Source: an uncultured virus (IMG/VR IMGVR_UViG_3300046340_000069) (taxonomy: Duplodnaviria > Heunggongvirae > Uroviricota > Caudoviricetes). From it: a DNA stretch of 64,000 nucleotides. The position numbers and the translations under genes are program-made. The notes beneath the pieces were generated by a model. That model did no database searches. It was not told the origin of the DNA and worked only from the letters and a program-made list of their open reading frames with translations. Shown here one piece after another: positions 1-64,000 of this stretch. Each line of letters starts with the position of its first letter. Position 1 is the stretch's first letter. The stretch lies in IMG/VR virus record IMGVR_UViG_3300046340_000069; one strand, 5' to 3'.

Positions 1-40
1 ATTGTCAATGTAGTACACAATTCCAAAATTTTAACAAATA

Positions 41-328
41 ATGAAAAAAATATTAATAACTAATGGATATGGTGCTGGCTGGAGTACATGGAACCCAGCC
101 AACCAAGAATGTCTTACTGACCCAACTATTATTGCTATGGTTGAAGCCAATACTTCATCAACAGATATTGAAAATAAAGCTAAAGAAATGTGGGCAGATG
201 GTTATTGGGGCGGCGGTGATAATTTAAAAGTAATAGAAGTAGAGGAAGCAACAGACTTTAGGATAATTGAGCATGACGGGTGGGAAGATATTATGTACAA
301 AACTGATTATAATTGGATTATTTTGTGA
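41..328 (+). CDS. hypothetical phage protein
   Basis: 95-aa ATG ORF, GYGAGWSTWN motif; no function recognised. Confidence 0.7.
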   Translation: MKKILITNGYGAGWSTWNPANQECLTDPTIIAMVEANTSSTDIENKAKEMWADGYWGGGDNLKVIEVEEATDFRIIEHDGWEDIMYKTDYNWIIL

Positions 329-403
329 TGACAAGAATATTAAAATTTGTAATAATAGAAATGTGTGTTAAAATAATAATATAAACCTATCTTAATTTAA
401 TTA

Positions 404-535
404 ATGTTTAGTACTGCAATTGGCATTTGTCTACTTTTGGTTATGTTTTGTGGTACCATAGCACTTTTGGAGATATTGTTAATTAATATTTTGGATTTTT
501 TTGAATATATTGTAGAATATTGGCACAGAAAATAA
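404..535 (+). CDS. small hydrophobic membrane protein (43 aa)
   Basis: Manual translation MFSTAIGICLLLVMFCGTIALLEILLINILDFFEYIVEYWHRK; follows TGTGTTAAAAT extended -10-like motif. Confidence 0.45.
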   Translation: MFSTAIGICLLLVMFCGTIALLEILLINILDFFEYIVEYWHRK

Positions 536-618
536 CAACATTATTTGCCTCACCTAAGGTGAGGCATTCTAGTCACCTCTCAGAGTATATTTGTAAATTA
601 ATCCCACAATCGAAAAAA

Positions 619-1572
619 ATGGAAGAGTATTTGTTTGTAGAGAAATATGCACCCAGAACTGTAGATCAGTGCATTTTACCATCAGAAATCAAGAAAGTAT
701 TTATAGAATATAGAAATACTGGCAATATTCCTAATTTGATCCTTACATCTCCGCCAGGTGTTGGCAAAACTTCGAGTATTAAGGCATTAGTAAGAGATTT
801 AGGAATGGATCTATTGTTCGTGAATGGGAGTAATGAGGGACGTTATCTAGATACTATCAGAGATAAGGTTGTGCAATTTTGTTCGTCTGTATCGATGCTG
901 AATGACTCACCAAAAAAGAAAGTTGTTATTTTGGATGAGTTTGACAATACATTAGATAACGTACAGTTATGTTTAAGAGGGGTAATTGAAGAATTTCAAT
1001 CTAATGTTATTTTTGTATTTACGGCAAATAATTATAATAAAATTCTCCCAGCCATCATTTCAAGATGTAGTACTATTGAGTATGTGATACCAAAAGAAGA
1101 AAAGAAGCAAATGATGATCGAGGTTTATAAGCGATTAGAATTTGTTCTCAATGAAGAAAATATTTCTTTTGAAAAACCTGTGTTAATCTCACTAGTAAAG
1201 AATTTATTTCCTGATATTCGCAAAATATTTAATGAAGTACAAAGGCATTCTGTAGGTGGGGTGTTAGATGGTTCTGCTTTCATTATAACTACTAATGATA
1301 AAATAACTCAATTAGTTGAATTGATGAGAAATAAAAAATTTGAGCAGATCCGCATTTGGGTATCTACTCACAACAATCATCTCACTAACTCTTATCGTTT
1401 ACTATATGATGCGTTAAGATTGGTTTTAGAGGATGCTGGGATTGCTCAATGTATTTTGATCATAGCTGATTATCAACATAAAGCAAATTTTGCTGTCGAT
1501 CAAGAAATCAACTATCTTGCTATGATCGTGTCGATAGCCTATGATCCCGATGTCAGGTGGTTAAACAAGTAA
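619..1572 (+). CDS. 44: sliding clamp loader large subunit (T4 gp44, AAA+)
   Basis: LFVEKYAP, Walker A SPPGVGKT, Walker B ILDEFD, SRC motif; start moved to ATG 619. Confidence 0.95.
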   Translation: MEEYLFVEKYAPRTVDQCILPSEIKKVFIEYRNTGNIPNLILTSPPGVGKTSSIKALVRDLGMDLLFVNGSNEGRYLDTIRDKVVQFCSSVSMLNDSPKKKVVILDEFDNTLDNVQLCLRGVIEEFQSNVIFVFTANNYNKILPAIISRCSTIEYVIPKEEKKQMMIEVYKRLEFVLNEENISFEKPVLISLVKNLFPDIRKIFNEVQRHSVGGVLDGSAFIITTNDKITQLVELMRNKKFEQIRIWVSTHNNHLTNSYRLLYDALRLVLEDAGIAQCILIIADYQHKANFAVDQEINYLAMIVSIAYDPDVRWLNK

Positions 1573-1592
1573 AATTTATTTATTATTTTTTA

Positions 1593-1618
1593 TATCCCTA
1601 ATGATAGGGATATTTTTA
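1593..1618 (+). terminator. hairpin terminator
   Basis: tatccct-aatgat-agggata followed by T run. Confidence 0.55.
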
Positions 1619-1733
1619 TATATGTTAATTTATTGATATATATGTGCCCTACTTTAATTAAAGTAGGAATTTTTTTTAGATAAACGAATAAAACCCTGCT
1701 AAATACTTATGTAATGCAACGTAAGTATGATAA

Positions 1734-2252
1734 ATGGTAGATTTCAGTAAGTTTGACTGGGTGAGTATTTTTAATGTAGTGGCATCTACTGCAAAAATGA
1801 CTAATAATCAGCGCAGATGTTTAAGAACCGAGATCATAGAATTAGCATTATCAAAGCATTCTGGTGGGCAACTCAAATATGTGGGCGACTCAATGAATGG
1901 ATGTGACTTTATTGATAATGATAATATTCGCTACGAGTGTAAATCCAGACAAAAGATGTTTTCTAAATCCAGAAATGGTTGTACTAAAGAAATAATACTA
2001 AAGAACTTTTACAGAAAATCGGAACCCATATCTCACCAAACATTCGATCATATGATTATGATGGATTCTACAGAAAATTCTATTGGAGTAGTTGATTATG
2101 AAACAGCCATCAAATACAGTAATATTACCGATAGTATTATAACTACCAAGATAGCATTGAATGAAATTAACTATGTGACAGAAAAAGTTGTTACTAATAA
2201 TGTCATTGATTTTGAGCAAACCTTGAATACATTAATATTTGCCTCTATTTGA
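1734..2252 (+). CDS. putative PD-(D/E)xK nuclease-like protein
   Basis: E...GCDF...YECK arrangement; lies between genes 44 and 62. Confidence 0.5.
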   Translation: MVDFSKFDWVSIFNVVASTAKMTNNQRRCLRTEIIELALSKHSGGQLKYVGDSMNGCDFIDNDNIRYECKSRQKMFSKSRNGCTKEIILKNFYRKSEPISHQTFDHMIMMDSTENSIGVVDYETAIKYSNITDSIITTKIALNEINYVTEKVVTNNVIDFEQTLNTLIFASI

Positions 2253-2277
2253 CAATTTAATATAAATCTATTATAAT
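2249..2277 (+). promoter_or_regulatory. sigma70-type promoter
   Basis: TTGACA-17 bp-TATAAT. Confidence 0.8.
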
Positions 2278-2305
2278 AGTATATGACTGACTCGAAATAA
2301 ATAAA

Positions 2306-2689
2306 ATGGCACATTCTCTTACCGATTTGCTGAAGGATATAAATGTAAATAAGAAAAATATTATCAGGAATAGCGAAGATAAAAAATATCCATTATATTC
2401 AGTGTTAAAATGCTTGAACGGGATAGATACACTATTATTAGTTAATGAATTAAATCTACGAACTGGGATAGAACCAGCAGTAGCATATGATTATCTAATA
2501 AGTATTATCCCAAGAAAGACTAGATACAATAAGTGGATAAAAACTCAAACTAATCCTGATATTGATTTGATTATGGAATTTTACTCTTACAGCAGAGATA
2601 AGGCGGTCATCTCATTAGAACTTTTAACCCCACAGCAACTTACGGAAATTAGAAATTGTTATGACATCAGCAGTAGCAGAAAAAAATAG
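2306..2689 (+). CDS. 62: clamp loader small subunit (T4 gp62)
   Basis: Size, position between 44 and regA, RKTRYNKWIK and FYSYSRDKA motifs. Confidence 0.85.
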   Translation: MAHSLTDLLKDINVNKKNIIRNSEDKKYPLYSVLKCLNGIDTLLLVNELNLRTGIEPAVAYDYLISIIPRKTRYNKWIKTQTNPDIDLIMEFYSYSRDKAVISLELLTPQQLTEIRNCYDISSSRKK

Positions 2690-3134
2690 TTCCGACCAAT
2701 CTACAGAAATCATCCCTCCATATACTCGACCATCTATTGTAGATTGGTCGGAAGAAATGATGGTAGAGATTACTTTACCAAAAACCTCTAATTATAAAAA
2801 GGTCTACGAGATTCTTACTAGAATTGGCGTGGTATCTAAAGACCAAAAAACACTTTATCAGAGTTGCCATATTCTCAAAATGGATGACAAACTTTGGTTA
2901 GTACACTTTAAAGAATTGTTTGCTTTGCGCGGTAATGGTTCTACCTTTTCCACTGAAGATCTTCGCCGCCGTCAATCTATTATTGCATTATTGACGCAAT
3001 GGAATTATATTACTCCTGTAGTTATGCGTCCAGAATATTCAGAGAAGGTTGATACACGGGGGATCGTGGTTTTACCAACTTCACAAAAAGTTAATTGGTC
3101 GTTAGAGACAAAATATAGTTTACTACAAAATTAA
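2661..3134 (+). CDS. regA: translational repressor RegA
   Basis: EILTRIGV, LYQSCHIL, VHFKELFAL motifs. Confidence 0.95.
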   Translation: MTSAVAEKNSSDQSTEIIPPYTRPSIVDWSEEMMVEITLPKTSNYKKVYEILTRIGVVSKDQKTLYQSCHILKMDDKLWLVHFKELFALRGNGSTFSTEDLRRRQSIIALLTQWNYITPVVMRPEYSEKVDTRGIVVLPTSQKVNWSLETKYSLLQN

Positions 3135-3136
3135 AT

Positions 3137-3152
3137 TTATTAAATTTAATAA
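3137..3152. repeat. 16-bp palindrome TTATTAAATTTAATAA (representative copy of a dispersed family)
   Basis: Exact copies at 3137, 9930, 18290, 23019, 27594, 33138, 43947, 48941, 52751, 58635; about 10 near copies. Confidence 0.9.
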
Positions 3153-3185
3153 TCACTTTCTAACTTGTATGGGGAGTGATTATTA

Positions 3186-3265
3186 ATATGTGCTGAGAGT
3201 GCCCCAAAATGCTCTATAACGCACGGAATTCATAAATATGATTACTAGTATATAATCATAATAAA
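3186..3265 (+). repeat. dispersed ~75-bp repeat copy
   Basis: gctgagagtg...aatgctctataacgcacg...cataaatatgattactagta; runs into ATG 3268. Confidence 0.85.
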
Positions 3266-3267
3266 CT

Positions 3268-3957
3268 ATGCTTTTAGAGGAATATATTCAGACGTTGAGA
3301 TATCATTCTGTACTGAATCCTAAGTTATTCACGAATAACAAATTGAAATCACAAATTAGGGATAAGTTGATTCAGATAGCTAATTTATTTGCAATAGATT
3401 GTAATATATCACAAAAACAGATAATAGACTATTATCTGGTTGGTGCTAATGCCCACTATAATTATACAGAATTGTCTGATATAGATGTACATATAATTAT
3501 TGATTTTAGAACAATCAATGGTGGCGATATCGATCTTGCAGATTACTATAAAGATAAGAAAGAATTATTTACAGATAATCACACTATTACTATAGAAGGG
3601 TATCCAGTTGAGTTATATGTACAGGATGTTTCCCAACTATCACCAAAAGGACAGGGGATTTATTCATTAACTCAAAATAAATTTTTAATTAAACCACAAC
3701 AGGTAGAGATTGATTATAATGATCCTAAACTAATTTCTAAAATAGAATCGTATATTAAGAAGATTGATAATACAGACAGTATAGAAGAAATGCGAAAATT
3801 AAAAACTAAATTAAAGAATATGAGAACAATTGGATTGACGAGAGTAGGGGAATTTTCTATTGAAAATTTGACAGTAAAATCTCTTAGAAATTTGGGGTAT
3901 ATTGAAAAATTACAAGATAAATATAAATCTTTACTAGATAAAGCTTTATCGATTTGA
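3268..3957 (+). CDS. Pol-beta superfamily nucleotidyltransferase
   Basis: G-A-x9-D-I-D motif (GANAHYNYTELSDID) and downstream PVELY. Confidence 0.8.
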   Translation: MLLEEYIQTLRYHSVLNPKLFTNNKLKSQIRDKLIQIANLFAIDCNISQKQIIDYYLVGANAHYNYTELSDIDVHIIIDFRTINGGDIDLADYYKDKKELFTDNHTITIEGYPVELYVQDVSQLSPKGQGIYSLTQNKFLIKPQQVEIDYNDPKLISKIESYIKKIDNTDSIEEMRKLKTKLKNMRTIGLTRVGEFSIENLTVKSLRNLGYIEKLQDKYKSLLDKALSI

Positions 3958-4009
3958 CATTTAATCAAATTAATGTTAAACTAAAACTAGTTGATTAACT
4001 TTAACAGTA

Positions 4010-4369
4010 ATGAAAAAAAGTCAAGAACACTATAATTTAGATCCTAAAGGGTATGGAAAATTTTTATCAGAAGTAGTAGAAGAATGTCATGGTTGGTTGA
4101 GTAATGTTTCTTGGGATTATATGCAGGAATGGGAGCAATTAGAATTGATAACTATTGCTACCGAGTTTATCGATTTGATGATTCGTCATATTGTAGAAAA
4201 TTTAGAATTTTCTAATGAAGAACTTGGGTATACTCTTTATGAGATTACTTATCCATATTGGTTCGATCAATATGGAGATATAGAATATGTGTGGGAAGGA
4301 TACGAAGATTGGCAAAAAGAATCATTTACATCACTAGCACAAGAATTAATGGTACTAATATCATGCTAA
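4010..4369 (+). CDS. hypothetical acidic protein
   Basis: ATG ORF behind TTGACA-17-TAAACT promoter (3954-3982). Confidence 0.7.
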   Translation: MKKSQEHYNLDPKGYGKFLSEVVEECHGWLSNVSWDYMQEWEQLELITIATEFIDLMIRHIVENLEFSNEELGYTLYEITYPYWFDQYGDIEYVWEGYEDWQKESFTSLAQELMVLISC

Positions 4370-4695
4370 AAGTCATAGAATTAATTACCCGTCGATTGCT
4401 AATCGGAGAAGTGAGTATACTGGAAGATGAACCAGCATTGATTATTCAGAATAGCTATTGTGTGGATTATGGTATGGAACTAATAAAGTATCCCTTCCAT
4501 TCAGATGAGAATAATACAATATTAAATTCTGCAAATATACTCACTATATATACACCCAATGATGAGTTGACTGAATTGTATTTAAAGCATCCACAATATC
4601 CTGATATTTTAGCAGATGAGCAAGACGAAGATGCAACTGCTATATTGAATACATTGTATGTGGATGATGTGGAAGTAGGGGTAGAAGATTATTAA
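4363..4695 (+). CDS. hypothetical protein (cyanophage Sm-like fold candidate)
   Basis: Likely start MLKVIEL overlapping upstream stop; beta-rich N-terminus, acidic tail. Confidence 0.6.
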   Translation: MLKVIELITRRLLIGEVSILEDEPALIIQNSYCVDYGMELIKYPFHSDENNTILNSANILTIYTPNDELTELYLKHPQYPDILADEQDEDATAILNTLYVDDVEVGVEDY

Positions 4696-4896
4696 GAATA
4701 CTAGTCCAAAAAATTCAAATTCTATAAAAAATGTTCCTAAAAATTGTTGTTTTTATTGTGGAATTCAATTTGGAAACTTTAGTCCATCCTCAGATAAAAA
4801 AATGCTCGTAACTAATGGTGATGAAATAATTGGTTGGATGTGTGGTGCTGGTTGTGGTACGAATGATGATTTGTGTGATGATAATAATGAATTGAT

Positions 4897-4925
4897 TTGA
4901 CAATAACAATTAATAGTATTATAAT
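4897..4925 (+). promoter_or_regulatory. sigma70-type promoter
   Basis: TTGACA-17 bp-TATAAT. Confidence 0.8.
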
Positions 4926-4940
4926 TATAATTATAATTAT

Positions 4941-5244
4941 CGGAGATTTGGGTAAAAACCCCGTCCTGAAGGACGGCTTTCTCCTAATTACTCCTTGACT
5001 TTCTATATTTTCTCCGCTATAATATATACATAGAATAAACTAAACAAAAACCAAGTTTACAATATTCTATATCAATCAAAATGGAAAAAAGTCGGCATCG
5101 GTCATGGGCACGACTATAAATGTGCGGTGAGAGCAGGTAAGACTAAATAGTAACCCCGTAAGGGGTAATTAGATAGCAATTGTTCTGAGAAACGCAAAGG
5201 AATCCCTGAGCGAAGCGATGCTTTAGCACAGGGAGGTATGTCAA
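4941..5244 (+). mobile_element. non-autonomous IS200/IS605 derivative (left end + omega-RNA/right end, no ORF)
   Basis: First ~90 bp nearly identical to 63522-63612; preceded by TTAT; left-end hairpin aaaccccgtcc-tgaa-ggacggcttt; right-end hairpin ccctg...caggg; ends ...gggaggtatgTCAA. Confidence 0.88.
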
Positions 5245-5264
5245 CTGTTATTTTGTATAAACAA
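5085..5264 (+). ncRNA. putative TnpB omega/reRNA scaffold plus guide (guide ~5245-5264)
   Basis: gggcacg...gtgagagc..gtaagac...gaatccctg...gggag..gtcaa pattern typical of tnpB right ends; internal promoter TTGACT-17-TATAAT at 4995-5023; 5' boundary uncertain. Confidence 0.65.
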
Positions 5265-5447
5265 GTTGATTCCAGTATTAATATTAATAATTTTGTTAAG
5301 ATACCTGCAAAATTAAACAATATTTATGGGAAAATTAGTAAATTCAAGGCTATGTTGGTTAATGATAAAGTAGATCATTATATATTGGATTTTAGCCACA
5401 ATAATACTACTGGTTTACTAACTGAACAATTATTTTTTTCCAGATAA
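5238..5447 (+). CDS. hypothetical protein starting within the IS right end
   Basis: GGGAGGT-ATG lies in the element end; 69 aa. Confidence 0.45.
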   Translation: MSTVILYKQVDSSININNFVKIPAKLNNIYGKISKFKAMLVNDKVDHYILDFSHNNTTGLLTEQLFFSR

Positions 5448-5503
5448 ATCAACTACTAATATACAAAAAATAATTGATGATAATTACTGTGTCGATTTAG
5501 TAT

Positions 5504-5833
5504 TTGATGAATTCAAAACTGTTCAACCCATCCCTTTATTACAGAAAAATTGTGACTAGTTTATTAGAACGTGATCCATCATCAATTAAATGGGTCAAGC
5601 ATACCCTGAAAACAAAAGAATTGGCTGATCCTCGCCCATTAAAATTTAATCCAAAATATCCATCATTTATCACAGGATTTTCTGGAGATTATACTACGGT
5701 AGTGATGTGGTTGCCGGAATCCGAAAATATATTCAAGTATTATGATGACGCTTTCGACATCAAACGAGAATTGTTTGATCGGATTGAATTCACTGACCGA
5801 CTACCACAACCTGATTACTTTATATATTCCTAA
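5504..5833 (+). CDS. hypothetical protein
   Basis: 109-aa ORF directly before uvsX. Confidence 0.65.
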   Translation: MMNSKLFNPSLYYRKIVTSLLERDPSSIKWVKHTLKTKELADPRPLKFNPKYPSFITGFSGDYTTVVMWLPESENIFKYYDDAFDIKRELFDRIEFTDRLPQPDYFIYS

Positions 5834-5836
5834 ATC

Positions 5837-6847
5837 ATGAAAACTACTCAAGACCTTCTCAAATCTATTAACAATAAAGGTGCTGCATTTTTAGGCGATT
5901 CCGTGTATTATGGTGAGCGGGAACTGATTGCTACTGACATTCCAATCATCAATGTTGCATTGTCTGGTTCTTTAGATGGCGGACTTCAAACAGGGTTGAC
6001 TCTTATTGGAGGGGCAAGCAAATCTTATAAGACGGTATTATCGCTGACGTGTGCTAAGGCTTATATGGATAAGTATCCAGAAGCACCTTTATTCTTTTTT
6101 GATGCGGAGCATGGGGCGAGTATGGATTATTTTACATCTGTTGGAATAGATACAACAAGAGTAGTTCATATTCCAGTAGTTAGCGTAGAGGAATTTAAGA
6201 ATCAAGCATATGCACTATTAGATAATATTGAGCGTGGGTATAAGTGTATTATGCTCCTAGATAGTCTTGGTGCATTGGCTAGTAATAAAACTATCGAAGA
6301 TACCACAGCAAATAAGAATACTGCTGATCTTACCAGACCAAAAGCAATCAATTTAGTAGCTAGATTGATTACTCCGCAACTAAACGTGAAAGATATTCCT
6401 ATGATTGTAATTAATCATATTTACGAATCAATGGATCAATACACACCAGCCAAAATGGGGGGGGGCAATGGGATCATATATGCCGCAAATACTGCATTTA
6501 TTATCACCAAAACTAAGATCAAAGATGGTCAAGAACTAGAAGGATTCACTTTCAATCTTAATATTTTTAAGTCAAGATATGTTAAAGAGGGAAAAGTGTT
6601 ATCATTTGATGTATTATATGATAAAGGCATTCAACGTTTATCAGGAATATTAGAGTTAGCAGTAGAATTTGGTGCTATTAAACAGGGAGGTGGTTGGTAT
6701 ACCTATGTGGGTGAAGATGGAGAACCGATTGGTAGTAAAATGAGATCTAGTTCTACAGAACTAGAAACTATTTTAACTGGATTGTTAGAATGTGATAAGT
6801 TTAAAAAATTTGTAGAAAAGAAATATAAGTTAGTTTATGCTGAATAA
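5837..6847 (+). CDS. uvsX: RecA-like recombinase UvsX
   Basis: INVALSGSLDGGL, GASKSYKT, LLDSLGALAS, MGGGNG. Confidence 0.95.
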   Translation: MKTTQDLLKSINNKGAAFLGDSVYYGERELIATDIPIINVALSGSLDGGLQTGLTLIGGASKSYKTVLSLTCAKAYMDKYPEAPLFFFDAEHGASMDYFTSVGIDTTRVVHIPVVSVEEFKNQAYALLDNIERGYKCIMLLDSLGALASNKTIEDTTANKNTADLTRPKAINLVARLITPQLNVKDIPMIVINHIYESMDQYTPAKMGGGNGIIYAANTAFIITKTKIKDGQELEGFTFNLNIFKSRYVKEGKVLSFDVLYDKGIQRLSGILELAVEFGAIKQGGGWYTYVGEDGEPIGSKMRSSSTELETILTGLLECDKFKKFVEKKYKLVYAE

Positions 6848-6904
6848 AACTAACAATATTGAATAGTTTGTGTTATAATTATTGAAAGTCAATATATTGA
6901 AATT

Positions 6905-9289
6905 ATGGATTTGGAACTTTTAATTTTGTCTGCATTGGTGTTTGACCGAGTATATACTAGTAAAGTCATTACCTTTTTAAAACAGGAATACTTTACTAGT
7001 CCTGGCACTAAAAATATTTTTATTATGATTAATACTCATTTTGAAAAATATAGTAGTTGTCCAACCATAGAAGTGTTGGCTATAGAAGCATTGAATATAA
7101 CAAATATCACTGCCCCACTAGCTAAAGATATTGAATCCAATCTAAACAAATTGTGCAAGACGGAATATAGTTTAGATTGGTTAACTGATGCTACCGAAAA
7201 ATTTTGTAAGGAGCGTGCAGTTTACTTGGCAATTGTAGAATCAATTGAGATTCAAGATGGGACTAACCCCAATAAACCCGTAGATGCAATCCCTGATATT
7301 TTATCAAAGGCATTAGCAGTATCATTTTCCACTGATGTTGGTGTTCAATACCTGACTTCCGCAGAAGAACGATATGACTATTACAATACCGTCGATACTG
7401 ATAAAATACCATTTGGTCTGAAACACCTAGACAATATAACTAATAACGGATTAGCCAGAAAAACATTAAATCTGATCGTTGCCTCAGCTTCGACTGGCAA
7501 AATGCAACCAGTCTCAGAACCAGTTCTAACCCCTCTAGGATGGTCTACTATGGGTGCTATTCGTCCTGGTGACTATGTGATTGGTTCTGCTGGTCTTCCT
7601 ATCAAAGTATTAGCTATTCATCCTCAAGGAGTACAGGATGTATATACAGTAAAGACTATGGATGGGGTAGATATACGTTGTGGTAAAGACCATCTATGGT
7701 CTGTACATACAAATGGTAGTAAAAATTTAGTTACTAAAACTACACAAGAACTGATTGATAGTGGATTATACAATAATATTCAAAAAAGAACTGGAAAATA
7801 TACTAAATCTTACAAATATGCTTTGCCTACATTTGTGGGAATACAGGGTGGGAAAAATATTATTTATGCTTATGCACTAGGATATTTTATTTTAGGTGGT
7901 CGATTTGTTTCAGATACCGTAAGAGTAGTGTGTTATAAACAATACCAACAGAAACTACAGGAATTATTAGAAACTGTATTAGGAACACCTGCACCTATAA
8001 CAATTTCAGGTAATATGTTTTATTCCCTGACAGATATACATACAAAATTAAGACAATATACTAACTGGAACGCTTATCAACTTGGTAATAAACATTTGCC
8101 AATAACAACAATTAACTGGCAGAATTGGGATTATAATTCTAGGTTAGAACTGCTAAGCGGTATCCTAGATTCTAATTTTATGAAATATAATAAATTTTCA
8201 TGTGATTCTAAAGACATTTTGATTTTAGTACAAAATTTAATTCGATCTCTTGGTGGAGTTTGTCAGCCGATAGTATTATCTAAAAATGCTGGGTATTATA
8301 GTAGTGGATTTCATGCCAGTATTAAATTTGTTATGCCAGTATGTCCATATAAACTTCACACAGCATGGAATCCTTGTAATAGTAAGTTTAGAACTAATAT
8401 TACATCCATCACTAAGGAAGATTATCAGGAAGAGCAAGTTTGTATTACAGTTGATGCAGAGGATCATTTATACGTGACTACTGGGTTTAAATTGACTCAT
8501 AATAGTATCATGTTGTGTCATCATGCAGCTAAGTGTTTAGAGCAAGGTAAAAATGTACTATTTGTCACATTAGAGATGAGTGCCGAAGCTATTAGCCAAA
8601 GAATCGATGCAAATTTAATGCAGGTGAATATTAATACATTATATAGTGGAACTAAAGACGCATATCTTAATAAATTTAACAAAATAAAACAAAAAACATT
8701 AGGACAATTGTATATAAAAGAATATCCAATTTCTACTGCTCATGCGGGAAATTTTAATGCGTTGATTGATGAATTAGCAATTAAGAAAAGCTTTCATCCT
8801 GATATAATCATTATTGATTATCTTAATATTTGTGCGTCCTCTACAAATAGTAGTAATAGTAATTCGTACGAAAGAGTAAAGTGTATAGCAGAACAATTGC
8901 GTTCATTAGCACAGAAAAGAAATCTTCCTGTACTCAGCGCAATTCAATTAAATCGTTCAGGTAGTGGCAATACCTCACCAGATATGGCAGATATTGCTGA
9001 TTCGTATGCGTTGGCTATGGTGGCTGATTTTATTTTAGCATTGGTGACTAATGAATCATTAGCAGAACTGGAACAGATACTATGTTGCCAAATTAAAAAT
9101 AGATATGCAGATGTGGGTAAACCTAAAAAATTTATATTAGGATTAGATAAACCAAAAATGACATTTTATGATGTGAATGTTGAATATAATGATTCTGGAG
9201 ATAAATCAGAATTTATAGATGTAGAAGGTAGAGAAGTAGTAATCAGTCTCAATAAAAATAAAAAACAAGTAAGTAGATATATTGAGTAA
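6905..9289 (+). CDS. 41: replicative helicase (T4 gp41) containing an intein
   Basis: TEKFCKERAVY, Walker A ...TGK/S, VTLEMS, IIDYLNIC, QLNRSG. Confidence 0.95.
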   Translation: MDLELLILSALVFDRVYTSKVITFLKQEYFTSPGTKNIFIMINTHFEKYSSCPTIEVLAIEALNITNITAPLAKDIESNLNKLCKTEYSLDWLTDATEKFCKERAVYLAIVESIEIQDGTNPNKPVDAIPDILSKALAVSFSTDVGVQYLTSAEERYDYYNTVDTDKIPFGLKHLDNITNNGLARKTLNLIVASASTGKMQPVSEPVLTPLGWSTMGAIRPGDYVIGSAGLPIKVLAIHPQGVQDVYTVKTMDGVDIRCGKDHLWSVHTNGSKNLVTKTTQELIDSGLYNNIQKRTGKYTKSYKYALPTFVGIQGGKNIIYAYALGYFILGGRFVSDTVRVVCYKQYQQKLQELLETVLGTPAPITISGNMFYSLTDIHTKLRQYTNWNAYQLGNKHLPITTINWQNWDYNSRLELLSGILDSNFMKYNKFSCDSKDILILVQNLIRSLGGVCQPIVLSKNAGYYSSGFHASIKFVMPVCPYKLHTAWNPCNSKFRTNITSITKEDYQEEQVCITVDAEDHLYVTTGFKLTHNSIMLCHHAAKCLEQGKNVLFVTLEMSAEAISQRIDANLMQVNINTLYSGTKDAYLNKFNKIKQKTLGQLYIKEYPISTAHAGNFNALIDELAIKKSFHPDIIIIDYLNICASSTNSSNSNSYERVKCIAEQLRSLAQKRNLPVLSAIQLNRSGSGNTSPDMADIADSYALAMVADFILALVTNESLAELEQILCCQIKNRYADVGKPKKFILGLDKPKMTFYDVNVEYNDSGDKSEFIDVEGREVVISLNKNKKQVSRYIE
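7502..8503 (+). mobile_element. class 3 intein (334 aa, Met1) in the gp41 P-loop, degenerate LAGLIDADG domain
   Basis: GK/MQPVSEPVLTPLGW...HLW...VCITVD...LTHN/S; LLSGILDS. Confidence 0.9.
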
Positions 9290-9335
9290 ACTATGTTAAC
9301 ATATTGATATCGAGATCACTCACTAATTAAATACT

Positions 9336-9929
9336 ATGACTCACATTTCCGAATATCAATCTTATGTAGTTGACAAAAAATTATCTAGTGCCAGTAAAGA
9401 CTTGTTTGAATTTATAACTGCAATAGAAACTATTTCTGAATATGATTATGATTTTTTTCCAAAACTAATTTGTGGAGCAATTGGACAATCTAGTGAGTCT
9501 GCGGAATTATTAGAGGAAGTATTAAAAACATATCCAGAAAAACTTGTTGATGAATTAGGGGACGTTTATTATTACTTAAATGTCTCTGCTACAGCATTAG
9601 ATATTAAACTTCTTGAATACACTTCCCGCAATTATGTTGATGTTGTTTATAATGATTCTTTAACTAAATTGCAAATCGTTCAACAAATATCTATTAATGC
9701 TGGTAAATATTTAGATATCGTGAAAAAACTATTATTTCAAGGAAAACCGTATACTCCTATGATCCAATCATCATTAATGGAGTTGTTGATAAAAATTTAT
9801 CATTATATTAATCAATTATCAGAAATTCTAGGTATTACTTTAGAAGATGTGATCAAAGCAAATCGAGATAAATTGGATGCAAGATATAAAAATCAGTTCA
9901 CTGTAAATGAGAGTGAAAATAAAAATTAA
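9336..9929 (+). CDS. mazG: MazG-like NTP pyrophosphohydrolase
   Basis: ESAELLE...DELGDVYYY; NRDKLDARY; follows gene 41 as in cyanophages. Confidence 0.85.
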   Translation: MTHISEYQSYVVDKKLSSASKDLFEFITAIETISEYDYDFFPKLICGAIGQSSESAELLEEVLKTYPEKLVDELGDVYYYLNVSATALDIKLLEYTSRNYVDVVYNDSLTKLQIVQQISINAGKYLDIVKKLLFQGKPYTPMIQSSLMELLIKIYHYINQLSEILGITLEDVIKANRDKLDARYKNQFTVNESENKN

Positions 9930-9948
9930 TTATTAAATTTAATAATTC

Positions 9949-9978
9949 ACTCACCTAAACAATTAGGTGAGTTTTTTG
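9949..9978 (+). terminator. hairpin terminator
   Basis: ctcacctaa-acaa-ttaggtgag plus T run. Confidence 0.75.
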
Positions 9979-10032
9979 TATTTAAAAAAATGCGGATAAA
10001 TATGAATATTAAAAGTATTAAATTTAATAATT

Positions 10033-10503
10033 ATGGGGTATATAACTGAATCGACTACTGCGATGAATGTTGCTAAAAAAATAAATCTATCTCATGTAGG
10101 TGGGGGATTTTATTCGAGTAAAAATGGTGATATTACTCATAAAAGTATTGATGGTATGACATTGACACCAATAAAAAAAAATGATATAGCTAAAAATATT
10201 GCCACTACCAATAGGTTGTCTGTACAAAAGGATGAAACTTTGCCAGATCCATTAGGACAACCTAGTGGTATATCAAATAATAAAATTTTACCAAAGAAGA
10301 AAAAGAAATCATTAGTAGAGTTTATTTGTGAGCAATCATTACCATTATGGTCAGTACGATATCAATTATCCTCCACCGGATCTAGGATACATAATTTTGA
10401 AGTGGAAGCATTAAATCAAAAAGAAGCATTATTGAAAACTCAAGCATTTTTACATAGTGCAAAATTCATTTTTGCTCCTGTGCGAGTTACAAAAAAACTA
10501 TAA
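10033..10503 (+). CDS. hypothetical, probable virion-internal protein
   Basis: MGYITES and KKSLVEFICE motifs; late-promoter-like ATAAATA upstream. Confidence 0.65.
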   Translation: MGYITESTTAMNVAKKINLSHVGGGFYSSKNGDITHKSIDGMTLTPIKKNDIAKNIATTNRLSVQKDETLPDPLGQPSGISNNKILPKKKKKSLVEFICEQSLPLWSVRYQLSSTGSRIHNFEVEALNQKEALLKTQAFLHSAKFIFAPVRVTKKL

Positions 10504-10506
10504 ATA
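10499..10506 (+). promoter_or_regulatory. T4-type late promoter
   Basis: TATAAATA 25 bp upstream of ATG 10532. Confidence 0.75.
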
Positions 10507-10531
10507 TAACTATAAACATAAATTTAATACA

Positions 10532-13435
10532 ATGACAGATAACGTTTTACTCACTAAACTTTGCTTAGATTATCCTACACACAGTTTACTAAAAGTTCAG
10601 AATGTATTTAGACTAGCAGAAAATTTATATTCTATTGGTACGGATGACTATTATGATTATATTGATGCGTATACAGAACCCACGGAAAAAAATATTGCAA
10701 ATATTATGTTTGAATCGATTGCTCTCAATGAATCTACGAGAGAGTATATGGGGGTTACTATATATAAAGAAGATGATGGCAAGTATAGTGTACCGGAATT
10801 GGGTATCTATAATGTTGTCGGAAGTAGCAATTTAAAAGATTATATTAAATCAAAATTAATACAGAAAAATACACGAACATTTAGTGAAGAATGTGAAACG
10901 GTAGTGAATAATATCAATTCTTTAGTTGAATTTGACGAAAATCAATTTTTGAATTTTGTATTAAATGAGATGACCGAAAGTGATTATGAAGTATTGGATG
11001 GTACTAATTTTAAAAATTTTGTATTAATTATTTCAGAAATTATTGATGGTGACTGGGAAGTTCCTCCATCATTGATTATGGAAAATTATATATTTGATGA
11101 AGGTGTGGGGGATTTTATTAAAAAAATTAAAGGCGCAGTAAGTGATGCACATTTGGAATTAGCATATAAATCACCCAATATAGCTAATACGTTAGGGGAT
11201 GCTTATACTCGTCATGACAATGCAACAAAGGCATTGAAAGATAAATTAGAAAATATTGGCAGTAAAGTAAAATCTACAACAAATGCTTTGGGGGATGCCT
11301 ATGGTCGCCATAGTGCAGCTACAAAGGCTGCTGGGCAAAAAATTAGTGATGCCAAGGATAAAGCTGGACGAATTTATAGCAAAGTAGATAAAATTTTATC
11401 CCCTGCTCCAAGAAGCAGAAAGGATACTGCGGCGGCTAAGGAAAAGGTGTCTAGAGTATATGGTGCAGTGGATAAAGTATTATCTCCTCCGCCAATGAGT
11501 AAAGAGAATAAAGACGCACTTAAACAAAAGGGATCTAATGTTGGTGGCATTTTAGATCGAATGATTCTATCTCCTCGCCCTAGTAAAAAGTCTGTTGTTG
11601 CTCCAACAGAAACAACAACTAAACCTAGAAGTAATGTTCCAGAAAGAGGTAGAATTGCGAATGATATATTAGATAAGTTAAAAACTGACGGAGATGCAGA
11701 GAAAGCTGAAAACAAAATAGTTGCTAGATATAAACCTAAAAAAATAAGTGCCGCAGAAAGAGAAGCAGCATTAGAAAAAAAATACGATGAAGTGATGAAA
11801 GAGGACTTTGATACTCAATTAGAATTCATTAAAGATTGGTTATACGAAAATGAGATCTTTGATAATTTGGAAGATATTGACAATTATATTTTGGAAGATA
11901 TGACTAGTGAAGAATATGCTACTATTATTAGTGAAATATCTGATGAAGATGGCGATCATGAAGAGGAACTTAAATCTCTTACCAAAGAAGCCAGAAGTTC
12001 CAAACTTAAAAAGACTGGTGCCAAGATGTCACCAAAAGAAAGACGCAATATTACGGACACTAATACTGCGTTGGATACTGCTGTAAAATTTGGTACACGA
12101 TATCCAAATAATTATATTGGTAATACTGGGGGCAAAAGTAATAGATTTATGACTATTGCCCAAAGACTGGATGCTGGTATAGATAGTGGTATAGATAAAT
12201 TATCTAAAATTAATAGAGACAATAATCCTTATTATGGGGGAGATATATATGGTAGTGTTACTCCACCAAAACCATTAGATATCAAAAAAAATAATAGTGC
12301 TTTTAGACAAAATGGTGGAATATTAGCTACTGCATCTGAGACATCACCATCTTCTACAAGAACAAAAAAAATAAGAAAATCGGAAAGTATAGTAGAACCA
12401 TATCGTTCACGTAGTACTAATGGTGGTACAAATACTCCCACTCAAGATCGAATGGGAGGTAAAAGTTCTGTACCACAAATTGACGATAAACCATTAGCTA
12501 AACCATTAGGTAGAGCAATACCTGGGAATCAACATTCTCTTATACCTACACCTAGAACTTCGGCATCTTCTAATTCTTCCAAAACATATACACCAATTAT
12601 TCCTCATGTGCGGGGTCAAGTAACTGATAGAAATAGAAATACTACATATTCTGACAAGGGGGCAATGTTTAAAGACACTGCTTCTTTAAGATCATCTGAA
12701 CTCAGTAGAGATGCTGCGTATCGTGGCGCACTTACTTCTACAAAAATGATTTCTGATCCTAATAACGATGGTAGATTTAAAGATAAATATACACACAAAA
12801 CCCCTCATATTGCGGGACAATTGACTAATACCAGAACTGGTATCACTACATATAATGATGATGGACAAGGATTTGCCGATTCTTTAAAGAATAGTTTAGG
12901 TAAAGCTAAAGTTAAACCGTCCTCACTAATATCCACAATTGGCAAAAAATCTAAATCTATAGCAAAAAATGTTATTGGGGGCATTAAGCGCAAACTATAT
13001 GGAGAAGAGTTGGCAGAATCAGATATTAAAAACTTTATTACAGAAGAAGAGTTTTTAGAGATTACTGAGTATCTAGTTGAATATGATATTTTTGAAGACG
13101 ATCAAGAATTAGAATACTTCTTATTAGAGAAATTAGATTGGGAACTATTAGACATAATTCACGAAAATATTGAAAATGATGCAATTAAACTTATCATAGA
13201 GTGCTTATGTGATGAAGAAACATCAGAACAAACATATTTGGTATTGGAAAGTTTGATTGGCGAAGATATCGATATTTTGATTGAAGAAGCATCAACAATG
13301 GTAGCTAGTGATGTGAATGAATCACCAATGCCAATGAAATTAGCAGATTGTAGTTGTGGCAAATTTGGTTGTAAATCTTGTTCCAAGAGTTCTTGGAAAA
13401 GTAAAGTTTATGATAAAATGAAGGAGGATAAATGA
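10532..13435 (+). CDS. large probable head-internal/core protein with alternating acidic and basic blocks
   Basis: Start set at MTDNVLL; repeated acidic helical modules separated by K/R/S/T-rich tracts. Confidence 0.75.
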   Translation: MTDNVLLTKLCLDYPTHSLLKVQNVFRLAENLYSIGTDDYYDYIDAYTEPTEKNIANIMFESIALNESTREYMGVTIYKEDDGKYSVPELGIYNVVGSSNLKDYIKSKLIQKNTRTFSEECETVVNNINSLVEFDENQFLNFVLNEMTESDYEVLDGTNFKNFVLIISEIIDGDWEVPPSLIMENYIFDEGVGDFIKKIKGAVSDAHLELAYKSPNIANTLGDAYTRHDNATKALKDKLENIGSKVKSTTNALGDAYGRHSAATKAAGQKISDAKDKAGRIYSKVDKILSPAPRSRKDTAAAKEKVSRVYGAVDKVLSPPPMSKENKDALKQKGSNVGGILDRMILSPRPSKKSVVAPTETTTKPRSNVPERGRIANDILDKLKTDGDAEKAENKIVARYKPKKISAAEREAALEKKYDEVMKEDFDTQLEFIKDWLYENEIFDNLEDIDNYILEDMTSEEYATIISEISDEDGDHEEELKSLTKEARSSKLKKTGAKMSPKERRNITDTNTALDTAVKFGTRYPNNYIGNTGGKSNRFMTIAQRLDAGIDSGIDKLSKINRDNNPYYGGDIYGSVTPPKPLDIKKNNSAFRQNGGILATASETSPSSTRTKKIRKSESIVEPYRSRSTNGGTNTPTQDRMGGKSSVPQIDDKPLAKPLGRAIPGNQHSLIPTPRTSASSNSSKTYTPIIPHVRGQVTDRNRNTTYSDKGAMFKDTASLRSSELSRDAAYRGALTSTKMISDPNNDGRFKDKYTHKTPHIAGQLTNTRTGITTYNDDGQGFADSLKNSLGKAKVKPSSLISTIGKKSKSIAKNVIGGIKRKLYGEELAESDIKNFITEEEFLEITEYLVEYDIFEDDQELEYFLLEKLDWELLDIIHENIENDAIKLIIECLCDEETSEQTYLVLESLIGEDIDILIEEASTMVASDVNESPMPMKLADCSCGKFGCKSCSKSSWKSKVYDKMKEDK

Positions 13436-13623
13436 GATATCTGAAGGAAGCTAATGTAATGAAATCTGGTGAAGTGTATATGACTCATATCTCCCCAAAT
13501 AAACCTATTGCTCCAAAATTGATAGATTTAATAAATAAGAAGTTGGAATTATCTGATAACGATTTAGGTTCAGATGACGATTGGGGGAAACTACACCACC
13601 GGATGCTCCTGAACCTACTATGA
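13432..13623 (+). CDS. hypothetical protein
   Basis: ATGA/TAA overlap coupling on both sides; MRYLKEA start. Confidence 0.6.
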   Translation: MRYLKEANVMKSGEVYMTHISPNKPIAPKLIDLINKKLELSDNDLGSDDDWGKLHHRMLLNLL

Positions 13624-15101
13624 ATAATAATTTGTTACCAATTCGCAAAAAAATCAAATCACAAACTAAAATATCTGAACAATATATGGGATATATAAAT
13701 GAAGCAAACCAACGGACTTCTCGAAATTCCAAGAAACCATCATTGGTTGATTTGACTACAGAACCAGCACAACCTGGGGATCGCCGTATGAAGCGGGAAA
13801 ATTATATGACAAGTGGTGTTGATAATACTACACGTCCTGTGGCTAAGACATTGGTTCAGGCAATTTCTACTAAATTGAATATTAAACCATATGGCACCCC
13901 TCCTGTGTCACCAGATGAAGATATAGAAGCAAAAGATCATTGGGGCAAAGAAATAAATACTCCTGAATTAAGATTTCAAAAAAAAGTCTCAAACGAAGAT
14001 CCTTGGGAAACTCCTATAGAGAGAGCAGTAGCTATAAAAAATAATGTTAATACTAGACGAGTAAAAAGTGTATTATCTACTATTAAATCACCCCCCCCAT
14101 CAAAATCAGAAATCCCTAGATTTACCACATCGGATTGGAAACCTAGAGGCGAAATAAAAAAGATTGTTCTTCCGGATGAATGGAATAATACTTATACCAA
14201 AAAAGATGCTGATAATTATGATCTAAAACAGCGAACAAAAGGAAGACAAACATATAATGAAATTAGACAAAAAATTAATAAAGAAACTAAAGCAAATATA
14301 AATAATCATGAACAATCTGTTATGAATGGTAAAATTCAAAAAAATATGCAATCTTACGCAGATTATGCTGAACAAAGAAAATTTATACCAGGAAAACCAA
14401 AACCTTTGCTTGGTGCTAATTTTACAACAATAAAAAAAGATGGCACCCCTGGGAAAACTCTTTTCCCATCATTATATAAAGTTAAATCTAAAAAATCATT
14501 GAAAGAGTTTGTGATGGAGACGATTAACTCCCCAGACCCCAATAAAGTTAGAGCAGATTTGAGAAACAGAAATGCAAAAATTAATAATCCACTATTTAGA
14601 GCAAAAAATGCTGTTAGTGGTGGGGTTAATGCTGTTAGTGGTGGAGTTAATGCGGTGAGGAATGCTGTTAGTCCAACTAGAAATATTATTCCCAATAAAG
14701 CAACAGTGGGTACAGGCAATATAATTGCAGGAAGAGAATATACTAATAAAAAAACAGATTGGCGGAGTGGAAATGACCCCTATTACTATAATCAAGATAA
14801 AGTAAATGCACGAATAAATACCGCGTATGCACCAAATTCATATAATCAAACATGGAATAATAGTAATTTATTAAACGGAGATAATCTACAAAGACAAACT
14901 AATCAATCTAATCTAAAAAAAGAACAGGATAAAGCAAAAGCAGCACGAATGGCGCAACGTAGTGAATATTATCAAAACACTTTGAAACCAGCGATTACAC
15001 GAACTGCTTCTAATATTGCCAGAAAAGCAATGAGTCGCAATTATTGGCGTAAAGACATTAAACCAGCATTAAACACTATAGCCGACGCTTTTAGACGTTA
15101 A
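13620..15101 (+). CDS. basic low-complexity protein, probable virion-internal
   Basis: ATG 13620 overlaps upstream TGA; KKSLKEFVME motif; NAVSGGV repeats. Confidence 0.7.
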   Translation: MNNNLLPIRKKIKSQTKISEQYMGYINEANQRTSRNSKKPSLVDLTTEPAQPGDRRMKRENYMTSGVDNTTRPVAKTLVQAISTKLNIKPYGTPPVSPDEDIEAKDHWGKEINTPELRFQKKVSNEDPWETPIERAVAIKNNVNTRRVKSVLSTIKSPPPSKSEIPRFTTSDWKPRGEIKKIVLPDEWNNTYTKKDADNYDLKQRTKGRQTYNEIRQKINKETKANINNHEQSVMNGKIQKNMQSYADYAEQRKFIPGKPKPLLGANFTTIKKDGTPGKTLFPSLYKVKSKKSLKEFVMETINSPDPNKVRADLRNRNAKINNPLFRAKNAVSGGVNAVSGGVNAVRNAVSPTRNIIPNKATVGTGNIIAGREYTNKKTDWRSGNDPYYYNQDKVNARINTAYAPNSYNQTWNNSNLLNGDNLQRQTNQSNLKKEQDKAKAARMAQRSEYYQNTLKPAITRTASNIARKAMSRNYWRKDIKPALNTIADAFRR

Positions 15102-15105
15102 AACT

Positions 15106-15282
15106 ATGACTATTACTGCAATCCTTTTATTAGTTGAAGTATTTTGGGCAGCCAATGGCGTATATGTAATGGCTATTTTATTTGCCGTTAGTGAGATATT
15201 AGCAATGGTGCCAAAAGTGAAGGAGAATTCCATGTTGGAATTTTTATTAAAGTTTATAATGTTAGTATCAAGAAAAGGATAA
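15106..15282 (+). CDS. small membrane protein (58 aa), holin-like candidate
   Basis: Manual translation MTITAILLLVEVFWAANGVYVMAILFAVSEILAMVPKVKENSMLEFLLKFIMLVSRKG; fills the gap exactly. Confidence 0.7.
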   Translation: MTITAILLLVEVFWAANGVYVMAILFAVSEILAMVPKVKENSMLEFLLKFIMLVSRKG

Positions 15283-15283
15283 C

Positions 15284-15811
15284 ATGGGATTACCATTACA
15301 CAAGATAAGTTCTATAAAATTGACAGACAATTCTAAAATTGTTGAAGATTTTAGTAGTGATGCGAATATTAGTGCAGGAGATATATTGAGTATTATGGGA
15401 GTAGATTATCAAATTGAAAAAATTGATGGTGACGACAAATTAATTTTGTATAAACCATATGTAGCGATTGGAGAACTAGTATCAGACCAATTAACGATAA
15501 AGATTTTACCTGGATATATAAAAAATCAGGTAAAACAATATGGTGAATTGGTATTGTTTACATTAGAAGATATGACACTAGATGCCACTAAAGGAATGGG
15601 AATTAAAACTCCTGGGTGGTGGTATATAAATAAATATGTGTCGAAAGGTATTACACGATATCGGAATGAATTGTTAGTAGCAGTCAATCTTAATGATGAA
15701 ATAGTTCCGGTTATGGAACCTATTAAACCTATTGAAATAGTTCCGGTTATGGAACCTATTAAACCTGTTAAATCTACTAAATCTGATGTCAACGTATCTA
15801 CCAAAAAATAG
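15284..15811 (+). CDS. hypothetical/virion protein
   Basis: TPGWW...RYRNELLVA; C-terminal EIVPVMEPIKP duplication. Confidence 0.7.
   Translation: MGLPLHKISSIKLTDNSKIVEDFSSDANISAGDILSIMGVDYQIEKIDGDDKLILYKPYVAIGELVSDQLTIKILPGYIKNQVKQYGELVLFTLEDMTLDATKGMGIKTPGWWYINKYVSKGITRYRNELLVAVNLNDEIVPVMEPIKPIEIVPVMEPIKPVKSTKSDVNVSTKK
15698..15766 (+). repeat. 36-bp-period tandem duplication
   Basis: gaaatagttccggttatggaacctattaaacct x2. Confidence 0.9.
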
Positions 15812-16086
15812 TGTCCCCATTAAATGAAAATAATCTGATTATATATGCGTTAGAGAACTATCTATTAAAAGAGTCTGCTAATCGAACAATTTTTTTAGCA
15901 GACTTCGGCTTAATAAGAACATTTTCTAAGTATCTTGATAAAAATATTGAAAATCGTCCAGAGTTAGTGTATAATAGAATGATGATCTTATTTAATTTAT
16001 TTGAATATGATGCAATAATAATTATATTAAAATATATATTGGGGGATAAATATATATTAATATCAACATATATCAGAAATGTTTAA
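15811..16086 (+). CDS. conserved T4-like cyanophage hypothetical protein
   Basis: LNENNLIIYALENY N-terminus; position upstream of primase. Confidence 0.65.
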   Translation: MSPLNENNLIIYALENYLLKESANRTIFLADFGLIRTFSKYLDKNIENRPELVYNRMMILFNLFEYDAIIIILKYILGDKYILISTYIRNV

Positions 16087-16537
16087 TAATAATAATAGAG
16101 ATAATAGAGTAGACTTTATAGAACAAAAGCTGGCATTTTTTGAGGGGTTGTCAAAGGAAATGTCCGTAGAATTTAAAAAAGTTATTGAAAAATTAGTAGA
16201 GAACAACGCACAAGTTGCTACTCTCGTAACAAAACAAGATCTCAGAATTAATACCTTAGACATTAATGCTCAAACTATTGCATCAGATCTAAAAGATATT
16301 TCTCAAAAAATTGATGCTCAGAATTTGAAACAAGATAATAATATATCTATGATTCATATTAATATGACCGATATGAATAATAAATTGGTTGAGTTGTACA
16401 ATTTTCGTACAATTGTCACTTGGTCTGTCACCGCATTAGTGTTTTTTTTAGGGATAGCTGCATCTGCTGGATGGCTATCCCCAGAAAAACTATCTACTCC
16501 CAAACCACAAATACAAGAACAAACAAAAGTAAATTGA
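16079..16537 (+). CDS. coiled-coil protein with C-terminal transmembrane helix
   Basis: Heptad-like region then IVTWSVTALVFFLGIAASAGW. Confidence 0.7.
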   Translation: MFNNNNRDNRVDFIEQKLAFFEGLSKEMSVEFKKVIEKLVENNAQVATLVTKQDLRINTLDINAQTIASDLKDISQKIDAQNLKQDNNISMIHINMTDMNNKLVELYNFRTIVTWSVTALVFFLGIAASAGWLSPEKLSTPKPQIQEQTKVN

Positions 16538-16538
16538 G

Positions 16539-17507
16539 ATGGATATAATAAGCGATTTGTCTTTAGTATTGGATAAATTCAAAAAAACTGGAGAATCTTA
16601 TACATTTAGGTGTCCTATTTGTGGAGATAGCAACAAAAATAAGTACATCACTAGAGGCTACCTATTTCTGTCTAAAGAGCGGACTTATATCTACAAGTGC
16701 CACAACTGCGGAGTGTGTAAGTCTTTAAATAATTTTTTGAAAGACTCATTTCCTGATTTATATCACAAATATCTGTACAGCAATTATACATCTCAACCTG
16801 AAACTAAAAGGATAGTTACCTTTAAGTCTCCTAATAGAATATATCGACCCATCATCTTTGAAGAATTACCCACTATATCAGAACTTCATAAGAATCACGC
16901 TGCCAAGTTATATTTGCAACATCGCAAAGTACCAGAAGCATTTCTCAGAAATGCTTATTACACAGAGAATTGGAAAAAATTCGCAAATCAGTATAAGCAC
17001 ACTTATAATAATATAGATAAGGAGGAATCAAGGATTGTTATACCGTTGATCATAAATGATCAGGCAGTAGGGTTTCAAGCGAGACTGTTGGGAGTATCCG
17101 TGGGAATTAGGTACATCACAATCATGCTGGCGGACGCTCCTAAGATATACGGTCATGATCTAATTGATTGGAATAAGCCAGTATATGTTGTGGAGGGCGT
17201 GTACGATTCACTTTTTGTCCCAAATTGTATCGCAATGCTAGGTTCTAGCATAGATTTAGATTTTCTGAATTCCAAATCCAACACTAAATTTGTATTTCTG
17301 TATGACAATGAACCATATAATACACAGATTGTTAATCAAATGAAGAAAGTAGTGGATTTGGGGCATTCAGTTTGCATTTGGGACAAATCCTACAAAGAAA
17401 AAGACATTAATGATTGCCTCATTAATGGTACTGACATTAATCCTGTTATAAATAATGATTATTCTGGCACGAGAGCGAAATTAGAAATTAGTAATTTTAT
17501 TAAATAA
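16539..17507 (+). CDS. 61: DNA primase (T4 gp61)
   Basis: FRCPICGDS...YKCHNCG zinc finger; VEGVYDSLF, YDNEP, KDIND Toprim motifs. Confidence 0.95.
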   Translation: MDIISDLSLVLDKFKKTGESYTFRCPICGDSNKNKYITRGYLFLSKERTYIYKCHNCGVCKSLNNFLKDSFPDLYHKYLYSNYTSQPETKRIVTFKSPNRIYRPIIFEELPTISELHKNHAAKLYLQHRKVPEAFLRNAYYTENWKKFANQYKHTYNNIDKEESRIVIPLIINDQAVGFQARLLGVSVGIRYITIMLADAPKIYGHDLIDWNKPVYVVEGVYDSLFVPNCIAMLGSSIDLDFLNSKSNTKFVFLYDNEPYNTQIVNQMKKVVDLGHSVCIWDKSYKEKDINDCLINGTDINPVINNDYSGTRAKLEISNFIK

Positions 17508-18035
17508 TTGTGTTATAATGATGTTGTAATTAATATCACTAGTAGATTTGATATAAGGACAAATGGGCAAAATGTAAAAATCTATGAACTAGTATATGGA
17601 GAAAAGACTAATCAAAACTATGTACTCAATCATTTAGATGACAATCCTAATAATAATAAGCTATGTAATCTAGAATTAGTCACTAATTGGTTCAACTCAT
17701 CAATACAGAAGAAGTCATCTGGACTAGATATTGGTATAAACTATAATCGTGATAATCGTGTTGGCAGTTATCAAACAAAAATTGCTATGCCAAGAGTAAA
17801 TGGTAAGAGAATAACTTTTGGTTCACAATCTATTGATTATCTACAAAACTTACATTTCCAATTTGGAGTAAAGTCAGGATTAGTGTCTTCTGAACGATAC
17901 TTACAAGAAGTACCTAATTGGTTGCCAGATCTAACTATCCAATTCAAACCAGAACATCAGATCAAACTAGAACTACTAATTGAAGCACACATAGAGAATC
18001 AACTTACTTGGGATAAGCCGATTAGGTTGGCATAA
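17508..18035 (+). pseudogene. N-terminally deleted HNH-AP2 endonuclease (paralog of 48958-49653)
   Basis: NHLDDNPNNNKLCNLELVTNWFN...ENQLTWDKPI; no good start, the predicted start overlaps the family's TGTGTTATAAT promoter. Confidence 0.75.
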
Positions 18036-18084
18036 TCTCACTAAGTCTGTTATAATAAAAAGGAACAAAGCATTACGACACAAA

Positions 18085-18453
18085 ATGAAATCGTTAGATC
18101 CAATTTTCAGCTTTTCCGATCATCCGTCATTAAAAGGCGACCCACGCAGCACGTTATATTGTTGCCCTGATAGAAATAACCATATTAAATTCTACTATGC
18201 CAACTATGAAGAATTAGTAGAAATCGGATTGAGTAGTTTAGCTTATTGTAACATGGGCGAACCGTATCGAGTACTAGCCAGACTATATTTTATTAAATTT
18301 AATAATTGTCACAAAGAAACTATTAATATCTCAATGGAAGATGCAGTACGACTATACAAATATTTGCAAAAAATTAATATGATGGTATTAGTATCTAAAG
18401 ATTTATTAACTGACAACACTTTTAAAAAATATTTAGAAGTATACGAAGATTAA
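18085..18453 (+). CDS. hypothetical protein
   Basis: ATG ORF after TGTTATAAT promoter. Confidence 0.7.
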   Translation: MKSLDPIFSFSDHPSLKGDPRSTLYCCPDRNNHIKFYYANYEELVEIGLSSLAYCNMGEPYRVLARLYFIKFNNCHKETINISMEDAVRLYKYLQKINMMVLVSKDLLTDNTFKKYLEVYED

Positions 18454-18557
18454 TTTTTAATTAAATACTTTATATTATTAAGATGATTCACTTTGATTAT
18501 ACAATCATCAGAAGACTAAATTTTTGATTAAATATTAACCCACAACAGTAAAAAATA

Positions 18558-21500
18558 ATGCAAGTATTTAAAAGAGATGGCAGCATAGAACCATTAGATC
18601 TAGAAAAGATTCATACAATGGTATTTCGTGCATGTGAAGGGGTTGACGATGTGTCCCCTTCATTAGTAGTAATGAATAGTAAAATTCAATTAACAGATGG
18701 GATTGCTACAGAATATATTCAAAATCTATTAGTGACATCTGCTAATAATTTAATTACTATCGAAGAACCAAACTATCAGTACGTGGCAGCACGACTACTA
18801 CTATTTGGACTATATAAATCTTTATATCCACAGTGGAAAACATTTGGGTTAGTACATATATATCACCATATCACTAGATTCAAAAACAAGTATGATTCTA
18901 TCTTATTTGACAGTTACTCTAAAGAAGATTGGGACGTACTAAATGAAGCAATTGACCATAGTAAAGATTATAAATTTACATATGCGTCGTTACAACAATT
19001 AATTGATAAGTATCTAATTCAAGACAGATCTACTGGATTTGTATATGAGATTCCGCAGTATGCGTATATGCTGATTGCCGCCACAGTATTTCATGATTAT
19101 CCAGTAGAAACTAGATTAGCTACGGTTATAGATTACTACCATGCAATCTCCGATCATGAAATTAATCTCCCTACGCCTATTATGAGTGGCGTGAGAACTA
19201 AACAACGCAATTTTTCTAGCTGTTTTCCTGCTGGACAATTAGTGCATACAAGTACTGGATTAAAGCCAATTGAAACTATTTCCGTTGGAAATATGGTGTT
19301 GACTCATGCTGGAAGAATGATGTCAGTATTAGCTACGAATGCTAAATATTTTGAACAAAAATATGTAGCTATTGATACTTATTCTACTTTGAATGATCAA
19401 TTTGTTTCAACTGATGATCATTTAATATTTGCGGCTAAGGATGTCGGATGTATTCGTGGTTCTGAACATCGTTCTTGTATATGCAGTCAGGGTATTTATA
19501 AATATTGTGAGAAATATCCCAGACAATATTCTGAAGATTGTATTAATTTATACAAAAATGATTTATTTGAACCAAAATGGACACCAGCAAAAGAATTAGA
19601 TGATAATTATTGGGTACATGTGGCATACAATAAATCTGTAGTAAATACTGAGTATTTAATTATATCAGATATAATTGATATTGGTAGTCGATACGATATC
19701 AATGAAGAAGGATTGATACATTACAAAAGTTATAGATCTGATATATGGTATGTACCTAATAAAATTTATTTGAATGAAGAGTTATTCAGATTAATTGGGT
19801 ATTATTTGGCGGAAGGACATGCTACTGATGGTGGCAGTATGGGATTTACCTTCGGCAACAAAGATAAATATATTATTGATGATTGTGTAAATATTATTCA
19901 AAACGTATTTGGGTATACAGTAATTCCCTCTAATAATCCTTACGACAATAGTACTAAAGTTAGTATATGCTCTAAAATTATTACTAACTTGTTTATCCGG
20001 CTGTGTAGCAATAAATTTGATAAAAAGTTTATTTGTTATGAATTAATGAATGCTTCTATAGAATTACAAAAGCAATTACTGATTGGAGTAATTCGGGGAG
20101 ATGGTTGTGCGTATTCGCAGGGATTGCAGGTAGGGTTGTCTAATAAACAACTAATTTATCAATTATTTGATATATCTTTGCGATTAAAATTGTCACCAAC
20201 TATAAATGTGCAAAAATATAATGATGGTATACGCCAAGACGTGTATACTATATATTTTCCTAGAAGTGCAAATTATGATTTTATTATGGAAGTTGGTAAA
20301 GATGTACATAAAGTAAATTATACTAGTAAAACATACGCTTATGGGATATGGAAAGATGACAATTATTTTACTAAAATAAAAAGCGTTAAAATTATTAATA
20401 GTATTGACGATAATATAGTGTATGATTTACAAATTGCTGGAGATGAAAGTTTTGTAGTTTCTGGATTATCTGTACACAATTGCGCTTTACTTGATTGTGA
20501 CGATTCTACTTTATCTATATCTGCTAATAATCAAGCTACCGCTATGCTCACTGCCGCATCTAGTGGTATTGGTTTAAATGTGGGACGAATGAGGTCTATT
20601 GGTAGTAGTATCAGAAATGGTACAGTTATTCATCCTGGTATCGTCCCATTTTTGAAAATCTTTGAATCGACAGGTAAGGCATTTAGTCAGGCGGCGAGAG
20701 GTGGAAAACTAACCTGCTATTACCATATTTTCGGATACGAGATCGAAACAGTCATTCAACTCAAGAACAATCGTGCAAATGAAGTATCTTCGGTGAAGCA
20801 TCTTGATTACTGTATTTGTATTTCAGAATTGTTTTATAAGAGATTTATAAATAACCAAAATATCACACTATTCTGTAATAGTGATACACCAGGATTGTAT
20901 GATGCTTTTGGCACCCCAGCATTTGATAAATTATATGAATATTACGAGAAAAAGGATGGGGTGAGAAAGAAAGTTGTATCTATGCAAAAACTGTTTGTAG
21001 ATCTAATGGAACAACGATCTGAAACGGCGCGGATTTACATAATGAATGTCGATCATGCTAATACACATTCTCCGTACTTAGACGGAGTATATATGAGCAA
21101 CTTGTGTGTTGCCCCAGAAACATTATTACTCACCAATAAAGGATATTTGCCAATTGGTACGCTAGAAGATCAATCAGTAACGATATGGAATGGATGGGAG
21201 TGGTCTGATACGGTAGTAAGAAAAACTGGAATTGATCAGAAACTAATCAATATTAAATTCCAAGATGATAAAGGTAATATTCATAACATAGAATGTACAG
21301 AATATCATAAGTTTTTTATACAATCCCGTAATGATGTAATTGAAGTTCGTGCAAACGATTTGATTGTTGGGCAATATATTCAGAATTGGAATCCTCCAGA
21401 ATTTCTAATTGATTCTGATATAACTTTACATCAATATCATAGAGATTGGTGGGTATATAGCACACATAATATCGAAAGATTATCTGATACTTATTGTCTT

Positions 21501-21698
21501 ACCGAACCAAAAAGAAATAGAATGGTAATAAATGGGATTCTCTCTGGGCAATGTGTCGAAATCATCCAGCCAAGTCACCCAATATCCGATATCAATGATA
21601 CTGGAATTCACGAACATACTGTAGCAGTTAAGAATAATAAATTAGACGAATTTATTAAGCTATCTCAAGACAATGAGTTTCTTGAATTTCCTATCTAA
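18558..21698 (+). CDS. nrdA: class Ia ribonucleotide reductase alpha subunit, N-terminal piece, two inteins
   Basis: ATP cone (MQVFKRDG), LPTPIMSGVRT, FSS/C, SNL/C-x-E; stops before the C462-equivalent. Confidence 0.95.
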   Translation: MQVFKRDGSIEPLDLEKIHTMVFRACEGVDDVSPSLVVMNSKIQLTDGIATEYIQNLLVTSANNLITIEEPNYQYVAARLLLFGLYKSLYPQWKTFGLVHIYHHITRFKNKYDSILFDSYSKEDWDVLNEAIDHSKDYKFTYASLQQLIDKYLIQDRSTGFVYEIPQYAYMLIAATVFHDYPVETRLATVIDYYHAISDHEINLPTPIMSGVRTKQRNFSSCFPAGQLVHTSTGLKPIETISVGNMVLTHAGRMMSVLATNAKYFEQKYVAIDTYSTLNDQFVSTDDHLIFAAKDVGCIRGSEHRSCICSQGIYKYCEKYPRQYSEDCINLYKNDLFEPKWTPAKELDDNYWVHVAYNKSVVNTEYLIISDIIDIGSRYDINEEGLIHYKSYRSDIWYVPNKIYLNEELFRLIGYYLAEGHATDGGSMGFTFGNKDKYIIDDCVNIIQNVFGYTVIPSNNPYDNSTKVSICSKIITNLFIRLCSNKFDKKFICYELMNASIELQKQLLIGVIRGDGCAYSQGLQVGLSNKQLIYQLFDISLRLKLSPTINVQKYNDGIRQDVYTIYFPRSANYDFIMEVGKDVHKVNYTSKTYAYGIWKDDNYFTKIKSVKIINSIDDNIVYDLQIAGDESFVVSGLSVHNCALLDCDDSTLSISANNQATAMLTAASSGIGLNVGRMRSIGSSIRNGTVIHPGIVPFLKIFESTGKAFSQAARGGKLTCYYHIFGYEIETVIQLKNNRANEVSSVKHLDYCICISELFYKRFINNQNITLFCNSDTPGLYDAFGTPAFDKLYEYYEKKDGVRKKVVSMQKLFVDLMEQRSETARIYIMNVDHANTHSPYLDGVYMSNLCVAPETLLLTNKGYLPIGTLEDQSVTIWNGWEWSDTVVRKTGIDQKLINIKFQDDKGNIHNIECTEYHKFFIQSRNDVIEVRANDLIVGQYIQNWNPPEFLIDSDITLHQYHRDWWVYSTHNIERLSDTYCLTEPKRNRMVINGILSGQCVEIIQPSHPISDINDTGIHEHTVAVKNNKLDEFIKLSQDNEFLEFPI
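19221..20480 (+). mobile_element. intein with LAGLIDADG endonuclease (420 aa) before the C225-equivalent
   Basis: CFPAGQLV...LIGYYLAEG...IGVIRGDG...VYDL...VHN/C. Confidence 0.93.
21105..21551 (+). mobile_element. mini-intein (149 aa) ending in Gln, before the C439-equivalent
   Basis: NL/CVAPETLLLT...CTEYHKF...TYC...NGILSGQ/CVEI. Confidence 0.9.
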
Positions 21699-21765
21699 TA
21701 TCCTCTCAGACCCCTCTAGGATGCCCTACAACGTACGATAATTAAAAATATGACTACTGACATCT
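21698..21765 (+). repeat. dispersed repeat copy at the nrdA break point
   Basis: ctctcagacccctctaggatgccctacaacgtacg...aaatATGactact; supplies the start codon of the second nrdA piece. Confidence 0.8.
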
Positions 21766-22721
21766 TCCGCATAGCAACAGACCGCCAATTCGATCCTAAT
21801 ACCGAAACATTAGTAGATGATGTAAAGATAATTGACAGACTGCCACCAGGCATCACATCTTGTGTATTAGGCGCAATCAGTTGGGATAAGTTATCTGACA
21901 ACATGTCAGATAACTTTATCAAAATGAAACGATGGTGTGATTTAGAGATCAGATCATTAAATCAGATCATCGACATACAGGAATACAATATCCCTAGTAC
22001 AGAGATAGCCACTAAATCCGCAAGATATTTGGGGGTAGGGATTAATGGTTATGCAACATTTGCTGCACGATTAGGTTTATCATATAATCATAAAGAATTG
22101 TGGCAAATCACTCACGATCTTGCAGAAATGCAGATGTTTTGTCTATTATCTGCATCTAATAACTTAGCCAAAGAAGTAGGTGAATGTAAATGGTTTTATA
22201 AAACTAAATATTCACAAGGAATTCTACCTATCGATCACTACAGGAAAAGTGTAGATGATGTAGTTCCTAATAATCTTAATATGGATTGGGAAGGGTTGAG
22301 AGAATCAATTTTGATGAATGGACTCAGAAACAGTGCATTTTCTGCGGTGATGCCTGTACAATCATCTTCTGTAATTAGTAACAGTACTAATGGAATCGAA
22401 CTACCTCGCGCACCATTACAAATCATAAAGTCAAAGAATCGATTAATTCGACAAATAGTAAAAGATTTTAAAAAATTAGAAGATAATTATGAGTATTGTT
22501 GGGAAAAAAGTACAAATACAGGATATATCAATATTTGTGCCGTAATTCAAAAATTCTTCGACCAATCTATCTCAGCCAACTTGTATTACGATCCTAAATG
22601 GTTTTCAGACCAAACTATACCAATGGGTACGATGATTGGTGATGTCTTATATGCGTACAAGATGGGATTAAAAACATTGTATTATGCTAATTCAAATGAC
22701 GGTCGAGATGATTATGAATAA
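21750..22721 (+). CDS. nrdA: ribonucleotide reductase alpha subunit, second piece
   Basis: ITSCVLGAI (C462-equivalent), RYLGVG, GLRNS...MPVQSSS, QKFFDQSISAN, GLKTLYY; lacks terminal CxxC. Confidence 0.93.
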   Translation: MTTDIFRIATDRQFDPNTETLVDDVKIIDRLPPGITSCVLGAISWDKLSDNMSDNFIKMKRWCDLEIRSLNQIIDIQEYNIPSTEIATKSARYLGVGINGYATFAARLGLSYNHKELWQITHDLAEMQMFCLLSASNNLAKEVGECKWFYKTKYSQGILPIDHYRKSVDDVVPNNLNMDWEGLRESILMNGLRNSAFSAVMPVQSSSVISNSTNGIELPRAPLQIIKSKNRLIRQIVKDFKKLEDNYEYCWEKSTNTGYINICAVIQKFFDQSISANLYYDPKWFSDQTIPMGTMIGDVLYAYKMGLKTLYYANSNDGRDDYE

Positions 22722-22784
22722 TCCAGTTAAATGTGTTAAAATAGATAAATAATTAATTACCCACCAATATATAAATCAAGAACC

Positions 22785-22958
22785 ATGCCAGAACAACATC
22801 CAGAATTGCTAACCGAAATATTGCCATCACACCCATTACCAATTCCTCAGCCAGAATTGCTGACAGAAGTACTGTCCACTTCTCCACATAAACGTAAGTA
22901 TTGCACACCAATGATCATTAATGATGACACAGAAAGTTGCGAAAGTTGTAACGTTTAA
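22785..22958 (+). CDS. free-standing NrdA C-terminal CxxC redox-tail peptide (57 aa)
   Basis: Manual translation MPEQHPELLTEILPSHPLPIPQPELLTEVLSTSPHKRKYCTPMIINDDTESCESCNV; acidic-CESC-xx-stop end typical of NrdA. Confidence 0.8.
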   Translation: MPEQHPELLTEILPSHPLPIPQPELLTEVLSTSPHKRKYCTPMIINDDTESCESCNV

Positions 22959-22986
22959 AAGGTATTAGGTAATATAAATCCCACTA

Positions 22987-23014
22987 AATCCCACTAAATT
23001 TAGTGGGATTTATT
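22987..23014 (+). terminator. hairpin between nrdA tail ORF and nrdB
   Basis: aatcccactaa-at-ttagtgggatt. Confidence 0.6.
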
Positions 23015-23038
23015 AAAATTATTAAATTTAATAATAAC

Positions 23039-25102
23039 ATGTCAGTAATAAATTTAGACAACTCAATCGACTTCACGAAGCAAACTCAATTTTTCGATCA
23101 ACAATTAAATTTACAACGATACGATAAGTATAGATATCCTCTGTTACATCAACTATACAAGACTCAAAAATCATACTTTTGGAGTCCGACGGAGATAACA
23201 TTACAGAAAGACAAAATAGACTATTCAAACTTGACCGAACAAGAAAAATTTATTTACACATCCAATTTAAAATATCAAATTTTGTTAGATAGTGTGCAAT
23301 CTAGAAGTACATTGTTAGCATTTTTGCCATTTGTATCTCTACCAGAATTAGAAAAAAATATAATTATTTGGGGATTTTTTGAGACTATTCATTCGGAATC
23401 ATATACTCATATCATTGAGAATGTATATAATAAGCCATCTGAAATTTTTGATAATATTCTGAATATTCCAGAAATAGTAGAGCGAACCAAACAAGTCACT
23501 AAATATTATGATGAGTTTATTGATTTTTCTAGTAGTTGGAATACCTCTAGTATAAAGACATTATTAGTAGACGGTAATGTTACCGCTAATCAAACATTAT
23601 TAGAATTAAAACGTTCATTATATCTAGCTATAGTGAATGTGAATATCTTAGAAGGTATTAGATTTTATACATCATTCGCTTGCTCATTTGCCTTTGCAGA
23701 AAATGCTAAAATGATTGGTTCTTCTGATATTATTAGTTTAATTGCCAGAGACGAAGCATGTTATACCACTGGACATGAAGCTTTGACGGATACTGGATGG
23801 AAACTAATTGAAGATATTACAAAAGAAGATAAAGTGGCACAATACACCAACAATAATGCAGTAGAATTTGTTCACCCCACTGCTATTATTAATAAACAAT
23901 ATATTGGTGATGTATATCAATTTATAGACGATTCCGGCAGAATTGAACAAATTGTTACTGCCGATCATCGAATGGTGTGGCGTGAGTTATTTACAGGCAG
24001 AATGAAAGAATCGGTAGCAGCTACCACTAATTTTACATCAAGTAAGGCAATTGTGGTTAGTGGTATAGTTTTAGCAGGAGCAGTAGAATTAAGTCCTATA
24101 GAAATTTTAAATATATACACTGAATATTGTGGTACTGTTTTAGAAGTATTAGAACATAAATTAAAGGTGGAGTTTAATGTAAAAAATGAGACTAATTGGA
24201 GTAAATTGGGTAGATCTTTAGTTGCATTAGGAATTAGTTACGATTACTATATTACATATAAAACTGGAGTATATACCATAACTTGCGAGATACCAACAGC
24301 TTCTTTACAAAAATATTTTAGTTGGGTGAATATCCAGGGTAAGTCTACATTATGGGCACAAAATTTAATAAATTTATGTAGGGCGTTGAATGGTAACAAA
24401 TCTTGTATGTCTTCCGTTCCTGGTAAGTTTAAATTTACTATCAATCATACTAAGAGTTTGAAAAAGTTACAACAAGTGTTTGCTATTAGTAATTGGAAAA
24501 TATATCATACTCACCCGTCAAAAAAATATGTTGGGTATAATATTAACGTATTGACTACTAGAAATTCTCATATTACTTCAAAAACAGAGAAGGTTAAACA
24601 AAATTATAGTGGCAAGGTTTATTGTTTATCTGTTCCTTCTGGTGCATTTTTTGTTAGATATAATGAAAAGGTTTCAGTTGGGGGCAATTGTCATACTCGA
24701 CTTACTGAAACTATTATTAAGAATTGGCAAGCTGGTGAGGATAAAGATATTCTTAATATTATTAAAGAAGAAGAACAATTGGTATATACTATGTTTGATC
24801 TAGCAGTAGCGGCGGAAATAGAGTGGGCAGAATATCTTTTCAAAAATGGTAGTATATTGGGGTTGAATGTAGAACTATTATCACAATATATTAAATTTGT
24901 GGCGAATCGTAGACTTAAAGCGATCAATATGAAGCCACTGTATGACGATGTTTCTGTCAAGAATCCTTTGCCCTGGATCGATAATTATCTGAAGTCTTCT
25001 AATATAAGTGTCGCGCCACAAGAAACGGAGGTCTTATCATACCAAATTGGTAATATTGACAAAAATATAAGTGAAGGGCAATTCAGTAATTTTGAATTGT
25101 AA
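23039..25102 (+). CDS. nrdB: ribonucleotide reductase beta subunit with intein
   Basis: FWSPTEI, QILLDSVQ, FETIHSESY, LEGIRFY, IARDEA/CH, VAPQETE. Confidence 0.95.
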   Translation: MSVINLDNSIDFTKQTQFFDQQLNLQRYDKYRYPLLHQLYKTQKSYFWSPTEITLQKDKIDYSNLTEQEKFIYTSNLKYQILLDSVQSRSTLLAFLPFVSLPELEKNIIIWGFFETIHSESYTHIIENVYNKPSEIFDNILNIPEIVERTKQVTKYYDEFIDFSSSWNTSSIKTLLVDGNVTANQTLLELKRSLYLAIVNVNILEGIRFYTSFACSFAFAENAKMIGSSDIISLIARDEACYTTGHEALTDTGWKLIEDITKEDKVAQYTNNNAVEFVHPTAIINKQYIGDVYQFIDDSGRIEQIVTADHRMVWRELFTGRMKESVAATTNFTSSKAIVVSGIVLAGAVELSPIEILNIYTEYCGTVLEVLEHKLKVEFNVKNETNWSKLGRSLVALGISYDYYITYKTGVYTITCEIPTASLQKYFSWVNIQGKSTLWAQNLINLCRALNGNKSCMSSVPGKFKFTINHTKSLKKLQQVFAISNWKIYHTHPSKKYVGYNINVLTTRNSHITSKTEKVKQNYSGKVYCLSVPSGAFFVRYNEKVSVGGNCHTRLTETIIKNWQAGEDKDILNIIKEEEQLVYTMFDLAVAAEIEWAEYLFKNGSILGLNVELLSQYIKFVANRRLKAINMKPLYDDVSVKNPLPWIDNYLKSSNISVAPQETEVLSYQIGNIDKNISEGQFSNFEL
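23759..24688 (+). mobile_element. intein (310 aa) inside the ExxH iron-ligand motif of NrdB
   Basis: DEA/CYTTGHEALT...VTADHRM...VYCLSVP...VGGN/CH. Confidence 0.9.
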
Positions 25103-25156
25103 TTATTGTTCATAAATCACTATAGAAAAGAGCAATTATGGAGTTGCTCTGATTAA

Positions 25157-25233
25157 CATGCTCTGAGAGGGGTGTAGAATGCTGTGTAACGCACAGAAAT
25201 TATAAATAAGATTATTATTATCAAAATATAAAA
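25157..25233 (+). repeat. dispersed repeat copy with late promoter
   Basis: ctgagaggggtgtagaatgc...aacgcac...TATAAATA (25201-25208); runs into ATG 25234. Confidence 0.8.
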
Positions 25234-25695
25234 ATGATCAAAGAATTGATGAAGATCAAAGATCTAACAGAATTTGAATGCGATTGTGAAGGGGTTAGAG
25301 ACAAACTATTCAATACTCCAGAATTATTGACAATAACAGAACTGATTTATTTTTTGAGGATGTCTAATAATTTAGATTACTGGATCACTGGTACTCATTA
25401 TGCAGTGATGAAATTAGTATCTTTATTAAGAATGCTCGAACCAGTTTATGGGGTATATAAGGAACAAGATAAAGAAAAAAATAGAATTATCACTAGTATT
25501 TGTTTAAATTTTATTAGCAGCGAGAAGGGGTCATTACAGTATGCTGCATTGGATTTGGTAGAGGCTGGGATTTGTGCGGAGTATCAACCAATCGTTGATT
25601 TATTCCCCGTTATTGAGAAAATAATTATTGGTGACAGACATACCTCCAAATATGTATTATCTCATTTAAAATTAATTAAGGATTCGCATATATGA
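25234..25695 (+). CDS. hypothetical protein
   Basis: 153-aa ATG ORF. Confidence 0.7.
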   Translation: MIKELMKIKDLTEFECDCEGVRDKLFNTPELLTITELIYFLRMSNNLDYWITGTHYAVMKLVSLLRMLEPVYGVYKEQDKEKNRIITSICLNFISSEKGSLQYAALDLVEAGICAEYQPIVDLFPVIEKIIIGDRHTSKYVLSHLKLIKDSHI

Positions 25696-26255
25696 GAGAA
25701 TTAGTAGAATCAGTTAAAGTATTTTATCTACTAACAGAAAGTGGAGATAGACCACCATCCAGTGAGATAGAACACGACGAAAAGAATAAACATTTGAAAA
25801 CAAAATTAACAAAATACGCATATTCATCTAAGTATAACCACCCAAATCATTTTTCTCCAGATTATTCAGGGACATTTCATGGTGTATCTTGGAATACAGA
25901 TCATGACACTGAAAAAATGGATAAAAACCAAAAAATAGGAATTGTACAAGATGCCATACACTTACAAAAACATTTTGTAAAAAATGTAGCAAAACCTGGC
26001 GATGTGCTACGAAGTATACCAGATGAAGATGATGATGGCGAAGGTGGTAATAAACGCGGAAAACTATATCAAAAAGTTGGTTTTGGTAAATTAGGAAATA
26101 GAACTTCTCAGTATGGAATAATTAAACAACATCCTCATGACCACGATGACGAAACTAAACGAGGACAACATTATCTACATCCGTTAGAACACGAAGAAAT
26201 AGAATTGTCTCGAAAAAAATATTACGAAGAACGTGCAAAAAATGGCACCAAATGA
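25692..26255 (+). CDS. hypothetical, possible virion-internal protein
   Basis: ATGA overlap; LVE/LTE leader; NKRGKLYQKVGFG. Confidence 0.65.
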   Translation: MRELVESVKVFYLLTESGDRPPSSEIEHDEKNKHLKTKLTKYAYSSKYNHPNHFSPDYSGTFHGVSWNTDHDTEKMDKNQKIGIVQDAIHLQKHFVKNVAKPGDVLRSIPDEDDDGEGGNKRGKLYQKVGFGKLGNRTSQYGIIKQHPHDHDDETKRGQHYLHPLEHEEIELSRKKYYEERAKNGTK

Positions 26256-26291
26256 GTGCCATTTAATAATTTAAGTGCAATTGGACGCACA

Positions 26292-26717
26292 TCACCCCCC
26301 ATAAACCCAACGACGATTATCCCCTAAATCTAGATGAGTGAAAACACTACTATCACCTACGCCACCAATCCATGTTTTAGATAATTTTTCGGTTACGTCA
26401 CGAGGATTTACCCCAGAAATAATAATATCTACAGCATGTCCTTCAATATGTTTACTAAATCTAGCACCATTAACGGCACGATTAATGGCAGGTGGTCTAT
26501 ACCAACTGGTAATTGTAATAGAACGATCTTCAAAGTCCGAACGAACATCTTCCAATGCAGTAGCAATGCGTATAATGTTGCGAGTAATAGTTTCATTTTC
26601 AGGGATTCTAGTACCACCTTTGGTGGCTTCCGCCCAAGTAAAATGTGGACTTTCTAGAGATATTGGAGCATCTAATGCTACAATTTTAGATAATCCTGGT
26701 ACTTTAATTGTTTTCAT
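26292..26717 (-). CDS. peptidase M15 family cell-wall peptidase (endolysin candidate)
   Basis: ITSWYRP..N..V.GA..SKH..G.AVD...HLD zinc-peptidase motif. Confidence 0.9.
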   Translation of the reverse strand: MKTIKVPGLSKIVALDAPISLESPHFTWAEATKGGTRIPENETITRNIIRIATALEDVRSDFEDRSITITSWYRPPAINRAVNGARFSKHIEGHAVDIIISGVNPRDVTEKLSKTWIGGVGDSSVFTHLDLGDNRRWVYGG

Positions 26718-26869
26718 GAATATAAATATTATTTTTTAGTACGATATTATTTATCTCAACTAAAAAATACTTTTATCTTCACAAAATTACTAGACCTAAT
26801 ATTTCTTCAATAATCACAAGAAAAATTTGGACACACATTTAAAATAAATATTATAAATTAATTAAAAAT

Positions 26870-27229
26870 ATGAAGACCAGTTCTGGTAAGGCCAAGGGGC
26901 GTGGATTTCAGCAAGATATTAGGGATGTAATATTAGAAGCATTTCCCACACTAGAACCCGACGATGTGAAATCTACAGGTATGGGACAACAGGGCGAAGA
27001 TATACAACTCTCCCCCCAAGCCAGAAGACTTTTTCCCTATAGCATCGAAGCGAAGCGGCACGAAAAATTATCAATACCTGCGTGGTGGAGACAGACTATC
27101 ACCAATATCAAAGAAAATACTAATCCGGTATTGATCTTTAGACAGTCTAGACAGAAAGCATTGGTGGTAATAACCTTAGATCATTTTATGGAATTAGTTA
27201 AAGAAAATTACGAACTAAAAAACAGATAA
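26870..27229 (+). CDS. Holliday-junction-resolvase-like PD-(D/E)xK nuclease
   Basis: SGKAKGR.FQ, GEDI, SIEAK. Confidence 0.8.
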   Translation: MKTSSGKAKGRGFQQDIRDVILEAFPTLEPDDVKSTGMGQQGEDIQLSPQARRLFPYSIEAKRHEKLSIPAWWRQTITNIKENTNPVLIFRQSRQKALVVITLDHFMELVKENYELKNR

Positions 27230-27258
27230 ATAAAGATATAACCACTCAATAAATCATT

Positions 27259-27510
27259 ATGTCAAGCAAAGCAGAAAAGATTGTTACTATTATCGAATAT
27301 TATAAAATCAAATCAGAAACATTTCCAGCGACAGATGTAGAAGAAGTTGTTGAATTGCGTAAGCGCGTTGCCGAATTGGTGAAAGAGTCTGACGAAATCC
27401 AAGCAGTTATTGATAAATATAACAAAGAAGTAGTTGAGGTTCCAGTAGAAGTGGTAGAACCAGTCGCAGTACCACCCAATCCTTATGTCATTAAATATCC
27501 AACATTGTAG
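27259..27510 (+). CDS. hypothetical protein
   Basis: 83-aa ATG ORF, coiled coil. Confidence 0.65.
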   Translation: MSSKAEKIVTIIEYYKIKSETFPATDVEEVVELRKRVAELVKESDEIQAVIDKYNKEVVEVPVEVVEPVAVPPNPYVIKYPTL

Positions 27511-27593
27511 TGATGATAATTAATTACAATGGGGGGGGGGGTAATATCATGCTCTAGCTATCACACATCCTTTGCGGAGGATGTTTAACGAAT

Positions 27594-27718
27594 TTATTAA
27601 ATTTAATAATGACCTTCTAATTGATTTTAGAAGGTCATTATTTTTATGATTTGACACTAGTACTCATATTTATAGTTTTTGTGCGTTGTAGAGCATTTTA
27701 GCGATGTCTGGCAATACA
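27594..27718 (-). repeat. composite module: dispersed repeat + hairpin + 16-bp palindrome
   Basis: Reverse-complement repeat 27641-27718 (TATAAATA at 27667-27674, minus strand); hairpin aatgaccttctaa...ttagaaggtcatt; palindrome at 27594. Confidence 0.85.
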
Positions 27719-27761
27719 TTAATAACTGTGTTATAATGATTATATAGTTTATATTAATAAA

Positions 27762-27827
27762 ATGATTCATTACGATCCTATAGTAAATTTATATCAGGTA
27801 ACATGGGAAGCACCAATTAAATTTTAA
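27762..27827 (+). pseudogene. collapsed HNH-AP2 gene (first ~12 codons joined to last ~10)
   Basis: MIHYDPIVNLYQ-VTWEAPIKF* versus MIHFCKILNLYQ...QLTWDKPIMF*; same upstream promoter ctgtgttataatgattata. Confidence 0.8.
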
Positions 27828-27869
27828 TTTAATACTAGCCTAAATATTTGATACAAGCTGATTAAAATT

Positions 27870-28379
27870 ATGAGTATTTTATGCGATAGTAATCAATTTT
27901 TGATAGGAATCCTGATTAATCAACAACAATATGACACAATAGATGTAGATTATGTAAGAAATCAATATATTAATCGATTGCAGAATTATTCTGCACATTT
28001 CTATAATTATGGGTCAGTAATTTTATGTTTTGATAATAATAATTACTGGCGGAAGGACGTGTTTCCTTATTATAAGTATAGTAGAAAGGAAGATCGGAAA
28101 AAATCGACAATCGACTGGTCAAAAATATTTAATGACATCAATATGATTAAACAGGCATTAAAAAATACTTCATATTCCGTAATGGAAGTAGATGGTGCCG
28201 AAGCCGACGATATTATTGCAGTTATCTCAAAACACGAATATATTAATAATACTAGCACTATGATTATCTCTGGTGATAAAGATTTTGTCCAGTTATTAAA
28301 GTATCCAACAGTTAGTATTTATAATAGTCAGAAAAATATTTTATTAAAGGGAAAAATTTGTGAAAACCAATTTTTATGA
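27870..28379 (+). CDS. rnh: T4-type RNase H/5'-3' exonuclease, N-terminal part
   Basis: YWRKDVFPYYK, AEADDII, SGDKDFVQL. Confidence 0.9.
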   Translation: MSILCDSNQFLIGILINQQQYDTIDVDYVRNQYINRLQNYSAHFYNYGSVILCFDNNNYWRKDVFPYYKYSRKEDRKKSTIDWSKIFNDINMIKQALKNTSYSVMEVDGAEADDIIAVISKHEYINNTSTMIISGDKDFVQLLKYPTVSIYNSQKNILLKGKICENQFL

Positions 28380-28719
28380 TCAAGAACAATTGAGTGAACT
28401 ACTATCATTACATATAGCTAAAGGTGATCGCAGTGATGGTATACCTAATATTCATTCAGATGACAATACATTTGTTGATAAAATAAGACAGGTTCCTGTA
28501 ACCAAAAAAATTCTAAGTAAATTTCATATAGACCCTGAGCAATATTGTCAGGATTGTGATATAATAGATAATTATCGGAGAAATAAATTATTAATAGATT
28601 TCTCTATGATTCCAGACGAGATAGAACAGACTATCTTAGAGGAATACAAAAAGACTAAAAAGCCAAAATTACTAAAATCAAAAACATATGACTTCCAAAA
28701 ACATAAATCCAGCATCTAA
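28360..28719 (+). CDS. rnh: T4-type RNase H, C-terminal part (+1 frame)
   Basis: KGDRSDGIPN, NYRRNKLLIDFSMIP. Confidence 0.85.
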   Translation: MKTNFYDQEQLSELLSLHIAKGDRSDGIPNIHSDDNTFVDKIRQVPVTKKILSKFHIDPEQYCQDCDIIDNYRRNKLLIDFSMIPDEIEQTILEEYKKTKKPKLLKSKTYDFQKHKSSI

Positions 28720-29239
28720 TGATCTGCTATTCCCAGAAATATTTGCTAAAATTTCTAAAGTAGTAGGGAATAAAAAAAAAGCAGACCTAATTACAGAATT
28801 TCGCAATTCTGTTCATGGAGATGCCTTAAAAACGTTAGTATTATTGATCTATAATCATGAATTGAAATTTCGTTTACCAGAAGGAGAACCACCCTATACT
28901 CCTAATGTAGTCCCTATTGGCACCGATCATTCTCGGTTATTGGTAGAACACCGAAATTTATATCGATTTATAGTTGGTGGTGCCCCTCAACTATCTCAAA
29001 ATAAAATTGAAATGCTGTATATCGAATTATTAGAATCTCTACATGAATCAGAATCAGATCTGCTGATCCGAATTTTCAATCGGTCATTTGATACTATCTG
29101 GAAAGGTACTCGCAAGTATGTCATTCCATTTGATGCTATTAAATTAGCATTTCCTGAGATCCAATGGAAAGAACCTCCACTTAAAGAGCGATTAATTGAC
29201 GCAGAAATTATTCGAGATTACTCACCAGAATCTGTATGA
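28688..29239 (+). CDS. conserved T4-like hypothetical protein
   Basis: LPEGEPPY and LLESLH motifs; follows rnh. Confidence 0.75.
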   Translation: MTSKNINPASNDLLFPEIFAKISKVVGNKKKADLITEFRNSVHGDALKTLVLLIYNHELKFRLPEGEPPYTPNVVPIGTDHSRLLVEHRNLYRFIVGGAPQLSQNKIEMLYIELLESLHESESDLLIRIFNRSFDTIWKGTRKYVIPFDAIKLAFPEIQWKEPPLKERLIDAEIIRDYSPESV

Positions 29240-29324
29240 TTTCCTAAATTTGTGCTATAATAAAAGAAGAAAGATATAGATATCTTTCTTCTTTCCCCCA
29301 AAATTATTAATTCTAATAAAACAA

Positions 29325-30164
29325 ATGACCCCAGACTTAATGTTGGATGAATTGCTGAGAATTACTCAGTACAATAAAGATAACGGTATTGTTGATGTTA
29401 GTATATTAGCAGATAGTATTAGTGAACATGGGGATAGAATTACATCATTTTTACTGCATAGATTTGCGAAAGGGCATTGTCAAGCGGAATTGAATAAATC
29501 AAGAACTGTTGCTAATAATAGCTTTTCTTCTCGTGCGGTAAATAAACAGAAATTTATTGATAATATTGTTGCGGATTGTTATATTCCCATCTGGACATCA
29601 GATCGTCCTGGTATGGTTGGTGATATAATAGTAGATCGGAAGCAAATAGATGACTTAAATTCTTCTTACCTCACTAAGATGTATAGTGATATTGAATATA
29701 TAAAAAATAATTATAGTGGTATACACAAACAAGACACTAATTCGCAATTAGATGGTTATGCCAGAATCCCTATTATTGTAACCTCTACTAATTTCCCATA
29801 TTTCTTCAGGTTACGTTGTGCAGATGGAGTAAAGCCAGAATTTAGAAGGATTGCTTTAATTATGGAAGAATTATTTAACAATTCTTCCCCAAAATTGACT
29901 GATTGGCATCTCCCTTGGATAAAACCAGAAGAAGAGTCGATGAACTTGGGGGACAAGTTGACTATGTGTGCCGCTCGTAGTGCATGGCTGAGTTATTCCA
30001 ATCACAATAAGCAATGTTCTATAGATGCTGCTAAAAAATTAGTTGATAAGTTGATTGGGTCTAAGCACTATAGCGTTTTCGATCATGCTGCATATGTCGA
30101 TAGTGGTAGAGTTGGGGGTATATATAAAGGTTGGCGTGAACATAGACAATTAATTTTATATTAA
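29325..30164 (+). CDS. thyX: flavin-dependent thymidylate synthase (divergent)
   Basis: ILADSI, NSFSSRAV, FFRLRC...PEF, WHLP, ARSAWLSY, HYSVFDH. Confidence 0.8.
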   Translation: MTPDLMLDELLRITQYNKDNGIVDVSILADSISEHGDRITSFLLHRFAKGHCQAELNKSRTVANNSFSSRAVNKQKFIDNIVADCYIPIWTSDRPGMVGDIIVDRKQIDDLNSSYLTKMYSDIEYIKNNYSGIHKQDTNSQLDGYARIPIIVTSTNFPYFFRLRCADGVKPEFRRIALIMEELFNNSSPKLTDWHLPWIKPEEESMNLGDKLTMCAARSAWLSYSNHNKQCSIDAAKKLVDKLIGSKHYSVFDHAAYVDSGRVGGIYKGWREHRQLILY

Positions 30165-30168
30165 AAAA

Positions 30169-30372
30169 ATGGAAAATAAAGATACAACGTATGATAATCG
30201 AACAATAGAACAAAAGTTTGCTCAAATAACATTTGAAAAACAAGTGAATCAAATGAGTCACAAACAAGCACAGCAATTTTTGATATATATGCACAAAATG
30301 AATACTATCAAAGAAAACAGTTATCAGGCTATGTTAAAGCAATCTTGGTTCAAAGATTTTGTCCATGACTAA
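30169..30372 (+). CDS. nblA: phycobilisome degradation protein NblA
   Basis: IEQKF...FEKQVNQMSHKQAQQFL...KENSY..MLKQSW matches the NblA pattern. Confidence 0.9.
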   Translation: MENKDTTYDNRTIEQKFAQITFEKQVNQMSHKQAQQFLIYMHKMNTIKENSYQAMLKQSWFKDFVHD

Positions 30373-30652
30373 AAGAAGAACTATTTTTCAAGTAATATGC
30401 TTTGAACATGAATATTTGGTCGTTAGTCGTCCTTCTATGGATGAAAATGAACTGATCCGTATACTACTACACACATTGAGTGAGGAATTTAAGAATAAAG
30501 TCTCTAAGGGATTAGTAGACTGGATTGAAGGGGTATACTTTGTCGCTAAATTAGAGGATGCCGCTGGTTTTGATAAGGTATACCACATCACCAATATCGA
30601 GGAAGATATATTCCCAGTGCCTAGTTGGGAAGAACTATTTTTAAGAGGATAA
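30365..30652 (+). CDS. hypothetical protein
   Basis: ATG overlapping the nblA end. Confidence 0.65.
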   Translation: MTKRRTIFQVICFEHEYLVVSRPSMDENELIRILLHTLSEEFKNKVSKGLVDWIEGVYFVAKLEDAAGFDKVYHITNIEEDIFPVPSWEELFLRG

Positions 30653-30656
30653 AATC

Positions 30657-31496
30657 ATGACAGAAGCAGTACATTATCCATTTCCCAAGATCGCACAATT
30701 TAGAAATGTAGTAAAGTTGGCACAAAAAAACTTTGATACATTCATGCCAACCGTAGTACCTTATATTGGAAGAATTAAAACTAACGGTTCCAACTCAAGC
30801 ATTGTGATCAATAAAGATGGTAGTTTTTATGCACAATCTCGAAAAAAAATTATTCATCCAGATAATGATAATTATGAATTTGCCAAATGGGTGTTTGCTA
30901 ATATTGTAGAAATACAAGAGGTAGTAAAAAATGATATTATTAATACATTTGCTGATGTAGAAAGTGTAGTTCTATATGGAGAATGGATAGGTAATGGTGT
31001 CCAGTCTGGGGTAGCAGTATCAAAAATTCATAAAACATTCATAGTATTTTCTATCAAGGTGATATACCCCAATGAGTTAGAACATTTTTATAATAACTTT
31101 ATTGAATTTGAACCAAACCGTGAGATAGGATTGTACCATATAGACAACTTTCCAACTTACGAGATAGATGTTGATTTTAAAAATCCACAAGCAGCACAAG
31201 ATTTATTGGTACAATATACTAAAGAAGTAGAAACCCATTGCCCAGTCGGTGCATATTTTGGAGTCGATGGTATTGGTGAAGGATTAGTATTTTCACCAAA
31301 ATATGCTTATTCTCACCTTACTGATTTTGATTATGTATTTAAGTCCGTAGGGGAAAAATTTTCTGGTCTGGGTATTACTAATTATTTATCTGGGATTAAA
31401 TTGACGGCAGCAGATGAACAAAAATTAATCAATCTCTGTCTTCAAAATAATATTAAAGATTTTGATTTTTCCTTTTATGAAGACCACGTTTGTTAA
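30657..31496 (+). CDS. RNA ligase (Rnl2-like), N-terminal adenylyltransferase piece
   Basis: KTNGSN (motif I), QSR, YGEWIG, GEGLV, FKSVGEK. Confidence 0.85.
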   Translation: MTEAVHYPFPKIAQFRNVVKLAQKNFDTFMPTVVPYIGRIKTNGSNSSIVINKDGSFYAQSRKKIIHPDNDNYEFAKWVFANIVEIQEVVKNDIINTFADVESVVLYGEWIGNGVQSGVAVSKIHKTFIVFSIKVIYPNELEHFYNNFIEFEPNREIGLYHIDNFPTYEIDVDFKNPQAAQDLLVQYTKEVETHCPVGAYFGVDGIGEGLVFSPKYAYSHLTDFDYVFKSVGEKFSGLGITNYLSGIKLTAADEQKLINLCLQNNIKDFDFSFYEDHVC

Positions 31497-32238
31497 CTCT
31501 TCCGTTACTTTTAAATGAAAATCCATTGCTACCATCTTTACATCTTTTATTAATCTGATAACGGGATAATTTATCTTTGTTTAATTCTGACATCGATGCT
31601 TGGTTTGGGGAATCAAATATACCAAAAGGTGTAATAAATTCTCCAAGAGAAGTAATTTGTCTAATTAGTTGAGTGTGTTCTTTAGTTTGTGGACGAGGAA
31701 CACCTGAATATAAATCACTGAGTCTTTTGATTCCTTCTGGGGAAATATTATTAACCCCTTTTCTAGATTCACTTTGTTTTTTTCTTAATTCAACACCTTT
31801 AGGAGATTGTCTATAAATTTTAAAAGATTCTTTCATTTTAGCAACGGTACTGGGATCGTGCATTGGATTTGTTAATCTCATTGCTGCTGAGTTGGCAATT
31901 CTAGCTTGCTCAAATAACTTAGAAGATACATTTAATCTACCGGAATTACATTCACCAACTCTACTCATGCTACCAAATGCTTTTAACATTAAAAATCTTT
32001 GTCTGTTCTTGGTAAATACTTTAGATAGAATCCAATGTGCAATAAAATGTTGTCTGGCGGTAAGTTTTACTAAATTTTTAGGTTCTAATCTAAATTCAGA
32101 AAATATGCTTATTGGCAAAATATGATGATTTTCTGAGTAATCATTCAGATCTGATTTACAATTTATAATGAATTTTAAGTATCGGTTTAAATAGTGATAG
32201 TTTACCTCAAATGAATTGAATAACATTAAATAATCCAC
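31453..32238 (-). CDS. free-standing MobE-like HNH homing endonuclease inserted antisense in the RNA ligase gene
   Basis: YSENHHILP...NLVKLTARQHFIAHWIL; basic NUMOD-like C-terminus; TATAAATA on minus strand at 32275-32282. Confidence 0.88.
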   Translation of the reverse strand: MDYLMLFNSFEVNYHYLNRYLKFIINCKSDLNDYSENHHILPISIFSEFRLEPKNLVKLTARQHFIAHWILSKVFTKNRQRFLMLKAFGSMSRVGECNSGRLNVSSKLFEQARIANSAAMRLTNPMHDPSTVAKMKESFKIYRQSPKGVELRKKQSESRKGVNNISPEGIKRLSDLYSGVPRPQTKEHTQLIRQITSLGEFITPFGIFDSPNQASMSELNKDKLSRYQINKRCKDGSNGFSFKSNGRVNKRGLHKRKNQNL

Positions 32239-32302
32239 CGTGGCATTTCCCCTTTGGTTATAAAGTATTAATTATATTTATAGTAAATTAGTAGGAGAAT
32301 AT

Positions 32303-32707
32303 ATGAGATTATTAATTAAACAAAGTAATAAAGAATTTATTCTAGAAAATGTAGAATTGAATAATAATCCTCTAGCGGGGAAAGGAACTTTCTATGCTGG
32401 AAATAACGTTTCTACTATTGGTAAAGTACAAATTGAAGGAATTGAAGATATTAATGCGATGGTTACTTGGTTACTAGATACTTCATCAGAAAACCGAGTT
32501 GCACAACAACTTCGGATATTGAAAGAATTGGGAACGCCTATGGATGACATTAAATATATCAAATGTTTAATTGACGCAGTATTAGATGATATTGATTCAG
32601 ATCATAAGGATGACATTATCAGTTCAGGATTACCTAATAAAGTAATTTATGGAAAATTAACTAAAAGAATTAAAGAATATTACCAAAATACTTTGCAAAT
32701 TTGGTAA
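32303..32707 (+). CDS. RNA ligase C-terminal helical piece
   Basis: AGGAG RBS; SENRVAQ...VLDDI...GL..K...K..YY resembles the Rnl2-family C-domain. Confidence 0.72.
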   Translation: MRLLIKQSNKEFILENVELNNNPLAGKGTFYAGNNVSTIGKVQIEGIEDINAMVTWLLDTSSENRVAQQLRILKELGTPMDDIKYIKCLIDAVLDDIDSDHKDDIISSGLPNKVIYGKLTKRIKEYYQNTLQIW

Positions 32708-32822
32708 AGTTGTGTTATAATAAAAAAGGATTGTGGCGACGGCGATTGAAGATATACTTAGTGATAAAGTAATTTATCACTATATCTTTAATCGTCTTTT
32801 TTATTCTGATAAACATATCAGA

Positions 32823-32902
32823 CATACGTTGATAGGGGGTTAGAATGCCCTACAACGCATGACAACTTAAATAATGACTACTAGTACTAAATCATAAAAC
32901 TA
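32823..32902 (+). repeat. dispersed repeat copy
   Basis: gatagggggttagaatgccctacaacgcatg...atgactactagtactaaatcataaaa; runs into ATG 32903. Confidence 0.85.
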
Positions 32903-33130
32903 ATGCCAACCTACTGCTTCCGAGATACTAATACTCATGAAAGAACGGAAAAGTTCTTACGAATTGCAGAATTAGATCAATACAAAGAGGACAATCCACA
33001 TTTAATACAAACTCCAGTGATCCTGAATGCCGTCGGGCAAATTGGTGGGATAAAGATGGATGACGGATTTAAGGATCTAATGAATAACATCAAGAGAAAT
33101 ACTCCGGGCAACTCTATGAATAGCTTTTAG
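32903..33130 (+). CDS. FmdB-like small protein
   Basis: MPTYCF start; typically precedes the exonuclease in T4-like cyanophages. Confidence 0.7.
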   Translation: MPTYCFRDTNTHERTEKFLRIAELDQYKEDNPHLIQTPVILNAVGQIGGIKMDDGFKDLMNNIKRNTPGNSMNSF

Positions 33131-33155
33131 GCGAGATTTATTAAATTTAATAATT

Positions 33156-33818
33156 ATGACCATAGAATTGGATTTTTGGAATAACCAGCATTACGAAAGA
33201 ATAGATATTGATGGGGTGCGGCATTATGACATATCTGGTCAATATTACCCATCAGTTACTAGTATAGTTGGGGAATTTGGTAAGGATAAATTAAACAAAT
33301 GGAGGAAACGAGTAGGAGAAGTAGAAGCGCAACGAATATGTGATGTCGCTTCTGCCAACGGTACTTATATTCATCACTTAGCAGAACAATATCTATTGGG
33401 TAATCCAATAGATCATAAAGATTCTACTGGATTACAAAAGATGGTATTTGGTAAATTTAAAGAGTCTATCAATAAGATCTCTAAAGTACATTTGCTTGAA
33501 CATACTTTATATTCGCATAAACTTAAATTGGCGGGAACTGTTGATTGTGTTGGCTATTACAATGGTGTATTGTCTGTGATTGACTTCAAGACAAGCAAAA
33601 AAGAAAAACCAATTGAATGGATTGAAAATTATTTTGTACAAACTTGTATCTATGCTATGTGCATTTATGAGATGTATGAAATATGGATTTCACAAATTGT
33701 ATTATTGTTCGCATGTAGTGATCTTACCACACCAATTGTTGTAAAACAAATTGATCGCGAACTTATAGAGTTAACCAAAAAATATTATTATCATTATAAA
33801 AATAATCATGCTAAATAA
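33156..33818 (+). CDS. PD-(D/E)xK exonuclease
   Basis: YPSVT, GT.IH, AGTVDC, VIDFKTS, Q...YA. Confidence 0.9.
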   Translation: MTIELDFWNNQHYERIDIDGVRHYDISGQYYPSVTSIVGEFGKDKLNKWRKRVGEVEAQRICDVASANGTYIHHLAEQYLLGNPIDHKDSTGLQKMVFGKFKESINKISKVHLLEHTLYSHKLKLAGTVDCVGYYNGVLSVIDFKTSKKEKPIEWIENYFVQTCIYAMCIYEMYEIWISQIVLLFACSDLTTPIVVKQIDRELIELTKKYYYHYKNNHAK

Positions 33819-34068
33819 AAAAGGAATAGATATGTTACTAACAGATACACTACTTATTGCGGACAAATTTAATAATATTATCGAATTTAATCGACATAAA
33901 TTTGATAATTATCTAGAAACAATTCTCAATTATTGTATCGAGTATAATATGGAAATGATCCACGTTAAAAAATTATTGAATCCGCAGATTTTGTCCAAAA
34001 TGACAGCAGAATGCGAATCGGATAATTTAATCACTAGAACATCAAATACAGTATCACTGTTCGATTAG
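33808..34068 (+). CDS. 33: late transcription coactivator (T4 gp33)
   Basis: Size, YLETILNYC, VKKLL; 33-59-32 order. Confidence 0.8.
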   Translation: MLNKKGIDMLLTDTLLIADKFNNIIEFNRHKFDNYLETILNYCIEYNMEMIHVKKLLNPQILSKMTAECESDNLITRTSNTVSLFD

Positions 34069-34080
34069 GAAGGATTATTT

Positions 34081-34677
34081 ATGGCAATGATGGGATATAC
34101 GGCATACATTACATATATTGGGATCAAAACCCATTTCTGTAACAAATCTTATAACTATTTTAGACACAAAGGTGCAAAAATTACAGAAGGTGCGCTACAA
34201 AAACATCGAGATCGGTATTGGTTCATTCGATTGCAAGATCGATATAGTGATAAGGAGTTAGAAACATTCTTTCTGTCTCAATTCACTCAATACAATCATT
34301 CATATTGGGTGGGGGACTCCTTTTGTGATGTATGTCAAGATTCGTACACCAATCATAAGAAAAAGATTGCCAACCTCACCAGAACATTTAATCGAGAAAT
34401 GAGAGATTTTTATGAAAAATTTCCAGATTGTGAAACTATGTATCAAACTACATCTGGATACCCAAAAATAATCACTGAGTATATGGCAGATAGACTGTCA
34501 CTAGAGACAGTGATTATGTTAGATGACATAAATGCCTGGACAGTAAATAATCCTAGCTTAGAGGGCATTCTAGGTGCGCCTATATTGAATAAAATTAACA
34601 AGTATCGACCATTTTTAAACTACAATATAGATCCTGTAAGAAAAAATTATAACGAATTAAATTTTGCAAAGCAATAA
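34081..34677 (+). CDS. 59: helicase loader (T4 gp59)
   Basis: YIGIKTHF, RDRYWF, LSLETVIMLD, KYRPFL. Confidence 0.88.
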   Translation: MAMMGYTAYITYIGIKTHFCNKSYNYFRHKGAKITEGALQKHRDRYWFIRLQDRYSDKELETFFLSQFTQYNHSYWVGDSFCDVCQDSYTNHKKKIANLTRTFNREMRDFYEKFPDCETMYQTTSGYPKIITEYMADRLSLETVIMLDDINAWTVNNPSLEGILGAPILNKINKYRPFLNYNIDPVRKNYNELNFAKQ

Positions 34678-34767
34678 TGGTACTATTTCAAAAAAACTTT
34701 TAAAGTAATTGTATAATTAGATTCATTTATATGATATTATTGATGTATACACAAACAAAAAAAATTA

Positions 34768-34956
34768 ATGTTAGTAATTGCTTGGATTCTTTCGGGAGTA
34801 ATATTGAATGTGTTCATGATTAATAATAATGAACACGAAAATAATATTCTGATTATATTATTAGCATTCACTACTAATATGATATTTTCTCCAATTTTAT
34901 TGGTAACAAATATTTCGGCAAAAATTGCAAAAGAATCAAATTTTGTGTTAAAATAA
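34768..34956 (+). CDS. small membrane protein
   Basis: Two hydrophobic stretches; true start may be ATG 34743. Confidence 0.5.
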   Translation: MLVIAWILSGVILNVFMINNNEHENNILIILLAFTTNMIFSPILLVTNISAKIAKESNFVLK

Positions 34957-34986
34957 GATAACTTCCAACAAACAAAAATATCTATT

Positions 34987-35898
34987 ATGGCTTTAGATTT
35001 ACAATCATTCAAAACAAGACAACGCGCAACTAGTCTAAGCAACATTACTGATTCATTTGCACCAAAGAGTTCGGCGTATACTGATTCTCGTTATTGGAAA
35101 ATCACTACTCCTGATAAAAAGGATGGCGCGGCAAATTCCGCTATTATTCGCTTTCTGCCCTCACATAATCCCGAAAAACCATTTGTTTCATCATTCAGCT
35201 ATTCGTTTACTGGAGTAGGTGGGCAATATATTGAAAATAGTTTGGAATCTATTGGACAACTCGATCCAGTCAAAGAGTACAATACTAAACTTTGGAATAG
35301 TGGCGACCCAGAAAAAAAAGAAGACACAAAAAAACGTAATCGCAAACTACATTATATTGGGAATATCTTGGTGGTCAATGATGTAAGTCATCCCGAAAAT
35401 AATGGAAAGGTGTTTTTGTATCAGTTTGGTTCCAAAATCATGGCTAAAATCACTGCCATCATGACTGGGGATCCAGCAGTTTCTCAACCACCAGTAGATA
35501 TTTTTGATTTTGATAACGGTGCTAATTTTTATTTAAAAATGCACTATGAGGGGAAAAGTGGATTTTATTCTTACGATTCCTCCCATTTTAATCGGGAATC
35601 ATCTATTGGGGAAGAAGCATATCAATCTTCTATCATTCAACAGATTTATGATCTAGATAATTGTGAACCAGTAAAGTATAAACCATATGAAGAACTTCAG
35701 ACTCGGTTCCGATTGGTAATGTGTCCGCCAAAAGTAGAAGATGAGTTTGGTCTGGCATCTCCCCCCCCTTCTCAAGTAGTGATCCCTACCCCACCAACTA
35801 CCCCTCTAGTTAAAGTATCCATACCCCCAACTTCTTCGTCATCAACTGATGATGAGTTCTCTGATTTTGACTCTCTGATTGACAACATTCCGTTCTAA
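34987..35898 (+). CDS. 32: single-stranded DNA-binding protein (T4 gp32)
   Basis: DSRYWK, AIIRFLP, YIENSL, NGKVFLY.FG.KI, GANF.LK, acidic tail. Confidence 0.95.
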   Translation: MALDLQSFKTRQRATSLSNITDSFAPKSSAYTDSRYWKITTPDKKDGAANSAIIRFLPSHNPEKPFVSSFSYSFTGVGGQYIENSLESIGQLDPVKEYNTKLWNSGDPEKKEDTKKRNRKLHYIGNILVVNDVSHPENNGKVFLYQFGSKIMAKITAIMTGDPAVSQPPVDIFDFDNGANFYLKMHYEGKSGFYSYDSSHFNRESSIGEEAYQSSIIQQIYDLDNCEPVKYKPYEELQTRFRLVMCPPKVEDEFGLASPPPSQVVIPTPPTTPLVKVSIPPTSSSSTDDEFSDFDSLIDNIPF

Positions 35899-35901
35899 TA
35901 T

Positions 35902-35932
35902 AAAAAGGATACTCATTGAGTATCCTTTTTTT
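35902..35932. terminator. bidirectional terminator
   Basis: aaaaggatactc-att-gagtatcctttt between convergent genes. Confidence 0.85.
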
Positions 35933-36539
35933 AAATTTCTTCAAATTTGGTACCATCTTCAGTAAGTATATTTGTATTATACCTGATAAGATTACCAAAT
36001 TCGTCATCCATATTAAATACTATTGATGGGTTTAGTAATAGTATTTTTCGTTTGTTTTCATTCTGTTCTACAAAATCTTCTCGGTATGTGATAGATGTTT
36101 TAGTAGTACTACCTTGATATAGTACTCCATCTATAGTTACAGAAAAGTCCGAATTGACTATTAGATTAGCAGGGATAATTACTTTTCCATTACTATTTTT
36201 TATCTCTACCGTTTTATAAAATTTAATAGCATTTTGATTAGGTAGTGTATATAATAATTTTTCCACTTGTTCACTATTGACCACCCAATCATTATTACTG
36301 GTGATATTATTGAATAGTAGAATAGACCAGTAATACTTAGTGTCTCCATAATAATTAAATGCTATCTGTTCTGGTCTTTCCTCATCTTTTACATAATATG
36401 TTGTATAGAATTGTTTGTTATTTTTTAATTCTTTTATGGTGATGAGTAATCGTCGAAATATATCCGTTACCTTTACATCTTCACCATTAATAGGATTAGT
36501 GATAGTGATTTTAGGATACTCGGTGAAATATGAAGTCAT
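35931..36539 (-). CDS. 53: baseplate wedge protein (T4 gp53)
   Basis: YF..YP, ERPEQIA..YYG...YW.ILLFN, NENKRKI. Confidence 0.9.
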   Translation of the reverse strand: MTSYFTEYPKITITNPINGEDVKVTDIFRRLLITIKELKNNKQFYTTYYVKDEERPEQIAFNYYGDTKYYWSILLFNNITSNNDWVVNSEQVEKLLYTLPNQNAIKFYKTVEIKNSNGKVIIPANLIVNSDFSVTIDGVLYQGSTTKTSITYREDFVEQNENKRKILLLNPSIVFNMDDEFGNLIRYNTNILTEDGTKFEEI

Positions 36540-36554
36540 ATAGTGGATATAATA

Positions 36555-36630
36555 AATTTTTGATACCAGTAGTCATATTTATAGTTTTCCTGCGTTGTAG
36601 GGCATTCTAGTCCCCTATCAACGCATATTA
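36555..36630 (-). repeat. dispersed repeat copy providing a late promoter for gene 53
   Basis: Reverse complement gataggggactagaatgccctacaacgcagg...TATAAATAtgactactggtatcaaa. Confidence 0.85.
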
Positions 36631-36648
36631 ATACCCGTTTAATTCTAC

Positions 36649-37674
36649 TTAGTATCCTTGATCGCATTCTACACTGGTGATAATTTCGACCTCATGAAAT
36701 GATAGGACAATTTCTATAGCCGCAGGAGCAGGTGTAAGTCTTCTAGTTGTTGTATCCTGACGATCATTTTCAGTGAGATGAGTCACCCATGCTCCATCTG
36801 GAGTATAATTAGTAGAGATTCCAGTTATGATCATTGGTTTTAATTTTGGTAGATGAAAAATTTCATCAGCACCCTCAAACATAAATCTAACATCACAAAC
36901 GTTAGGAGTAGTAAGCCAACGATCACCTAACGACGACAACAGATTGTTTGGGTTATCCTGATTTTCTTTGGTCAATCCTTGTCTACTATAATTAGGTAGT
37001 GCATTCATTCTTAATTTTTTAATTATATTGTAAATACTGCGTTGTTCAATTTGATTTCTGGGGACAAGCTTATACTTTGCCGAAAAGGATCTTGGTTCCA
37101 ATCCCTTGAAAATTTGTTCATGGTACGGATTTAAAATCTTACCTGCAAATCCTTGAGTGATAGCTTGTCCAGATGAGAATACGTTCAAGCCTTCGATTAT
37201 ACCTATGATTCCTTCAGGGATACCAGATGATGCCAATGATGCTAATGTTTCTGCGGTATTAGTTTGATCCCCCCCCCTAGCAAATTGTTCCGCGATAGTT
37301 GGAGCAAATCTGCCTATTGTTCTCAGATCCTCAAGGTTCCAGGCAATAGTGTCGTCGAACTGAATACTATCTGGCATAGGCAATCGAAATATATCAATCA
37401 CATTACCTTTAATAAATCTTTCTCTCGCAATTCCTCTACCACCATTATCTTCACCAAATGGTGTTCTTTTGATTACACTAGGAGGAGGTGCCCCTGGGAT
37501 GGGTATTAATGGTGGGGTGTCTGTGGAAACAAAAAATTCTGATAAAGATACATATTTATATGTCTTTATTCTCATTTCATCTCCATACTCGGATAGGTTG
37601 TCTGGATAAGTATATATATTACTGTTTGGTCGAGTTTGAGGGGGGGTTTTCGATGATGCTAATATTTGTGGCAT
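36649..37674 (-). CDS. 48: baseplate tail tube cap (T4 gp48-like)
   Basis: LPMP, NPYHEQIFKG..RSF...KLVPRN, NYTPDG, LSFHE. Confidence 0.85.
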   Translation of the reverse strand: MPQILASSKTPPQTRPNSNIYTYPDNLSEYGDEMRIKTYKYVSLSEFFVSTDTPPLIPIPGAPPPSVIKRTPFGEDNGGRGIARERFIKGNVIDIFRLPMPDSIQFDDTIAWNLEDLRTIGRFAPTIAEQFARGGDQTNTAETLASLASSGIPEGIIGIIEGLNVFSSGQAITQGFAGKILNPYHEQIFKGLEPRSFSAKYKLVPRNQIEQRSIYNIIKKLRMNALPNYSRQGLTKENQDNPNNLLSSLGDRWLTTPNVCDVRFMFEGADEIFHLPKLKPMIITGISTNYTPDGAWVTHLTENDRQDTTTRRLTPAPAAIEIVLSFHEVEIITSVECDQGY

Positions 37675-37676
37675 AA

Positions 37677-38117
37677 TTATACTCCTAATTCTTGTTCTGT
37701 AATTATTTTAAATTCCATATTTTTGGATCTACCGTACTCTTTTGCTGCATTCCATTTAGCTATATTTTTATTATATAATACTAATGATTCGACATAACTT
37801 TTGGATATTCGTTTTGGCTTCTTAGGTGGCAAAGTTTGGTTCAAAGGCTTCACTTCGATCAGTATTAATTTTTCGATGCCATCTTTGGTTAATATTTTTA
37901 TTAGGAAATCTACATAATAATTATGCGGAGTATTATTCTCGTCCAAATATGGGATCTTTACCCCTTCAGAATTCCAACTTAATACATTTGGGTTAGTATC
38001 ACATAAAACGCAGAACTTTCGCTCCCAGCTTGATCTGCATTTGATCGATTTTGTACCTACATACTTTTCTGGGTGTTTTGGTACATATATGGATTGGTGA
38101 TAGTGCTTCCGACTCAT
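37677..38117 (-). CDS. 4: head completion nuclease (T4 gp4)
   Basis: PEKYVG, RSSWE, YYVDF, IEVKP..QT, AKW.AA, ITE. Confidence 0.92.
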   Translation of the reverse strand: MSRKHYHQSIYVPKHPEKYVGTKSIKCRSSWERKFCVLCDTNPNVLSWNSEGVKIPYLDENNTPHNYYVDFLIKILTKDGIEKLILIEVKPLNQTLPPKKPKRISKSYVESLVLYNKNIAKWNAAKEYGRSKNMEFKIITEQELGV

Positions 38118-38176
38118 TTTTCTGACAAATATTAATATAAAAAAAGGAAAAATTTGGAAACATGTAATAGTTTAAA

Positions 38177-39061
38177 TTACTTTTGAAACCATTGTACTAA
38201 AGGCAACATTACAGCAACTCTTATCTCACTAGCGTCAATAGTATAAAGTGGCGATCTCAAATATTTTTGATCTAGCAAATACGTGTGCCACATGTCATCT
38301 GGGAATGGAATATTAGTATTTCCAGATTCAATCTCATCAATCAGGTCAAATGCTATATTATTACTCACTGCCCAATGGAAGTTAATTCCAGTGAACCTAT
38401 CGCCGTCAACAGAAGTTACATATACTAAAGGAGAACGATCAAATTTTGGTAGAGTATTCCAGTTTTTGGCAAAATATCTAAAACTCATATAACTACCTAC
38501 TACTGGGCGATCATAGATGATTCTTCTATTATTCTCTACATATGATCTAGTGGTAGATAATCCACTATATTGATTAAATGCCCGACGATAGGCAAAAATA
38601 TCATTAGCTGGACTGATATTTTTCACAAAGGTGAATATATTTTTTTCTGTTCTTTGAGAAGGAGGTGCTAGTCGTTCGGCTTCTTTTTCTTCTCTTTTTT
38701 TCTCTCTTTTGTAAAAGTTTTGAATATTTGTAAATTCTGCACTTTTTTGAGCATAAGTTTTGCTATCTTTATCTTTTTCTACGTCTCGATCTACTTTTAA
38801 TTTATCCTTTCGTTCTTTTCTGAAGCCATCAATAATATCTTTGACCCCTTTAGCCTTTTCTTGATATGTAGCATTATCAAGGAATGATTCTTCCTCTGTG
38901 GAATTCATACCCTTGATAATCTGATCGACCATATCAATTTTTTGTCTATAAGTATATCGCTTAGTCGGGTCGAACGCATTCATCACTGCATCGTCTGTTT
39001 CTAATTTTGCTCTGATTCTTGCTCTAGCATCTGCCAATTGTCTATTATTGAGTTTAGCCAT
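38177..39061 (-). CDS. 2: DNA end protector (T4 gp2-like) with N-terminal extension
   Basis: F.Y.AK....P.FD.SPLV, FTGINFHW, HTYL. Confidence 0.8.
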   Translation of the reverse strand: MAKLNNRQLADARARIRAKLETDDAVMNAFDPTKRYTYRQKIDMVDQIIKGMNSTEEESFLDNATYQEKAKGVKDIIDGFRKERKDKLKVDRDVEKDKDSKTYAQKSAEFTNIQNFYKREKKREEKEAERLAPPSQRTEKNIFTFVKNISPANDIFAYRRAFNQYSGLSTTRSYVENNRRIIYDRPVVGSYMSFRYFAKNWNTLPKFDRSPLVYVTSVDGDRFTGINFHWAVSNNIAFDLIDEIESGNTNIPFPDDMWHTYLLDQKYLRSPLYTIDASEIRVAVMLPLVQWFQK

Positions 39062-39062
39062 T

Positions 39063-39785
39063 TTATGATATTACCTCTAGTTCTGGTTTAAGATTACTAT
39101 TGCTAGAATATAGTGGATATTCGTATTTGAATGTAACAGACACTCTATTCAATTGACTACTTCCACTATTTAATGGAATAGAACTAATAGTTGTAGGATA
39201 AGCATTGTGTAATATTGTAGTATACTTTAACACATTATTAGGCATAGTTGATTTAGGACTACCAGGGATTACTGGAACTGTAGGTATAGCATTTTTCGTC
39301 GGTATTATTATTTTTCCATTACCATATCTTTCGTACTTTTCAATGGTGATATTTGACACATACTCATCTCGATAACGCAGTCTCATTCTCCTAAAACTAG
39401 TGGGTTGATTGGATATTGGTTTTATAAATTCTATCCATTTGTCAAATATTTTTTTCTGAGATAGATAGGCATCCAATATGAATGTAATGCTTATTTCTGG
39501 ATATACTATATCAGTGGCATAACTGTATGCGGGGGAATTATTTATTTTGTATGTACTAGTAGTCACTTGTTCTCCTGGTAATGTCACTTCATCTGTATAG
39601 AATTGAAGCCACTGGCTTGGGTTATATGTTAGCGTATCGGTTGCAAATTGTGTTTTAAGATTTTTAAATAAACTGGAAGAATTAGTTTCTTCTATTCTCC
39701 CGAAGTTAATGTCGTATATATTCGATGAAGATATTCCATTTTCTTGAATTAAATTTTGAAACGACGCGAAGGTGGGATATGCCAT
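39063..39785 (-). CDS. tail tube-like protein (gp54/gp19 family)
   Basis: VTLPG, FDKW, YRDEYV, LHNAYP, VTFKY. Confidence 0.8.
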   Translation of the reverse strand: MAYPTFASFQNLIQENGISSSNIYDINFGRIEETNSSSLFKNLKTQFATDTLTYNPSQWLQFYTDEVTLPGEQVTTSTYKINNSPAYSYATDIVYPEISITFILDAYLSQKKIFDKWIEFIKPISNQPTSFRRMRLRYRDEYVSNITIEKYERYGNGKIIIPTKNAIPTVPVIPGSPKSTMPNNVLKYTTILHNAYPTTISSIPLNSGSSQLNRVSVTFKYEYPLYSSNSNLKPELEVIS

Positions 39786-39862
39786 AGAATGATGTTATAT
39801 AATCTATTGGTATTTATTCAATAACTGTGCTATATTGATTAAATATTTTATATTATTGTAAT

Positions 39863-40218
39863 ATGAGACATTTCAATTCGATGCTCAATCTTTGGCAATT
39901 TGATCGACCTCACCATGATTCAATGTATGTCAAACTATTAGTGGTAATAGCTATTTAATACAAATTTGTTTACCAAGAATAAATAAACTTGTAAGTTTTG
40001 GTTCTAAAGATCTTAACTACCTTCAAAATCTGCATTACCAATTTGCTACTAAATCAGGATTAGTTACTTCTGAACGATATCTCCAAGAACTACCAAACTG
40101 GCTACCTGACCATAATATCCAATTTACTCCAAAACATCAGAACAAACTAGAACAATTGATTGAAGCGCACATAGTAAATCAACTTATGTGGGATAAGCCA
40201 ATTATCCTCACTAAATAA
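39863..40218 (+). pseudogene. internally deleted, frameshifted HNH-AP2 relic
   Basis: MRHFNSMLNLWQFDRPHH then FGSKDLNYLQNLHYQF...NQLMWDKPII; HNH core missing. Confidence 0.85.
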
Positions 40219-40247
40219 TAAATATATTAAATTTAATAATTTAACTG

Positions 40248-40973
40248 ATGAAACTCCCACAAATTGCATACCAGACTTACGAGATGACCTCCGCTATCTC
40301 TAAAAATAAAATTAAATATCGTCCATTTTTGACTGGGGAAGAAAAAATATTATATTTAGCACAAAAAACTGGAGATAATAAACAGATCAAAGATGCGGTG
40401 ATTCAAGTTTTGAATAATTGTATCATCACCCCAGGAGTGATTGCGGAAGAATTGTCTGTATTTGATTTGGAGAAACTGTTGTTATCGGTTCGGGCAAAGG
40501 CTGTTGGTGAAGTAATTGATGTACAGATTCCCTGCGATTTAGAACCAGAGGATAATGGTCAACCAGTATATGTGCCAGTTAAGATCAACATCGAAGATAT
40601 CCTAGTACATATTCCCCCAGATCATACAAATAAAATAGAAGTTAATGAAAATACTACATTAGTGATGAAATATCCAGGGTTGGATGATTTTTTGTTGGAT
40701 AACTTTATTGATGAAGATAGTCAAAAAAATATGTTTGAAATTACCTTATTGTGCTTGGATAAATTAGTAGTAGGAGATGAGATATATGATTTTAATGATG
40801 CGTCTGATGACGATTTGAATGGATTTTTAGACAGTATGCCAACTAAAATATTTGATAAAATTACTAACTTTTTCACCAACCCGCCGAAATTATATCATGA
40901 TGTAGTTGTTTATCACCCTGTTTCGGGCAATATTACAAAATTGCGTTTAGAGGGTATACAAGCTTTTTTTTAA
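40248..40973 (+). CDS. 26: baseplate hub assembly protein (T4 gp26-like)
   Basis: IKYRPFL..EEKIL, FDLE.L...RAK.VGE, MKYP, ends LEGIQAFF. Confidence 0.9.
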   Translation: MKLPQIAYQTYEMTSAISKNKIKYRPFLTGEEKILYLAQKTGDNKQIKDAVIQVLNNCIITPGVIAEELSVFDLEKLLLSVRAKAVGEVIDVQIPCDLEPEDNGQPVYVPVKINIEDILVHIPPDHTNKIEVNENTTLVMKYPGLDDFLLDNFIDEDSQKNMFEITLLCLDKLVVGDEIYDFNDASDDDLNGFLDSMPTKIFDKITNFFTNPPKLYHDVVVYHPVSGNITKLRLEGIQAFF

Positions 40974-41155
40974 TCGCATTTGGTTATAATAGTTTAGAAA
41001 ATATTTTCCAGAGAAATTTTGATTTGTTATATATACATAAAATCTCAGCGGAATTTGTTGAATTTAGTGTCCCTTGGGAATTAGATGTCCATATGCAGAG
41101 GATCGCACAATATCAAGATGACCTAAAATATCAAAGAGATACTGCTAATAATTAA
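40964..41155 (+). CDS. 51: gp51-like ORF without start codon, reached by probable -1 frameshift
   Basis: -1 frame FFLIAFGYNSLENIFQRNFDLLYIHKISAEFVEFSVPWELDVHM...; T TTT TTT before the gp26 stop. Confidence 0.75.
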   Translation, partial: FFLIAFGYNSLENIFQRNFDLLYIHKISAEFVEFSVPWELDVHMQRIAQYQDDLKYQRDTANN

Positions 41156-41243
41156 ATTTAATCCCCCTCTAATTAATTAGAGGGGGATTATCATATTTAT
41201 GATTTTCGTGCGTTGAGGGGCATATTAACGGCATCTGAGATTA
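41150..41243 (-). repeat. palindrome core + bidirectional hairpin + dispersed repeat copy
   Basis: aatccccctctaat-ta-attagagggggatt, then tcatatttatg..cgtgcgttgaggggcat. Confidence 0.8.
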
Positions 41244-41245
41244 TA

Positions 41246-43945
41246 CTAGACGAAAATACTGTCCGTAACATCTCCACGTATACTAGATATTGCCGTGAAT
41301 CTGTGCAAATCAGAGGAAAAATTGAAATTTGCGGTGGAATACACAGTTTTATTAGCAGTATTGATGACATCACCTCCGATGATTGTATTGCTGTTTATTG
41401 GATTCGCAGATAGCGTAGGGAGTGGAGTAACTTTAGGGACAGTTTTGTATGGTGTATTGGGTGTTGAAAGTGGGGTAACTTTAGGGACAGGGTTATATGA
41501 TGGAGAATTGAATGTGGGGGGGGTTGGGACTGGTGTATATACTGGGGATATATTTTTTAATTTAGTGCTCTTTTTCTTACCACTGCCACTATTAGGAGTC
41601 ATACTTTTCTTGCCAGTACCACTGCTATCTGGATTATCCATTATAGTTTCCATATTTACATTAGGTAGTGGAGTTACTTTCGGAACAGGATTATATCCAC
41701 TGGGAGTATCTTTGTATGTTAATTTGTTTTGTTCTGGAATAGGTTCTATATCTTTACCTTTACCTAACCCCAACATTTGTGTAAGAGTAGTAAATGCCCC
41801 ACCTACTTTTCCATAATCAATATTGCGTGTAGTAGCTACTGGAGCAACAGGAGTAGGAGTAGTATTTGTAGGATTTGTAGTAGGGGTACCGAGAGCAGTA
41901 TTATTATTATTATCTAATAATCTTACGGCTTGGGCAAATTTTAATACTTCGCCATTTTTGCCATTACTGCCACTAGTTCCTGTATTTATTCTGGTTCCAA
42001 CTTTTTTACTATGGTGCCAATATCTCCCATCTCCCAAATATATGCCAACGTGGGTTATTTCTCCATCATTTTTTATTCCATTTATACCAGCATAGGTATC
42101 TTTCCACTGAACAATATCCCCACGTTTTATTTTAGCTTTATCATATATTATCTGATTTGGGGCACCAAAACTGTTTGCTCTTGCCGGATTAGTTTGTTTT
42201 CCTATACCCGTAAGGGCAAAATCTGCTGGAGTATCTGTTATTCCCATATCAATATTTAATTTTTTTCCTATATTTCTGACGGAATTTGCACATTGTACTG
42301 GTATGCCTTTATATAATCCTAAAGTTTTTTCCGCAGTACTAGCAATTTTTTCATTTATATCAGATACTACCCCCCCCTTACTATATCCATTTACCCCCAT
42401 ACTTCCATCAGTTTCTAATACATTACTCGCCATATTAGGTACATCATATCCCTTATCAATAGCTTCCTTTATCCTAATACTGGTTAAATTTTTATTGGTC
42501 TTGGTGGCTGGAGTATCATATGGAATTACAAAACTACTGTCATTGGTTTTATGCTTACTCACGTATTCGCTACCATGTCCAATAAAACTAGTACTTTTGC
42601 CCCCATTTAATGATACCGGATATCCATTATAACTACCACTAATCCAACCACTACCTTTACCAGATACACTACCACCAATAGACTTAGTGGGTAATGGTGT
42701 GTCACTTGGAATTTTACTAATAAAGGCATTTAATATATCTGCTAATAATCCTCTAACTGTTGTGTCATTAGAACTTTGGAATGTACCTTCTCCGCCTACA
42801 CTATCTATATTGGGATTAGATGTACCTATTATCTTATCTAAACTGTGATTATTGTTTGTAGATGGACTGATTTTTCCTAGGTGCAGTTCAGTTTTTGTAT
42901 CTCCTATGGGAACATCAAACATCTTCCCTATGCTATTGATTAGTGGAAATAATGTGTTACTAGAATCTGGATTGTCTTTCATGGAAGATTTCAATATACC
43001 AACAATGCTACTTCCTATAATAGAAAATGGCAATTTCATTAAATCATGAAATTTTGGTGCGATGCTTTTTATATCCTTATTAAAAGTTTCATTATTAGTG
43101 ACTCCAGTTAATAATGAATTTAATGGTTTAATATTATTTTTTTGTGATGTATTTTCTACCACTCCACCTTTGGCGAGTTTTGGTAAATTTGGATTTATAT
43201 CTTTTTTAGTGGAGTCGGGGTTAGTTAGATTAACTAATGATTGTGGTTGAACTGGTGTTTCTGGTACAGTTGGTTGACTAAAAATTTCTGGGTTTGGTTC
43301 AGATTTTTGTGTTGGTGCTAGATCAGTTACACCTTGTTTTATCGTTTTGTTCGCAGCTTCTACTGATTTTTCTGCAACACCACCTAAATTTTTATTGATT
43401 CCTTCTAATAATCCATTAAACGCTTTACTTATAGTTTTTGGTGTGTCTGTTATTATCTTACCAATGCTATATAAAGGAGAAACCAATACTTTAATAAATC
43501 CGACTGTACCATTAAAAAAATCTCCAAATACTTTACCAAGCTTGAGTAGATTAGATATACTACCTCCTACCCACCAAAACACCCCATCAACAAAATTTAA
43601 TATAAACTTGCCGATGTTATAAAATCCCTTCAGGATATTAGCTAGTTTTTTTGTATTTTTTGGATTTGCGACCCATTCTGCAATTTTATATGCCGCAAAT
43701 AGTGTTCCAATTTTTCCGATAAAGTTTAGGAAGTCACTAATTATCCCTCCCGATTTTTTTGATTCTCTGTCGTACTTTGTGTTGTACGTTTGTTTTGCAA
43801 TATTTTCTTCTTTTTCTGCGGTTTTGCTTTGGTATTTTTCCTTTTTTTTATTTCTGTATTCGTAATCTTTTTGTTCAAGTGATATTAGTTTATCAATATT
43901 TTTATTTAATTTTTCTATCTGTGGTATACTGATGTTAATGGACAT
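41246..43945 (-). CDS. tape-measure/hub-like virion protein with NlpC/P60-CHAP-like domain
   Basis: Amphipathic N-half, KGGVV motifs, QCANSV...HVGIY....HH; TATAAATA at 43973-43980 (minus). Confidence 0.75.
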   Translation of the reverse strand: MSINISIPQIEKLNKNIDKLISLEQKDYEYRNKKKEKYQSKTAEKEENIAKQTYNTKYDRESKKSGGIISDFLNFIGKIGTLFAAYKIAEWVANPKNTKKLANILKGFYNIGKFILNFVDGVFWWVGGSISNLLKLGKVFGDFFNGTVGFIKVLVSPLYSIGKIITDTPKTISKAFNGLLEGINKNLGGVAEKSVEAANKTIKQGVTDLAPTQKSEPNPEIFSQPTVPETPVQPQSLVNLTNPDSTKKDINPNLPKLAKGGVVENTSQKNNIKPLNSLLTGVTNNETFNKDIKSIAPKFHDLMKLPFSIIGSSIVGILKSSMKDNPDSSNTLFPLINSIGKMFDVPIGDTKTELHLGKISPSTNNNHSLDKIIGTSNPNIDSVGGEGTFQSSNDTTVRGLLADILNAFISKIPSDTPLPTKSIGGSVSGKGSGWISGSYNGYPVSLNGGKSTSFIGHGSEYVSKHKTNDSSFVIPYDTPATKTNKNLTSIRIKEAIDKGYDVPNMASNVLETDGSMGVNGYSKGGVVSDINEKIASTAEKTLGLYKGIPVQCANSVRNIGKKLNIDMGITDTPADFALTGIGKQTNPARANSFGAPNQIIYDKAKIKRGDIVQWKDTYAGINGIKNDGEITHVGIYLGDGRYWHHSKKVGTRINTGTSGSNGKNGEVLKFAQAVRLLDNNNNTALGTPTTNPTNTTPTPVAPVATTRNIDYGKVGGAFTTLTQMLGLGKGKDIEPIPEQNKLTYKDTPSGYNPVPKVTPLPNVNMETIMDNPDSSGTGKKSMTPNSGSGKKKSTKLKNISPVYTPVPTPPTFNSPSYNPVPKVTPLSTPNTPYKTVPKVTPLPTLSANPINSNTIIGGDVINTANKTVYSTANFNFSSDLHRFTAISSIRGDVTDSIFV

Positions 43946-44029
43946 TTTATTAAATTTAATAATTTATACCAATATTTATAATAATAGTCTATTTTCTAAA
44001 TATTGATATCAAGCATTAAATTTAATAAA

Positions 44030-46888
44030 ATGTTATTTTCCGCAATCAATACAAAATTTGATAGATTAGTCAAGATCAAAGAAAAACAAATAAAATTAAA
44101 TCTATATCGACAAGAAAAATATCAGATAGAGCAAGAAGAACAAAAAAAAGTAGTAACTATAACAAAGATAAAGCGAAATGGATTCAGAGAATCATTATTA
44201 GATAAAATAATTAAATTTGGTGTGATGTATGGTGCAGTTAAAGTCGCACAATTTGTAGCAGACAAGAAAAATATTGGAACAGTTGCAGGAATATTGAAAA
44301 CAGCTAAGGGGTTGTTTGATGTAGCAACCGCAGTGGGAGAATTTGGTGCGGGGAATTTGATGGATGGATTAAGCAAAGTAGCAGGTGATAAAACAATATT
44401 AGCTAAATTTTCTGGAGGTATACAGGCGGCAGTAGGATTTATCTCACTCAGATGGTTAATAAACCCATTCAAAATAATTAGTGATATCAAATCTTTACCT
44501 TCTTTGTTAGGTAAAGTTAATCGTGCTGCTAAATTTTTGAGTATGAGTTTATCGGATTTAGCAAGTTGGTCAAAAATATTTGTCAAAGGATTGTTTAAAG
44601 GTATAGATCAATTTTTTAGTAGAGCAATATTAAAGGTATTTGGTAAACCAATTTGGAGTTATTTGCGTAGATTGGTGAATGGATTATATAAAACTGTGGG
44701 AGGAGCAGTAGGTGGTGTGATTGGTAAAGCAAGTGCTGGAGTTGGGCAATTAGCAAGTAAATTTATACCTAAAGCAGTAATCCGAGCAGCCGGATCATTT
44801 TTAACTAAAATTCCAATAGTAGGTTCATTATTAGGATTCGGGATAAATTTAATATTGGGAGATCCCATACAAAAAGCCGCATTTAAACTAGGAACATCTA
44901 CAGCAGGTGCAGCATTAGGTGGAGCAGTGGGGTTAGCATTTCCTCCAGCAATACCATTTACCGCAGCTATAGGTGGATTTTTGGGGGATTGGTTAGGCGA
45001 TACATTGTATGATAAATTTATCCCACCAAAGTTAGCATTAGGTGGTGTGGTATCCCATACTTCTAAGAAAGGGACTCATGTAATCGTAGCAGAAAATGAG
45101 GATGAGGTAGTTATTCCACTATCAATGCTGACAATGAATAATGATATTGGTGCTAAATTATTTGAACCGATTAAACTAGTTGCATCAAATATTTTGGGTG
45201 CTATTGATTCGGTAATTGATAAAAATGACACTATATATGGTAATATAAGTTCTGATATTACTAATTCTTTAGTAACATTGACAAATACATTTGGTTCTGC
45301 TACAGTAGTTAGTAAGTCTATAACCTCACCATATATCGATACAAATAATAATGAAGTAAATAATTCAAAATCAACTAACACAAATTCAGACATATTTGGT
45401 ACAGAAAATATAAACCAAGTTTCTCAATCAGACACATTAAGTACTATAAATAATAATACCAGTGTCAGAGGATTATTACGTTCAATATTGGATGTAATGG
45501 TAAATACTGATGCTATAGGAGGAAATTTTATGAATATTAGTCCGGCTGGTGGTATTACTCCACCTCCAGCAATAGTCCAAAGTTATTCGGCTAGTGCAGA
45601 TGTACCAGGTACATTAATTGCTACTGGTAGAGCAACATATTATGATCCATATGACCCCACCGATAAAACTTCTGGAGGGAAAAAATTATCTACGGGGGGG
45701 TATTATAGTCGTACGGAATTTGAGGGTGCCGTATTCCCAGATCTCATATTGAGATTACCAGAAAGATATACTGCGCGTACCAATGAACGACCAGCATATT
45801 TTAGAGGTAAGACTATCAAAAAGCCTTTTATGGTTAAATTGGTACATAAGAAAACTGGTAAACAGGCGTATGTTAAGATAAACGATGTCGGTATTGGTAA
45901 GAAGGGAGATACTAGTAGACTAATTGACATGAATAGTACCACCAAACAATATTTTGGTGGAGATAGTGGGGGGATAGAAGTATATTTGGCACCAGATGAT
46001 GCTAAACCTGGTGCATTACCAGATCTGCCAAAATTTGAACAAGGTGGAGAATATGTATATAATGAATTACCACATAAAAGATGGGCGGGAAAAAGGCGCG
46101 CAGGGAGAAAACATGCAGGCGAAGATATTGCTATGCGTACCGATGGAACATTCCAGAGTTTTGTTGGTGGTAAAGTGATGTTCAAGGGATTCCAAGCTGG
46201 TAAGAATAAATATGGTCATTATATCGATATATATAATGACAAATTGAAGGTTACAGAAAGAATCGCAGAAGCTGGTCAATTTTTTGTGAAGCCAGGAGAT
46301 TTAGTAAAACCTGGACAAATAGTATCTACTGGGACAAGTACTGGGATGATCCACTACGAAATAAGACCAACTCCAAAATACACTATTCCACAATATTATT
46401 TTGCAGGCACCGTCGATCCAGTAAAATATCTACAATCTGTTGGGGCATTGACAATTGCTAGTAACACTATTAAAAATAATGGTCTACAGTCTTTATTGGA
46501 TGGGACTACCCTTACTGCTAACATGGATAGTAGTACTGTTATGGCTACTCCTGGTGCGACTGCTTCTACTGCCAACATGGATAGTAGTACTGTTATGGCT
46601 ACTCCTGGTGCGACTACTTCTACTGCTGCTACGGCACCAAAGCCGATCCCAATTGACTATAGTAAGATCGGCAAAGCATTTACCGATCTTACGCAAATGC
46701 TGGGGGTGAATAGTACTCAGCAGGTAGCCGCACAACCGAAGGCAAACAACAAATCTACCACTGCCAATAAAAACCTGATTAACAATATTAATTTGATCAG
46801 ATCTGGCAACAGTGCTAATGTGATCACGGTGGAACAGAAAATAATTACACCCACTAAACAACCGGACGCGCGATTAAGAAGTCTTTAG
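44030..46888 (+). CDS. tape-measure/hub-like virion protein with RlpA-like (DPBB) and M23 peptidase domains
   Basis: GRATYY...VKINDVG...RLIDM; HAGED...HYEI...VDP; paralogous to 41246-43945. Confidence 0.78.
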   Translation: MLFSAINTKFDRLVKIKEKQIKLNLYRQEKYQIEQEEQKKVVTITKIKRNGFRESLLDKIIKFGVMYGAVKVAQFVADKKNIGTVAGILKTAKGLFDVATAVGEFGAGNLMDGLSKVAGDKTILAKFSGGIQAAVGFISLRWLINPFKIISDIKSLPSLLGKVNRAAKFLSMSLSDLASWSKIFVKGLFKGIDQFFSRAILKVFGKPIWSYLRRLVNGLYKTVGGAVGGVIGKASAGVGQLASKFIPKAVIRAAGSFLTKIPIVGSLLGFGINLILGDPIQKAAFKLGTSTAGAALGGAVGLAFPPAIPFTAAIGGFLGDWLGDTLYDKFIPPKLALGGVVSHTSKKGTHVIVAENEDEVVIPLSMLTMNNDIGAKLFEPIKLVASNILGAIDSVIDKNDTIYGNISSDITNSLVTLTNTFGSATVVSKSITSPYIDTNNNEVNNSKSTNTNSDIFGTENINQVSQSDTLSTINNNTSVRGLLRSILDVMVNTDAIGGNFMNISPAGGITPPPAIVQSYSASADVPGTLIATGRATYYDPYDPTDKTSGGKKLSTGGYYSRTEFEGAVFPDLILRLPERYTARTNERPAYFRGKTIKKPFMVKLVHKKTGKQAYVKINDVGIGKKGDTSRLIDMNSTTKQYFGGDSGGIEVYLAPDDAKPGALPDLPKFEQGGEYVYNELPHKRWAGKRRAGRKHAGEDIAMRTDGTFQSFVGGKVMFKGFQAGKNKYGHYIDIYNDKLKVTERIAEAGQFFVKPGDLVKPGQIVSTGTSTGMIHYEIRPTPKYTIPQYYFAGTVDPVKYLQSVGALTIASNTIKNNGLQSLLDGTTLTANMDSSTVMATPGATASTANMDSSTVMATPGATTSTAATAPKPIPIDYSKIGKAFTDLTQMLGVNSTQQVAAQPKANNKSTTANKNLINNINLIRSGNSANVITVEQKIITPTKQPDARLRSL
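46514..46627 (+). repeat. 54-bp tandem duplication
   Basis: TANMDSSTVMATPGAT x2. Confidence 0.9.
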
Positions 46889-46949
46889 TTGACAGCCACA
46901 TTCATATATGATATAGTTAATGGAGAAAGTAAATCGAAACAATACCCAC

Positions 46950-47288
46950 ATGAAGACCATTAAATATCAGCAACTCGTTAGTGCCCATATCGATTATCTA
47001 GATTCAAATGTATATGATGTAGCACCAGAACTACTTTTTTCATTCAAACCAAAAATGAAAAAAGTAACTTGCAATATGTATGTTCAAAAATTCCCAGAAC
47101 AAGATGATATGTTTAAATCTTATCAAATAGTGGTATCTGGTGAGATTATTATGGGAACTAAGAATTGGTTAGAAAAATACCCATCTAGCAGTTATTTTTT
47201 AGAATTGCATGTATTACCAGAATACAATGATAAAATTCAATGTGATTTTGATGATAATGAGGAGGAACTAAAGACAGAAATAGTGTAG
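46950..47288 (+). CDS. hypothetical protein
   Basis: Behind TTGACA-17-TATAGT (46889); start uncertain (46920 or 46950). Confidence 0.65.
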   Translation: MKTIKYQQLVSAHIDYLDSNVYDVAPELLFSFKPKMKKVTCNMYVQKFPEQDDMFKSYQIVVSGEIIMGTKNWLEKYPSSSYFLELHVLPEYNDKIQCDFDDNEEELKTEIV

Positions 47289-47513
47289 ATATCAGATTAG
47301 AGGCATCAAACAGATGTCTCTAAATTTTTATCAAATTAATAAACTTGCAAATAACATATGATTCGGTAATTTATTATATGTTTCCAAGACAATATAATAT
47401 GTTTGGCAAACCTAATTATATAACTGCCTATCTAGATTATTATGAGTAATTTAATATGATTCACGATATAGTCCTACTCATAAATATTAGTAGGACTATT
47501 AAATTTAATAATT

Positions 47514-48842
47514 ATGCAGTTTGTTGGGGATTACTCATTAACCAATGTATTTTTATCAAACAAAGATAAAATAATAGATATCAAGGAGATGATCGCAGAG
47601 ATCAATATATATGAGTCGGTCAATAGTGTAGCTATCAGTGCAGATCTTACTATATCTGATAATAAGAATATATTAGAATCATTTCCTATAGTTGGTGGGG
47701 AATTTATTACTATATATGTTGGTACAAATAATGACAAATATGTATTAGATTTTGTAATATATAAAATAGATTCAAAAGTAATCTCAGAAAAAAGTCAAGT
47801 ATACATTTTACGACTTTGTACTAAGGATACCATCACTAATGAAACTAGTAGGTTTAGTAGAAGATTCAAGAATAAATTTAGTGATGAGGTGACTAAAGAC
47901 CTACTAAAAAATTATATTAAAACTACTAAAAAGATTGATGTTGACCAAACCATTTACCCACTAAATTTTGTATCACCTAATTGGCGGGTGTTCGATCTTA
48001 TTACTTGGATGGCTAGGAAAAGTACAAGTATAAAGAATGTTCAATCTGCTGGATACCTTTTTTATGAAGGACTTGATTCTTACCACTACAAAAGTATAGA
48101 TAATTTGTTTGCTCAAACAAGTAAGAATGAGAACATACCATTTACTTATGTTCCTGCAAAAACAAGTACGGATGCTGATAAAAACTATAGAATCGTTAAA
48201 TATGTGAGCGATTCATATTTTGATGTATTAGAACAATCCAGGATGGGGGCACTGTCCCATTTTAATGAGCGAATAGATTTTACTAGTAGAACCAAAACTC
48301 TTACAAAAAGTACACTTAGTAGTATTTGGAAACACCAATCACACTTAGGTGGTGGTAATATTCCAGCACAGATAAACAATTTATTATTTGCTAATCCGTC
48401 AAGAGTAATATATACTCCAATAATTAATCAATTGTTTGGTGAATCTATTGTGTATGACGGAGACGACGATAAAATTAATAAGCTAATAAATCGCAGTGTA
48501 TATAGATATACATCGATGGATTTCTTTACTATTAATATTGAGATCGCTGGTAATTTGGGTATTAGAGCGGGTGCTGTTTACACACTGAATATCCCTTCCC
48601 CCAACCCAGATTCAAATGCCAACAGGAATAGACAAACAGATAATGATCTTAGTGGCAATTGGATGTGCCACAGCATAAAGACATCAATAAACCGTACTTC
48701 TACTACCAGTATAGTAAGATTATGTAGGGACAGTGTAGGTGGAACAAAAATTCCTATTATAGGTACTTCTGCTAAAAGTATTAATAATGTAGATAGAAGT
48801 ATTATTGATACTGATATTAGGGAACTTAAAAATATAGTCTGA
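47514..48842 (+). CDS. baseplate hub protein (gp27/late-control-D-like)
   Basis: INIYES, PIVGGE, YLFYE...YHYKSID, I.GN..I.AG, SGNW; upstream of gene 5. Confidence 0.8.
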   Translation: MQFVGDYSLTNVFLSNKDKIIDIKEMIAEINIYESVNSVAISADLTISDNKNILESFPIVGGEFITIYVGTNNDKYVLDFVIYKIDSKVISEKSQVYILRLCTKDTITNETSRFSRRFKNKFSDEVTKDLLKNYIKTTKKIDVDQTIYPLNFVSPNWRVFDLITWMARKSTSIKNVQSAGYLFYEGLDSYHYKSIDNLFAQTSKNENIPFTYVPAKTSTDADKNYRIVKYVSDSYFDVLEQSRMGALSHFNERIDFTSRTKTLTKSTLSSIWKHQSHLGGGNIPAQINNLLFANPSRVIYTPIINQLFGESIVYDGDDDKINKLINRSVYRYTSMDFFTINIEIAGNLGIRAGAVYTLNIPSPNPDSNANRNRQTDNDLSGNWMCHSIKTSINRTSTTSIVRLCRDSVGGTKIPIIGTSAKSINNVDRSIIDTDIRELKNIV

Positions 48843-48956
48843 GCGGGGTCTAGAATGCTCTACAACGCATGATAACTCAAATAATGACTATTAGGACAAC
48901 TCATAAAAATAATGACCTTCTAATTGATTAGAAGGTCATTTTATTAAATTTAATAA
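48838..48956 (+). repeat. composite module: dispersed repeat + hairpin + palindrome
   Basis: gagcggggtctagaatgctctacaacgcatg...; aatgaccttctaat-tg-attagaaggtcatt; TTATTAAATTTAATAA. Confidence 0.88.
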
Positions 48957-48957
48957 A

Positions 48958-49653
48958 TTAGAACATAATAGGTTTATCCCAAGTAAGCTGATTTTCTATG
49001 TGTGTAGCAATTAATTGGTCTAGTTTTATCTGATGTTCTGGTTTGAATTGAATGGTAGAATCTGGCAACCAATTGTGAACTTCTTTGAGGTATCGTTCTG
49101 GACTGACTAATCCAGATTTTACTCCAAACTGATAATGCAAGTTCTGGAGATAATTCATATCTTCAGAACCAAAATTTATTCTCTCACTATTTCTAGGCAT
49201 ATGAATTTGTGTTCTATAGCTACTACTACCATTATTATATATTGCACCAATAGGTAGTCCAGATGACTTCTTTCGTAATACTGTATTAAACCAATTAGTA
49301 ACTACTTCTAAATTAGTAAGTTTATTATTACTAGGATCGCCATCTATATGATTAATTACATAGTTATTATTAGTCTTGACTCCAAATACTAATTCATGAA
49401 TATATGTAGTTTGTCCATCTTTATGAGTATGAAATCTACCTCCACTATCAGGATTAAAATTATATAGTTTTAACAATTCTACTTTATCAAGATCTATAGA
49501 ATTAGTATATAATTTACCAGATTTAGTATTGAGTAGATGTAATAGATCATCTACAAATAATTGATTATATGTAAGTTTTTGATTACTTTTATTGAGATTA
49601 TGGTGAGGTTGATCGAATTGATAGAGATTTAAAATTTTACAGAAATGAATCAT
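48958..49653 (-). CDS. HNH endonuclease with AP2-like DNA-binding domain (intact family member)
   Basis: IHELV...NHIDGDPSNNKLTNLEVVTNWFN; SSG..G..Y...YRTQI...FGS; promoter TGTGTTATAAT on minus strand near 49680. Confidence 0.88.
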   Translation of the reverse strand: MIHFCKILNLYQFDQPHHNLNKSNQKLTYNQLFVDDLLHLLNTKSGKLYTNSIDLDKVELLKLYNFNPDSGGRFHTHKDGQTTYIHELVFGVKTNNNYVINHIDGDPSNNKLTNLEVVTNWFNTVLRKKSSGLPIGAIYNNGSSSYRTQIHMPRNSERINFGSEDMNYLQNLHYQFGVKSGLVSPERYLKEVHNWLPDSTIQFKPEHQIKLDQLIATHIENQLTWDKPIMF

Positions 49654-49729
49654 TTTAATACAATATAAACTGTATAATCATTATAACACAGATTTCATAA
49701 ATATGAATAGAATTACCAAATCATTGTAA

Positions 49730-52189
49730 ATGAATCCCAACTTCAATCACACAAATAACTTAACCCAAAGCAACTTTTTCTATGGCGTAATCGAAAGTAC
49801 ATCTGATGCCAGTGGGTTGCATAGAGTAAAAGTAAGGATCGTCGGTGTACATAGCGATGATAGAAAAATGTTACCTACTGAGGATCTACAGTGGAGTTTA
49901 GTCGCCAACAGTACAAACTCCACCGGAAAGCATACACTTAAACCAGGGAATTTTGTTGTATGCACATTTCTTGATGCAGATATGCAACAAGCTATTGTGC
50001 TATTTTCATTATTAAGTAAAATCAAACAAAAGGGGGTAGTACTGAACAGTATTCAAGATGCCCAAACCCCAGGGGGAGTATTCATAAACTACAATTCTCC
50101 GCCATCGCCATCTACAGATAGCGATCAATCTATATATACAGGAACTATACCAGTAGAAACAATAGCCAAATCTCAAGATGGGGCAAATATAGGTAATCCG
50201 TTCGGCAAGAACACCCAAGCAATCGCAGCTAATGGTAAAAATGGTGGTACAGGAATGTTTGCCGATATCGAACGAGAAATCATCTCGTTGGGTAATATAT
50301 TCAAACACGTAGTGTTGTATGATACTGACGACATTACCTTATCCGCAGACATAGATAGCGAAATAGGTATCATACCACTGAGTAGAGTAAACAACATTCC
50401 AAAATCAGGAATTATAAAAATCGGCGACGAAATAATCACTTATTCTGGTATAGCTGATACAGGATTGTCAGGGCAAATATTGAGAGGAAGTCCAGATAGA
50501 AATAGTATAATATCTACCAAAAAAGCAGAACATAAAGCTGGAGACATAGTAACTTGGATATACCCAAAAGTAAAGAACGACAAAGCACCATTATTTTATA
50601 GTCAACTCACCGGACAAGCTATAGATTTCGCCAAAGAGATCAAAAAAAGGATGTCAGTAGTCAATGGATACATTACATGGTTAGTAAATAAAATTTCTAG
50701 TCAGATTGTATCTACATTAAGTGAATTAATTGCTGGCATAACATTAGCACTCAAAACTCCTACTGCATTGATTGGTAAGATCATAGTAGATGCACTACTA
50801 TTGGTTCTATCTCAAGTATTATGTTCTTTTGATAAGGCAACTGTTGACTCATTAGTACTATCAATAGAGCAATATATTACAGATCAAGTAACTACATTAA
50901 TTAGGAGTTTTTATGAAAATGCCACAGCTATTCAACAGTTCATCAGTGATTGTACTAATAAAATATTTGATGCCGTATTACAATTTGCTAGTATTATTCA
51001 ATCTATTGGCAACCTAATTACAAATATTACAAGGATATTCCCTGGTGCTAGTGGCGAAGCTATTAAGGTAATCGACACTAATTCAGAACCGGATACTTTG
51101 AATAAGGATAAGGTAAATGGTATATCATTTCCGGATCTAACCAATACTGCAAATATCGTAGCAAAATTATTAAATTTTTTAGGATTGGGTTGTAAGCAAG
51201 AAGTTGGGGAAAATATTAATGTTCCTGAATGTGTGACTACTGGATATTTCCCACCAGCTAATTTATGCGATCCTAATCCTGACCTTATATCAGCACTGAA
51301 TAATTTGTGGCGACCTTTACCTCAGTTTATCACTAATTATGACTTTGGTGGTGGTCTGAAGGCTGAGTATGACGGTACGCCAGGGGTAGAGAGGACGTTA
51401 TTGTCATCTCCTGCGGGTACTTATACAGAAGTGTTCAATGATGGAACTAGTCGCACAGTAATTTCCAAAGATTCGTATACACTCATTTTGAATGATAACA
51501 ATATCGAGATAAAAGGCAATTGCAATTGGAAAGTTGATGGTAATTTCGGTTTAAAAGTATCTGGGAATCTAGATTTGGAGGTTGGTAAAGAATTACGAAT
51601 GTCTATCGGTGGTAGTAGCAAGATTACATATGGCGGTTCACATAATACAATTTACGGTGGGGACAGTGTGATAAATGCGACAAATAAGTTGAATATAACT
51701 GGAAGTCAAATTGGGTTAGTTGCTTCTGGTGTAGTAGACATCAAAGGTGGAGTATTCGATGTACTTACCAGTGAGATCAATCTTACATCATCTGGTAGTT
51801 TGAGTTTGATTTCATTGCATAGTAATTTTGTTAGTGGGGTATCGCATAAGGAGATACATAGCGGAACCGTAGATAAACTTGTGGTTGGTTCGCAGAAAAA
51901 GATTAATCTTGGTAGTTACGTTGGTGACGCTATAGGAAATCATCAAACTAATTATATGAGTACTAAGACCTCTAACGTGGCAGGAATTCATACAATTACT
52001 AACAATTCTTTGTACACCATTAGTAGTAATATTAAAACAGAAAAAGTAGAGCAATTAAGTACATTTAATACAAAAGTACTACAAATTAACGCAAATAATA
52101 AAATTGAGACAATCAACGGTAGTAGTCTTAACTATGCAAATGGCTTGGCATTGCGTCAAACTAGTGGGGGTATAAACATGGATTCCTGA
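49730..52189 (+). CDS. 5: baseplate hub/spike protein (T4 gp5-like, no lysozyme domain seen)
   Basis: N-terminal OB fold FYGVIE..D...RVKVRI.G.H; DGTPG.ER....AGTY.E; beta-helix C-terminus. Confidence 0.85.
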   Translation: MNPNFNHTNNLTQSNFFYGVIESTSDASGLHRVKVRIVGVHSDDRKMLPTEDLQWSLVANSTNSTGKHTLKPGNFVVCTFLDADMQQAIVLFSLLSKIKQKGVVLNSIQDAQTPGGVFINYNSPPSPSTDSDQSIYTGTIPVETIAKSQDGANIGNPFGKNTQAIAANGKNGGTGMFADIEREIISLGNIFKHVVLYDTDDITLSADIDSEIGIIPLSRVNNIPKSGIIKIGDEIITYSGIADTGLSGQILRGSPDRNSIISTKKAEHKAGDIVTWIYPKVKNDKAPLFYSQLTGQAIDFAKEIKKRMSVVNGYITWLVNKISSQIVSTLSELIAGITLALKTPTALIGKIIVDALLLVLSQVLCSFDKATVDSLVLSIEQYITDQVTTLIRSFYENATAIQQFISDCTNKIFDAVLQFASIIQSIGNLITNITRIFPGASGEAIKVIDTNSEPDTLNKDKVNGISFPDLTNTANIVAKLLNFLGLGCKQEVGENINVPECVTTGYFPPANLCDPNPDLISALNNLWRPLPQFITNYDFGGGLKAEYDGTPGVERTLLSSPAGTYTEVFNDGTSRTVISKDSYTLILNDNNIEIKGNCNWKVDGNFGLKVSGNLDLEVGKELRMSIGGSSKITYGGSHNTIYGGDSVINATNKLNITGSQIGLVASGVVDIKGGVFDVLTSEINLTSSGSLSLISLHSNFVSGVSHKEIHSGTVDKLVVGSQKKINLGSYVGDAIGNHQTNYMSTKTSNVAGIHTITNNSLYTISSNIKTEKVEQLSTFNTKVLQINANNKIETINGSSLNYANGLALRQTSGGINMDS

Positions 52190-52192
52190 TAA

Positions 52193-52316
52193 CATACGCT
52201 GAGAGGGGGATAGGATGCCCCTCAACATATGAAAAACAGAAATATGACTACTGGCATCAAATCATAAAAATAATGACTTCCTAATTAATTTTAGAAGGTC
52301 ATTATTAAATTTAATA
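52193..52316 (+). repeat. composite module: dispersed repeat + hairpin + palindrome
   Basis: gctgagaggggataggatgcccctcaac...aatatgactactggcatcaaatcataaaaa; aatgacttcctaa...ttagaaggtcatt. Confidence 0.88.
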
Positions 52317-52537
52317 TTTAATAATGTTGCATACATCCAATAAATGTGTTATAATGATTATAACCTACGCCAGTCTTACATGATTGTCTTAAAAGTGAGA
52401 AAATCTGTCAACAACATTATTAACAACCATTATTGGTTTCCTAAAATTTTGTATCAGATCGGCACCAGCAAAATTAAAATTTATATGTTATACTAGTAGC
52501 ATATCGAAAAAATAAGCAAATTATATGTATATACCCC

Positions 52538-52744
52538 ATGACAGAAGATACAGCCATACTAGAACGAGTGATATTCGACATTTCATTAAGAGAGGTATGT
52601 TTTATCTCAGATACAGCAAACCCACGATATATATCATGGAATAATACAGAAGAATTTATGAGAATATGGCGTGAGTGTCAAAGTATTAAAGATAATGTTG
52701 AGATCTCATATACCTTTCGCACAAAGGATAGGCCGACTAAATAG
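52538..52744 (+). CDS. hypothetical protein
   Basis: 68-aa ATG ORF. Confidence 0.6.
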   Translation: MTEDTAILERVIFDISLREVCFISDTANPRYISWNNTEEFMRIWRECQSIKDNVEISYTFRTKDRPTK

Positions 52745-52770
52745 TATATATTATTAAATTTAATAAAACT

Positions 52771-52950
52771 ATGGCTAAGAAGGTTGCTACAATTAATATC
52801 AAGACATATGAGGTAGAGGTGTTCGATCATAATGCCTCAGTAGGAAAACGAAAGGGGACAATTGCTATCAGCCATGCTAATGAATTTGTGTCAATCGTAA
52901 AATCATTACAAAAGAATGATACTGAGTACCAATTGAAGTACGTTAGATAA
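52771..52950 (+). CDS. hypothetical protein (59 aa)
   Basis: Manual translation MAKKVATINIKTYEVEVFDHNASVGKRKGTIAISHANEFVSIVKSLQKNDTEYQLKYVR. Confidence 0.6.
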   Translation: MAKKVATINIKTYEVEVFDHNASVGKRKGTIAISHANEFVSIVKSLQKNDTEYQLKYVR

Positions 52951-53023
52951 TCTTTATTATCTCTTAAAATACTCACTCTACATTTAGTGTAGGGTGAGTA
53001 TTTTTAATAAATAGGAATATACA

Positions 53024-53145
53024 TATTAAATTTAATAAACCCGTTCTAGAATGCGTTAGAACGGGTTTATTTTTATATTTTAATACTAGTAGTCGTATTT
53101 ATGGTTATCATGCCTTGTAGGGTATACTAAAACCATCTTAAAGTA
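53024..53145 (-). repeat. palindrome + hairpin + dispersed repeat copy
   Basis: aacccgttcta...tagaacgggtt; tactagtagtcgtatttatgg..catgccttgtaggg. Confidence 0.75.
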
Positions 53146-53228
53146 TAATCGGTTTGCTCCAATATAAATTATATAATAATTATAACATAAATATAGTTAA
53201 TGCAATTAAATATATATATACATATAAT

Positions 53229-56200
53229 ATGAGTATAAGTCGGATACCACCAGAAGGACTGGAATCAGGAAATAAAGTAAATTTATCAAATATTAATGCT
53301 TCTGCTCCAAATATAGTACCACCAATTAATTTTTTCAATGATCTTGGTACTGGTATATTTTCACCAGAACCAGGAGTAGTAGGAGTGGCATCACAAGGGA
53401 AAGAGTTACTGCGGTTTACTCCTGCTGGTATTACTGCTGGTGGATCTATCTACGGTGGGCAAAATCCTGACTTCACTAGCAGTAATGTAGTATTATACGT
53501 GAATATTGGCGACAAGAATTGTACTGATTCTGTACTGAATACTGGTGGTAACTTGAATGCTCCATTTAAAACTATTGAACGGGCATTACTAGAAGCAGCA
53601 AAACGGTCATTTGTATCTGGATTAAATAATGATAAAAATAATGGGTATACTATAATAGTGTATCCTGGGGAATATTTGGTAGATAACCGACCAGGATTAA
53701 AGTCACAAACATTGATTGCAAATATTGTAAATTTAGAAACAGAACTGTATAAATTTAACCCCGTAGGTGGTGGGTTAATTGTCCCCAGAGGTACGTCTAT
53801 AATCGCCATAGACCCACGGAAAACAGTTATTAAACCTAAGTATGTACCAGATCCTACCGTGACGGTGCCAGGGGTCATGTTTGATGGGGCGAATCTGATT
53901 GAAAAAAATAGAGGATATATAATAGAACAAACATATCTACAAATATTGCAAGACTATCCATCAATAGTAAATATAAATCTAACATGTAAACGAGATATAG
54001 GATTTATATTGACCGCGATAACTGAAGATTTAAAAAATGGTGGTAATACTAATAGTTTTATGGCTGGAGAAGCCTATATAGATGGCACCAGTATCGTATA
54101 TTTGAGTGGTAGTGAAGTGCTAGTAACTATCGCAGCAATAGAAAAAATAAAACAATTAGCTATAGCTACTGTATTAAATAACTGGACATCTGTAGTAGAA
54201 ATAACAGTAAACAAAACTATTAATAGATATGTGCCAACAGTAGTAATAGATTATGCTGCTAATGGGGATTGTTCATCTGTGGCATCAGCAATTGATAGTT
54301 TAAGTAATATTATCATTGGAATTATATCAGATCCAGTTGGTTATGCTAGTACATTTGTTAAGACTAATGGTATATATGATTCTACTCCAATTTTTAAAGT
54401 AACTGGTTCCACCTACTTTGCAAATCTAACATTTAGTGATGCCAAAATAACACCATACAAAGCTGTATCATATACTGGTGATATTCCCGCATTTGTGATT
54501 GCTACGAATGCACAATATTCACATAATAAACTAGTAGCATTCGGTTTTGTAGAACAAAGAAATGCCTATGGTGAATTGACAGAATATTATAAAAAAATTA
54601 ATACTTGGGATCTAGTTGTTGACGGTGGCGGCAATAGAGAAGTATTAGTGGATGAATATACAATTGTATCCAAATTATCATCACCAAACTCTGTTAAAGG
54701 TGCATCCCCCTATGTATTTGGTTGTGCAGTCAGATCGATATATGGGTTAAATGGATTATTAGTAGATGGTAAAAAAGTAGCAAATGATAGTTTTAAATCA
54801 TTTGTACTTGCTCAATTCACCACCATCTCATTGCAATTAGATCCGAATGCTTTTATTGGCGATCCTACTGATGCGATAGATTCTACCAATTATGCGCCAA
54901 ATTATAAACATTACGCTTATAAAGTAATAAATAATGCTTATGCCCAAATAGTAAGTTGTTTTGCAATTGGACAAGCACAACAATTTGTAACGGAAACTGG
55001 TGGAGAAGTAAGTATTAATAATAGTACTTCCAACTTCGGTGGAGTATCTTTATATTCTTCTGGCAATTCTCCATATCCATTAAATCAAGATATTGGTCAT
55101 AATATTCTGAAATTGATTCCCCCAAAATTGATTGGTAGTGATTATAGAAGATTAGTTGTTGGTGGATTAGATACAACAAGTACTAATCTGTTTCAATTAT
55201 ATGTAAATAATTTGAATGACAATAATGGGAATATTATATTCCCACTGAATTCTTACTTTTATGTGGCAGTACCGAATCCACAAAATCCTTCCCAAATATT
55301 GAAATTACAAGTTAAATTAAATGCAACTGGGTCAAATTCTGGTATTTTTTCTGTTTATGATTATGGAGATTCAAATACAGAAAATACTTTAGCCTTGTAT
55401 ATGTTTTGTGTTGGGGGTTATCGATTTGAATCTTCTTGGTACGATTCTAATGATCCAAGACCTATTGGAGTTCAAGCGGCTAGCGAAAGTGATAGACGCA
55501 GACAAGAAATTAATAATAGTGATGTTTTTGTAGAAAGATTAGTAGATGACCGAACAGTAGATGAAAAAAATTATTCGTTTTTAGTAGTATCACCATCTAC
55601 TATCAGATTGCCTACCAACAACTATATTGTTTCTCAATTGTCCGTGGATAATAATACGGTTGTCAATAAGTATTTTGTTACAAATATTGCGGCAGTAGCA
55701 GCTAACCAAGTCACTAACAATTATACTACTCAAGGTAATTTGACTACATTGAAAATATTACGAGCGAACAGATTCTCTACACTTAACGATCAATATCCTG
55801 ATAACATTGCAGATCTTAATCCTAGTAGTGCGTATACATTGCTGACTAATAATCTCGATCCACGATTATATACTGATACTACTGCGGTTTCTATAGACAA
55901 TACAAATATTAGTTATCTGAGTGTAAAGCAATTACTTTTAGATTTTGGATATTCTACTATTGATGTGGACACATTGTTATTACCAAATGGAGGTACAACA
56001 TTACTGACCAGAGTTAGAAGTTTTATTACTAATGGTAACACTAATAGTACACTCACTGGAGCAGCTATTAAATTTAATATGTTGAAACCATCGATATTGA
56101 GATGTAGTAATCATACATGGGAATATGTAGGATATAAAAATTATACTACCGCATTACCTCAGCTACAAGTAAATATTCTATCAACTGCTGCTAAGTATAA

Positions 56201-56969
56201 AGCTATTCAGACATCTGTTAATGGGGGAGTAGTATATGCAACAGGTATGGATGAGGTTGGTAATTTATATCAAGGCAATAGTGTAATCAGTCTTGCTGAC
56301 GGAAGTACTAATGATGTTAGATTTGATGGGGTGGTTAATAGTGTTGGTACAGGTAGTGCTAATAAATACTTCACTGATATAGTAGTCAACAATACTGCTA
56401 AAATCAATATTGCTAGTATTAACACATTGACTAGTACTTTATTGCAATTTAATTCATCTTCGGCATTGAAAATGAATCTTGGTGGGGTACTTTCTGATCT
56501 GGTTGATACAAATATTCCTATAGGATTAAGAGCAACTGCTGATAAATATGGATTGGTTCGTAAAGCAACTGCGGTAGAATTATCAACTAATACTGGTGGT
56601 GGCTACGTGACTCCACCAGATATAGCTGGTGTTGCTAGGGGAATTACATACGGTAGTTATCATTTTATATTTGGTAACATACAGATGATATGGGGGGAAA
56701 TGTATATGGAGAGAGATAATGTTAGGGATAATGGTGGTGCCCCTTGGGATGATGGTGGCGCAGCATTATGGGGCGGACTTTATAATAGTCCTGGGATGCA
56801 ACCATTTATTGACGTACTATCTGTTTCTGGTACATCAGATAAATTAATTGTACTTCAGGTTGTGCCAGGATTAACGGGGTTAACTGGATATGGGGATTCA
56901 GTTAACGGGGTTAATCAAGGAAGTGGTGCTGTCTTTAAATATTTTGTGGTTGGTACAATTGCATTATAA
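53229..56969 (+). CDS. large tail fibre/virion structural protein
   Basis: PFKTIERAL, CKRDIG, STSNFG, HTWEYVG motifs seen in cyanomyovirus fibre proteins. Confidence 0.8.
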   Translation: MSISRIPPEGLESGNKVNLSNINASAPNIVPPINFFNDLGTGIFSPEPGVVGVASQGKELLRFTPAGITAGGSIYGGQNPDFTSSNVVLYVNIGDKNCTDSVLNTGGNLNAPFKTIERALLEAAKRSFVSGLNNDKNNGYTIIVYPGEYLVDNRPGLKSQTLIANIVNLETELYKFNPVGGGLIVPRGTSIIAIDPRKTVIKPKYVPDPTVTVPGVMFDGANLIEKNRGYIIEQTYLQILQDYPSIVNINLTCKRDIGFILTAITEDLKNGGNTNSFMAGEAYIDGTSIVYLSGSEVLVTIAAIEKIKQLAIATVLNNWTSVVEITVNKTINRYVPTVVIDYAANGDCSSVASAIDSLSNIIIGIISDPVGYASTFVKTNGIYDSTPIFKVTGSTYFANLTFSDAKITPYKAVSYTGDIPAFVIATNAQYSHNKLVAFGFVEQRNAYGELTEYYKKINTWDLVVDGGGNREVLVDEYTIVSKLSSPNSVKGASPYVFGCAVRSIYGLNGLLVDGKKVANDSFKSFVLAQFTTISLQLDPNAFIGDPTDAIDSTNYAPNYKHYAYKVINNAYAQIVSCFAIGQAQQFVTETGGEVSINNSTSNFGGVSLYSSGNSPYPLNQDIGHNILKLIPPKLIGSDYRRLVVGGLDTTSTNLFQLYVNNLNDNNGNIIFPLNSYFYVAVPNPQNPSQILKLQVKLNATGSNSGIFSVYDYGDSNTENTLALYMFCVGGYRFESSWYDSNDPRPIGVQAASESDRRRQEINNSDVFVERLVDDRTVDEKNYSFLVVSPSTIRLPTNNYIVSQLSVDNNTVVNKYFVTNIAAVAANQVTNNYTTQGNLTTLKILRANRFSTLNDQYPDNIADLNPSSAYTLLTNNLDPRLYTDTTAVSIDNTNISYLSVKQLLLDFGYSTIDVDTLLLPNGGTTLLTRVRSFITNGNTNSTLTGAAIKFNMLKPSILRCSNHTWEYVGYKNYTTALPQLQVNILSTAAKYKAIQTSVNGGVVYATGMDEVGNLYQGNSVISLADGSTNDVRFDGVVNSVGTGSANKYFTDIVVNNTAKINIASINTLTSTLLQFNSSSALKMNLGGVLSDLVDTNIPIGLRATADKYGLVRKATAVELSTNTGGGYVTPPDIAGVARGITYGSYHFIFGNIQMIWGEMYMERDNVRDNGGAPWDDGGAALWGGLYNSPGMQPFIDVLSVSGTSDKLIVLQVVPGLTGLTGYGDSVNGVNQGSGAVFKYFVVGTIAL

Positions 56970-57010
56970 GAATTATATAAATATTAATATTAATATTAAA
57001 AATATAAAAT

Positions 57011-58624
57011 ATGGCAGTCAACTCAAGATTTAAAATTAGAAGAAGTACCACATATAATGGTGCTGTATCAGCTATCCCCGCAGCAGTCGCGGAACTAGTT
57101 CACATTACCACCAACGCCAACAACTATGTCACTAGAGTAGGACATAAATTGTATGTTGGTGTGGGTACTGAAATTGCCGGACAAGCATCCGAATTTGAGT
57201 CTATTGGTGGACAGTACTATACTCAGCTTCTAGATGGTGTAGCTGGGGTTCTCAATCCTTCTGCTGCAATTATTACTGATGCAAATAGTCGCATTTCTGG
57301 CTTGAATATTGCTAGTGCTGGTACACTGGCACTCAACAACACTGCAAACACCTTTAGCACCACAATTAAAGCTGCTCCTGGTCTAGCTGCAAACTATGCA
57401 CTAACCCTACCTACTGTAGTTGGTTCTCCTGGGCAAGCACTATTGACTGATGGTACAGGTATATTATCTTGGGGTGCCCCAGCAAACAACATTAACAGCA
57501 CTATTCCTCTTAACACTACTGCTGCGTATGTATTGGCTGACACTGGTGCTAATACATATTTACAAATTAATACTAACACTGGTGCTAATGCTATCACCAT
57601 TGGTAACATCATTACTACTCAAGGTACTGTAGTAAAACCAAATACCACTGCTGCGTACACGATTACTGATGGTACAAATACCTTTTTAAGAATCAATACC
57701 ACTACTGTAACACCATTAACTATTCTGGGTTTTGGTAACGTAGATGTAACCAACACCTTAACTGTTACTGGTGGTGTCCTTGCAACTGGTGCCGCTACCT
57801 CTAGCGTATTCAATACTGTAGCTACCACATTATCTATTGGTGGTGCTGCTACATCTGTAAGTATTGGTGCTGCTACTGGCACTACTACTGTTAATAACGG
57901 GTTATTTATTGGTCTTGGTAGTATTACTACACTAGCTACCACTGCTTCTGTTTTTAATACTACTGCTATTACCTTAAACATTGGTGGTGCAGCTACCGTT
58001 GTCAATATTGGTGCGGTCACTGGCACCACTACCGTAAGAAATAATTTGGCTGTGACTGGTGGTGGTATTAGCACTACTGCTCTTACCGCTAGTGTTTTTA
58101 ACACTACCGCTACTACAGTAAACCTTGCTGGTGCGGCAACTACCGTAACTATTGGTGCGGGTACTGGTACTACTTCTGTTAATAACAACTTAGTGGTAGC
58201 GGGGAACTTAACTGTTAGTGGGACAACTACTACATTTAATGCAGTCAATGTTTCTGTTCAAGATAGCATCATTCAACAAGGTCTAGTTGGTGGTGCTGCT
58301 CCTACAGTAGCTACTACATTTGATTTAGGTGCCAAATATAGTTATTTTGATACTACTGCTAAAAATTCTGCTTTTTTCTTCCAGCGGACTAGTAGACGAT
58401 TTGTATTAGCGAATAACTCTACGGAAGCGGCCAGTGTCATTTCTGTCGCTACTCCAACAATCAGCAACACCGATTATGCTCCCCTTGTACTCGGTTCTCT
58501 GTATTTGAACGATGAGGCGTGTTCGGTGTTAGGAACGGCGGAACCAGTGATCGCATACCGGACAAATAATGGTGTAACTGGCAGATTTTTGGATGGAGTA
58601 ATTTTAGACGCGGGGATTTTCTAG
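57011..58624 (+). CDS. tail fibre protein
   Basis: TATAAATA at 56976; T/A/G-rich ~41-aa repeats (SVFNT.A.T..IGGAAT); ends LDAGIF. Confidence 0.8.
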   Translation: MAVNSRFKIRRSTTYNGAVSAIPAAVAELVHITTNANNYVTRVGHKLYVGVGTEIAGQASEFESIGGQYYTQLLDGVAGVLNPSAAIITDANSRISGLNIASAGTLALNNTANTFSTTIKAAPGLAANYALTLPTVVGSPGQALLTDGTGILSWGAPANNINSTIPLNTTAAYVLADTGANTYLQINTNTGANAITIGNIITTQGTVVKPNTTAAYTITDGTNTFLRINTTTVTPLTILGFGNVDVTNTLTVTGGVLATGAATSSVFNTVATTLSIGGAATSVSIGAATGTTTVNNGLFIGLGSITTLATTASVFNTTAITLNIGGAATVVNIGAVTGTTTVRNNLAVTGGGISTTALTASVFNTTATTVNLAGAATTVTIGAGTGTTSVNNNLVVAGNLTVSGTTTTFNAVNVSVQDSIIQQGLVGGAAPTVATTFDLGAKYSYFDTTAKNSAFFFQRTSRRFVLANNSTEAASVISVATPTISNTDYAPLVLGSLYLNDEACSVLGTAEPVIAYRTNNGVTGRFLDGVILDAGIF

Positions 58625-58634
58625 TAATATATAA

Positions 58635-58757
58635 TTATTAAATTTAATAAACCCCCTCTAGATGATTCTAGAGGGGGTTTATTTATGATTTGATACTAGT
58701 GTCATTATTCTAGTTTCTATGCTCTACAAGTCATCCTAGACCCCTCTCAGCACATAA
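58635..58757 (-). repeat. palindrome + hairpin + dispersed repeat fused to an HNH 3' end
   Basis: Reverse complement ...gataaacctattatgtgcTGAgaggggtctaggatgac... Confidence 0.85.
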
Positions 58758-59015
58758 TAGGTTTATCCCATGTAAGCTGATTTTCTAAGTGTGCTTCTAT
58801 TAATTGATCTAGTTTTGTTTGATGTTCTGCTGGGAATACAATATTAGGATCTGGCAACCAATTATCTACTTCTAATAGATATCTTTCTGGACTGACTAAA
58901 CCAGATTTTACTCCAAACTGGTAATGAATGTTTTGTAAGTAATTAATTAAGATCTTTTGAACAAAAATTTATTCGTTTCTTTATTCTTGGTCTAGCAATT
59001 CGTGTTTCATAGCTA
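58747..59015 (-). pseudogene. C-terminal relic of the HNH-AP2 gene
   Basis: Encodes ...YLQNIHYQFGVKSGLVSPERYL...ENQLTWDKPIMC*, frameshifted. Confidence 0.85.
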
Positions 59016-59034
59016 TTAATATATTGTCAGAATA

Positions 59035-59080
59035 CTCTAGAATACTTTAGAATCGATAGTAACTATAAATATGAATAGAA
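59035..59080 (+). repeat. degenerate dispersed repeat with late promoter
   Basis: ctctagaatac...aacTATAAATAtga (59064-59071) upstream of fibre gene. Confidence 0.6.
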
Positions 59081-59099
59081 ATATTAAATTTAATAAGAC

Positions 59100-60011
59100 A
59101 TGGCTGCTATACAATTATTAAGAAAAAGTAGTACTAATGGAGTAATACCTACTACTGCTCAATTATTATTAGGAGAATTGGCGATCAATACATTTGAGGG
59201 GAGATTATTCAGTAAAAAAAATAACGGCATAGAATCAATCACTGAGTTTGTAAGTACTACCGGAAATTTTATAGGTACAATAGATACGATACCCATTGGT
59301 AGAGGTACTGGAGGATTAGCAGGAAATATTAGAATAGGTATCGGAGCATTAGCAAATAATACAGGAAGTACCTCAAATATAGCGGTAGGAACAAATGCAC
59401 TAGCCAGTCTTAATGTGGTTAATACTGGCAATAATATTGGATTGGGACAGAATACCCTAACTGCCAATATTAGTGGTACGGATAATATAGCAATAGGTAC
59501 AGGCGCATTATCCGCCAATACAGTAAGTGGTGGTTTGGCAATAGGTGTCAATGCAGGTAGTAACAGTACTATTGGTGCGGGAAATATATTTTTGGGAAAC
59601 AATACTACATTAGCTGCTGCTGCTAACACTAATTCAATCGTAATTGGCAATGGTACGGCTGGATTAGGTAATAATACTACTGTCATCGGGACTACTGCTA
59701 CGACATTTACTAAATTGTGGGGAAAATTATCACTAGATAGTACAATTGTTACTGTTGCTGCTACTACATTTACTATTAATAAACCAGCAGGAATTCTTCT
59801 TTGTTCTGTGGGCAACGCAATCATTACCGTAAATAATAGTTTGGTGACAGTTAATAGTATAGTGTCAGTACAGTTAAGAAATATTCCTTCCCCGACTACT
59901 GCTGTTATCCGTAATGTGGTAGTCAATAATGGGTCATTTACCATCAACTTTGCGGCAACTCCTACAGTCACCCAACCAAGAATATCATTTATTGTTATTG
60001 AGACAATCTAA
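59100..60011 (+). CDS. tail fibre/adhesin-like protein
   Basis: N-terminal P....L.LGELAINT.EG.LF; NIAIG..AL repeats. Confidence 0.8.
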   Translation: MAAIQLLRKSSTNGVIPTTAQLLLGELAINTFEGRLFSKKNNGIESITEFVSTTGNFIGTIDTIPIGRGTGGLAGNIRIGIGALANNTGSTSNIAVGTNALASLNVVNTGNNIGLGQNTLTANISGTDNIAIGTGALSANTVSGGLAIGVNAGSNSTIGAGNIFLGNNTTLAAAANTNSIVIGNGTAGLGNNTTVIGTTATTFTKLWGKLSLDSTIVTVAATTFTINKPAGILLCSVGNAIITVNNSLVTVNSIVSVQLRNIPSPTTAVIRNVVVNNGSFTINFAATPTVTQPRISFIVIETI

Positions 60012-60085
60012 ATATACGCGGAGAGGGGTCTAGACTGCCTTACAACGCACGAAAACTCCAAATATGACTACAAGTACCAGATTAC
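60012..60085 (+). repeat. dispersed repeat copy
   Basis: gagaggggtctagactgccttacaacgcacgaaaac...aatatgactac. Confidence 0.88.
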
Positions 60086-60114
60086 CTAAATAATTAATAT
60101 TAATAATAAAAATT

Positions 60115-60618
60115 ATGTCATTATTACAAACATTAGAAATAGTAGATTTGATTAGTAACAGTATTAATCAAATCTCTAACACCAAAATTGCTTTATCGAA
60201 TCAAGTCGATCAGTTACTAATCAAATTAGAACACCCAGATGTATTAAAATCGATTAGCAATGAAGAATTGCAACGATGTATCGATGTAATTAATGATGCT
60301 GGAGTAGTACTGAATAGAACTTATCCTAATAAAATTGTTCCTTACCCCCGCCCCATTGAATTTAAAAAATACTGTACTAATAAGGCGAACCCAGTATACA
60401 CAGTGTATCAGAAAATTATGTATGCTGCTACTAAAGATCTGGCTAAATTCTCCGCATTATATATATTTTCCGAGTTGCTCTGGTATGATGTGTATGAGGT
60501 GGATAGAGTTGAGCAATCTTTAAAGTACGTGTTATCATTAATTCCGCTTTCTTCCGAGGAATTACAGATAATGCAGTTAGCTTGTGATAAGCATTATTTA
60601 AACATTAATTTAAGCTAA
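60115..60618 (+). CDS. hypothetical protein
   Basis: 167-aa ATG ORF. Confidence 0.7.
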   Translation: MSLLQTLEIVDLISNSINQISNTKIALSNQVDQLLIKLEHPDVLKSISNEELQRCIDVINDAGVVLNRTYPNKIVPYPRPIEFKKYCTNKANPVYTVYQKIMYAATKDLAKFSALYIFSELLWYDVYEVDRVEQSLKYVLSLIPLSSEELQIMQLACDKHYLNINLS

Positions 60619-60669
60619 TTTTTTGATTATAAATAATAATAATAATAATACAATTGCAAATAATATATC

Positions 60670-60915
60670 ATGAAATTACAAGAATTCCGCGATGACTTTC
60701 AATTACAACTACAACAAGTATCACAAAAAATTCAAGAATTGACTACTGAGTTGCAAGGCTTACAACAGCAAGCTTTGAAGCTTCAAGGGGCATGTGAGGC
60801 GGTAGATCTAATTGATCAAAATATGGATTTAGTAGTACCACAAGTAGTGGATTTTGAAGAACCATCCATTATTGATGTAGAATCCACACCAATTAAACGA
60901 ACTACTAAGAAATAA
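60670..60915 (+). CDS. coiled-coil protein
   Basis: TATAAATA at 60628; Q/L heptads, LQGA.E. Confidence 0.7.
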   Translation: MKLQEFRDDFQLQLQQVSQKIQELTTELQGLQQQALKLQGACEAVDLIDQNMDLVVPQVVDFEEPSIIDVESTPIKRTTKK

Positions 60916-60920
60916 TAAAT

Positions 60921-61160
60921 ATGGATGTATCTAAACTGCTGGAATCTATTGATACTTTGTCTACTCAAGCCATGACCACAATTAGTAATACATTTGATAG
61001 TGCCGGAATTACTAATGACCAACTTGCTACTACAAGAATGGCAACTTGTGTTAATTGTCCTCATTTTGTATCATCTTCTGCCAAGTGTAGTATTTGTGGG
61101 TGCTACATGAAACTCAAATGTAGGTTAATTGGTGCAAAATGTCCAGAAAATTTGTGGTAA
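60921..61160 (+). CDS. small Cys-rich zinc-binding protein
   Basis: R...CxxC...CxxCGC...K......CP...W. Confidence 0.75.
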   Translation: MDVSKLLESIDTLSTQAMTTISNTFDSAGITNDQLATTRMATCVNCPHFVSSSAKCSICGCYMKLKCRLIGAKCPENLW

Positions 61161-61419
61161 CTATTCCCTAATGTTCTCTCAGATGCCCCTAGAATGCCTT
61201 GTAAGGTCTTTTGGGGCATTTTGATATAAATCCATATTAAATTTAATACCATGTTGCTGTAGCCAATTCTCGTTAGACTTAATGTTATTACAAATCTTTC
61301 AAAAGAAATATCAAAAAAGATCGAATATCCTCTTGACATTCGATATTCGATAATGTTAGCTTTAGTGCATGGGGAAAACAAACACCCCAACTAACCACTA
61401 AACAGCTAAACGAAATTAT

Positions 61420-62649
61420 ATGTCAATCGAAGTCGTAAACCATACTACAGCAACAGCAACAGGTAAAGTAAAAAGTCCTTCTGCCTACCTCAAATCTATT
61501 ACAGACGCAAAGAAAATTGGCGAATTTTTCACAATTCCTTTATCAGCCTTAGAAATATACCCAAACTTCAACAAGCGCACTGACTATAAACTCGATGAAT
61601 TGAAATTATTTATTGAACAAAACAGTGTTAGTGCATTACCAGCTATCAAGCTAATGTATATCGATGGCAAATTGTATGTAGAAGAAGGGCATCGGCGACA
61701 AAAAGCTTGTGTTGAACTGGACTTGCCCCCAGAAACCCCAATCAAAGTATTTATTGGGGAACCATCATCTTCCGCAGAAAGACTAGCGCGCCAAATTTCC
61801 AGTAATTCTGGGGAGAAATATAATTTTGTAGAGATGGTGGCGGTGGTTAAAGAGTTGATTCAAAAGGAAGGTATGACCCAGACTCAAGTAGCCAAGATGA
61901 TTGGTAAAACTCAAGGTTCTGTAAGTCAGATGTCTTTGTTCTTCAATTACAGCAATCTCTTGCTGCTCGAAATTCAACATGGTTCCATCAAGTATACACG
62001 AGTAATGGAATTACAAAAATCTGGTTATACCGAAGAACAGATTTTAGAAGTAATCAAGAAAAGTACTCATAATTCTACTTCAGATAAAGCACCAGTACCA
62101 CCAATAAATCCTGATTCTGATAAATTAAACCAATTGTTAGGCGACGATCATCCGATAGATGATAAAAATACATCTGGTGGTAAGCGGAAAGGTAGTAAAT
62201 CTGGTGGTAAGCAGAAAGGTAGTAAATCTGGGGGTACGCGGAAAGGGGATGAACCCGTAGAAGAGGATCTGATTAATGCGGAATCCCTAGAAAACCCAGA
62301 AGAGGATCTGATTAATGCGGAATCCCTAGAAAACTCAGAAGAGGATCTGATTAATGCGGAATCCCTAGAAAACTCAGAAGAGGATCTGATTAATGCGGAA
62401 TCCCTAGAAAACTCAGAAGATTATGATGACGAAGAACTAAAAAAAGCGGTAATACTCAAAGATAGCGGTGTTGCTCCCAATAAACCAACTGCAACAGAGA
62501 CTAGTATTAAAAAAGTTAATGTAAAATTGGTGTTGGTCAATTTCTTCATTGATGCCAAGATTGTTGATAATGGCGATGGTACTGTTTCATACAACATCAC
62601 CCAAGAACAGCACGCTGAGTTTCAGCGTAATTGTATGAATATCCAGTAA
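61420..62649 (+). CDS. ParB-like protein (ParB N-domain + HTH + acidic repeats)
   Basis: FN.R, EGHRR arginine patch, MTQTQVAKMIGKTQGSVSQ HTH. Confidence 0.85.
   Translation: MSIEVVNHTTATATGKVKSPSAYLKSITDAKKIGEFFTIPLSALEIYPNFNKRTDYKLDELKLFIEQNSVSALPAIKLMYIDGKLYVEEGHRRQKACVELDLPPETPIKVFIGEPSSSAERLARQISSNSGEKYNFVEMVAVVKELIQKEGMTQTQVAKMIGKTQGSVSQMSLFFNYSNLLLLEIQHGSIKYTRVMELQKSGYTEEQILEVIKKSTHNSTSDKAPVPPINPDSDKLNQLLGDDHPIDDKNTSGGKRKGSKSGGKQKGSKSGGTRKGDEPVEEDLINAESLENPEEDLINAESLENSEEDLINAESLENSEEDLINAESLENSEDYDDEELKKAVILKDSGVAPNKPTATETSIKKVNVKLVLVNFFIDAKIVDNGDGTVSYNITQEQHAEFQRNCMNIQ
62259..62420 (+). repeat. 39-bp tandem repeat x4
   Basis: gaagaggatctgattaatgcggaatccctagaaaacyca = EEDLINAESLEN(P/S). 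Confidence 0.95.
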
Positions 62650-62781
62650 TTTAATAAGGGAACGCTTGATACCGATCCCTTTAATGACAAGAAGGTATTA
62701 AGTCAAACTACTTCAATTTTAACCTTTTTTTAACCATTTACTACTTGACTTATTAACGTCGTATGTACTATACTAACTGTA

Positions 62782-63048
62782 ATGAGTCTAAAACTCACGT
62801 CTTCTAACCCAAACAAGGAATATCGAAACATGAACGCTAAAGATATGATCATTTCATCGGTAGACTCTAATGGAGATGTCACTATTCTTGCCACTAAGTA
62901 CGATCCCACAATTCTCCACCCTATCACGGTGTTTGCCAACACTGGATTTTACGGGTGGATTCTAAAAATCCACGACAACAAAACTACGATTAATAATGAT
63001 GCTCCTACCAGCATCTTAAATCGAGTATATAACTTAATCACTTGGTAG
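62782..63048 (+). CDS. hypothetical protein
   Basis: Behind TTGACT-17-TATACT; start may be ATG 62830. Confidence 0.6.
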   Translation: MSLKLTSSNPNKEYRNMNAKDMIISSVDSNGDVTILATKYDPTILHPITVFANTGFYGWILKIHDNKTTINNDAPTSILNRVYNLITW

Positions 63049-63063
63049 ATTCTATGTCCAATC

Positions 63064-63098
63064 CAACTAAGTCCACACATTTGTGTGGACTTAGTTGA
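63064..63098. terminator. long hairpin
   Basis: caactaagtccacac-attt-gtgtggacttagttg. Confidence 0.65.
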
Positions 63099-63188
63099 TG
63101 CTACTTTAGTATTATAAACTTTCTTCTCTGTTTCTGTTTACCCACTTCAAAAAAAAAATATAACTAAAAAGTTATCTTTTTTTTGTTA

Positions 63189-63340
63189 TTGGGATAAGCC
63201 AATTATGCTCTCAGATCCGTCTAGAGTGCCCCTCAACGCACGAAAACTAGAATAATGACTTACTATATCAAATTACAGCTGTCGTGCCTTACAGAGCATT
63301 CTAGAGGGATATTAAATTTGATATAGTAAGTCATCATATT
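63189..63340 (+). repeat. HNH 3'-end stub + dispersed repeat + inverted partial copies
   Basis: tgggataagccaattatg-ctctcagatccgtctagagtgcccctcaacgcacgaaaac; atgacttactatatcaaatt / aatttgatatagtaagtcat inverted pair. Confidence 0.8.
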
Positions 63341-63443
63341 AATATTGGGATATCCGCCATTGTGCTTAATCTGTTAAAATGGCTTGCAATTAGATCGGAT
63401 TAGTGAGATAGTTAAAACAGTTAAACAAGACAACCAAAATAAT

Positions 63444-63536
63444 ATGACATATCTTGAATTATACGATGTATTACACAAGCTGTTCCCAGATCTGGTAGGA
63501 GAACTCAACAATCTAGATTATCGGAGATTTGGGTAA
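63444..63536 (+). pseudogene. small gene interrupted by the IS200/IS605 insertion
   Basis: MTYLELYDVLHKLFPDLVGELNNLDY, then reads into the IS left end and stops. Confidence 0.55.
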
Positions 63537-64000
63537 AAACCCCGTCCTGAAGGACGGCTTTCTTCTAATTGCTCCTTGACTTTCTATATTTTCTCCGCTA
63601 TACTATATACATATCCCATTAATCAATACAATGCTTTCTCGCTATAATTATCGATTTTATCCAACTCCTCACCAACAGTTGCGCCTTGCGCATACTTTTG
63701 GTTGCTGTCGTTTTGTTTATAATCATATTTTAGCGATTATTAAATCTAATACTCTCAAATTTACTTCTGCTTACGATCTAATTAAACTTGTTACTTTACT
63801 TAAATCTGAGCACACTTTTCTGAAAGATGTCTCGTCTGTTGCTCTTCAACAATCTGTTTCTAATTTAGGTAGTTCGTTTAAAAACTTTTTTGATTCCCTG
63901 AAAGGGAAACGCAAAGGTCAAAAAATAGGTTTCCCTAAATTTAAAAAACGTACTAATTCTCAAAGTTGTACATTTCAATCTAATGGGTATCAATTACTAG
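63522..64000 (+). mobile_element. IS200/IS605-family element (IS1341-like, no tnpA upstream), truncated by window edge
   Basis: Left end after TTAT with subterminal hairpin and TTGACT-17-TATACT promoter, then tnpB. Confidence 0.9.
63631..64000 (+). CDS. tnpB: TnpB RNA-guided nuclease, N-terminal part
   Basis: Manual translation MLSRYNYRFYPTPHQQ...FGCCRFVYN...LKDVSSVALQQ...FKNFF...GFPKFKK. Confidence 0.93.
   Translation, partial: MLSRYNYRFYPTPHQQLRLAHTFGCCRFVYNHILAIIKSNTLKFTSAYDLIKLVTLLKSEHTFLKDVSSVALQQSVSNLGSSFKNFFDSLKGKRKGQKIGFPKFKKRTNSQSCTFQSNGYQLL

Follow-up and report, generated by a model that had tools for sequence, protein, structure and literature searches.

The window analysed here, i.e., the whole 64,000-nt stretch of an uncultured virus (IMG/VR IMGVR_UViG_3300046340_000069), comes from a marine T4-like phage in which both NrdA and an RNA ligase exist as two pieces with additional peptides at the break; the break sequences are letter-identical in four of four separately assembled IMG/VR contigs. 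The initial annotation had already placed extra residues at both breaks, and alignment to unsplit homologues confirmed their positions; these extensions ("tags": a tail on the upstream piece, a leader on the downstream one) are absent from unsplit NrdA and ligases. The NrdA locus is composed as follows:

18558..21698, plus strand: NrdA N-piece (NrdA-a), comprising ATP-cone, all-alpha domain, first barrel part, two inteins and tail
19221..20480, plus strand: intein 1, 420 aa, LAGLIDADG type (Pfam Hint_2, Intein_splicing, LAGLIDADG_3)
21105..21551, plus strand: mini-intein 2, 149 aa, between SNL and the active-site Cys
21606..21695, plus strand: NrdA tail (C-terminal extension), 30 aa, Aeh1 NrdA-a tail family member
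21696..21749, plus strand: TAA stop and 51-nt spacer, with a second in-frame stop (TAG) at 21717-21719
21750..22721, plus strand: NrdA C-piece (NrdA-b), second barrel half (PF02867 positions 224-522, E = 3e-53)
21750..21851, plus strand: NrdA leader (N-terminal extension), 34 aa, acidic, of the split-NrdA C-piece leader family

The N-piece matches PF03477, PF00317, PF02867 (profile positions 2-213) and phrog_84, is 46-50% identical to the P-SSM2 NrdA (BLASTP), and can be matched to ordinary NrdA up to ...DINDTG, after which come the 30 extra residues and TAA. Intein 1 has the boundaries SS/C...VHN/C, and the Cys directly after it aligns with what we take to be C225 of the E. coli enzyme; mini-intein 2 ends in G-Q and not in the usual H-N or G-N, while the same intein in the relative L013 does end in G-N. 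The C-piece ATG at 21750 is in the frame of the N-piece, and its 34 leader residues precede the conserved I-x-x-C-x-L strand, with the C-piece resuming at ITSC. No endonuclease gene lies between the NrdA pieces in the window, just the 51-nt spacer. The C-terminal Cys-pair tail of this NrdA is a third ORF.

The NrdA tags belong to a conserved family of their own. The tail can be aligned with those of L013, L165 and phage Aeh1, the leave-one-out HMM scores (for four sequences only) being 22.1 bits for the window, 21.4 for L013, 15.4 for L165 and 5.9 for Aeh1, the last corresponding to E = 8e-4 for one sequence. The leader is common to P0026-P0029, P0033, P0049, P0060, P0143 and L165; nine of the ten leaders scored 7.9-47.5 bits when left out (19.0 for that of the window), the tenth, from Aeh1, reaching 1.7 bits. 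At the break site, 147 of 148 unsplit NrdA ORFs from the fetched loci have a loop of 15-18 residues, and the remaining one (1/148) has an unrelated 34-residue loop.

The Aeh1 NrdA-a/MobE/NrdA-b system, reportedly described by Friedrich et al. in 2007, had been named as an equivalent break in the initial annotation, and the break is indeed the same: as in Aeh1, it falls between the active-site N-L-C-x-E strand and the next catalytic Cys strand (I-x-x-C-x-L), the tags align with the Aeh1 tails, the C-terminal tail is a homologue of its Aeh1 counterpart, and the acidic leader follows the same pattern. Unlike Aeh1, the window has a 51-nt spacer in place of an endonuclease gene, two inteins in its N-piece and the Cys-pair tail as a separate ORF; its tail is acidic as well (net charge -3, the same as that of the leader), whereas the L013, L165 and Aeh1 tails are basic (+3 to +6), so that the charge pairing proposed for Aeh1 fails in the window.

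As both NrdA ORFs share a frame, the gap is near the 50 nt of T4 gene 60, and an ATC before the stop is followed by another one 66 nt downstream, NrdA might be imagined as a single chain, with ribosomes reading through or bypassing the 54-nt gap in the manner of gene 60, and the "tags" as a stretch inserted within that chain; this is, however, extremely improbable, given the two in-frame stops, the absence of a take-off stem-loop (the spacer region folds more weakly than its shuffles, z = +2.1), the arrangement in L013, where the pieces are 1 nt apart, in different frames and without an endonuclease gene, the sense-oriented endonuclease gene that separates the pieces in L165 and Aeh1, and the fact that the Aeh1 pieces are separate polypeptides, as stated in the available part of PMC3045599. 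The NrdA endonuclease gene has since been lost from the window, with the tail, the 51-nt spacer and the leader left behind.

That the tags are not inteins, as claimed initially, holds: their junctions lack splicing residues, and the tags themselves gave no Hint/intein match at E up to 10. Relatives of the window NrdA (L021, L075, L161) do have split inteins, as fractured split-intein genes do, and the window tags differ from these in just the said respects; therefore, the pieces remain separate. A degenerate split intein was raised as a possible tail origin by Crona et al. 2011 (PMC3045599, in the part available), and an intein C-part does begin 12 of the 120 NrdA C-piece matches listed, with leaders and intein C-parts both opening, by eye, with a hairpin-like pattern. 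Such an origin is nevertheless very unlikely, as the four tag profiles, compared by hhalign with 12 intein C-parts, reached probabilities of just 0.03-2.4%, splicing residues are missing, the split inteins occupy a different position (N-L-C, 18 residues upstream), and 30 + 34 aa fall short of what a Hint fold requires.

The RNA ligase locus reads as follows:

30657..31496, plus strand: RNA ligase N-piece, nucleotidyltransferase domain to motif V, plus tail
31365..31493, plus strand: ligase tail (C-terminal extension), 43 aa, conserved in the split ligases L173 and L175
31453..32238, minus strand: gene for a 261-aa HNH homing endonuclease, antisense to the ligase (phrog_655 5.5e-30, phrog_12434 1.9e-15)
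32303..32707, plus strand: ligase C-piece, helical C-terminal domain (phrog_548 positions 245-331)
32303..32374, plus strand: ligase leader, unique part, 24 aa, predicted beta-hairpin
32375..32422, plus strand: motif V region repeated in degenerate form, 16 aa, from protein alignment with unsplit homologues

The N-piece matches PF09414, the family of T4 Rnl2-like RNA ligases (1.1e-11), and phrog_548 (1.6e-37, profile positions 6-234 of 341), has the unsplit homologues P0003 (67% identity) and P0004, and keeps its own copy of the motif V region at 31338-31364. The C-piece is 88% identical to residues 231-337 of P0003, which in its full length aligns with it from residue 25 onward only; the tail and leader residues are absent at this site in the unsplit P0003, P0004 and L174. 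The C-piece model is helical (pLDDT about 90), T4 Rnl2 being a weak fold match among the top Foldseek matches listed (E = 2-3), and a PDB sequence search with the ligase gave no match; AlphaFold2 gives the leader two strands, residues 3-7 and 10-14 (pLDDT about 62-64). Among what are presumably the ligase motifs I, III, IV and V, motif I keeps its Lys, but the next residue, His in relatives, is Asn, and in motif V of the N-piece Val takes the place of the second Lys; with such unusual catalytic motifs, the window ligase may be decaying.

An exhaustive HMMER search with the C-piece (E <= 1e-3) gave 16 matches, i.e., the query, eight stand-alone proteins of 125-153 aa, three full-length ligases and four long unrelated proteins. 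Seven of the eight stand-alone proteins align from residue 1-5, leader included, whereas the three full-length ligases do so from residue 24-25; these seven further leader-bearing C-pieces are 25-47% identical overall, and N-pieces were seen for two of them. Both of the latter loci, L173 and L175, run from an N-piece with the conserved tail, through an HNH gene on the opposite strand whose 3' end overlaps that of the N-piece, to a C-piece, so that the endonuclease is antisense in three of three ligase loci; the window enzyme is 37-40% identical to its L173 and L175 counterparts (all three mutually 37-42%), is 30% identical to Aeh1 MobE over 92 aa (E = 2e-9), and gave no match in the Pfam search. 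Left out of their own HMMs, the window ligase tail and leader still scored 19.7 and 49.1 bits, respectively. The ligase tags recur in distantly related split ligases and are missing from unsplit ones.

The suggestion that tags might arrive together with a homing endonuclease is borne out in the ligase family by L173 and its unsplit twin L174: a 1069-bp block (1780-2848 in L173) stands in place of 70 bp (4940-5009 in L174), with flanking identities of 99.0% and 99.9%, and this cassette contains tail, endonuclease and leader. Protein alignment would put the borders of the window ligase cassette in a similar, Mob-type layout. Each tag pair belongs to its own conserved family linked to homing-endonuclease insertions.

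Could the tags be neutral leftovers, i.e., read-through into the inserted DNA as far as the first available stop, and codons following a usable start, without any role in the enzyme? The last 14 codons of the ligase tail do overlap the 3' end of the opposite-strand endonuclease gene, and tags change faster than cores (identities of ~45% and 77%, respectively, for the window against L013, estimated by eye). We nonetheless hold this to be quite unlikely: the tag families are conserved across proteins that are 25-47% identical, and this includes the part of the ligase tail that overlaps the endonuclease gene; the NrdA tags were kept after the endonuclease was lost, both in the window and in L013; and the Aeh1 tails are essential in vitro, as the available portion of PMC3045599 has it.

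A further possibility takes up the small two-part domain of the initial annotation: both tag pairs would represent one portable docking domain with a shared origin, moved between genes by homing endonucleases and by now diverged past easy recognition. The pairs are similar in layout and length, the endonuclease at the ligase is a relative of MobE, its counterpart at the Aeh1 NrdA, and the beta-hairpin predicted for the ligase leader has a matching hydrophobic pattern, by eye, in the NrdA leaders. The alignments on which the proposal rested, however, did not rise above chance. For the tails, the four identities in 23 positions were reached in some register by 98% of 2000 shuffles and the BLOSUM score by 20%; gapped local alignment gave p = 0.37, hhalign a probability of 0.5% in a register differing from the one proposed, and the NrdA profile -0.7 bits on the ligase tail. 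For the leaders (4/18 identities), 66% of shuffles reached the count and 3.6% the score, with p = 0.05 (uncorrected) in gapped local alignment and an hhalign probability of 1.2%. What is left is a marginal leader-leader signal (p about 0.04-0.05) that recurs in one constant register (p = 0.05 and 0.036; hhalign E = 0.045; and, with the ligase-leader HMM run on the leader of P0027 as a single sequence, E = 0.009). Profiles built from the NrdA tags recognised held-out NrdA members at 5.9-47 bits, the Aeh1 leader excepted, and gave the ligase tags no more than 1.9 bits, with the ligase pieces ranking 51-59 among 799 window frames. The negative profile result is weak evidence against distant kinship of the leaders, because the Aeh1 leader was itself barely recognised (1.7 bits, as against 1.9 bits for the ligase leader). 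Charges, on the other hand, differ (NrdA leaders acidic, ligase tags near neutral), as does endonuclease orientation (sense in Aeh1 and L165, antisense in the ligase loci), and neither family matches the T4 gp39/gp60 extensions (<=1.1 bits). A common docking domain is therefore judged unlikely; the two tag pairs share a layout and a rough length, with common ancestry not detectable at the level of sequence.

The reading we prefer, at a rough probability of 0.75, is that two independent homing-endonuclease insertions explain the window. Each would have cut an essential or useful enzyme gene and provided short peptides of its own at the cut, in a cassette that runs from a copy replacing the few displaced codons, through the C-terminal extension of the upstream piece, the endonuclease gene and the downstream N-terminal extension, to another, diverged copy of those codons; the two pieces would then be made as separate polypeptides and associate non-covalently.

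The arrangement as such is not new, as mobile-element tails rescuing split genes have already been published for MobE/NrdA and MobA/topoisomerase II. The available text of Manning and Atkins (2022, bioRxiv 10.1101/2022.08.31.505936) describes MobA as an element of about 1.1 kb that deletes 55-75 nt and splits T4 topoisomerase II into gp39 and gp60 in a tail/endonuclease/leader layout, the tail measuring about 44 aa and the leader, with its copy of the displaced region, about 45 aa; the cryo-EM paper on that enzyme describes the roughly 70-aa insertion as a pendant or assembly bracket (PMC11461880, in the part available). The L173 cassette resembles MobA in its size (about 1.07 kb for 70 bp), its tail and leader, its diverged codon copies and its Mob-like HNH enzyme, and the window NrdA site resembles those members of the MobA family, as far as the accessible text covers them, in which the endonuclease is lost and the tails stay. 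Unlike MobA, the ligase cassette targets an RNA ligase and has no bypass element, and its endonuclease gene is antisense with converging, overlapping 3' ends, whereas the Mob-type (MobA/MobE) pattern has the gene in the sense orientation, overlapping the leader; neither the ligase nor the NrdA tails are like the gp39 or gp60 extensions in sequence. Dassa et al. 2009 (PMC2677866) report free-standing endonucleases cutting phage replication and nucleotide-metabolism genes, NrdA being a frequent target, and RNA ligase has 0 occurrences in the text of their paper; the split RNA ligase cassette appears to be undescribed so far.

As for what the tags do, "re-zipping" of the fractured halves, as first proposed, is too simple, because the Aeh1 halves pair without their tails: in the part of Crona et al. 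2011 (PMC3045599) drawn on here, the tails are dispensable for NrdA-a/NrdA-b pairing, whereas activity and formation of the dimer of heterodimers require them, their deletion having cut activity about 2000-fold with heterodimers still formed. By analogy, the window NrdA tags would act as the Aeh1 tails do, i.e., in the dimer of heterodimers and activity and not in the pairing of the halves, while the ligase tags would help the nucleotidyltransferase and C-terminal domains assemble; in both cases, we propose, selection would maintain the extensions, on which the split enzyme depends.

The paired extra residues that the initial annotation had described at the breaks of two enzymes, NrdA and an RNA ligase, are present in the pieces of both and missing from the unsplit forms, and it is their absence from unsplit ligases and unsplit NrdA that identifies these extensions as real and specific to the split state. 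The C-terminal extension of an N-piece is called a tail here, the N-terminal extension of a C-piece a leader, and both together tags. The features concerned are the following.

18558-21698, + strand: NrdA N-piece, with two inteins inside
19221-20480, + strand: LAGLIDADG-type intein in the NrdA N-piece
21105-21551, + strand: mini-intein of 149 aa in the NrdA N-piece
30657-31496, + strand: ligase N-piece, in which the match to the ligase profile phrog_548 ends at profile position 234 and is followed by 43 residues
31453-32238, - strand: HNH endonuclease gene, antisense to the ligase
32303-32707, + strand: ligase C-piece, in which the phrog_548 match starts only at residue 41

As the same DNA is present in four IMG/VR contigs, and the sequence around both breaks is letter-identical in all four, the splits are not assembly slips. 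The window is AT-rich (G+C 30-38%) and has the look of a marine phage of the T4-like kind, with an NrdA sharing 46-50% identity with its counterpart in cyanophage P-SSM2; deposited phage records hold no near match to it, and megablast of both split regions returned none. The accompanying claim that the tags are not inteins also stands, as they carry no intein residues and give no Hint match, and searches of the tags alone against Pfam and PHROGs, at E values up to 10, yielded nothing meaningful. An origin of the tags from a degenerate split intein finds no support in their sequence.

Downstream of the mini-intein, the NrdA N-piece is ordinary NrdA until ...DINDTG, from which point a 30-residue tail runs to the stop at 21696; a second in-frame stop follows at 21717. 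The first position of the C-piece, which keeps the frame, is 21750, and its leader places 34 extra residues ahead of the conserved I-x-x-C-x-L strand. Ribosome bypass of this gap, by which the two same-frame pieces would be translated together, is unlikely, because the gap holds two stops and lacks a stem-loop (RNA fold z = +2.1), the NrdA pieces of the related locus L013 lie in different frames, and those of phage Aeh1, split by MobE, are separate polypeptides. Unsplit NrdA ORFs in the loci examined have a loop of 15-18 residues at the break site in 147 of 148 cases, the remaining one having an unrelated 34-residue loop. Unrelated insertions of 34 and 38 residues in the split-site loop of two unsplit NrdA (locus L152 and protein P0088) indicate that this loop tolerates extra sequence.

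The complete split layout recurs in three further loci, including L013 and L165. In L013, the C-piece is 74-77% identical to that of the window, the mini-intein recurs in the N-piece, whose tail is homologous, and a 1-nt spacer separates the N-piece from the C-piece, which is in a different frame. In L165, the NrdA tail, an endonuclease gene (3455-4219, + strand) and the leader follow one another; the N-terminal GIY-YIG (SegE-like) match of this endonuclease is weak and under the Pfam cut-off, and the C-terminal 142 aa share 37% identity with the HNH-type MobE of Aeh1 (E = 7e-20). This looks like a putative exchange of nuclease domains, with the DNA-binding part shared and the target the same. 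Among 120 listed of 445 matches, at least nine C-piece-length NrdA proteins (P0025-P0029, P0033, P0049, P0060 and P0143) have a leader of the window kind, and at least 12 start as an intein C-part, with H-N before Cys. Leave-one-out profiles gave 22.1 (window), 21.4, 15.4 and 5.9 (Aeh1) bits for the tails and 7.9-47.5 bits for nine of the ten leaders, the Aeh1 leader being weak at 1.7 bits; judged from such comparisons, the NrdA tags of the window are best assigned to the Aeh1 tag family. A tblastn search of the NrdA leader region against phage records produced just two chance matches (E = 8), and Proteus phage J3S was rejected as a leader-bearing candidate, its gene being ordinary and unsplit and the apparent match a BLAST extension.

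The NrdA split is a new member of the known Aeh1 kind. According to Crona et al. (2011, PMC3045599), the activity of Aeh1 NrdA without its tails is down ~2000-fold, the NrdA-a/NrdA-b heterodimer is intact after tail removal, and the tails are proposed to have arrived with mobE; more MobE insertions with conserved extensions are cited as unpublished by Manning and Atkins (2022, bioRxiv 10.1101/2022.08.31.505936).

For the ligase, both extensions are missing from the unsplit relatives P0003 (67% identical) and P0004. With the C-piece as query, exhaustive HMMER searching returned 16 matches at E <= 1e-3, the query included: eight are stand-alone proteins (125-153 aa), and of these seven share the leader (aligned from residue 1-5; 25-47% overall identity), three are full-length ligases, whose alignment starts only at residue 24-25, and the other four are long, unrelated proteins. 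In both loci examined, L173 and L175, the N-piece carries a conserved tail, the HNH gene runs antisense with its 3' end reaching into the end of that tail, and a C-piece is present. With each member left out in turn, the family profiles score tails at 12.8-37.3 bits and leaders at 10.0-53.4 bits; identity among the three ligase-locus endonucleases is 37-42%, and the HNH part relates them to MobE (E = 2e-9). No match to the ligase C-piece was found by tblastn in phage records, nor was its relative P0145 found in viral contigs, and P0003 met only a distant locus in metagenome contigs.

The ligase cassette is delimited cleanly by two near-identical genomes, as L173 has an unsplit twin, L174, with flanks 99.0% and 99.9% identical, and a block of 1069 bp stands in L173 where L174 has 70 bp. 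The block opens with its own, diverged version of the motif V region that it displaces, plus the tail, and continues with the endonuclease, then the leader and a second, degenerate motif V copy. The proposal that the extensions were brought in with a homing endonuclease is supported here, tail, endonuclease and leader lying together in one block. The MobA element, which splits T4 topoisomerase II (gp39, gp60), has the same layout as described by Manning and Atkins (2022, bioRxiv 10.1101/2022.08.31.505936), and the cassette in the ligase adds one more member to this Mob-type kind, distinguished by its new target and antisense endonuclease. No description of an endonuclease-split phage RNA ligase was found within the limited set of papers covered. 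As a separate observation, motif I of the ligase N-piece (30777-30794, + strand) reads K-T-N-G versus K-x-H-G in relatives and motif V (31338-31364, + strand) F-K-S-V-G versus F-K-x-K-G, the degenerate motif V copy in the C-piece keeping the second-position Lys; this could reflect decay, or a motif shared across the pieces.

The initial annotation had also described the NrdA and ligase tag pairs as alike and as a candidate for one docking module. Its ungapped tail alignment has 4/23 identities, a count reached in some register by 98% of 2000 shuffles (its score by 20%), and its leader alignment 4/18, a count reached by 66% of shuffles and a score by 3.6%. With gaps allowed, local alignment put the tails at p = 0.37 and the leaders at p = 0.05 (six comparisons, uncorrected), and hhalign probabilities were 0.5% and 1.2%, the tail register differing from the one proposed. 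With the NrdA tag profiles the ligase tags reached no more than 1.9 bits, and the ligase pieces ranked 51-59 among 799 window frames; ligase tag profiles reached at most 2.2 bits against 14 NrdA tags and 1.1 bits against the T4 gp39 and gp60 extensions. Charge differs as well: in NrdA the leaders are acidic and the tails mostly basic, against near-neutral tags in the ligase. By these measures the likeness appears to be at chance level, and a single module shared by both enzymes is not borne out. The leader comparison was marginal in all tests with a constant register, and since the score of the Aeh1 leader with the NrdA leader family is just as low, the NrdA and ligase leaders may be distant kin. 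It is a long shot that the tail/leader pairs of NrdA, RNA ligase and topoisomerase II represent one ancient two-piece "bracket" fold beyond sequence recognition; if they did, this would be a generic, portable non-covalent re-assembly module travelling with homing endonucleases and giving them entry into essential genes without introns or inteins.

Structure prediction contributed little. The AlphaFold2 model of NrdA read through from behind the mini-intein to the C-piece end (X at the two stops; NrdA alignment A6, 15 rows) is uninformative for the tags, as pLDDT is 25-50 in the tag region (residues 1-103). An uncontrolled co-fold that paired residues 222-279 of the ligase N-piece (3-row alignment) with residues 1-45 of the C-piece (8-row) scored 0.30 against a mark of 0.32 and speaks neither for nor against binding. 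In the ligase C-piece model, the leader is a beta-hairpin of moderate confidence (pLDDT ~62-64), joined by a low-confidence linker to a confident helical domain weakly resembling the T4 Rnl2 C-terminal domain. A further idea, in which every tag would have arisen by duplication and decay of the adjoining segment in its partner, was rejected for the unique parts: pairwise tests were positive in one of eight cases (p = 0.017, uncorrected), no probability exceeded 0.5% in profile-profile comparison, whether with full-length ligase (22 sequences) or with unsplit NrdA (61 sequences), and clear copies are limited to the 10-16 residues adjoining the junction.

Further interruptions lie nearby. The C-terminal, redox-active tail of NrdA has an ORF of its own (57 aa; 22785-22958, + strand; last residues C-E-S-C-N-V, E-L-L-T-E-[IV]-L motif repeated) past four stops after the C-piece, so the window NrdA is encoded in three pieces; this third split has no tail/leader tags, recurs in L013 (about 7030-7195, + strand), and is lacking in P0028, P0029, P0033 and L165, where the redox tail is still fused. 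The mini-intein ends Gly-Gln ahead of the +1 Cys (Gly-Asn in L013); Gln at an intein C-terminus is unusual and may slow or alter splicing. NrdB (23003-25102, + strand) has an intein of ~310 aa (23759-24688) in its I-A-R-D-E-A motif region, bringing the RNR operon to five interruptions (two NrdA inteins, two NrdA splits, one NrdB intein), and each of the three NrdA catalytic-Cys regions adjoins one. A free-standing HNH_3 endonuclease-like ORF (PF13392, 8.9e-6; 17508-18035, + strand) lies directly upstream of nrdA, with a look-alike, by eye, at the same place in L013 (2686-3423, + strand). T4-type RNase H (5'-3' exonuclease) occupies two ORFs with a 20-nt overlap (27870-28379 with PF02739 and 28360-28719 with PF09293, + strand) and no intervening endonuclease gene; a frameshift could account for this, or RNase H may be the third split enzyme of the window.

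Taken together, the finding does not open a new class, the mechanism class being already known, and rather widens a known theme, in which homing endonucleases can enter essential genes without intron or intein by means of cassette-borne peptide tails that let both enzyme halves work together. RNA ligase is added to NrdA and topoisomerase II as a cassette target, natural tag pairs become candidates for split-protein tools, and the tails of Aeh1 NrdA gain a family among marine phages, some lineages of which lost the endonuclease but retained the tags.

Follow-up and report, generated by a model that had tools for sequence, protein, structure and literature searches.

Directly behind the split nrdA gene of an uncultured T4-like phage lies a 57-codon mini-ORF that ends in a Cys pair and is almost certainly a real, conserved gene, and the NrdA polypeptide encoded immediately upstream of it lacks the C-terminal Cys pair that is typical of class I ribonucleotide reductases (RNRs). 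The best explanation that the sequences offer is a separately translated gene of a freshwater T4-like cyanophage clade. We further propose, as a reading that is probable without being strongly so, that the encoded peptide acts in trans as a disordered redox shuttle and constitutes the third piece of the RNR alpha subunit.

The nrd cluster and its split nrdA gene

The window (the whole 64,000-nt stretch of DNA that was analyzed, with a G+C content of 33%) belongs, judged by its gene content, to a T4-like phage, with genes for clamp-loader subunits, for RegA, for a RecA/UvsX-like protein and for a DnaB/gp41-type helicase, as well as for gp59, gp32, RNase H, a gp33-like late coactivator and baseplate proteins. 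All 24 runs listed with the stretch are freshwater DNA metagenomes, with no RNA run among them. A 67-aa homologue of NblA (phycobilisome degradation) is encoded at 30169-30369 (E 1.6e-13) and indicates a cyanobacterial host. Every gene of the nrd cluster lies on the + strand (Table 1).

Table 1. Features in and around the nrd cluster, with their positions in the window
Feature	Position	Strand	Description
HNH-type endonuclease ORF	17508..18035	+	just 5′ of the nrd cluster; Pfam HNH_3, E 8.9e-6
nrdA-a	18558..21698	+	1046 aa; ATP-cone, all-alpha domain, first half of barrel
Spacer nrdA-a/nrdA-b	21699..21749	+	51 nt; copy of dispersed cassette
nrdA-b	21750..22721	+	323 aa; second half of barrel; Pfam Ribonuc_red_lgC positions 224-522 of 523
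Spacer nrdA-b/mini-ORF	22722..22784	+	63 nt; A/U-rich unstructured leader
Mini-ORF, proposed name nrdA-c	22785..22958	+	57 aa
Twin PELLTE(I/V)L motifs	22800-22817 and 22851-22868	+	plus KRKY patch
CESC	22938-22949	+	then two residues and the stop
Hairpin 3′ of mini-ORF	22974..23013	+	16 bp; fold -21.6 kcal/mol, z = -4.21
nrdB, small subunit	23039..25102	+	one intein; Pfam Ribonuc_red_sm in two stretches

The product of nrdA-a matches the Pfam families ATP-cone, Ribonuc_red_lgN, Ribonuc_red_lgC, Intein_splicing, Hint_2 and LAGLIDADG_3. Two inteins interrupt it, one spanning residues 222-641 (nt 19221-20480) and the other residues 850-998 (nt 21105-21551), both placed directly before a catalytic Cys, the first with the LAGLIDADG domain; with the one in nrdB, the RNR genes of the window hold three inteins. 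The nrdA gene is split between the equivalents of Cys439 and Cys462 into two adjacent genes, such that the barrel breaks between positions 2-213 of Ribonuc_red_lgC, found in nrdA-a, and positions 224-522, found in nrdA-b together with Cys38. According to the accessible text of PMC3045599, nrdA of Aeromonas phage Aeh1 is split by mobE at that same site, and the enzyme is active. The two cases are alike in the site at which the barrel is split, in belonging to T4-like phages and in having pieces with extra terminal extensions (PMC3045599); however, only in Aeh1 does mobE stand between the pieces, and that text describes no detached tail. In the window, in contrast, no endonuclease gene stands in the 51-nt spacer between the pieces, the HNH ORF lies 5′ of nrdA-a rather than between them, nrdA-a carries its two inteins, and the putative tail forms a third piece. 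Given that the a/b split falls at the Aeh1 site, the cluster most naturally reads as encoding an alpha subunit in three pieces.

One relative, the 59-kb IMG/VR contig L013, is the sole one whose DNA was read directly; scans of viral contigs with P0002, P0006, P0007 and P0133 gave no additional contig, and scans of metagenome and genome contigs gave none either. It has the same nrd architecture as the window, the two lineages being 74% identical. Its nrdA-a has the second intein only, the first being missing, and nrdA-b starts 1 nt past the nrdA-a stop, again with no endonuclease gene between the pieces. The L013 nrdA-b ends in RDDMET and is followed by a 53-nt spacer, a 57-codon ORF with the twin motifs that ends in CSACSC, a hairpin and nrdB. 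The mini-ORF thus stands directly behind a tail-less nrdA-b in both the window and L013, as the initial annotation had anticipated in asking for relatives with a CxxC-less nrdA followed by a CxxC mini-ORF.

NrdA-b ends short of the redox tail

Class Ia NrdA carries a flexible C-terminal Cys pair, C754/C759 in E. coli numbering. As described in the excerpts available of three papers, class I and many class II RNRs re-reduce their active-site disulfide via a Cys pair on a flexible C-terminal tail, and the tail pair is then itself reduced by thioredoxin or glutaredoxin (PMC9669993, PMC4520616, PMC5704485); one of them states that re-reduction in class I enzymes relies almost exclusively on a C-terminal double-Cys motif (PMC9669993).

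The window NrdA-b has no such pair, as had been noticed from the letters of the DNA: the protein ends in YYANSNDGRDDYE, 11 residues past the YY at residues 311-312. A search with NrdA-b against proteins of similar length gave 445 matches at E ≤ 1e-10, and the best 120 of the 445 were examined. Among these best 120, 115 NrdA C-terminal halves end in Cx2C (32) or Cx4C (83) followed by exactly two residues. The five exceptions in this set are the protein of the window itself (P0003), P0004, P0005, P0019, which has CxC, and P0106, in which the second Cys is replaced. Both P0004 (90% identical to the window NrdA-b) and P0005 (74%) are tail-less, and the nearest sisters with a fused tail are P0006 (71%) and P0007 (65%), which align with the window protein up to the truncation point and then continue for 19-26 more residues, the tail ending in CEACNL or CESCKL. 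Across 50 aligned sequences, Cys38, the partner of the active-site disulfide, and the YY are invariant.

In a maximum-likelihood tree, six NrdA-b proteins (the tail-less ones and the nearest ones with a fused tail) form one clade with a support of 100/100. Within it the L013 protein branches first, and the window protein groups with P0004 in a pair whose sister is the fused-tail pair (support moderate, 86/84 and 88/88). The AU test (p = 0.097) does not reject a tree in which the three tail-less proteins are monophyletic. Since tree and test allow both, the tail may have been lost once or twice.

Four stops separate nrdA-b from the mini-ORF

The in-frame translation of 22680-22961 reads YYANSNDGRDDYE*SS*MC*NR*IINYPPIYKSRTMPEQ (asterisks mark stops). 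The 63-nt gap contains, in agreement with the initial annotation, three further in-frame TAA codons (22728, 22737 and 22746), which with that of nrdA-b itself gives four consecutive TAA; IINYPPIYKSRT stands between the last of them and the MPEQ start of the mini-ORF. Since this phage ends 31 of 51 ORFs with TAA, more than with any other stop, TAA is not recoded. The multiplicity of the stops had been held to speak against a single sequencing error, and this holds: an alignment of the window with four IMG/VR contigs across 22650-23050 (5 sequences, 401 columns) shows 100% identity, and 21704-22975 recurs with 0 differences in a 1272-nt Logan contig of a run that carries no flag as a possible source. 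The identity of the assemblies, together with the contig of a separate run, excludes an assembly or sequencing error. That contig came from one of four runs compared; the contigs of the others spanned the mini-ORF only in fragments and joined nothing across the gap. The single joint listed, from 21758 to 23019, has one side of 21 nt and derives from the dispersed repeat.

A promoter-like motif had also been proposed in the gap. The motif itself, TGTGTTAAAAT, is present at 22732-22742 and includes a TGnTAAAAT extended -10 look-alike at 22734-22742, but a scan of the window for sigma-70-like promoters called no + strand site before the mini-ORF, so that TGTGTTAAAAT is best described as an extended -10 look-alike. 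In the window, the mini-ORF may be co-transcribed with nrdA-b. The hairpin that follows it looks, from the predicted fold, like a terminator or mRNA-end structure closing the nrdA unit before nrdB. The RNA of the gap region (22690-22810) folds poorly, with z = +2.08 and 198 of 200 shuffles folding at least as well; no repeat copy of the region was found elsewhere in the window, and Rfam gave no match at E ≤ 1 over 17000-26000. Shine-Dalgarno-like words precede 8 of 51 ORFs (ATG ORFs of at least 120 aa, unfiltered, some of them antisense), and because such words are rare in this phage, a mini-ORF without a ribosome-binding site is normal here.

The arrangement in L013 separates the two genes more clearly. 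The three nrdA pieces, which share one frame in the window, are in different frames there, the mini-ORF being shifted relative to nrdA-b by (6026-5001) mod 3 = 2, and a perfect TTGACA-17-TATAAT (12/12) stands between nrdA-b and the mini-ORF at 5969-5997, the only perfect one of 13 promoter-like sites in 1.6 kb. Given that the L013 mini-ORF is out of frame and behind its own promoter, readthrough is excluded in L013; since the frames differ between the two phages, the common frame in the window is a coincidence. Independent expression of the mini-ORF is plausible from these signals. The L013 hairpin after the mini-ORF (14 bp, z = -7.99) is unrelated to that of the window.

These data bear on whether the peptide could after all be joined to NrdA-b, by readthrough or recoding, by ribosomal bypassing of the T4 gene 60 type, by RNA splicing or by protein trans-splicing, all of which we regard as very improbable. 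The shared frame of the window pieces would suit such joining, as would the GAA codon that ends nrdA-b and occurs again early in the mini-ORF; yet four consecutive copies of the phage's preferred stop would have to be passed, and in L013 a consensus promoter separates the pieces, which do not share a frame. Bypassing is further opposed by the conserved initiator Met of the peptide and by the unstructured gap RNA, and splicing by the lack of an Rfam RNA family and by the length of the gap, which at 63 nt leaves no room for a group I or II intron. As for protein trans-splicing, Pfam detects no Hint/intein domain at the NrdA-b end or in the peptide. A split intein was likewise considered and rejected, with no Hint halves in either NrdA-b or the peptide; the Cys at peptide residue 40, a possible +1 residue, is not conserved.

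The mini-ORF belongs to a family of small peptides

As initially annotated, the window mini-ORF encodes 57 aa ending in IINDDTESCESCNV (CESCNV) and contains PELLTE twice, at residues 6-11 and 23-28, with CESC at 52-55. A word-index search with this peptide found a 55-aa relative, P0002, with 74% identity. A profile built from three peptides and run against 1.84 billion representatives returned, at E ≤ 1e-3, five standalone peptides of 49-64 aa and no fused long form; a 728-aa repeat protein (E 3.6e-4), matched in 12 stretches, was regarded as spurious. A further search at 90% clustering added P0132 and P0133, and the family now comprises eight distinct peptides of 49-64 aa, including that of the window. 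Its features are twin (E/Q)LLTE(I/V)xP motifs, a KRxY patch and a Cx2C followed by exactly two residues, which ends eight of eight members. In the alignment of the eight, the columns without any variation are the E and P in motif 1, the P, L, E and V in motif 2, the R and Y of the patch and both Cys, and in seven of eight an initiator Met directly precedes the first motif region. That the mini-ORF is open with conserved motifs in eight distinct peptides is more than chance would give.

Between the window and L013 mini-ORFs, divergence is of the coding type (pN 0.40 versus pS 0.66 over 50 codons); dS is saturated, making the dN/dS of about 0.36 a rough value. The peptide evolves fast, with 61% identity where NrdA-b is 90% identical. 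AlphaFold2, run on a 6-row alignment, predicts no secondary structure (pTM 0.16, mean pLDDT 66), and a peptide without a predicted fold fits what is expected of a flexible tail. No reference library gave a convincing match: Pfam gave no match at E ≤ 0.01, the best PHROGs match had only E 0.28, the ESM Atlas gave no usable match, and a tblastn search with the family member P0125 against 50,697 phage records gave none at E ≤ 1. All family members come from metagenomes, and the NrdA of the nearest cultured phages is at most 49% identical.

We compared the profile of the eight peptides with 31 fused Cx2C tails using hhalign. Seven columns around the CxxC were aligned, with a local E of 0.0049 and a probability of 7%. 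Common descent of the peptide and the NrdA tail is plausible from position and end signature; beyond those seven columns, the likeness to fused tails is not significant.

Conservation of this kind also bears on whether the locus might be a decaying remnant or an artefact, that is, an nrdA pseudogene in pieces, a leftover tail ORF or a gene with mis-assembled stops. Heavy fragmentation (two inteins, the a/b split and the detached tail) and the purely metagenomic origin of the family, with no cultured relative, would be in keeping with decay or artefact, which we nonetheless consider extremely improbable: five assemblies and the contig of an independent run are identical, the catalytic and radical-path residues of NrdA-b are conserved (Cys38 and YY, in the 50-sequence alignment), the architecture is kept across lineages only 74% identical, the mini-ORF stays open with its motifs in eight lineages, and phage Aeh1 has a working enzyme with its a/b split at this site (according to the accessible text of PMC3045599).

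Linkage to tail-less nrdA-b and a possible order of events

The window peptide and the window NrdA-b are each found on 11 contigs, the longest of 156,966 nt. The peptide P0132 and the tail-less P0004 have a common longest contig of 9102 nt, the pairing being read from the equal sizes. The mini-ORF is therefore paired with all three of three tail-less lineages, directly in the window and L013 and by equal longest-contig size for P0004/P0132, an association that the initial annotation had suggested searching for.

The pairing appears to extend to one lineage with a fused tail. P0125, a mini-peptide, and the fused-tail P0006 come from common sources, the longest contig being 4850 nt (again paired from equal sizes), and this lineage probably has both the cis tail and the mini-protein. 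Such coexistence implies that the peptide is not simply a clipped-off tail and that it may predate the loss of the tail; its role may also be a different one or one that comes on top of the shuttle. The longest contigs of P0007-type proteins (8850 and 13,906 nt) match none of the longest contigs of the eight peptides, and this lineage may be without the mini-ORF. The three states suggest a series from tail only (P0007), through tail plus peptide (P0006/P0125), to peptide only (window, P0004 and L013). The full scenario, in which the alpha subunit consists of three gene products, the disordered mini-protein tail docks via its twin LLTE motifs, and the cis tail became dispensable through a trans copy that had arisen before, is in our judgment evenly balanced between right and wrong.

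A trans-acting shuttle as the proposed function

The barrel is complete across NrdA-a and NrdA-b, NrdA-b is without a Cys pair, and the only pair of the cluster with the right end is that of the peptide; on these grounds we propose a shuttle that works in trans. The alpha subunit would consist of three polypeptides, namely NrdA-a with its two inteins excised, NrdA-b and the peptide. After each turnover, the reduced Cys pair of the peptide would enter the active site formed by NrdA-a together with NrdA-b and reduce the disulfide between Cys38 of NrdA-b and the Cys that follows intein 1 of NrdA-a, and host thioredoxin or glutaredoxin would then re-reduce the peptide. The twin (E/Q)LLTE(I/V)xP motifs and the basic KRxY patch would dock the peptide on the alpha subunit, replacing the covalent tether. 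That the peptide is expressed, docks and acts as a redox shuttle, and what its motifs do, we infer from the comparison of genes and peptides. A complex prediction with four chains (the L013 NrdA-a exteins, NrdA-b and the peptide) gave an ipSAE of 0.12, mark 0.32, values that favor neither binding nor its absence. Glutaredoxin and thioredoxin genes were not found in the nearest phage record, G001, which is 59% complete.

A peptide that is real and conserved could also be something other than an electron shuttle: an RNR regulator or inhibitor that imitates the tail, an adaptor recruiting a particular redoxin, or a protein unrelated to RNR, with the tail-less enzyme re-reduced by another route. 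We consider such an accessory role unlikely, though it is the strongest of the alternatives. It would account for the probable coexistence of the peptide with a fused-tail NrdA-b in the P0006/P0125 lineage, for a likeness to fused tails that is limited to the CxxC end, for the twin LLTE motifs and KRxY patch, which have no counterpart in the nearest fused tails, and for the rapid divergence of the peptide. It does not readily explain why the tail-less lineages, three out of three, keep the peptide next to nrdA-b, or why the Cx2C with exactly two residues after it matches the ends of NrdA tails in all eight peptides; moreover, nothing else in the nrd cluster was seen that could supply a shuttle Cys pair, and class I enzymes almost always need such a pair, as stated in the available text of PMC9669993. 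The trans-acting mini-protein put forward in the initial annotation is thus partly supported, its two foundations being a tail-less NrdA-b and an independent, conserved gene; the P0006/P0125 lineage indicates that the peptide is not just a tail that was clipped off.

Relation to known redox tails

Compared with the C-terminal tail of class Ia enzymes, the peptide shares the end signature, an acidic stretch before it and the lack of a predicted fold, and the mini-ORF occupies the corresponding place, between nrdA's 3′ end and nrdB. In contrast to that tail, the peptide is unattached; its gene is a separate one that has a start of its own and, in L013, a promoter as well, and the peptide has about 40 extra N-terminal residues holding the twin LLTE motifs and the basic patch. 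In yeast Rnr1, the tail of one monomer is said, in work that Zhang et al. reportedly published in PNAS in 2007, to reduce the active site of the neighboring monomer. The likeness to our case is that the Cys pair need not share a polypeptide with the active site that it reduces; the yeast tail, however, is still a covalent part of an alpha chain within the dimer.

The initial annotation knew of no described case of a detached tail. For class I this stands: a literature search, with supplementary tables outside its scope, found no class I enzyme with a detached tail, and PMC3653736, in its accessible text, lists split phage RNR genes with no detached-tail case among them. For RNRs in general it needs qualifying, since in the class II NrdJa+NrdJb of Pseudomonas aeruginosa and other gamma-proteobacteria the Cys pair is on NrdJb, a separate gene product (PMC4520616, PMC5704485, PMC9669993, as excerpted), whose main role is thiol-disulfide exchange (PMC4520616, PMC5704485). 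As far as those excerpts go, the two systems have in common a catalytic chain without a redox Cys pair and a pair supplied by an adjacent, separate gene. They differ in class, NrdJ being a class II (AdoCbl) enzyme whereas the window cluster has class I domains and nrdB, and in the nature of the partner, NrdJb being a zinc-finger domain that is folded, rich in cysteine and about 150-220 residues long whereas the peptides have 49-64 residues, two invariant Cys and no predicted fold. The detached tail would be the first case in class I and the first with a short disordered peptide as the shuttle.

The class I Cys pair is treated as almost universal and as covalent, and a free peptide of about 55 residues, if it indeed serves the enzyme, would mean that tethering is not required. 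It would also provide a simple two-component system for the docking of the tail and the choice of redoxin; the cis tail is disordered and invisible in most structures, which makes docking hard to study there. For phages, it would be a third mode by which RNR genes survive fragmentation, beside inteins/introns and the a/b split of the Aeh1 type. In terms of annotation, the peptides are a family of small ORFs behind nrdA that is unnamed in current libraries.

Candidate mobile and regulatory elements around the cluster

The HNH ORF at the 5′ side of the cluster is, from its Pfam match, a candidate free-standing homing endonuclease. HNH-type paralogues in L013, at 1686..2423 and 8333..9028, bracket the nrd cluster on both sides, and the placement of these ORFs fits repeated targeting of the locus by homing endonucleases.

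The sequence between nrdA-a and nrdA-b belongs to a dispersed cassette of about 45-65 nt (21699-21764 in the window), which includes the ATG of nrdA-b and the codons right after it (MTT...). At least seven further copies are present in G001 (L006-L012), and their alignment displays a conserved core followed by ATGACTAC-like start codons. A several-fold higher contig depth was also recorded in the G001 bin. The cassette is missing from L013 at the nrdA-a/nrdA-b site. By its sequence it looks like a mobile 5′-UTR/start element. T4-type phages carry regulatory cassettes that are comparable to it.

A palindromic A/T motif, TATTAAATTTAATAAT, lies at 23018-23035, 5′ of nrdB, and at about 20 other sites in the window (e.g., 10016-10031, 33138-33154, 40225-40242, 44015-44028, 47497-47512 and 59082-59096). 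It stands 1-5 nt before the ATG of many genes of this phage and is absent before nrdA-b and before the mini-ORF; from this placement it may serve as a promoter or as a translational operator. A RegA homologue is encoded in the window at 2661-3131.

Outside the nrd cluster, the DnaB/gp41-like helicase ORF (6905-9286) is 794 aa long with a DnaB_C match limited to residues 538-720, and in its long unmatched N-terminal part an insertion, for example an intein, might be concealed. Two overlapping ORFs encode the T4 RNase H homologue, 27870-28376 with the 5′-3′ exonuclease N domain and 28360-28716 with RNaseH_C, a pair that may represent another split gene or a frameshift.
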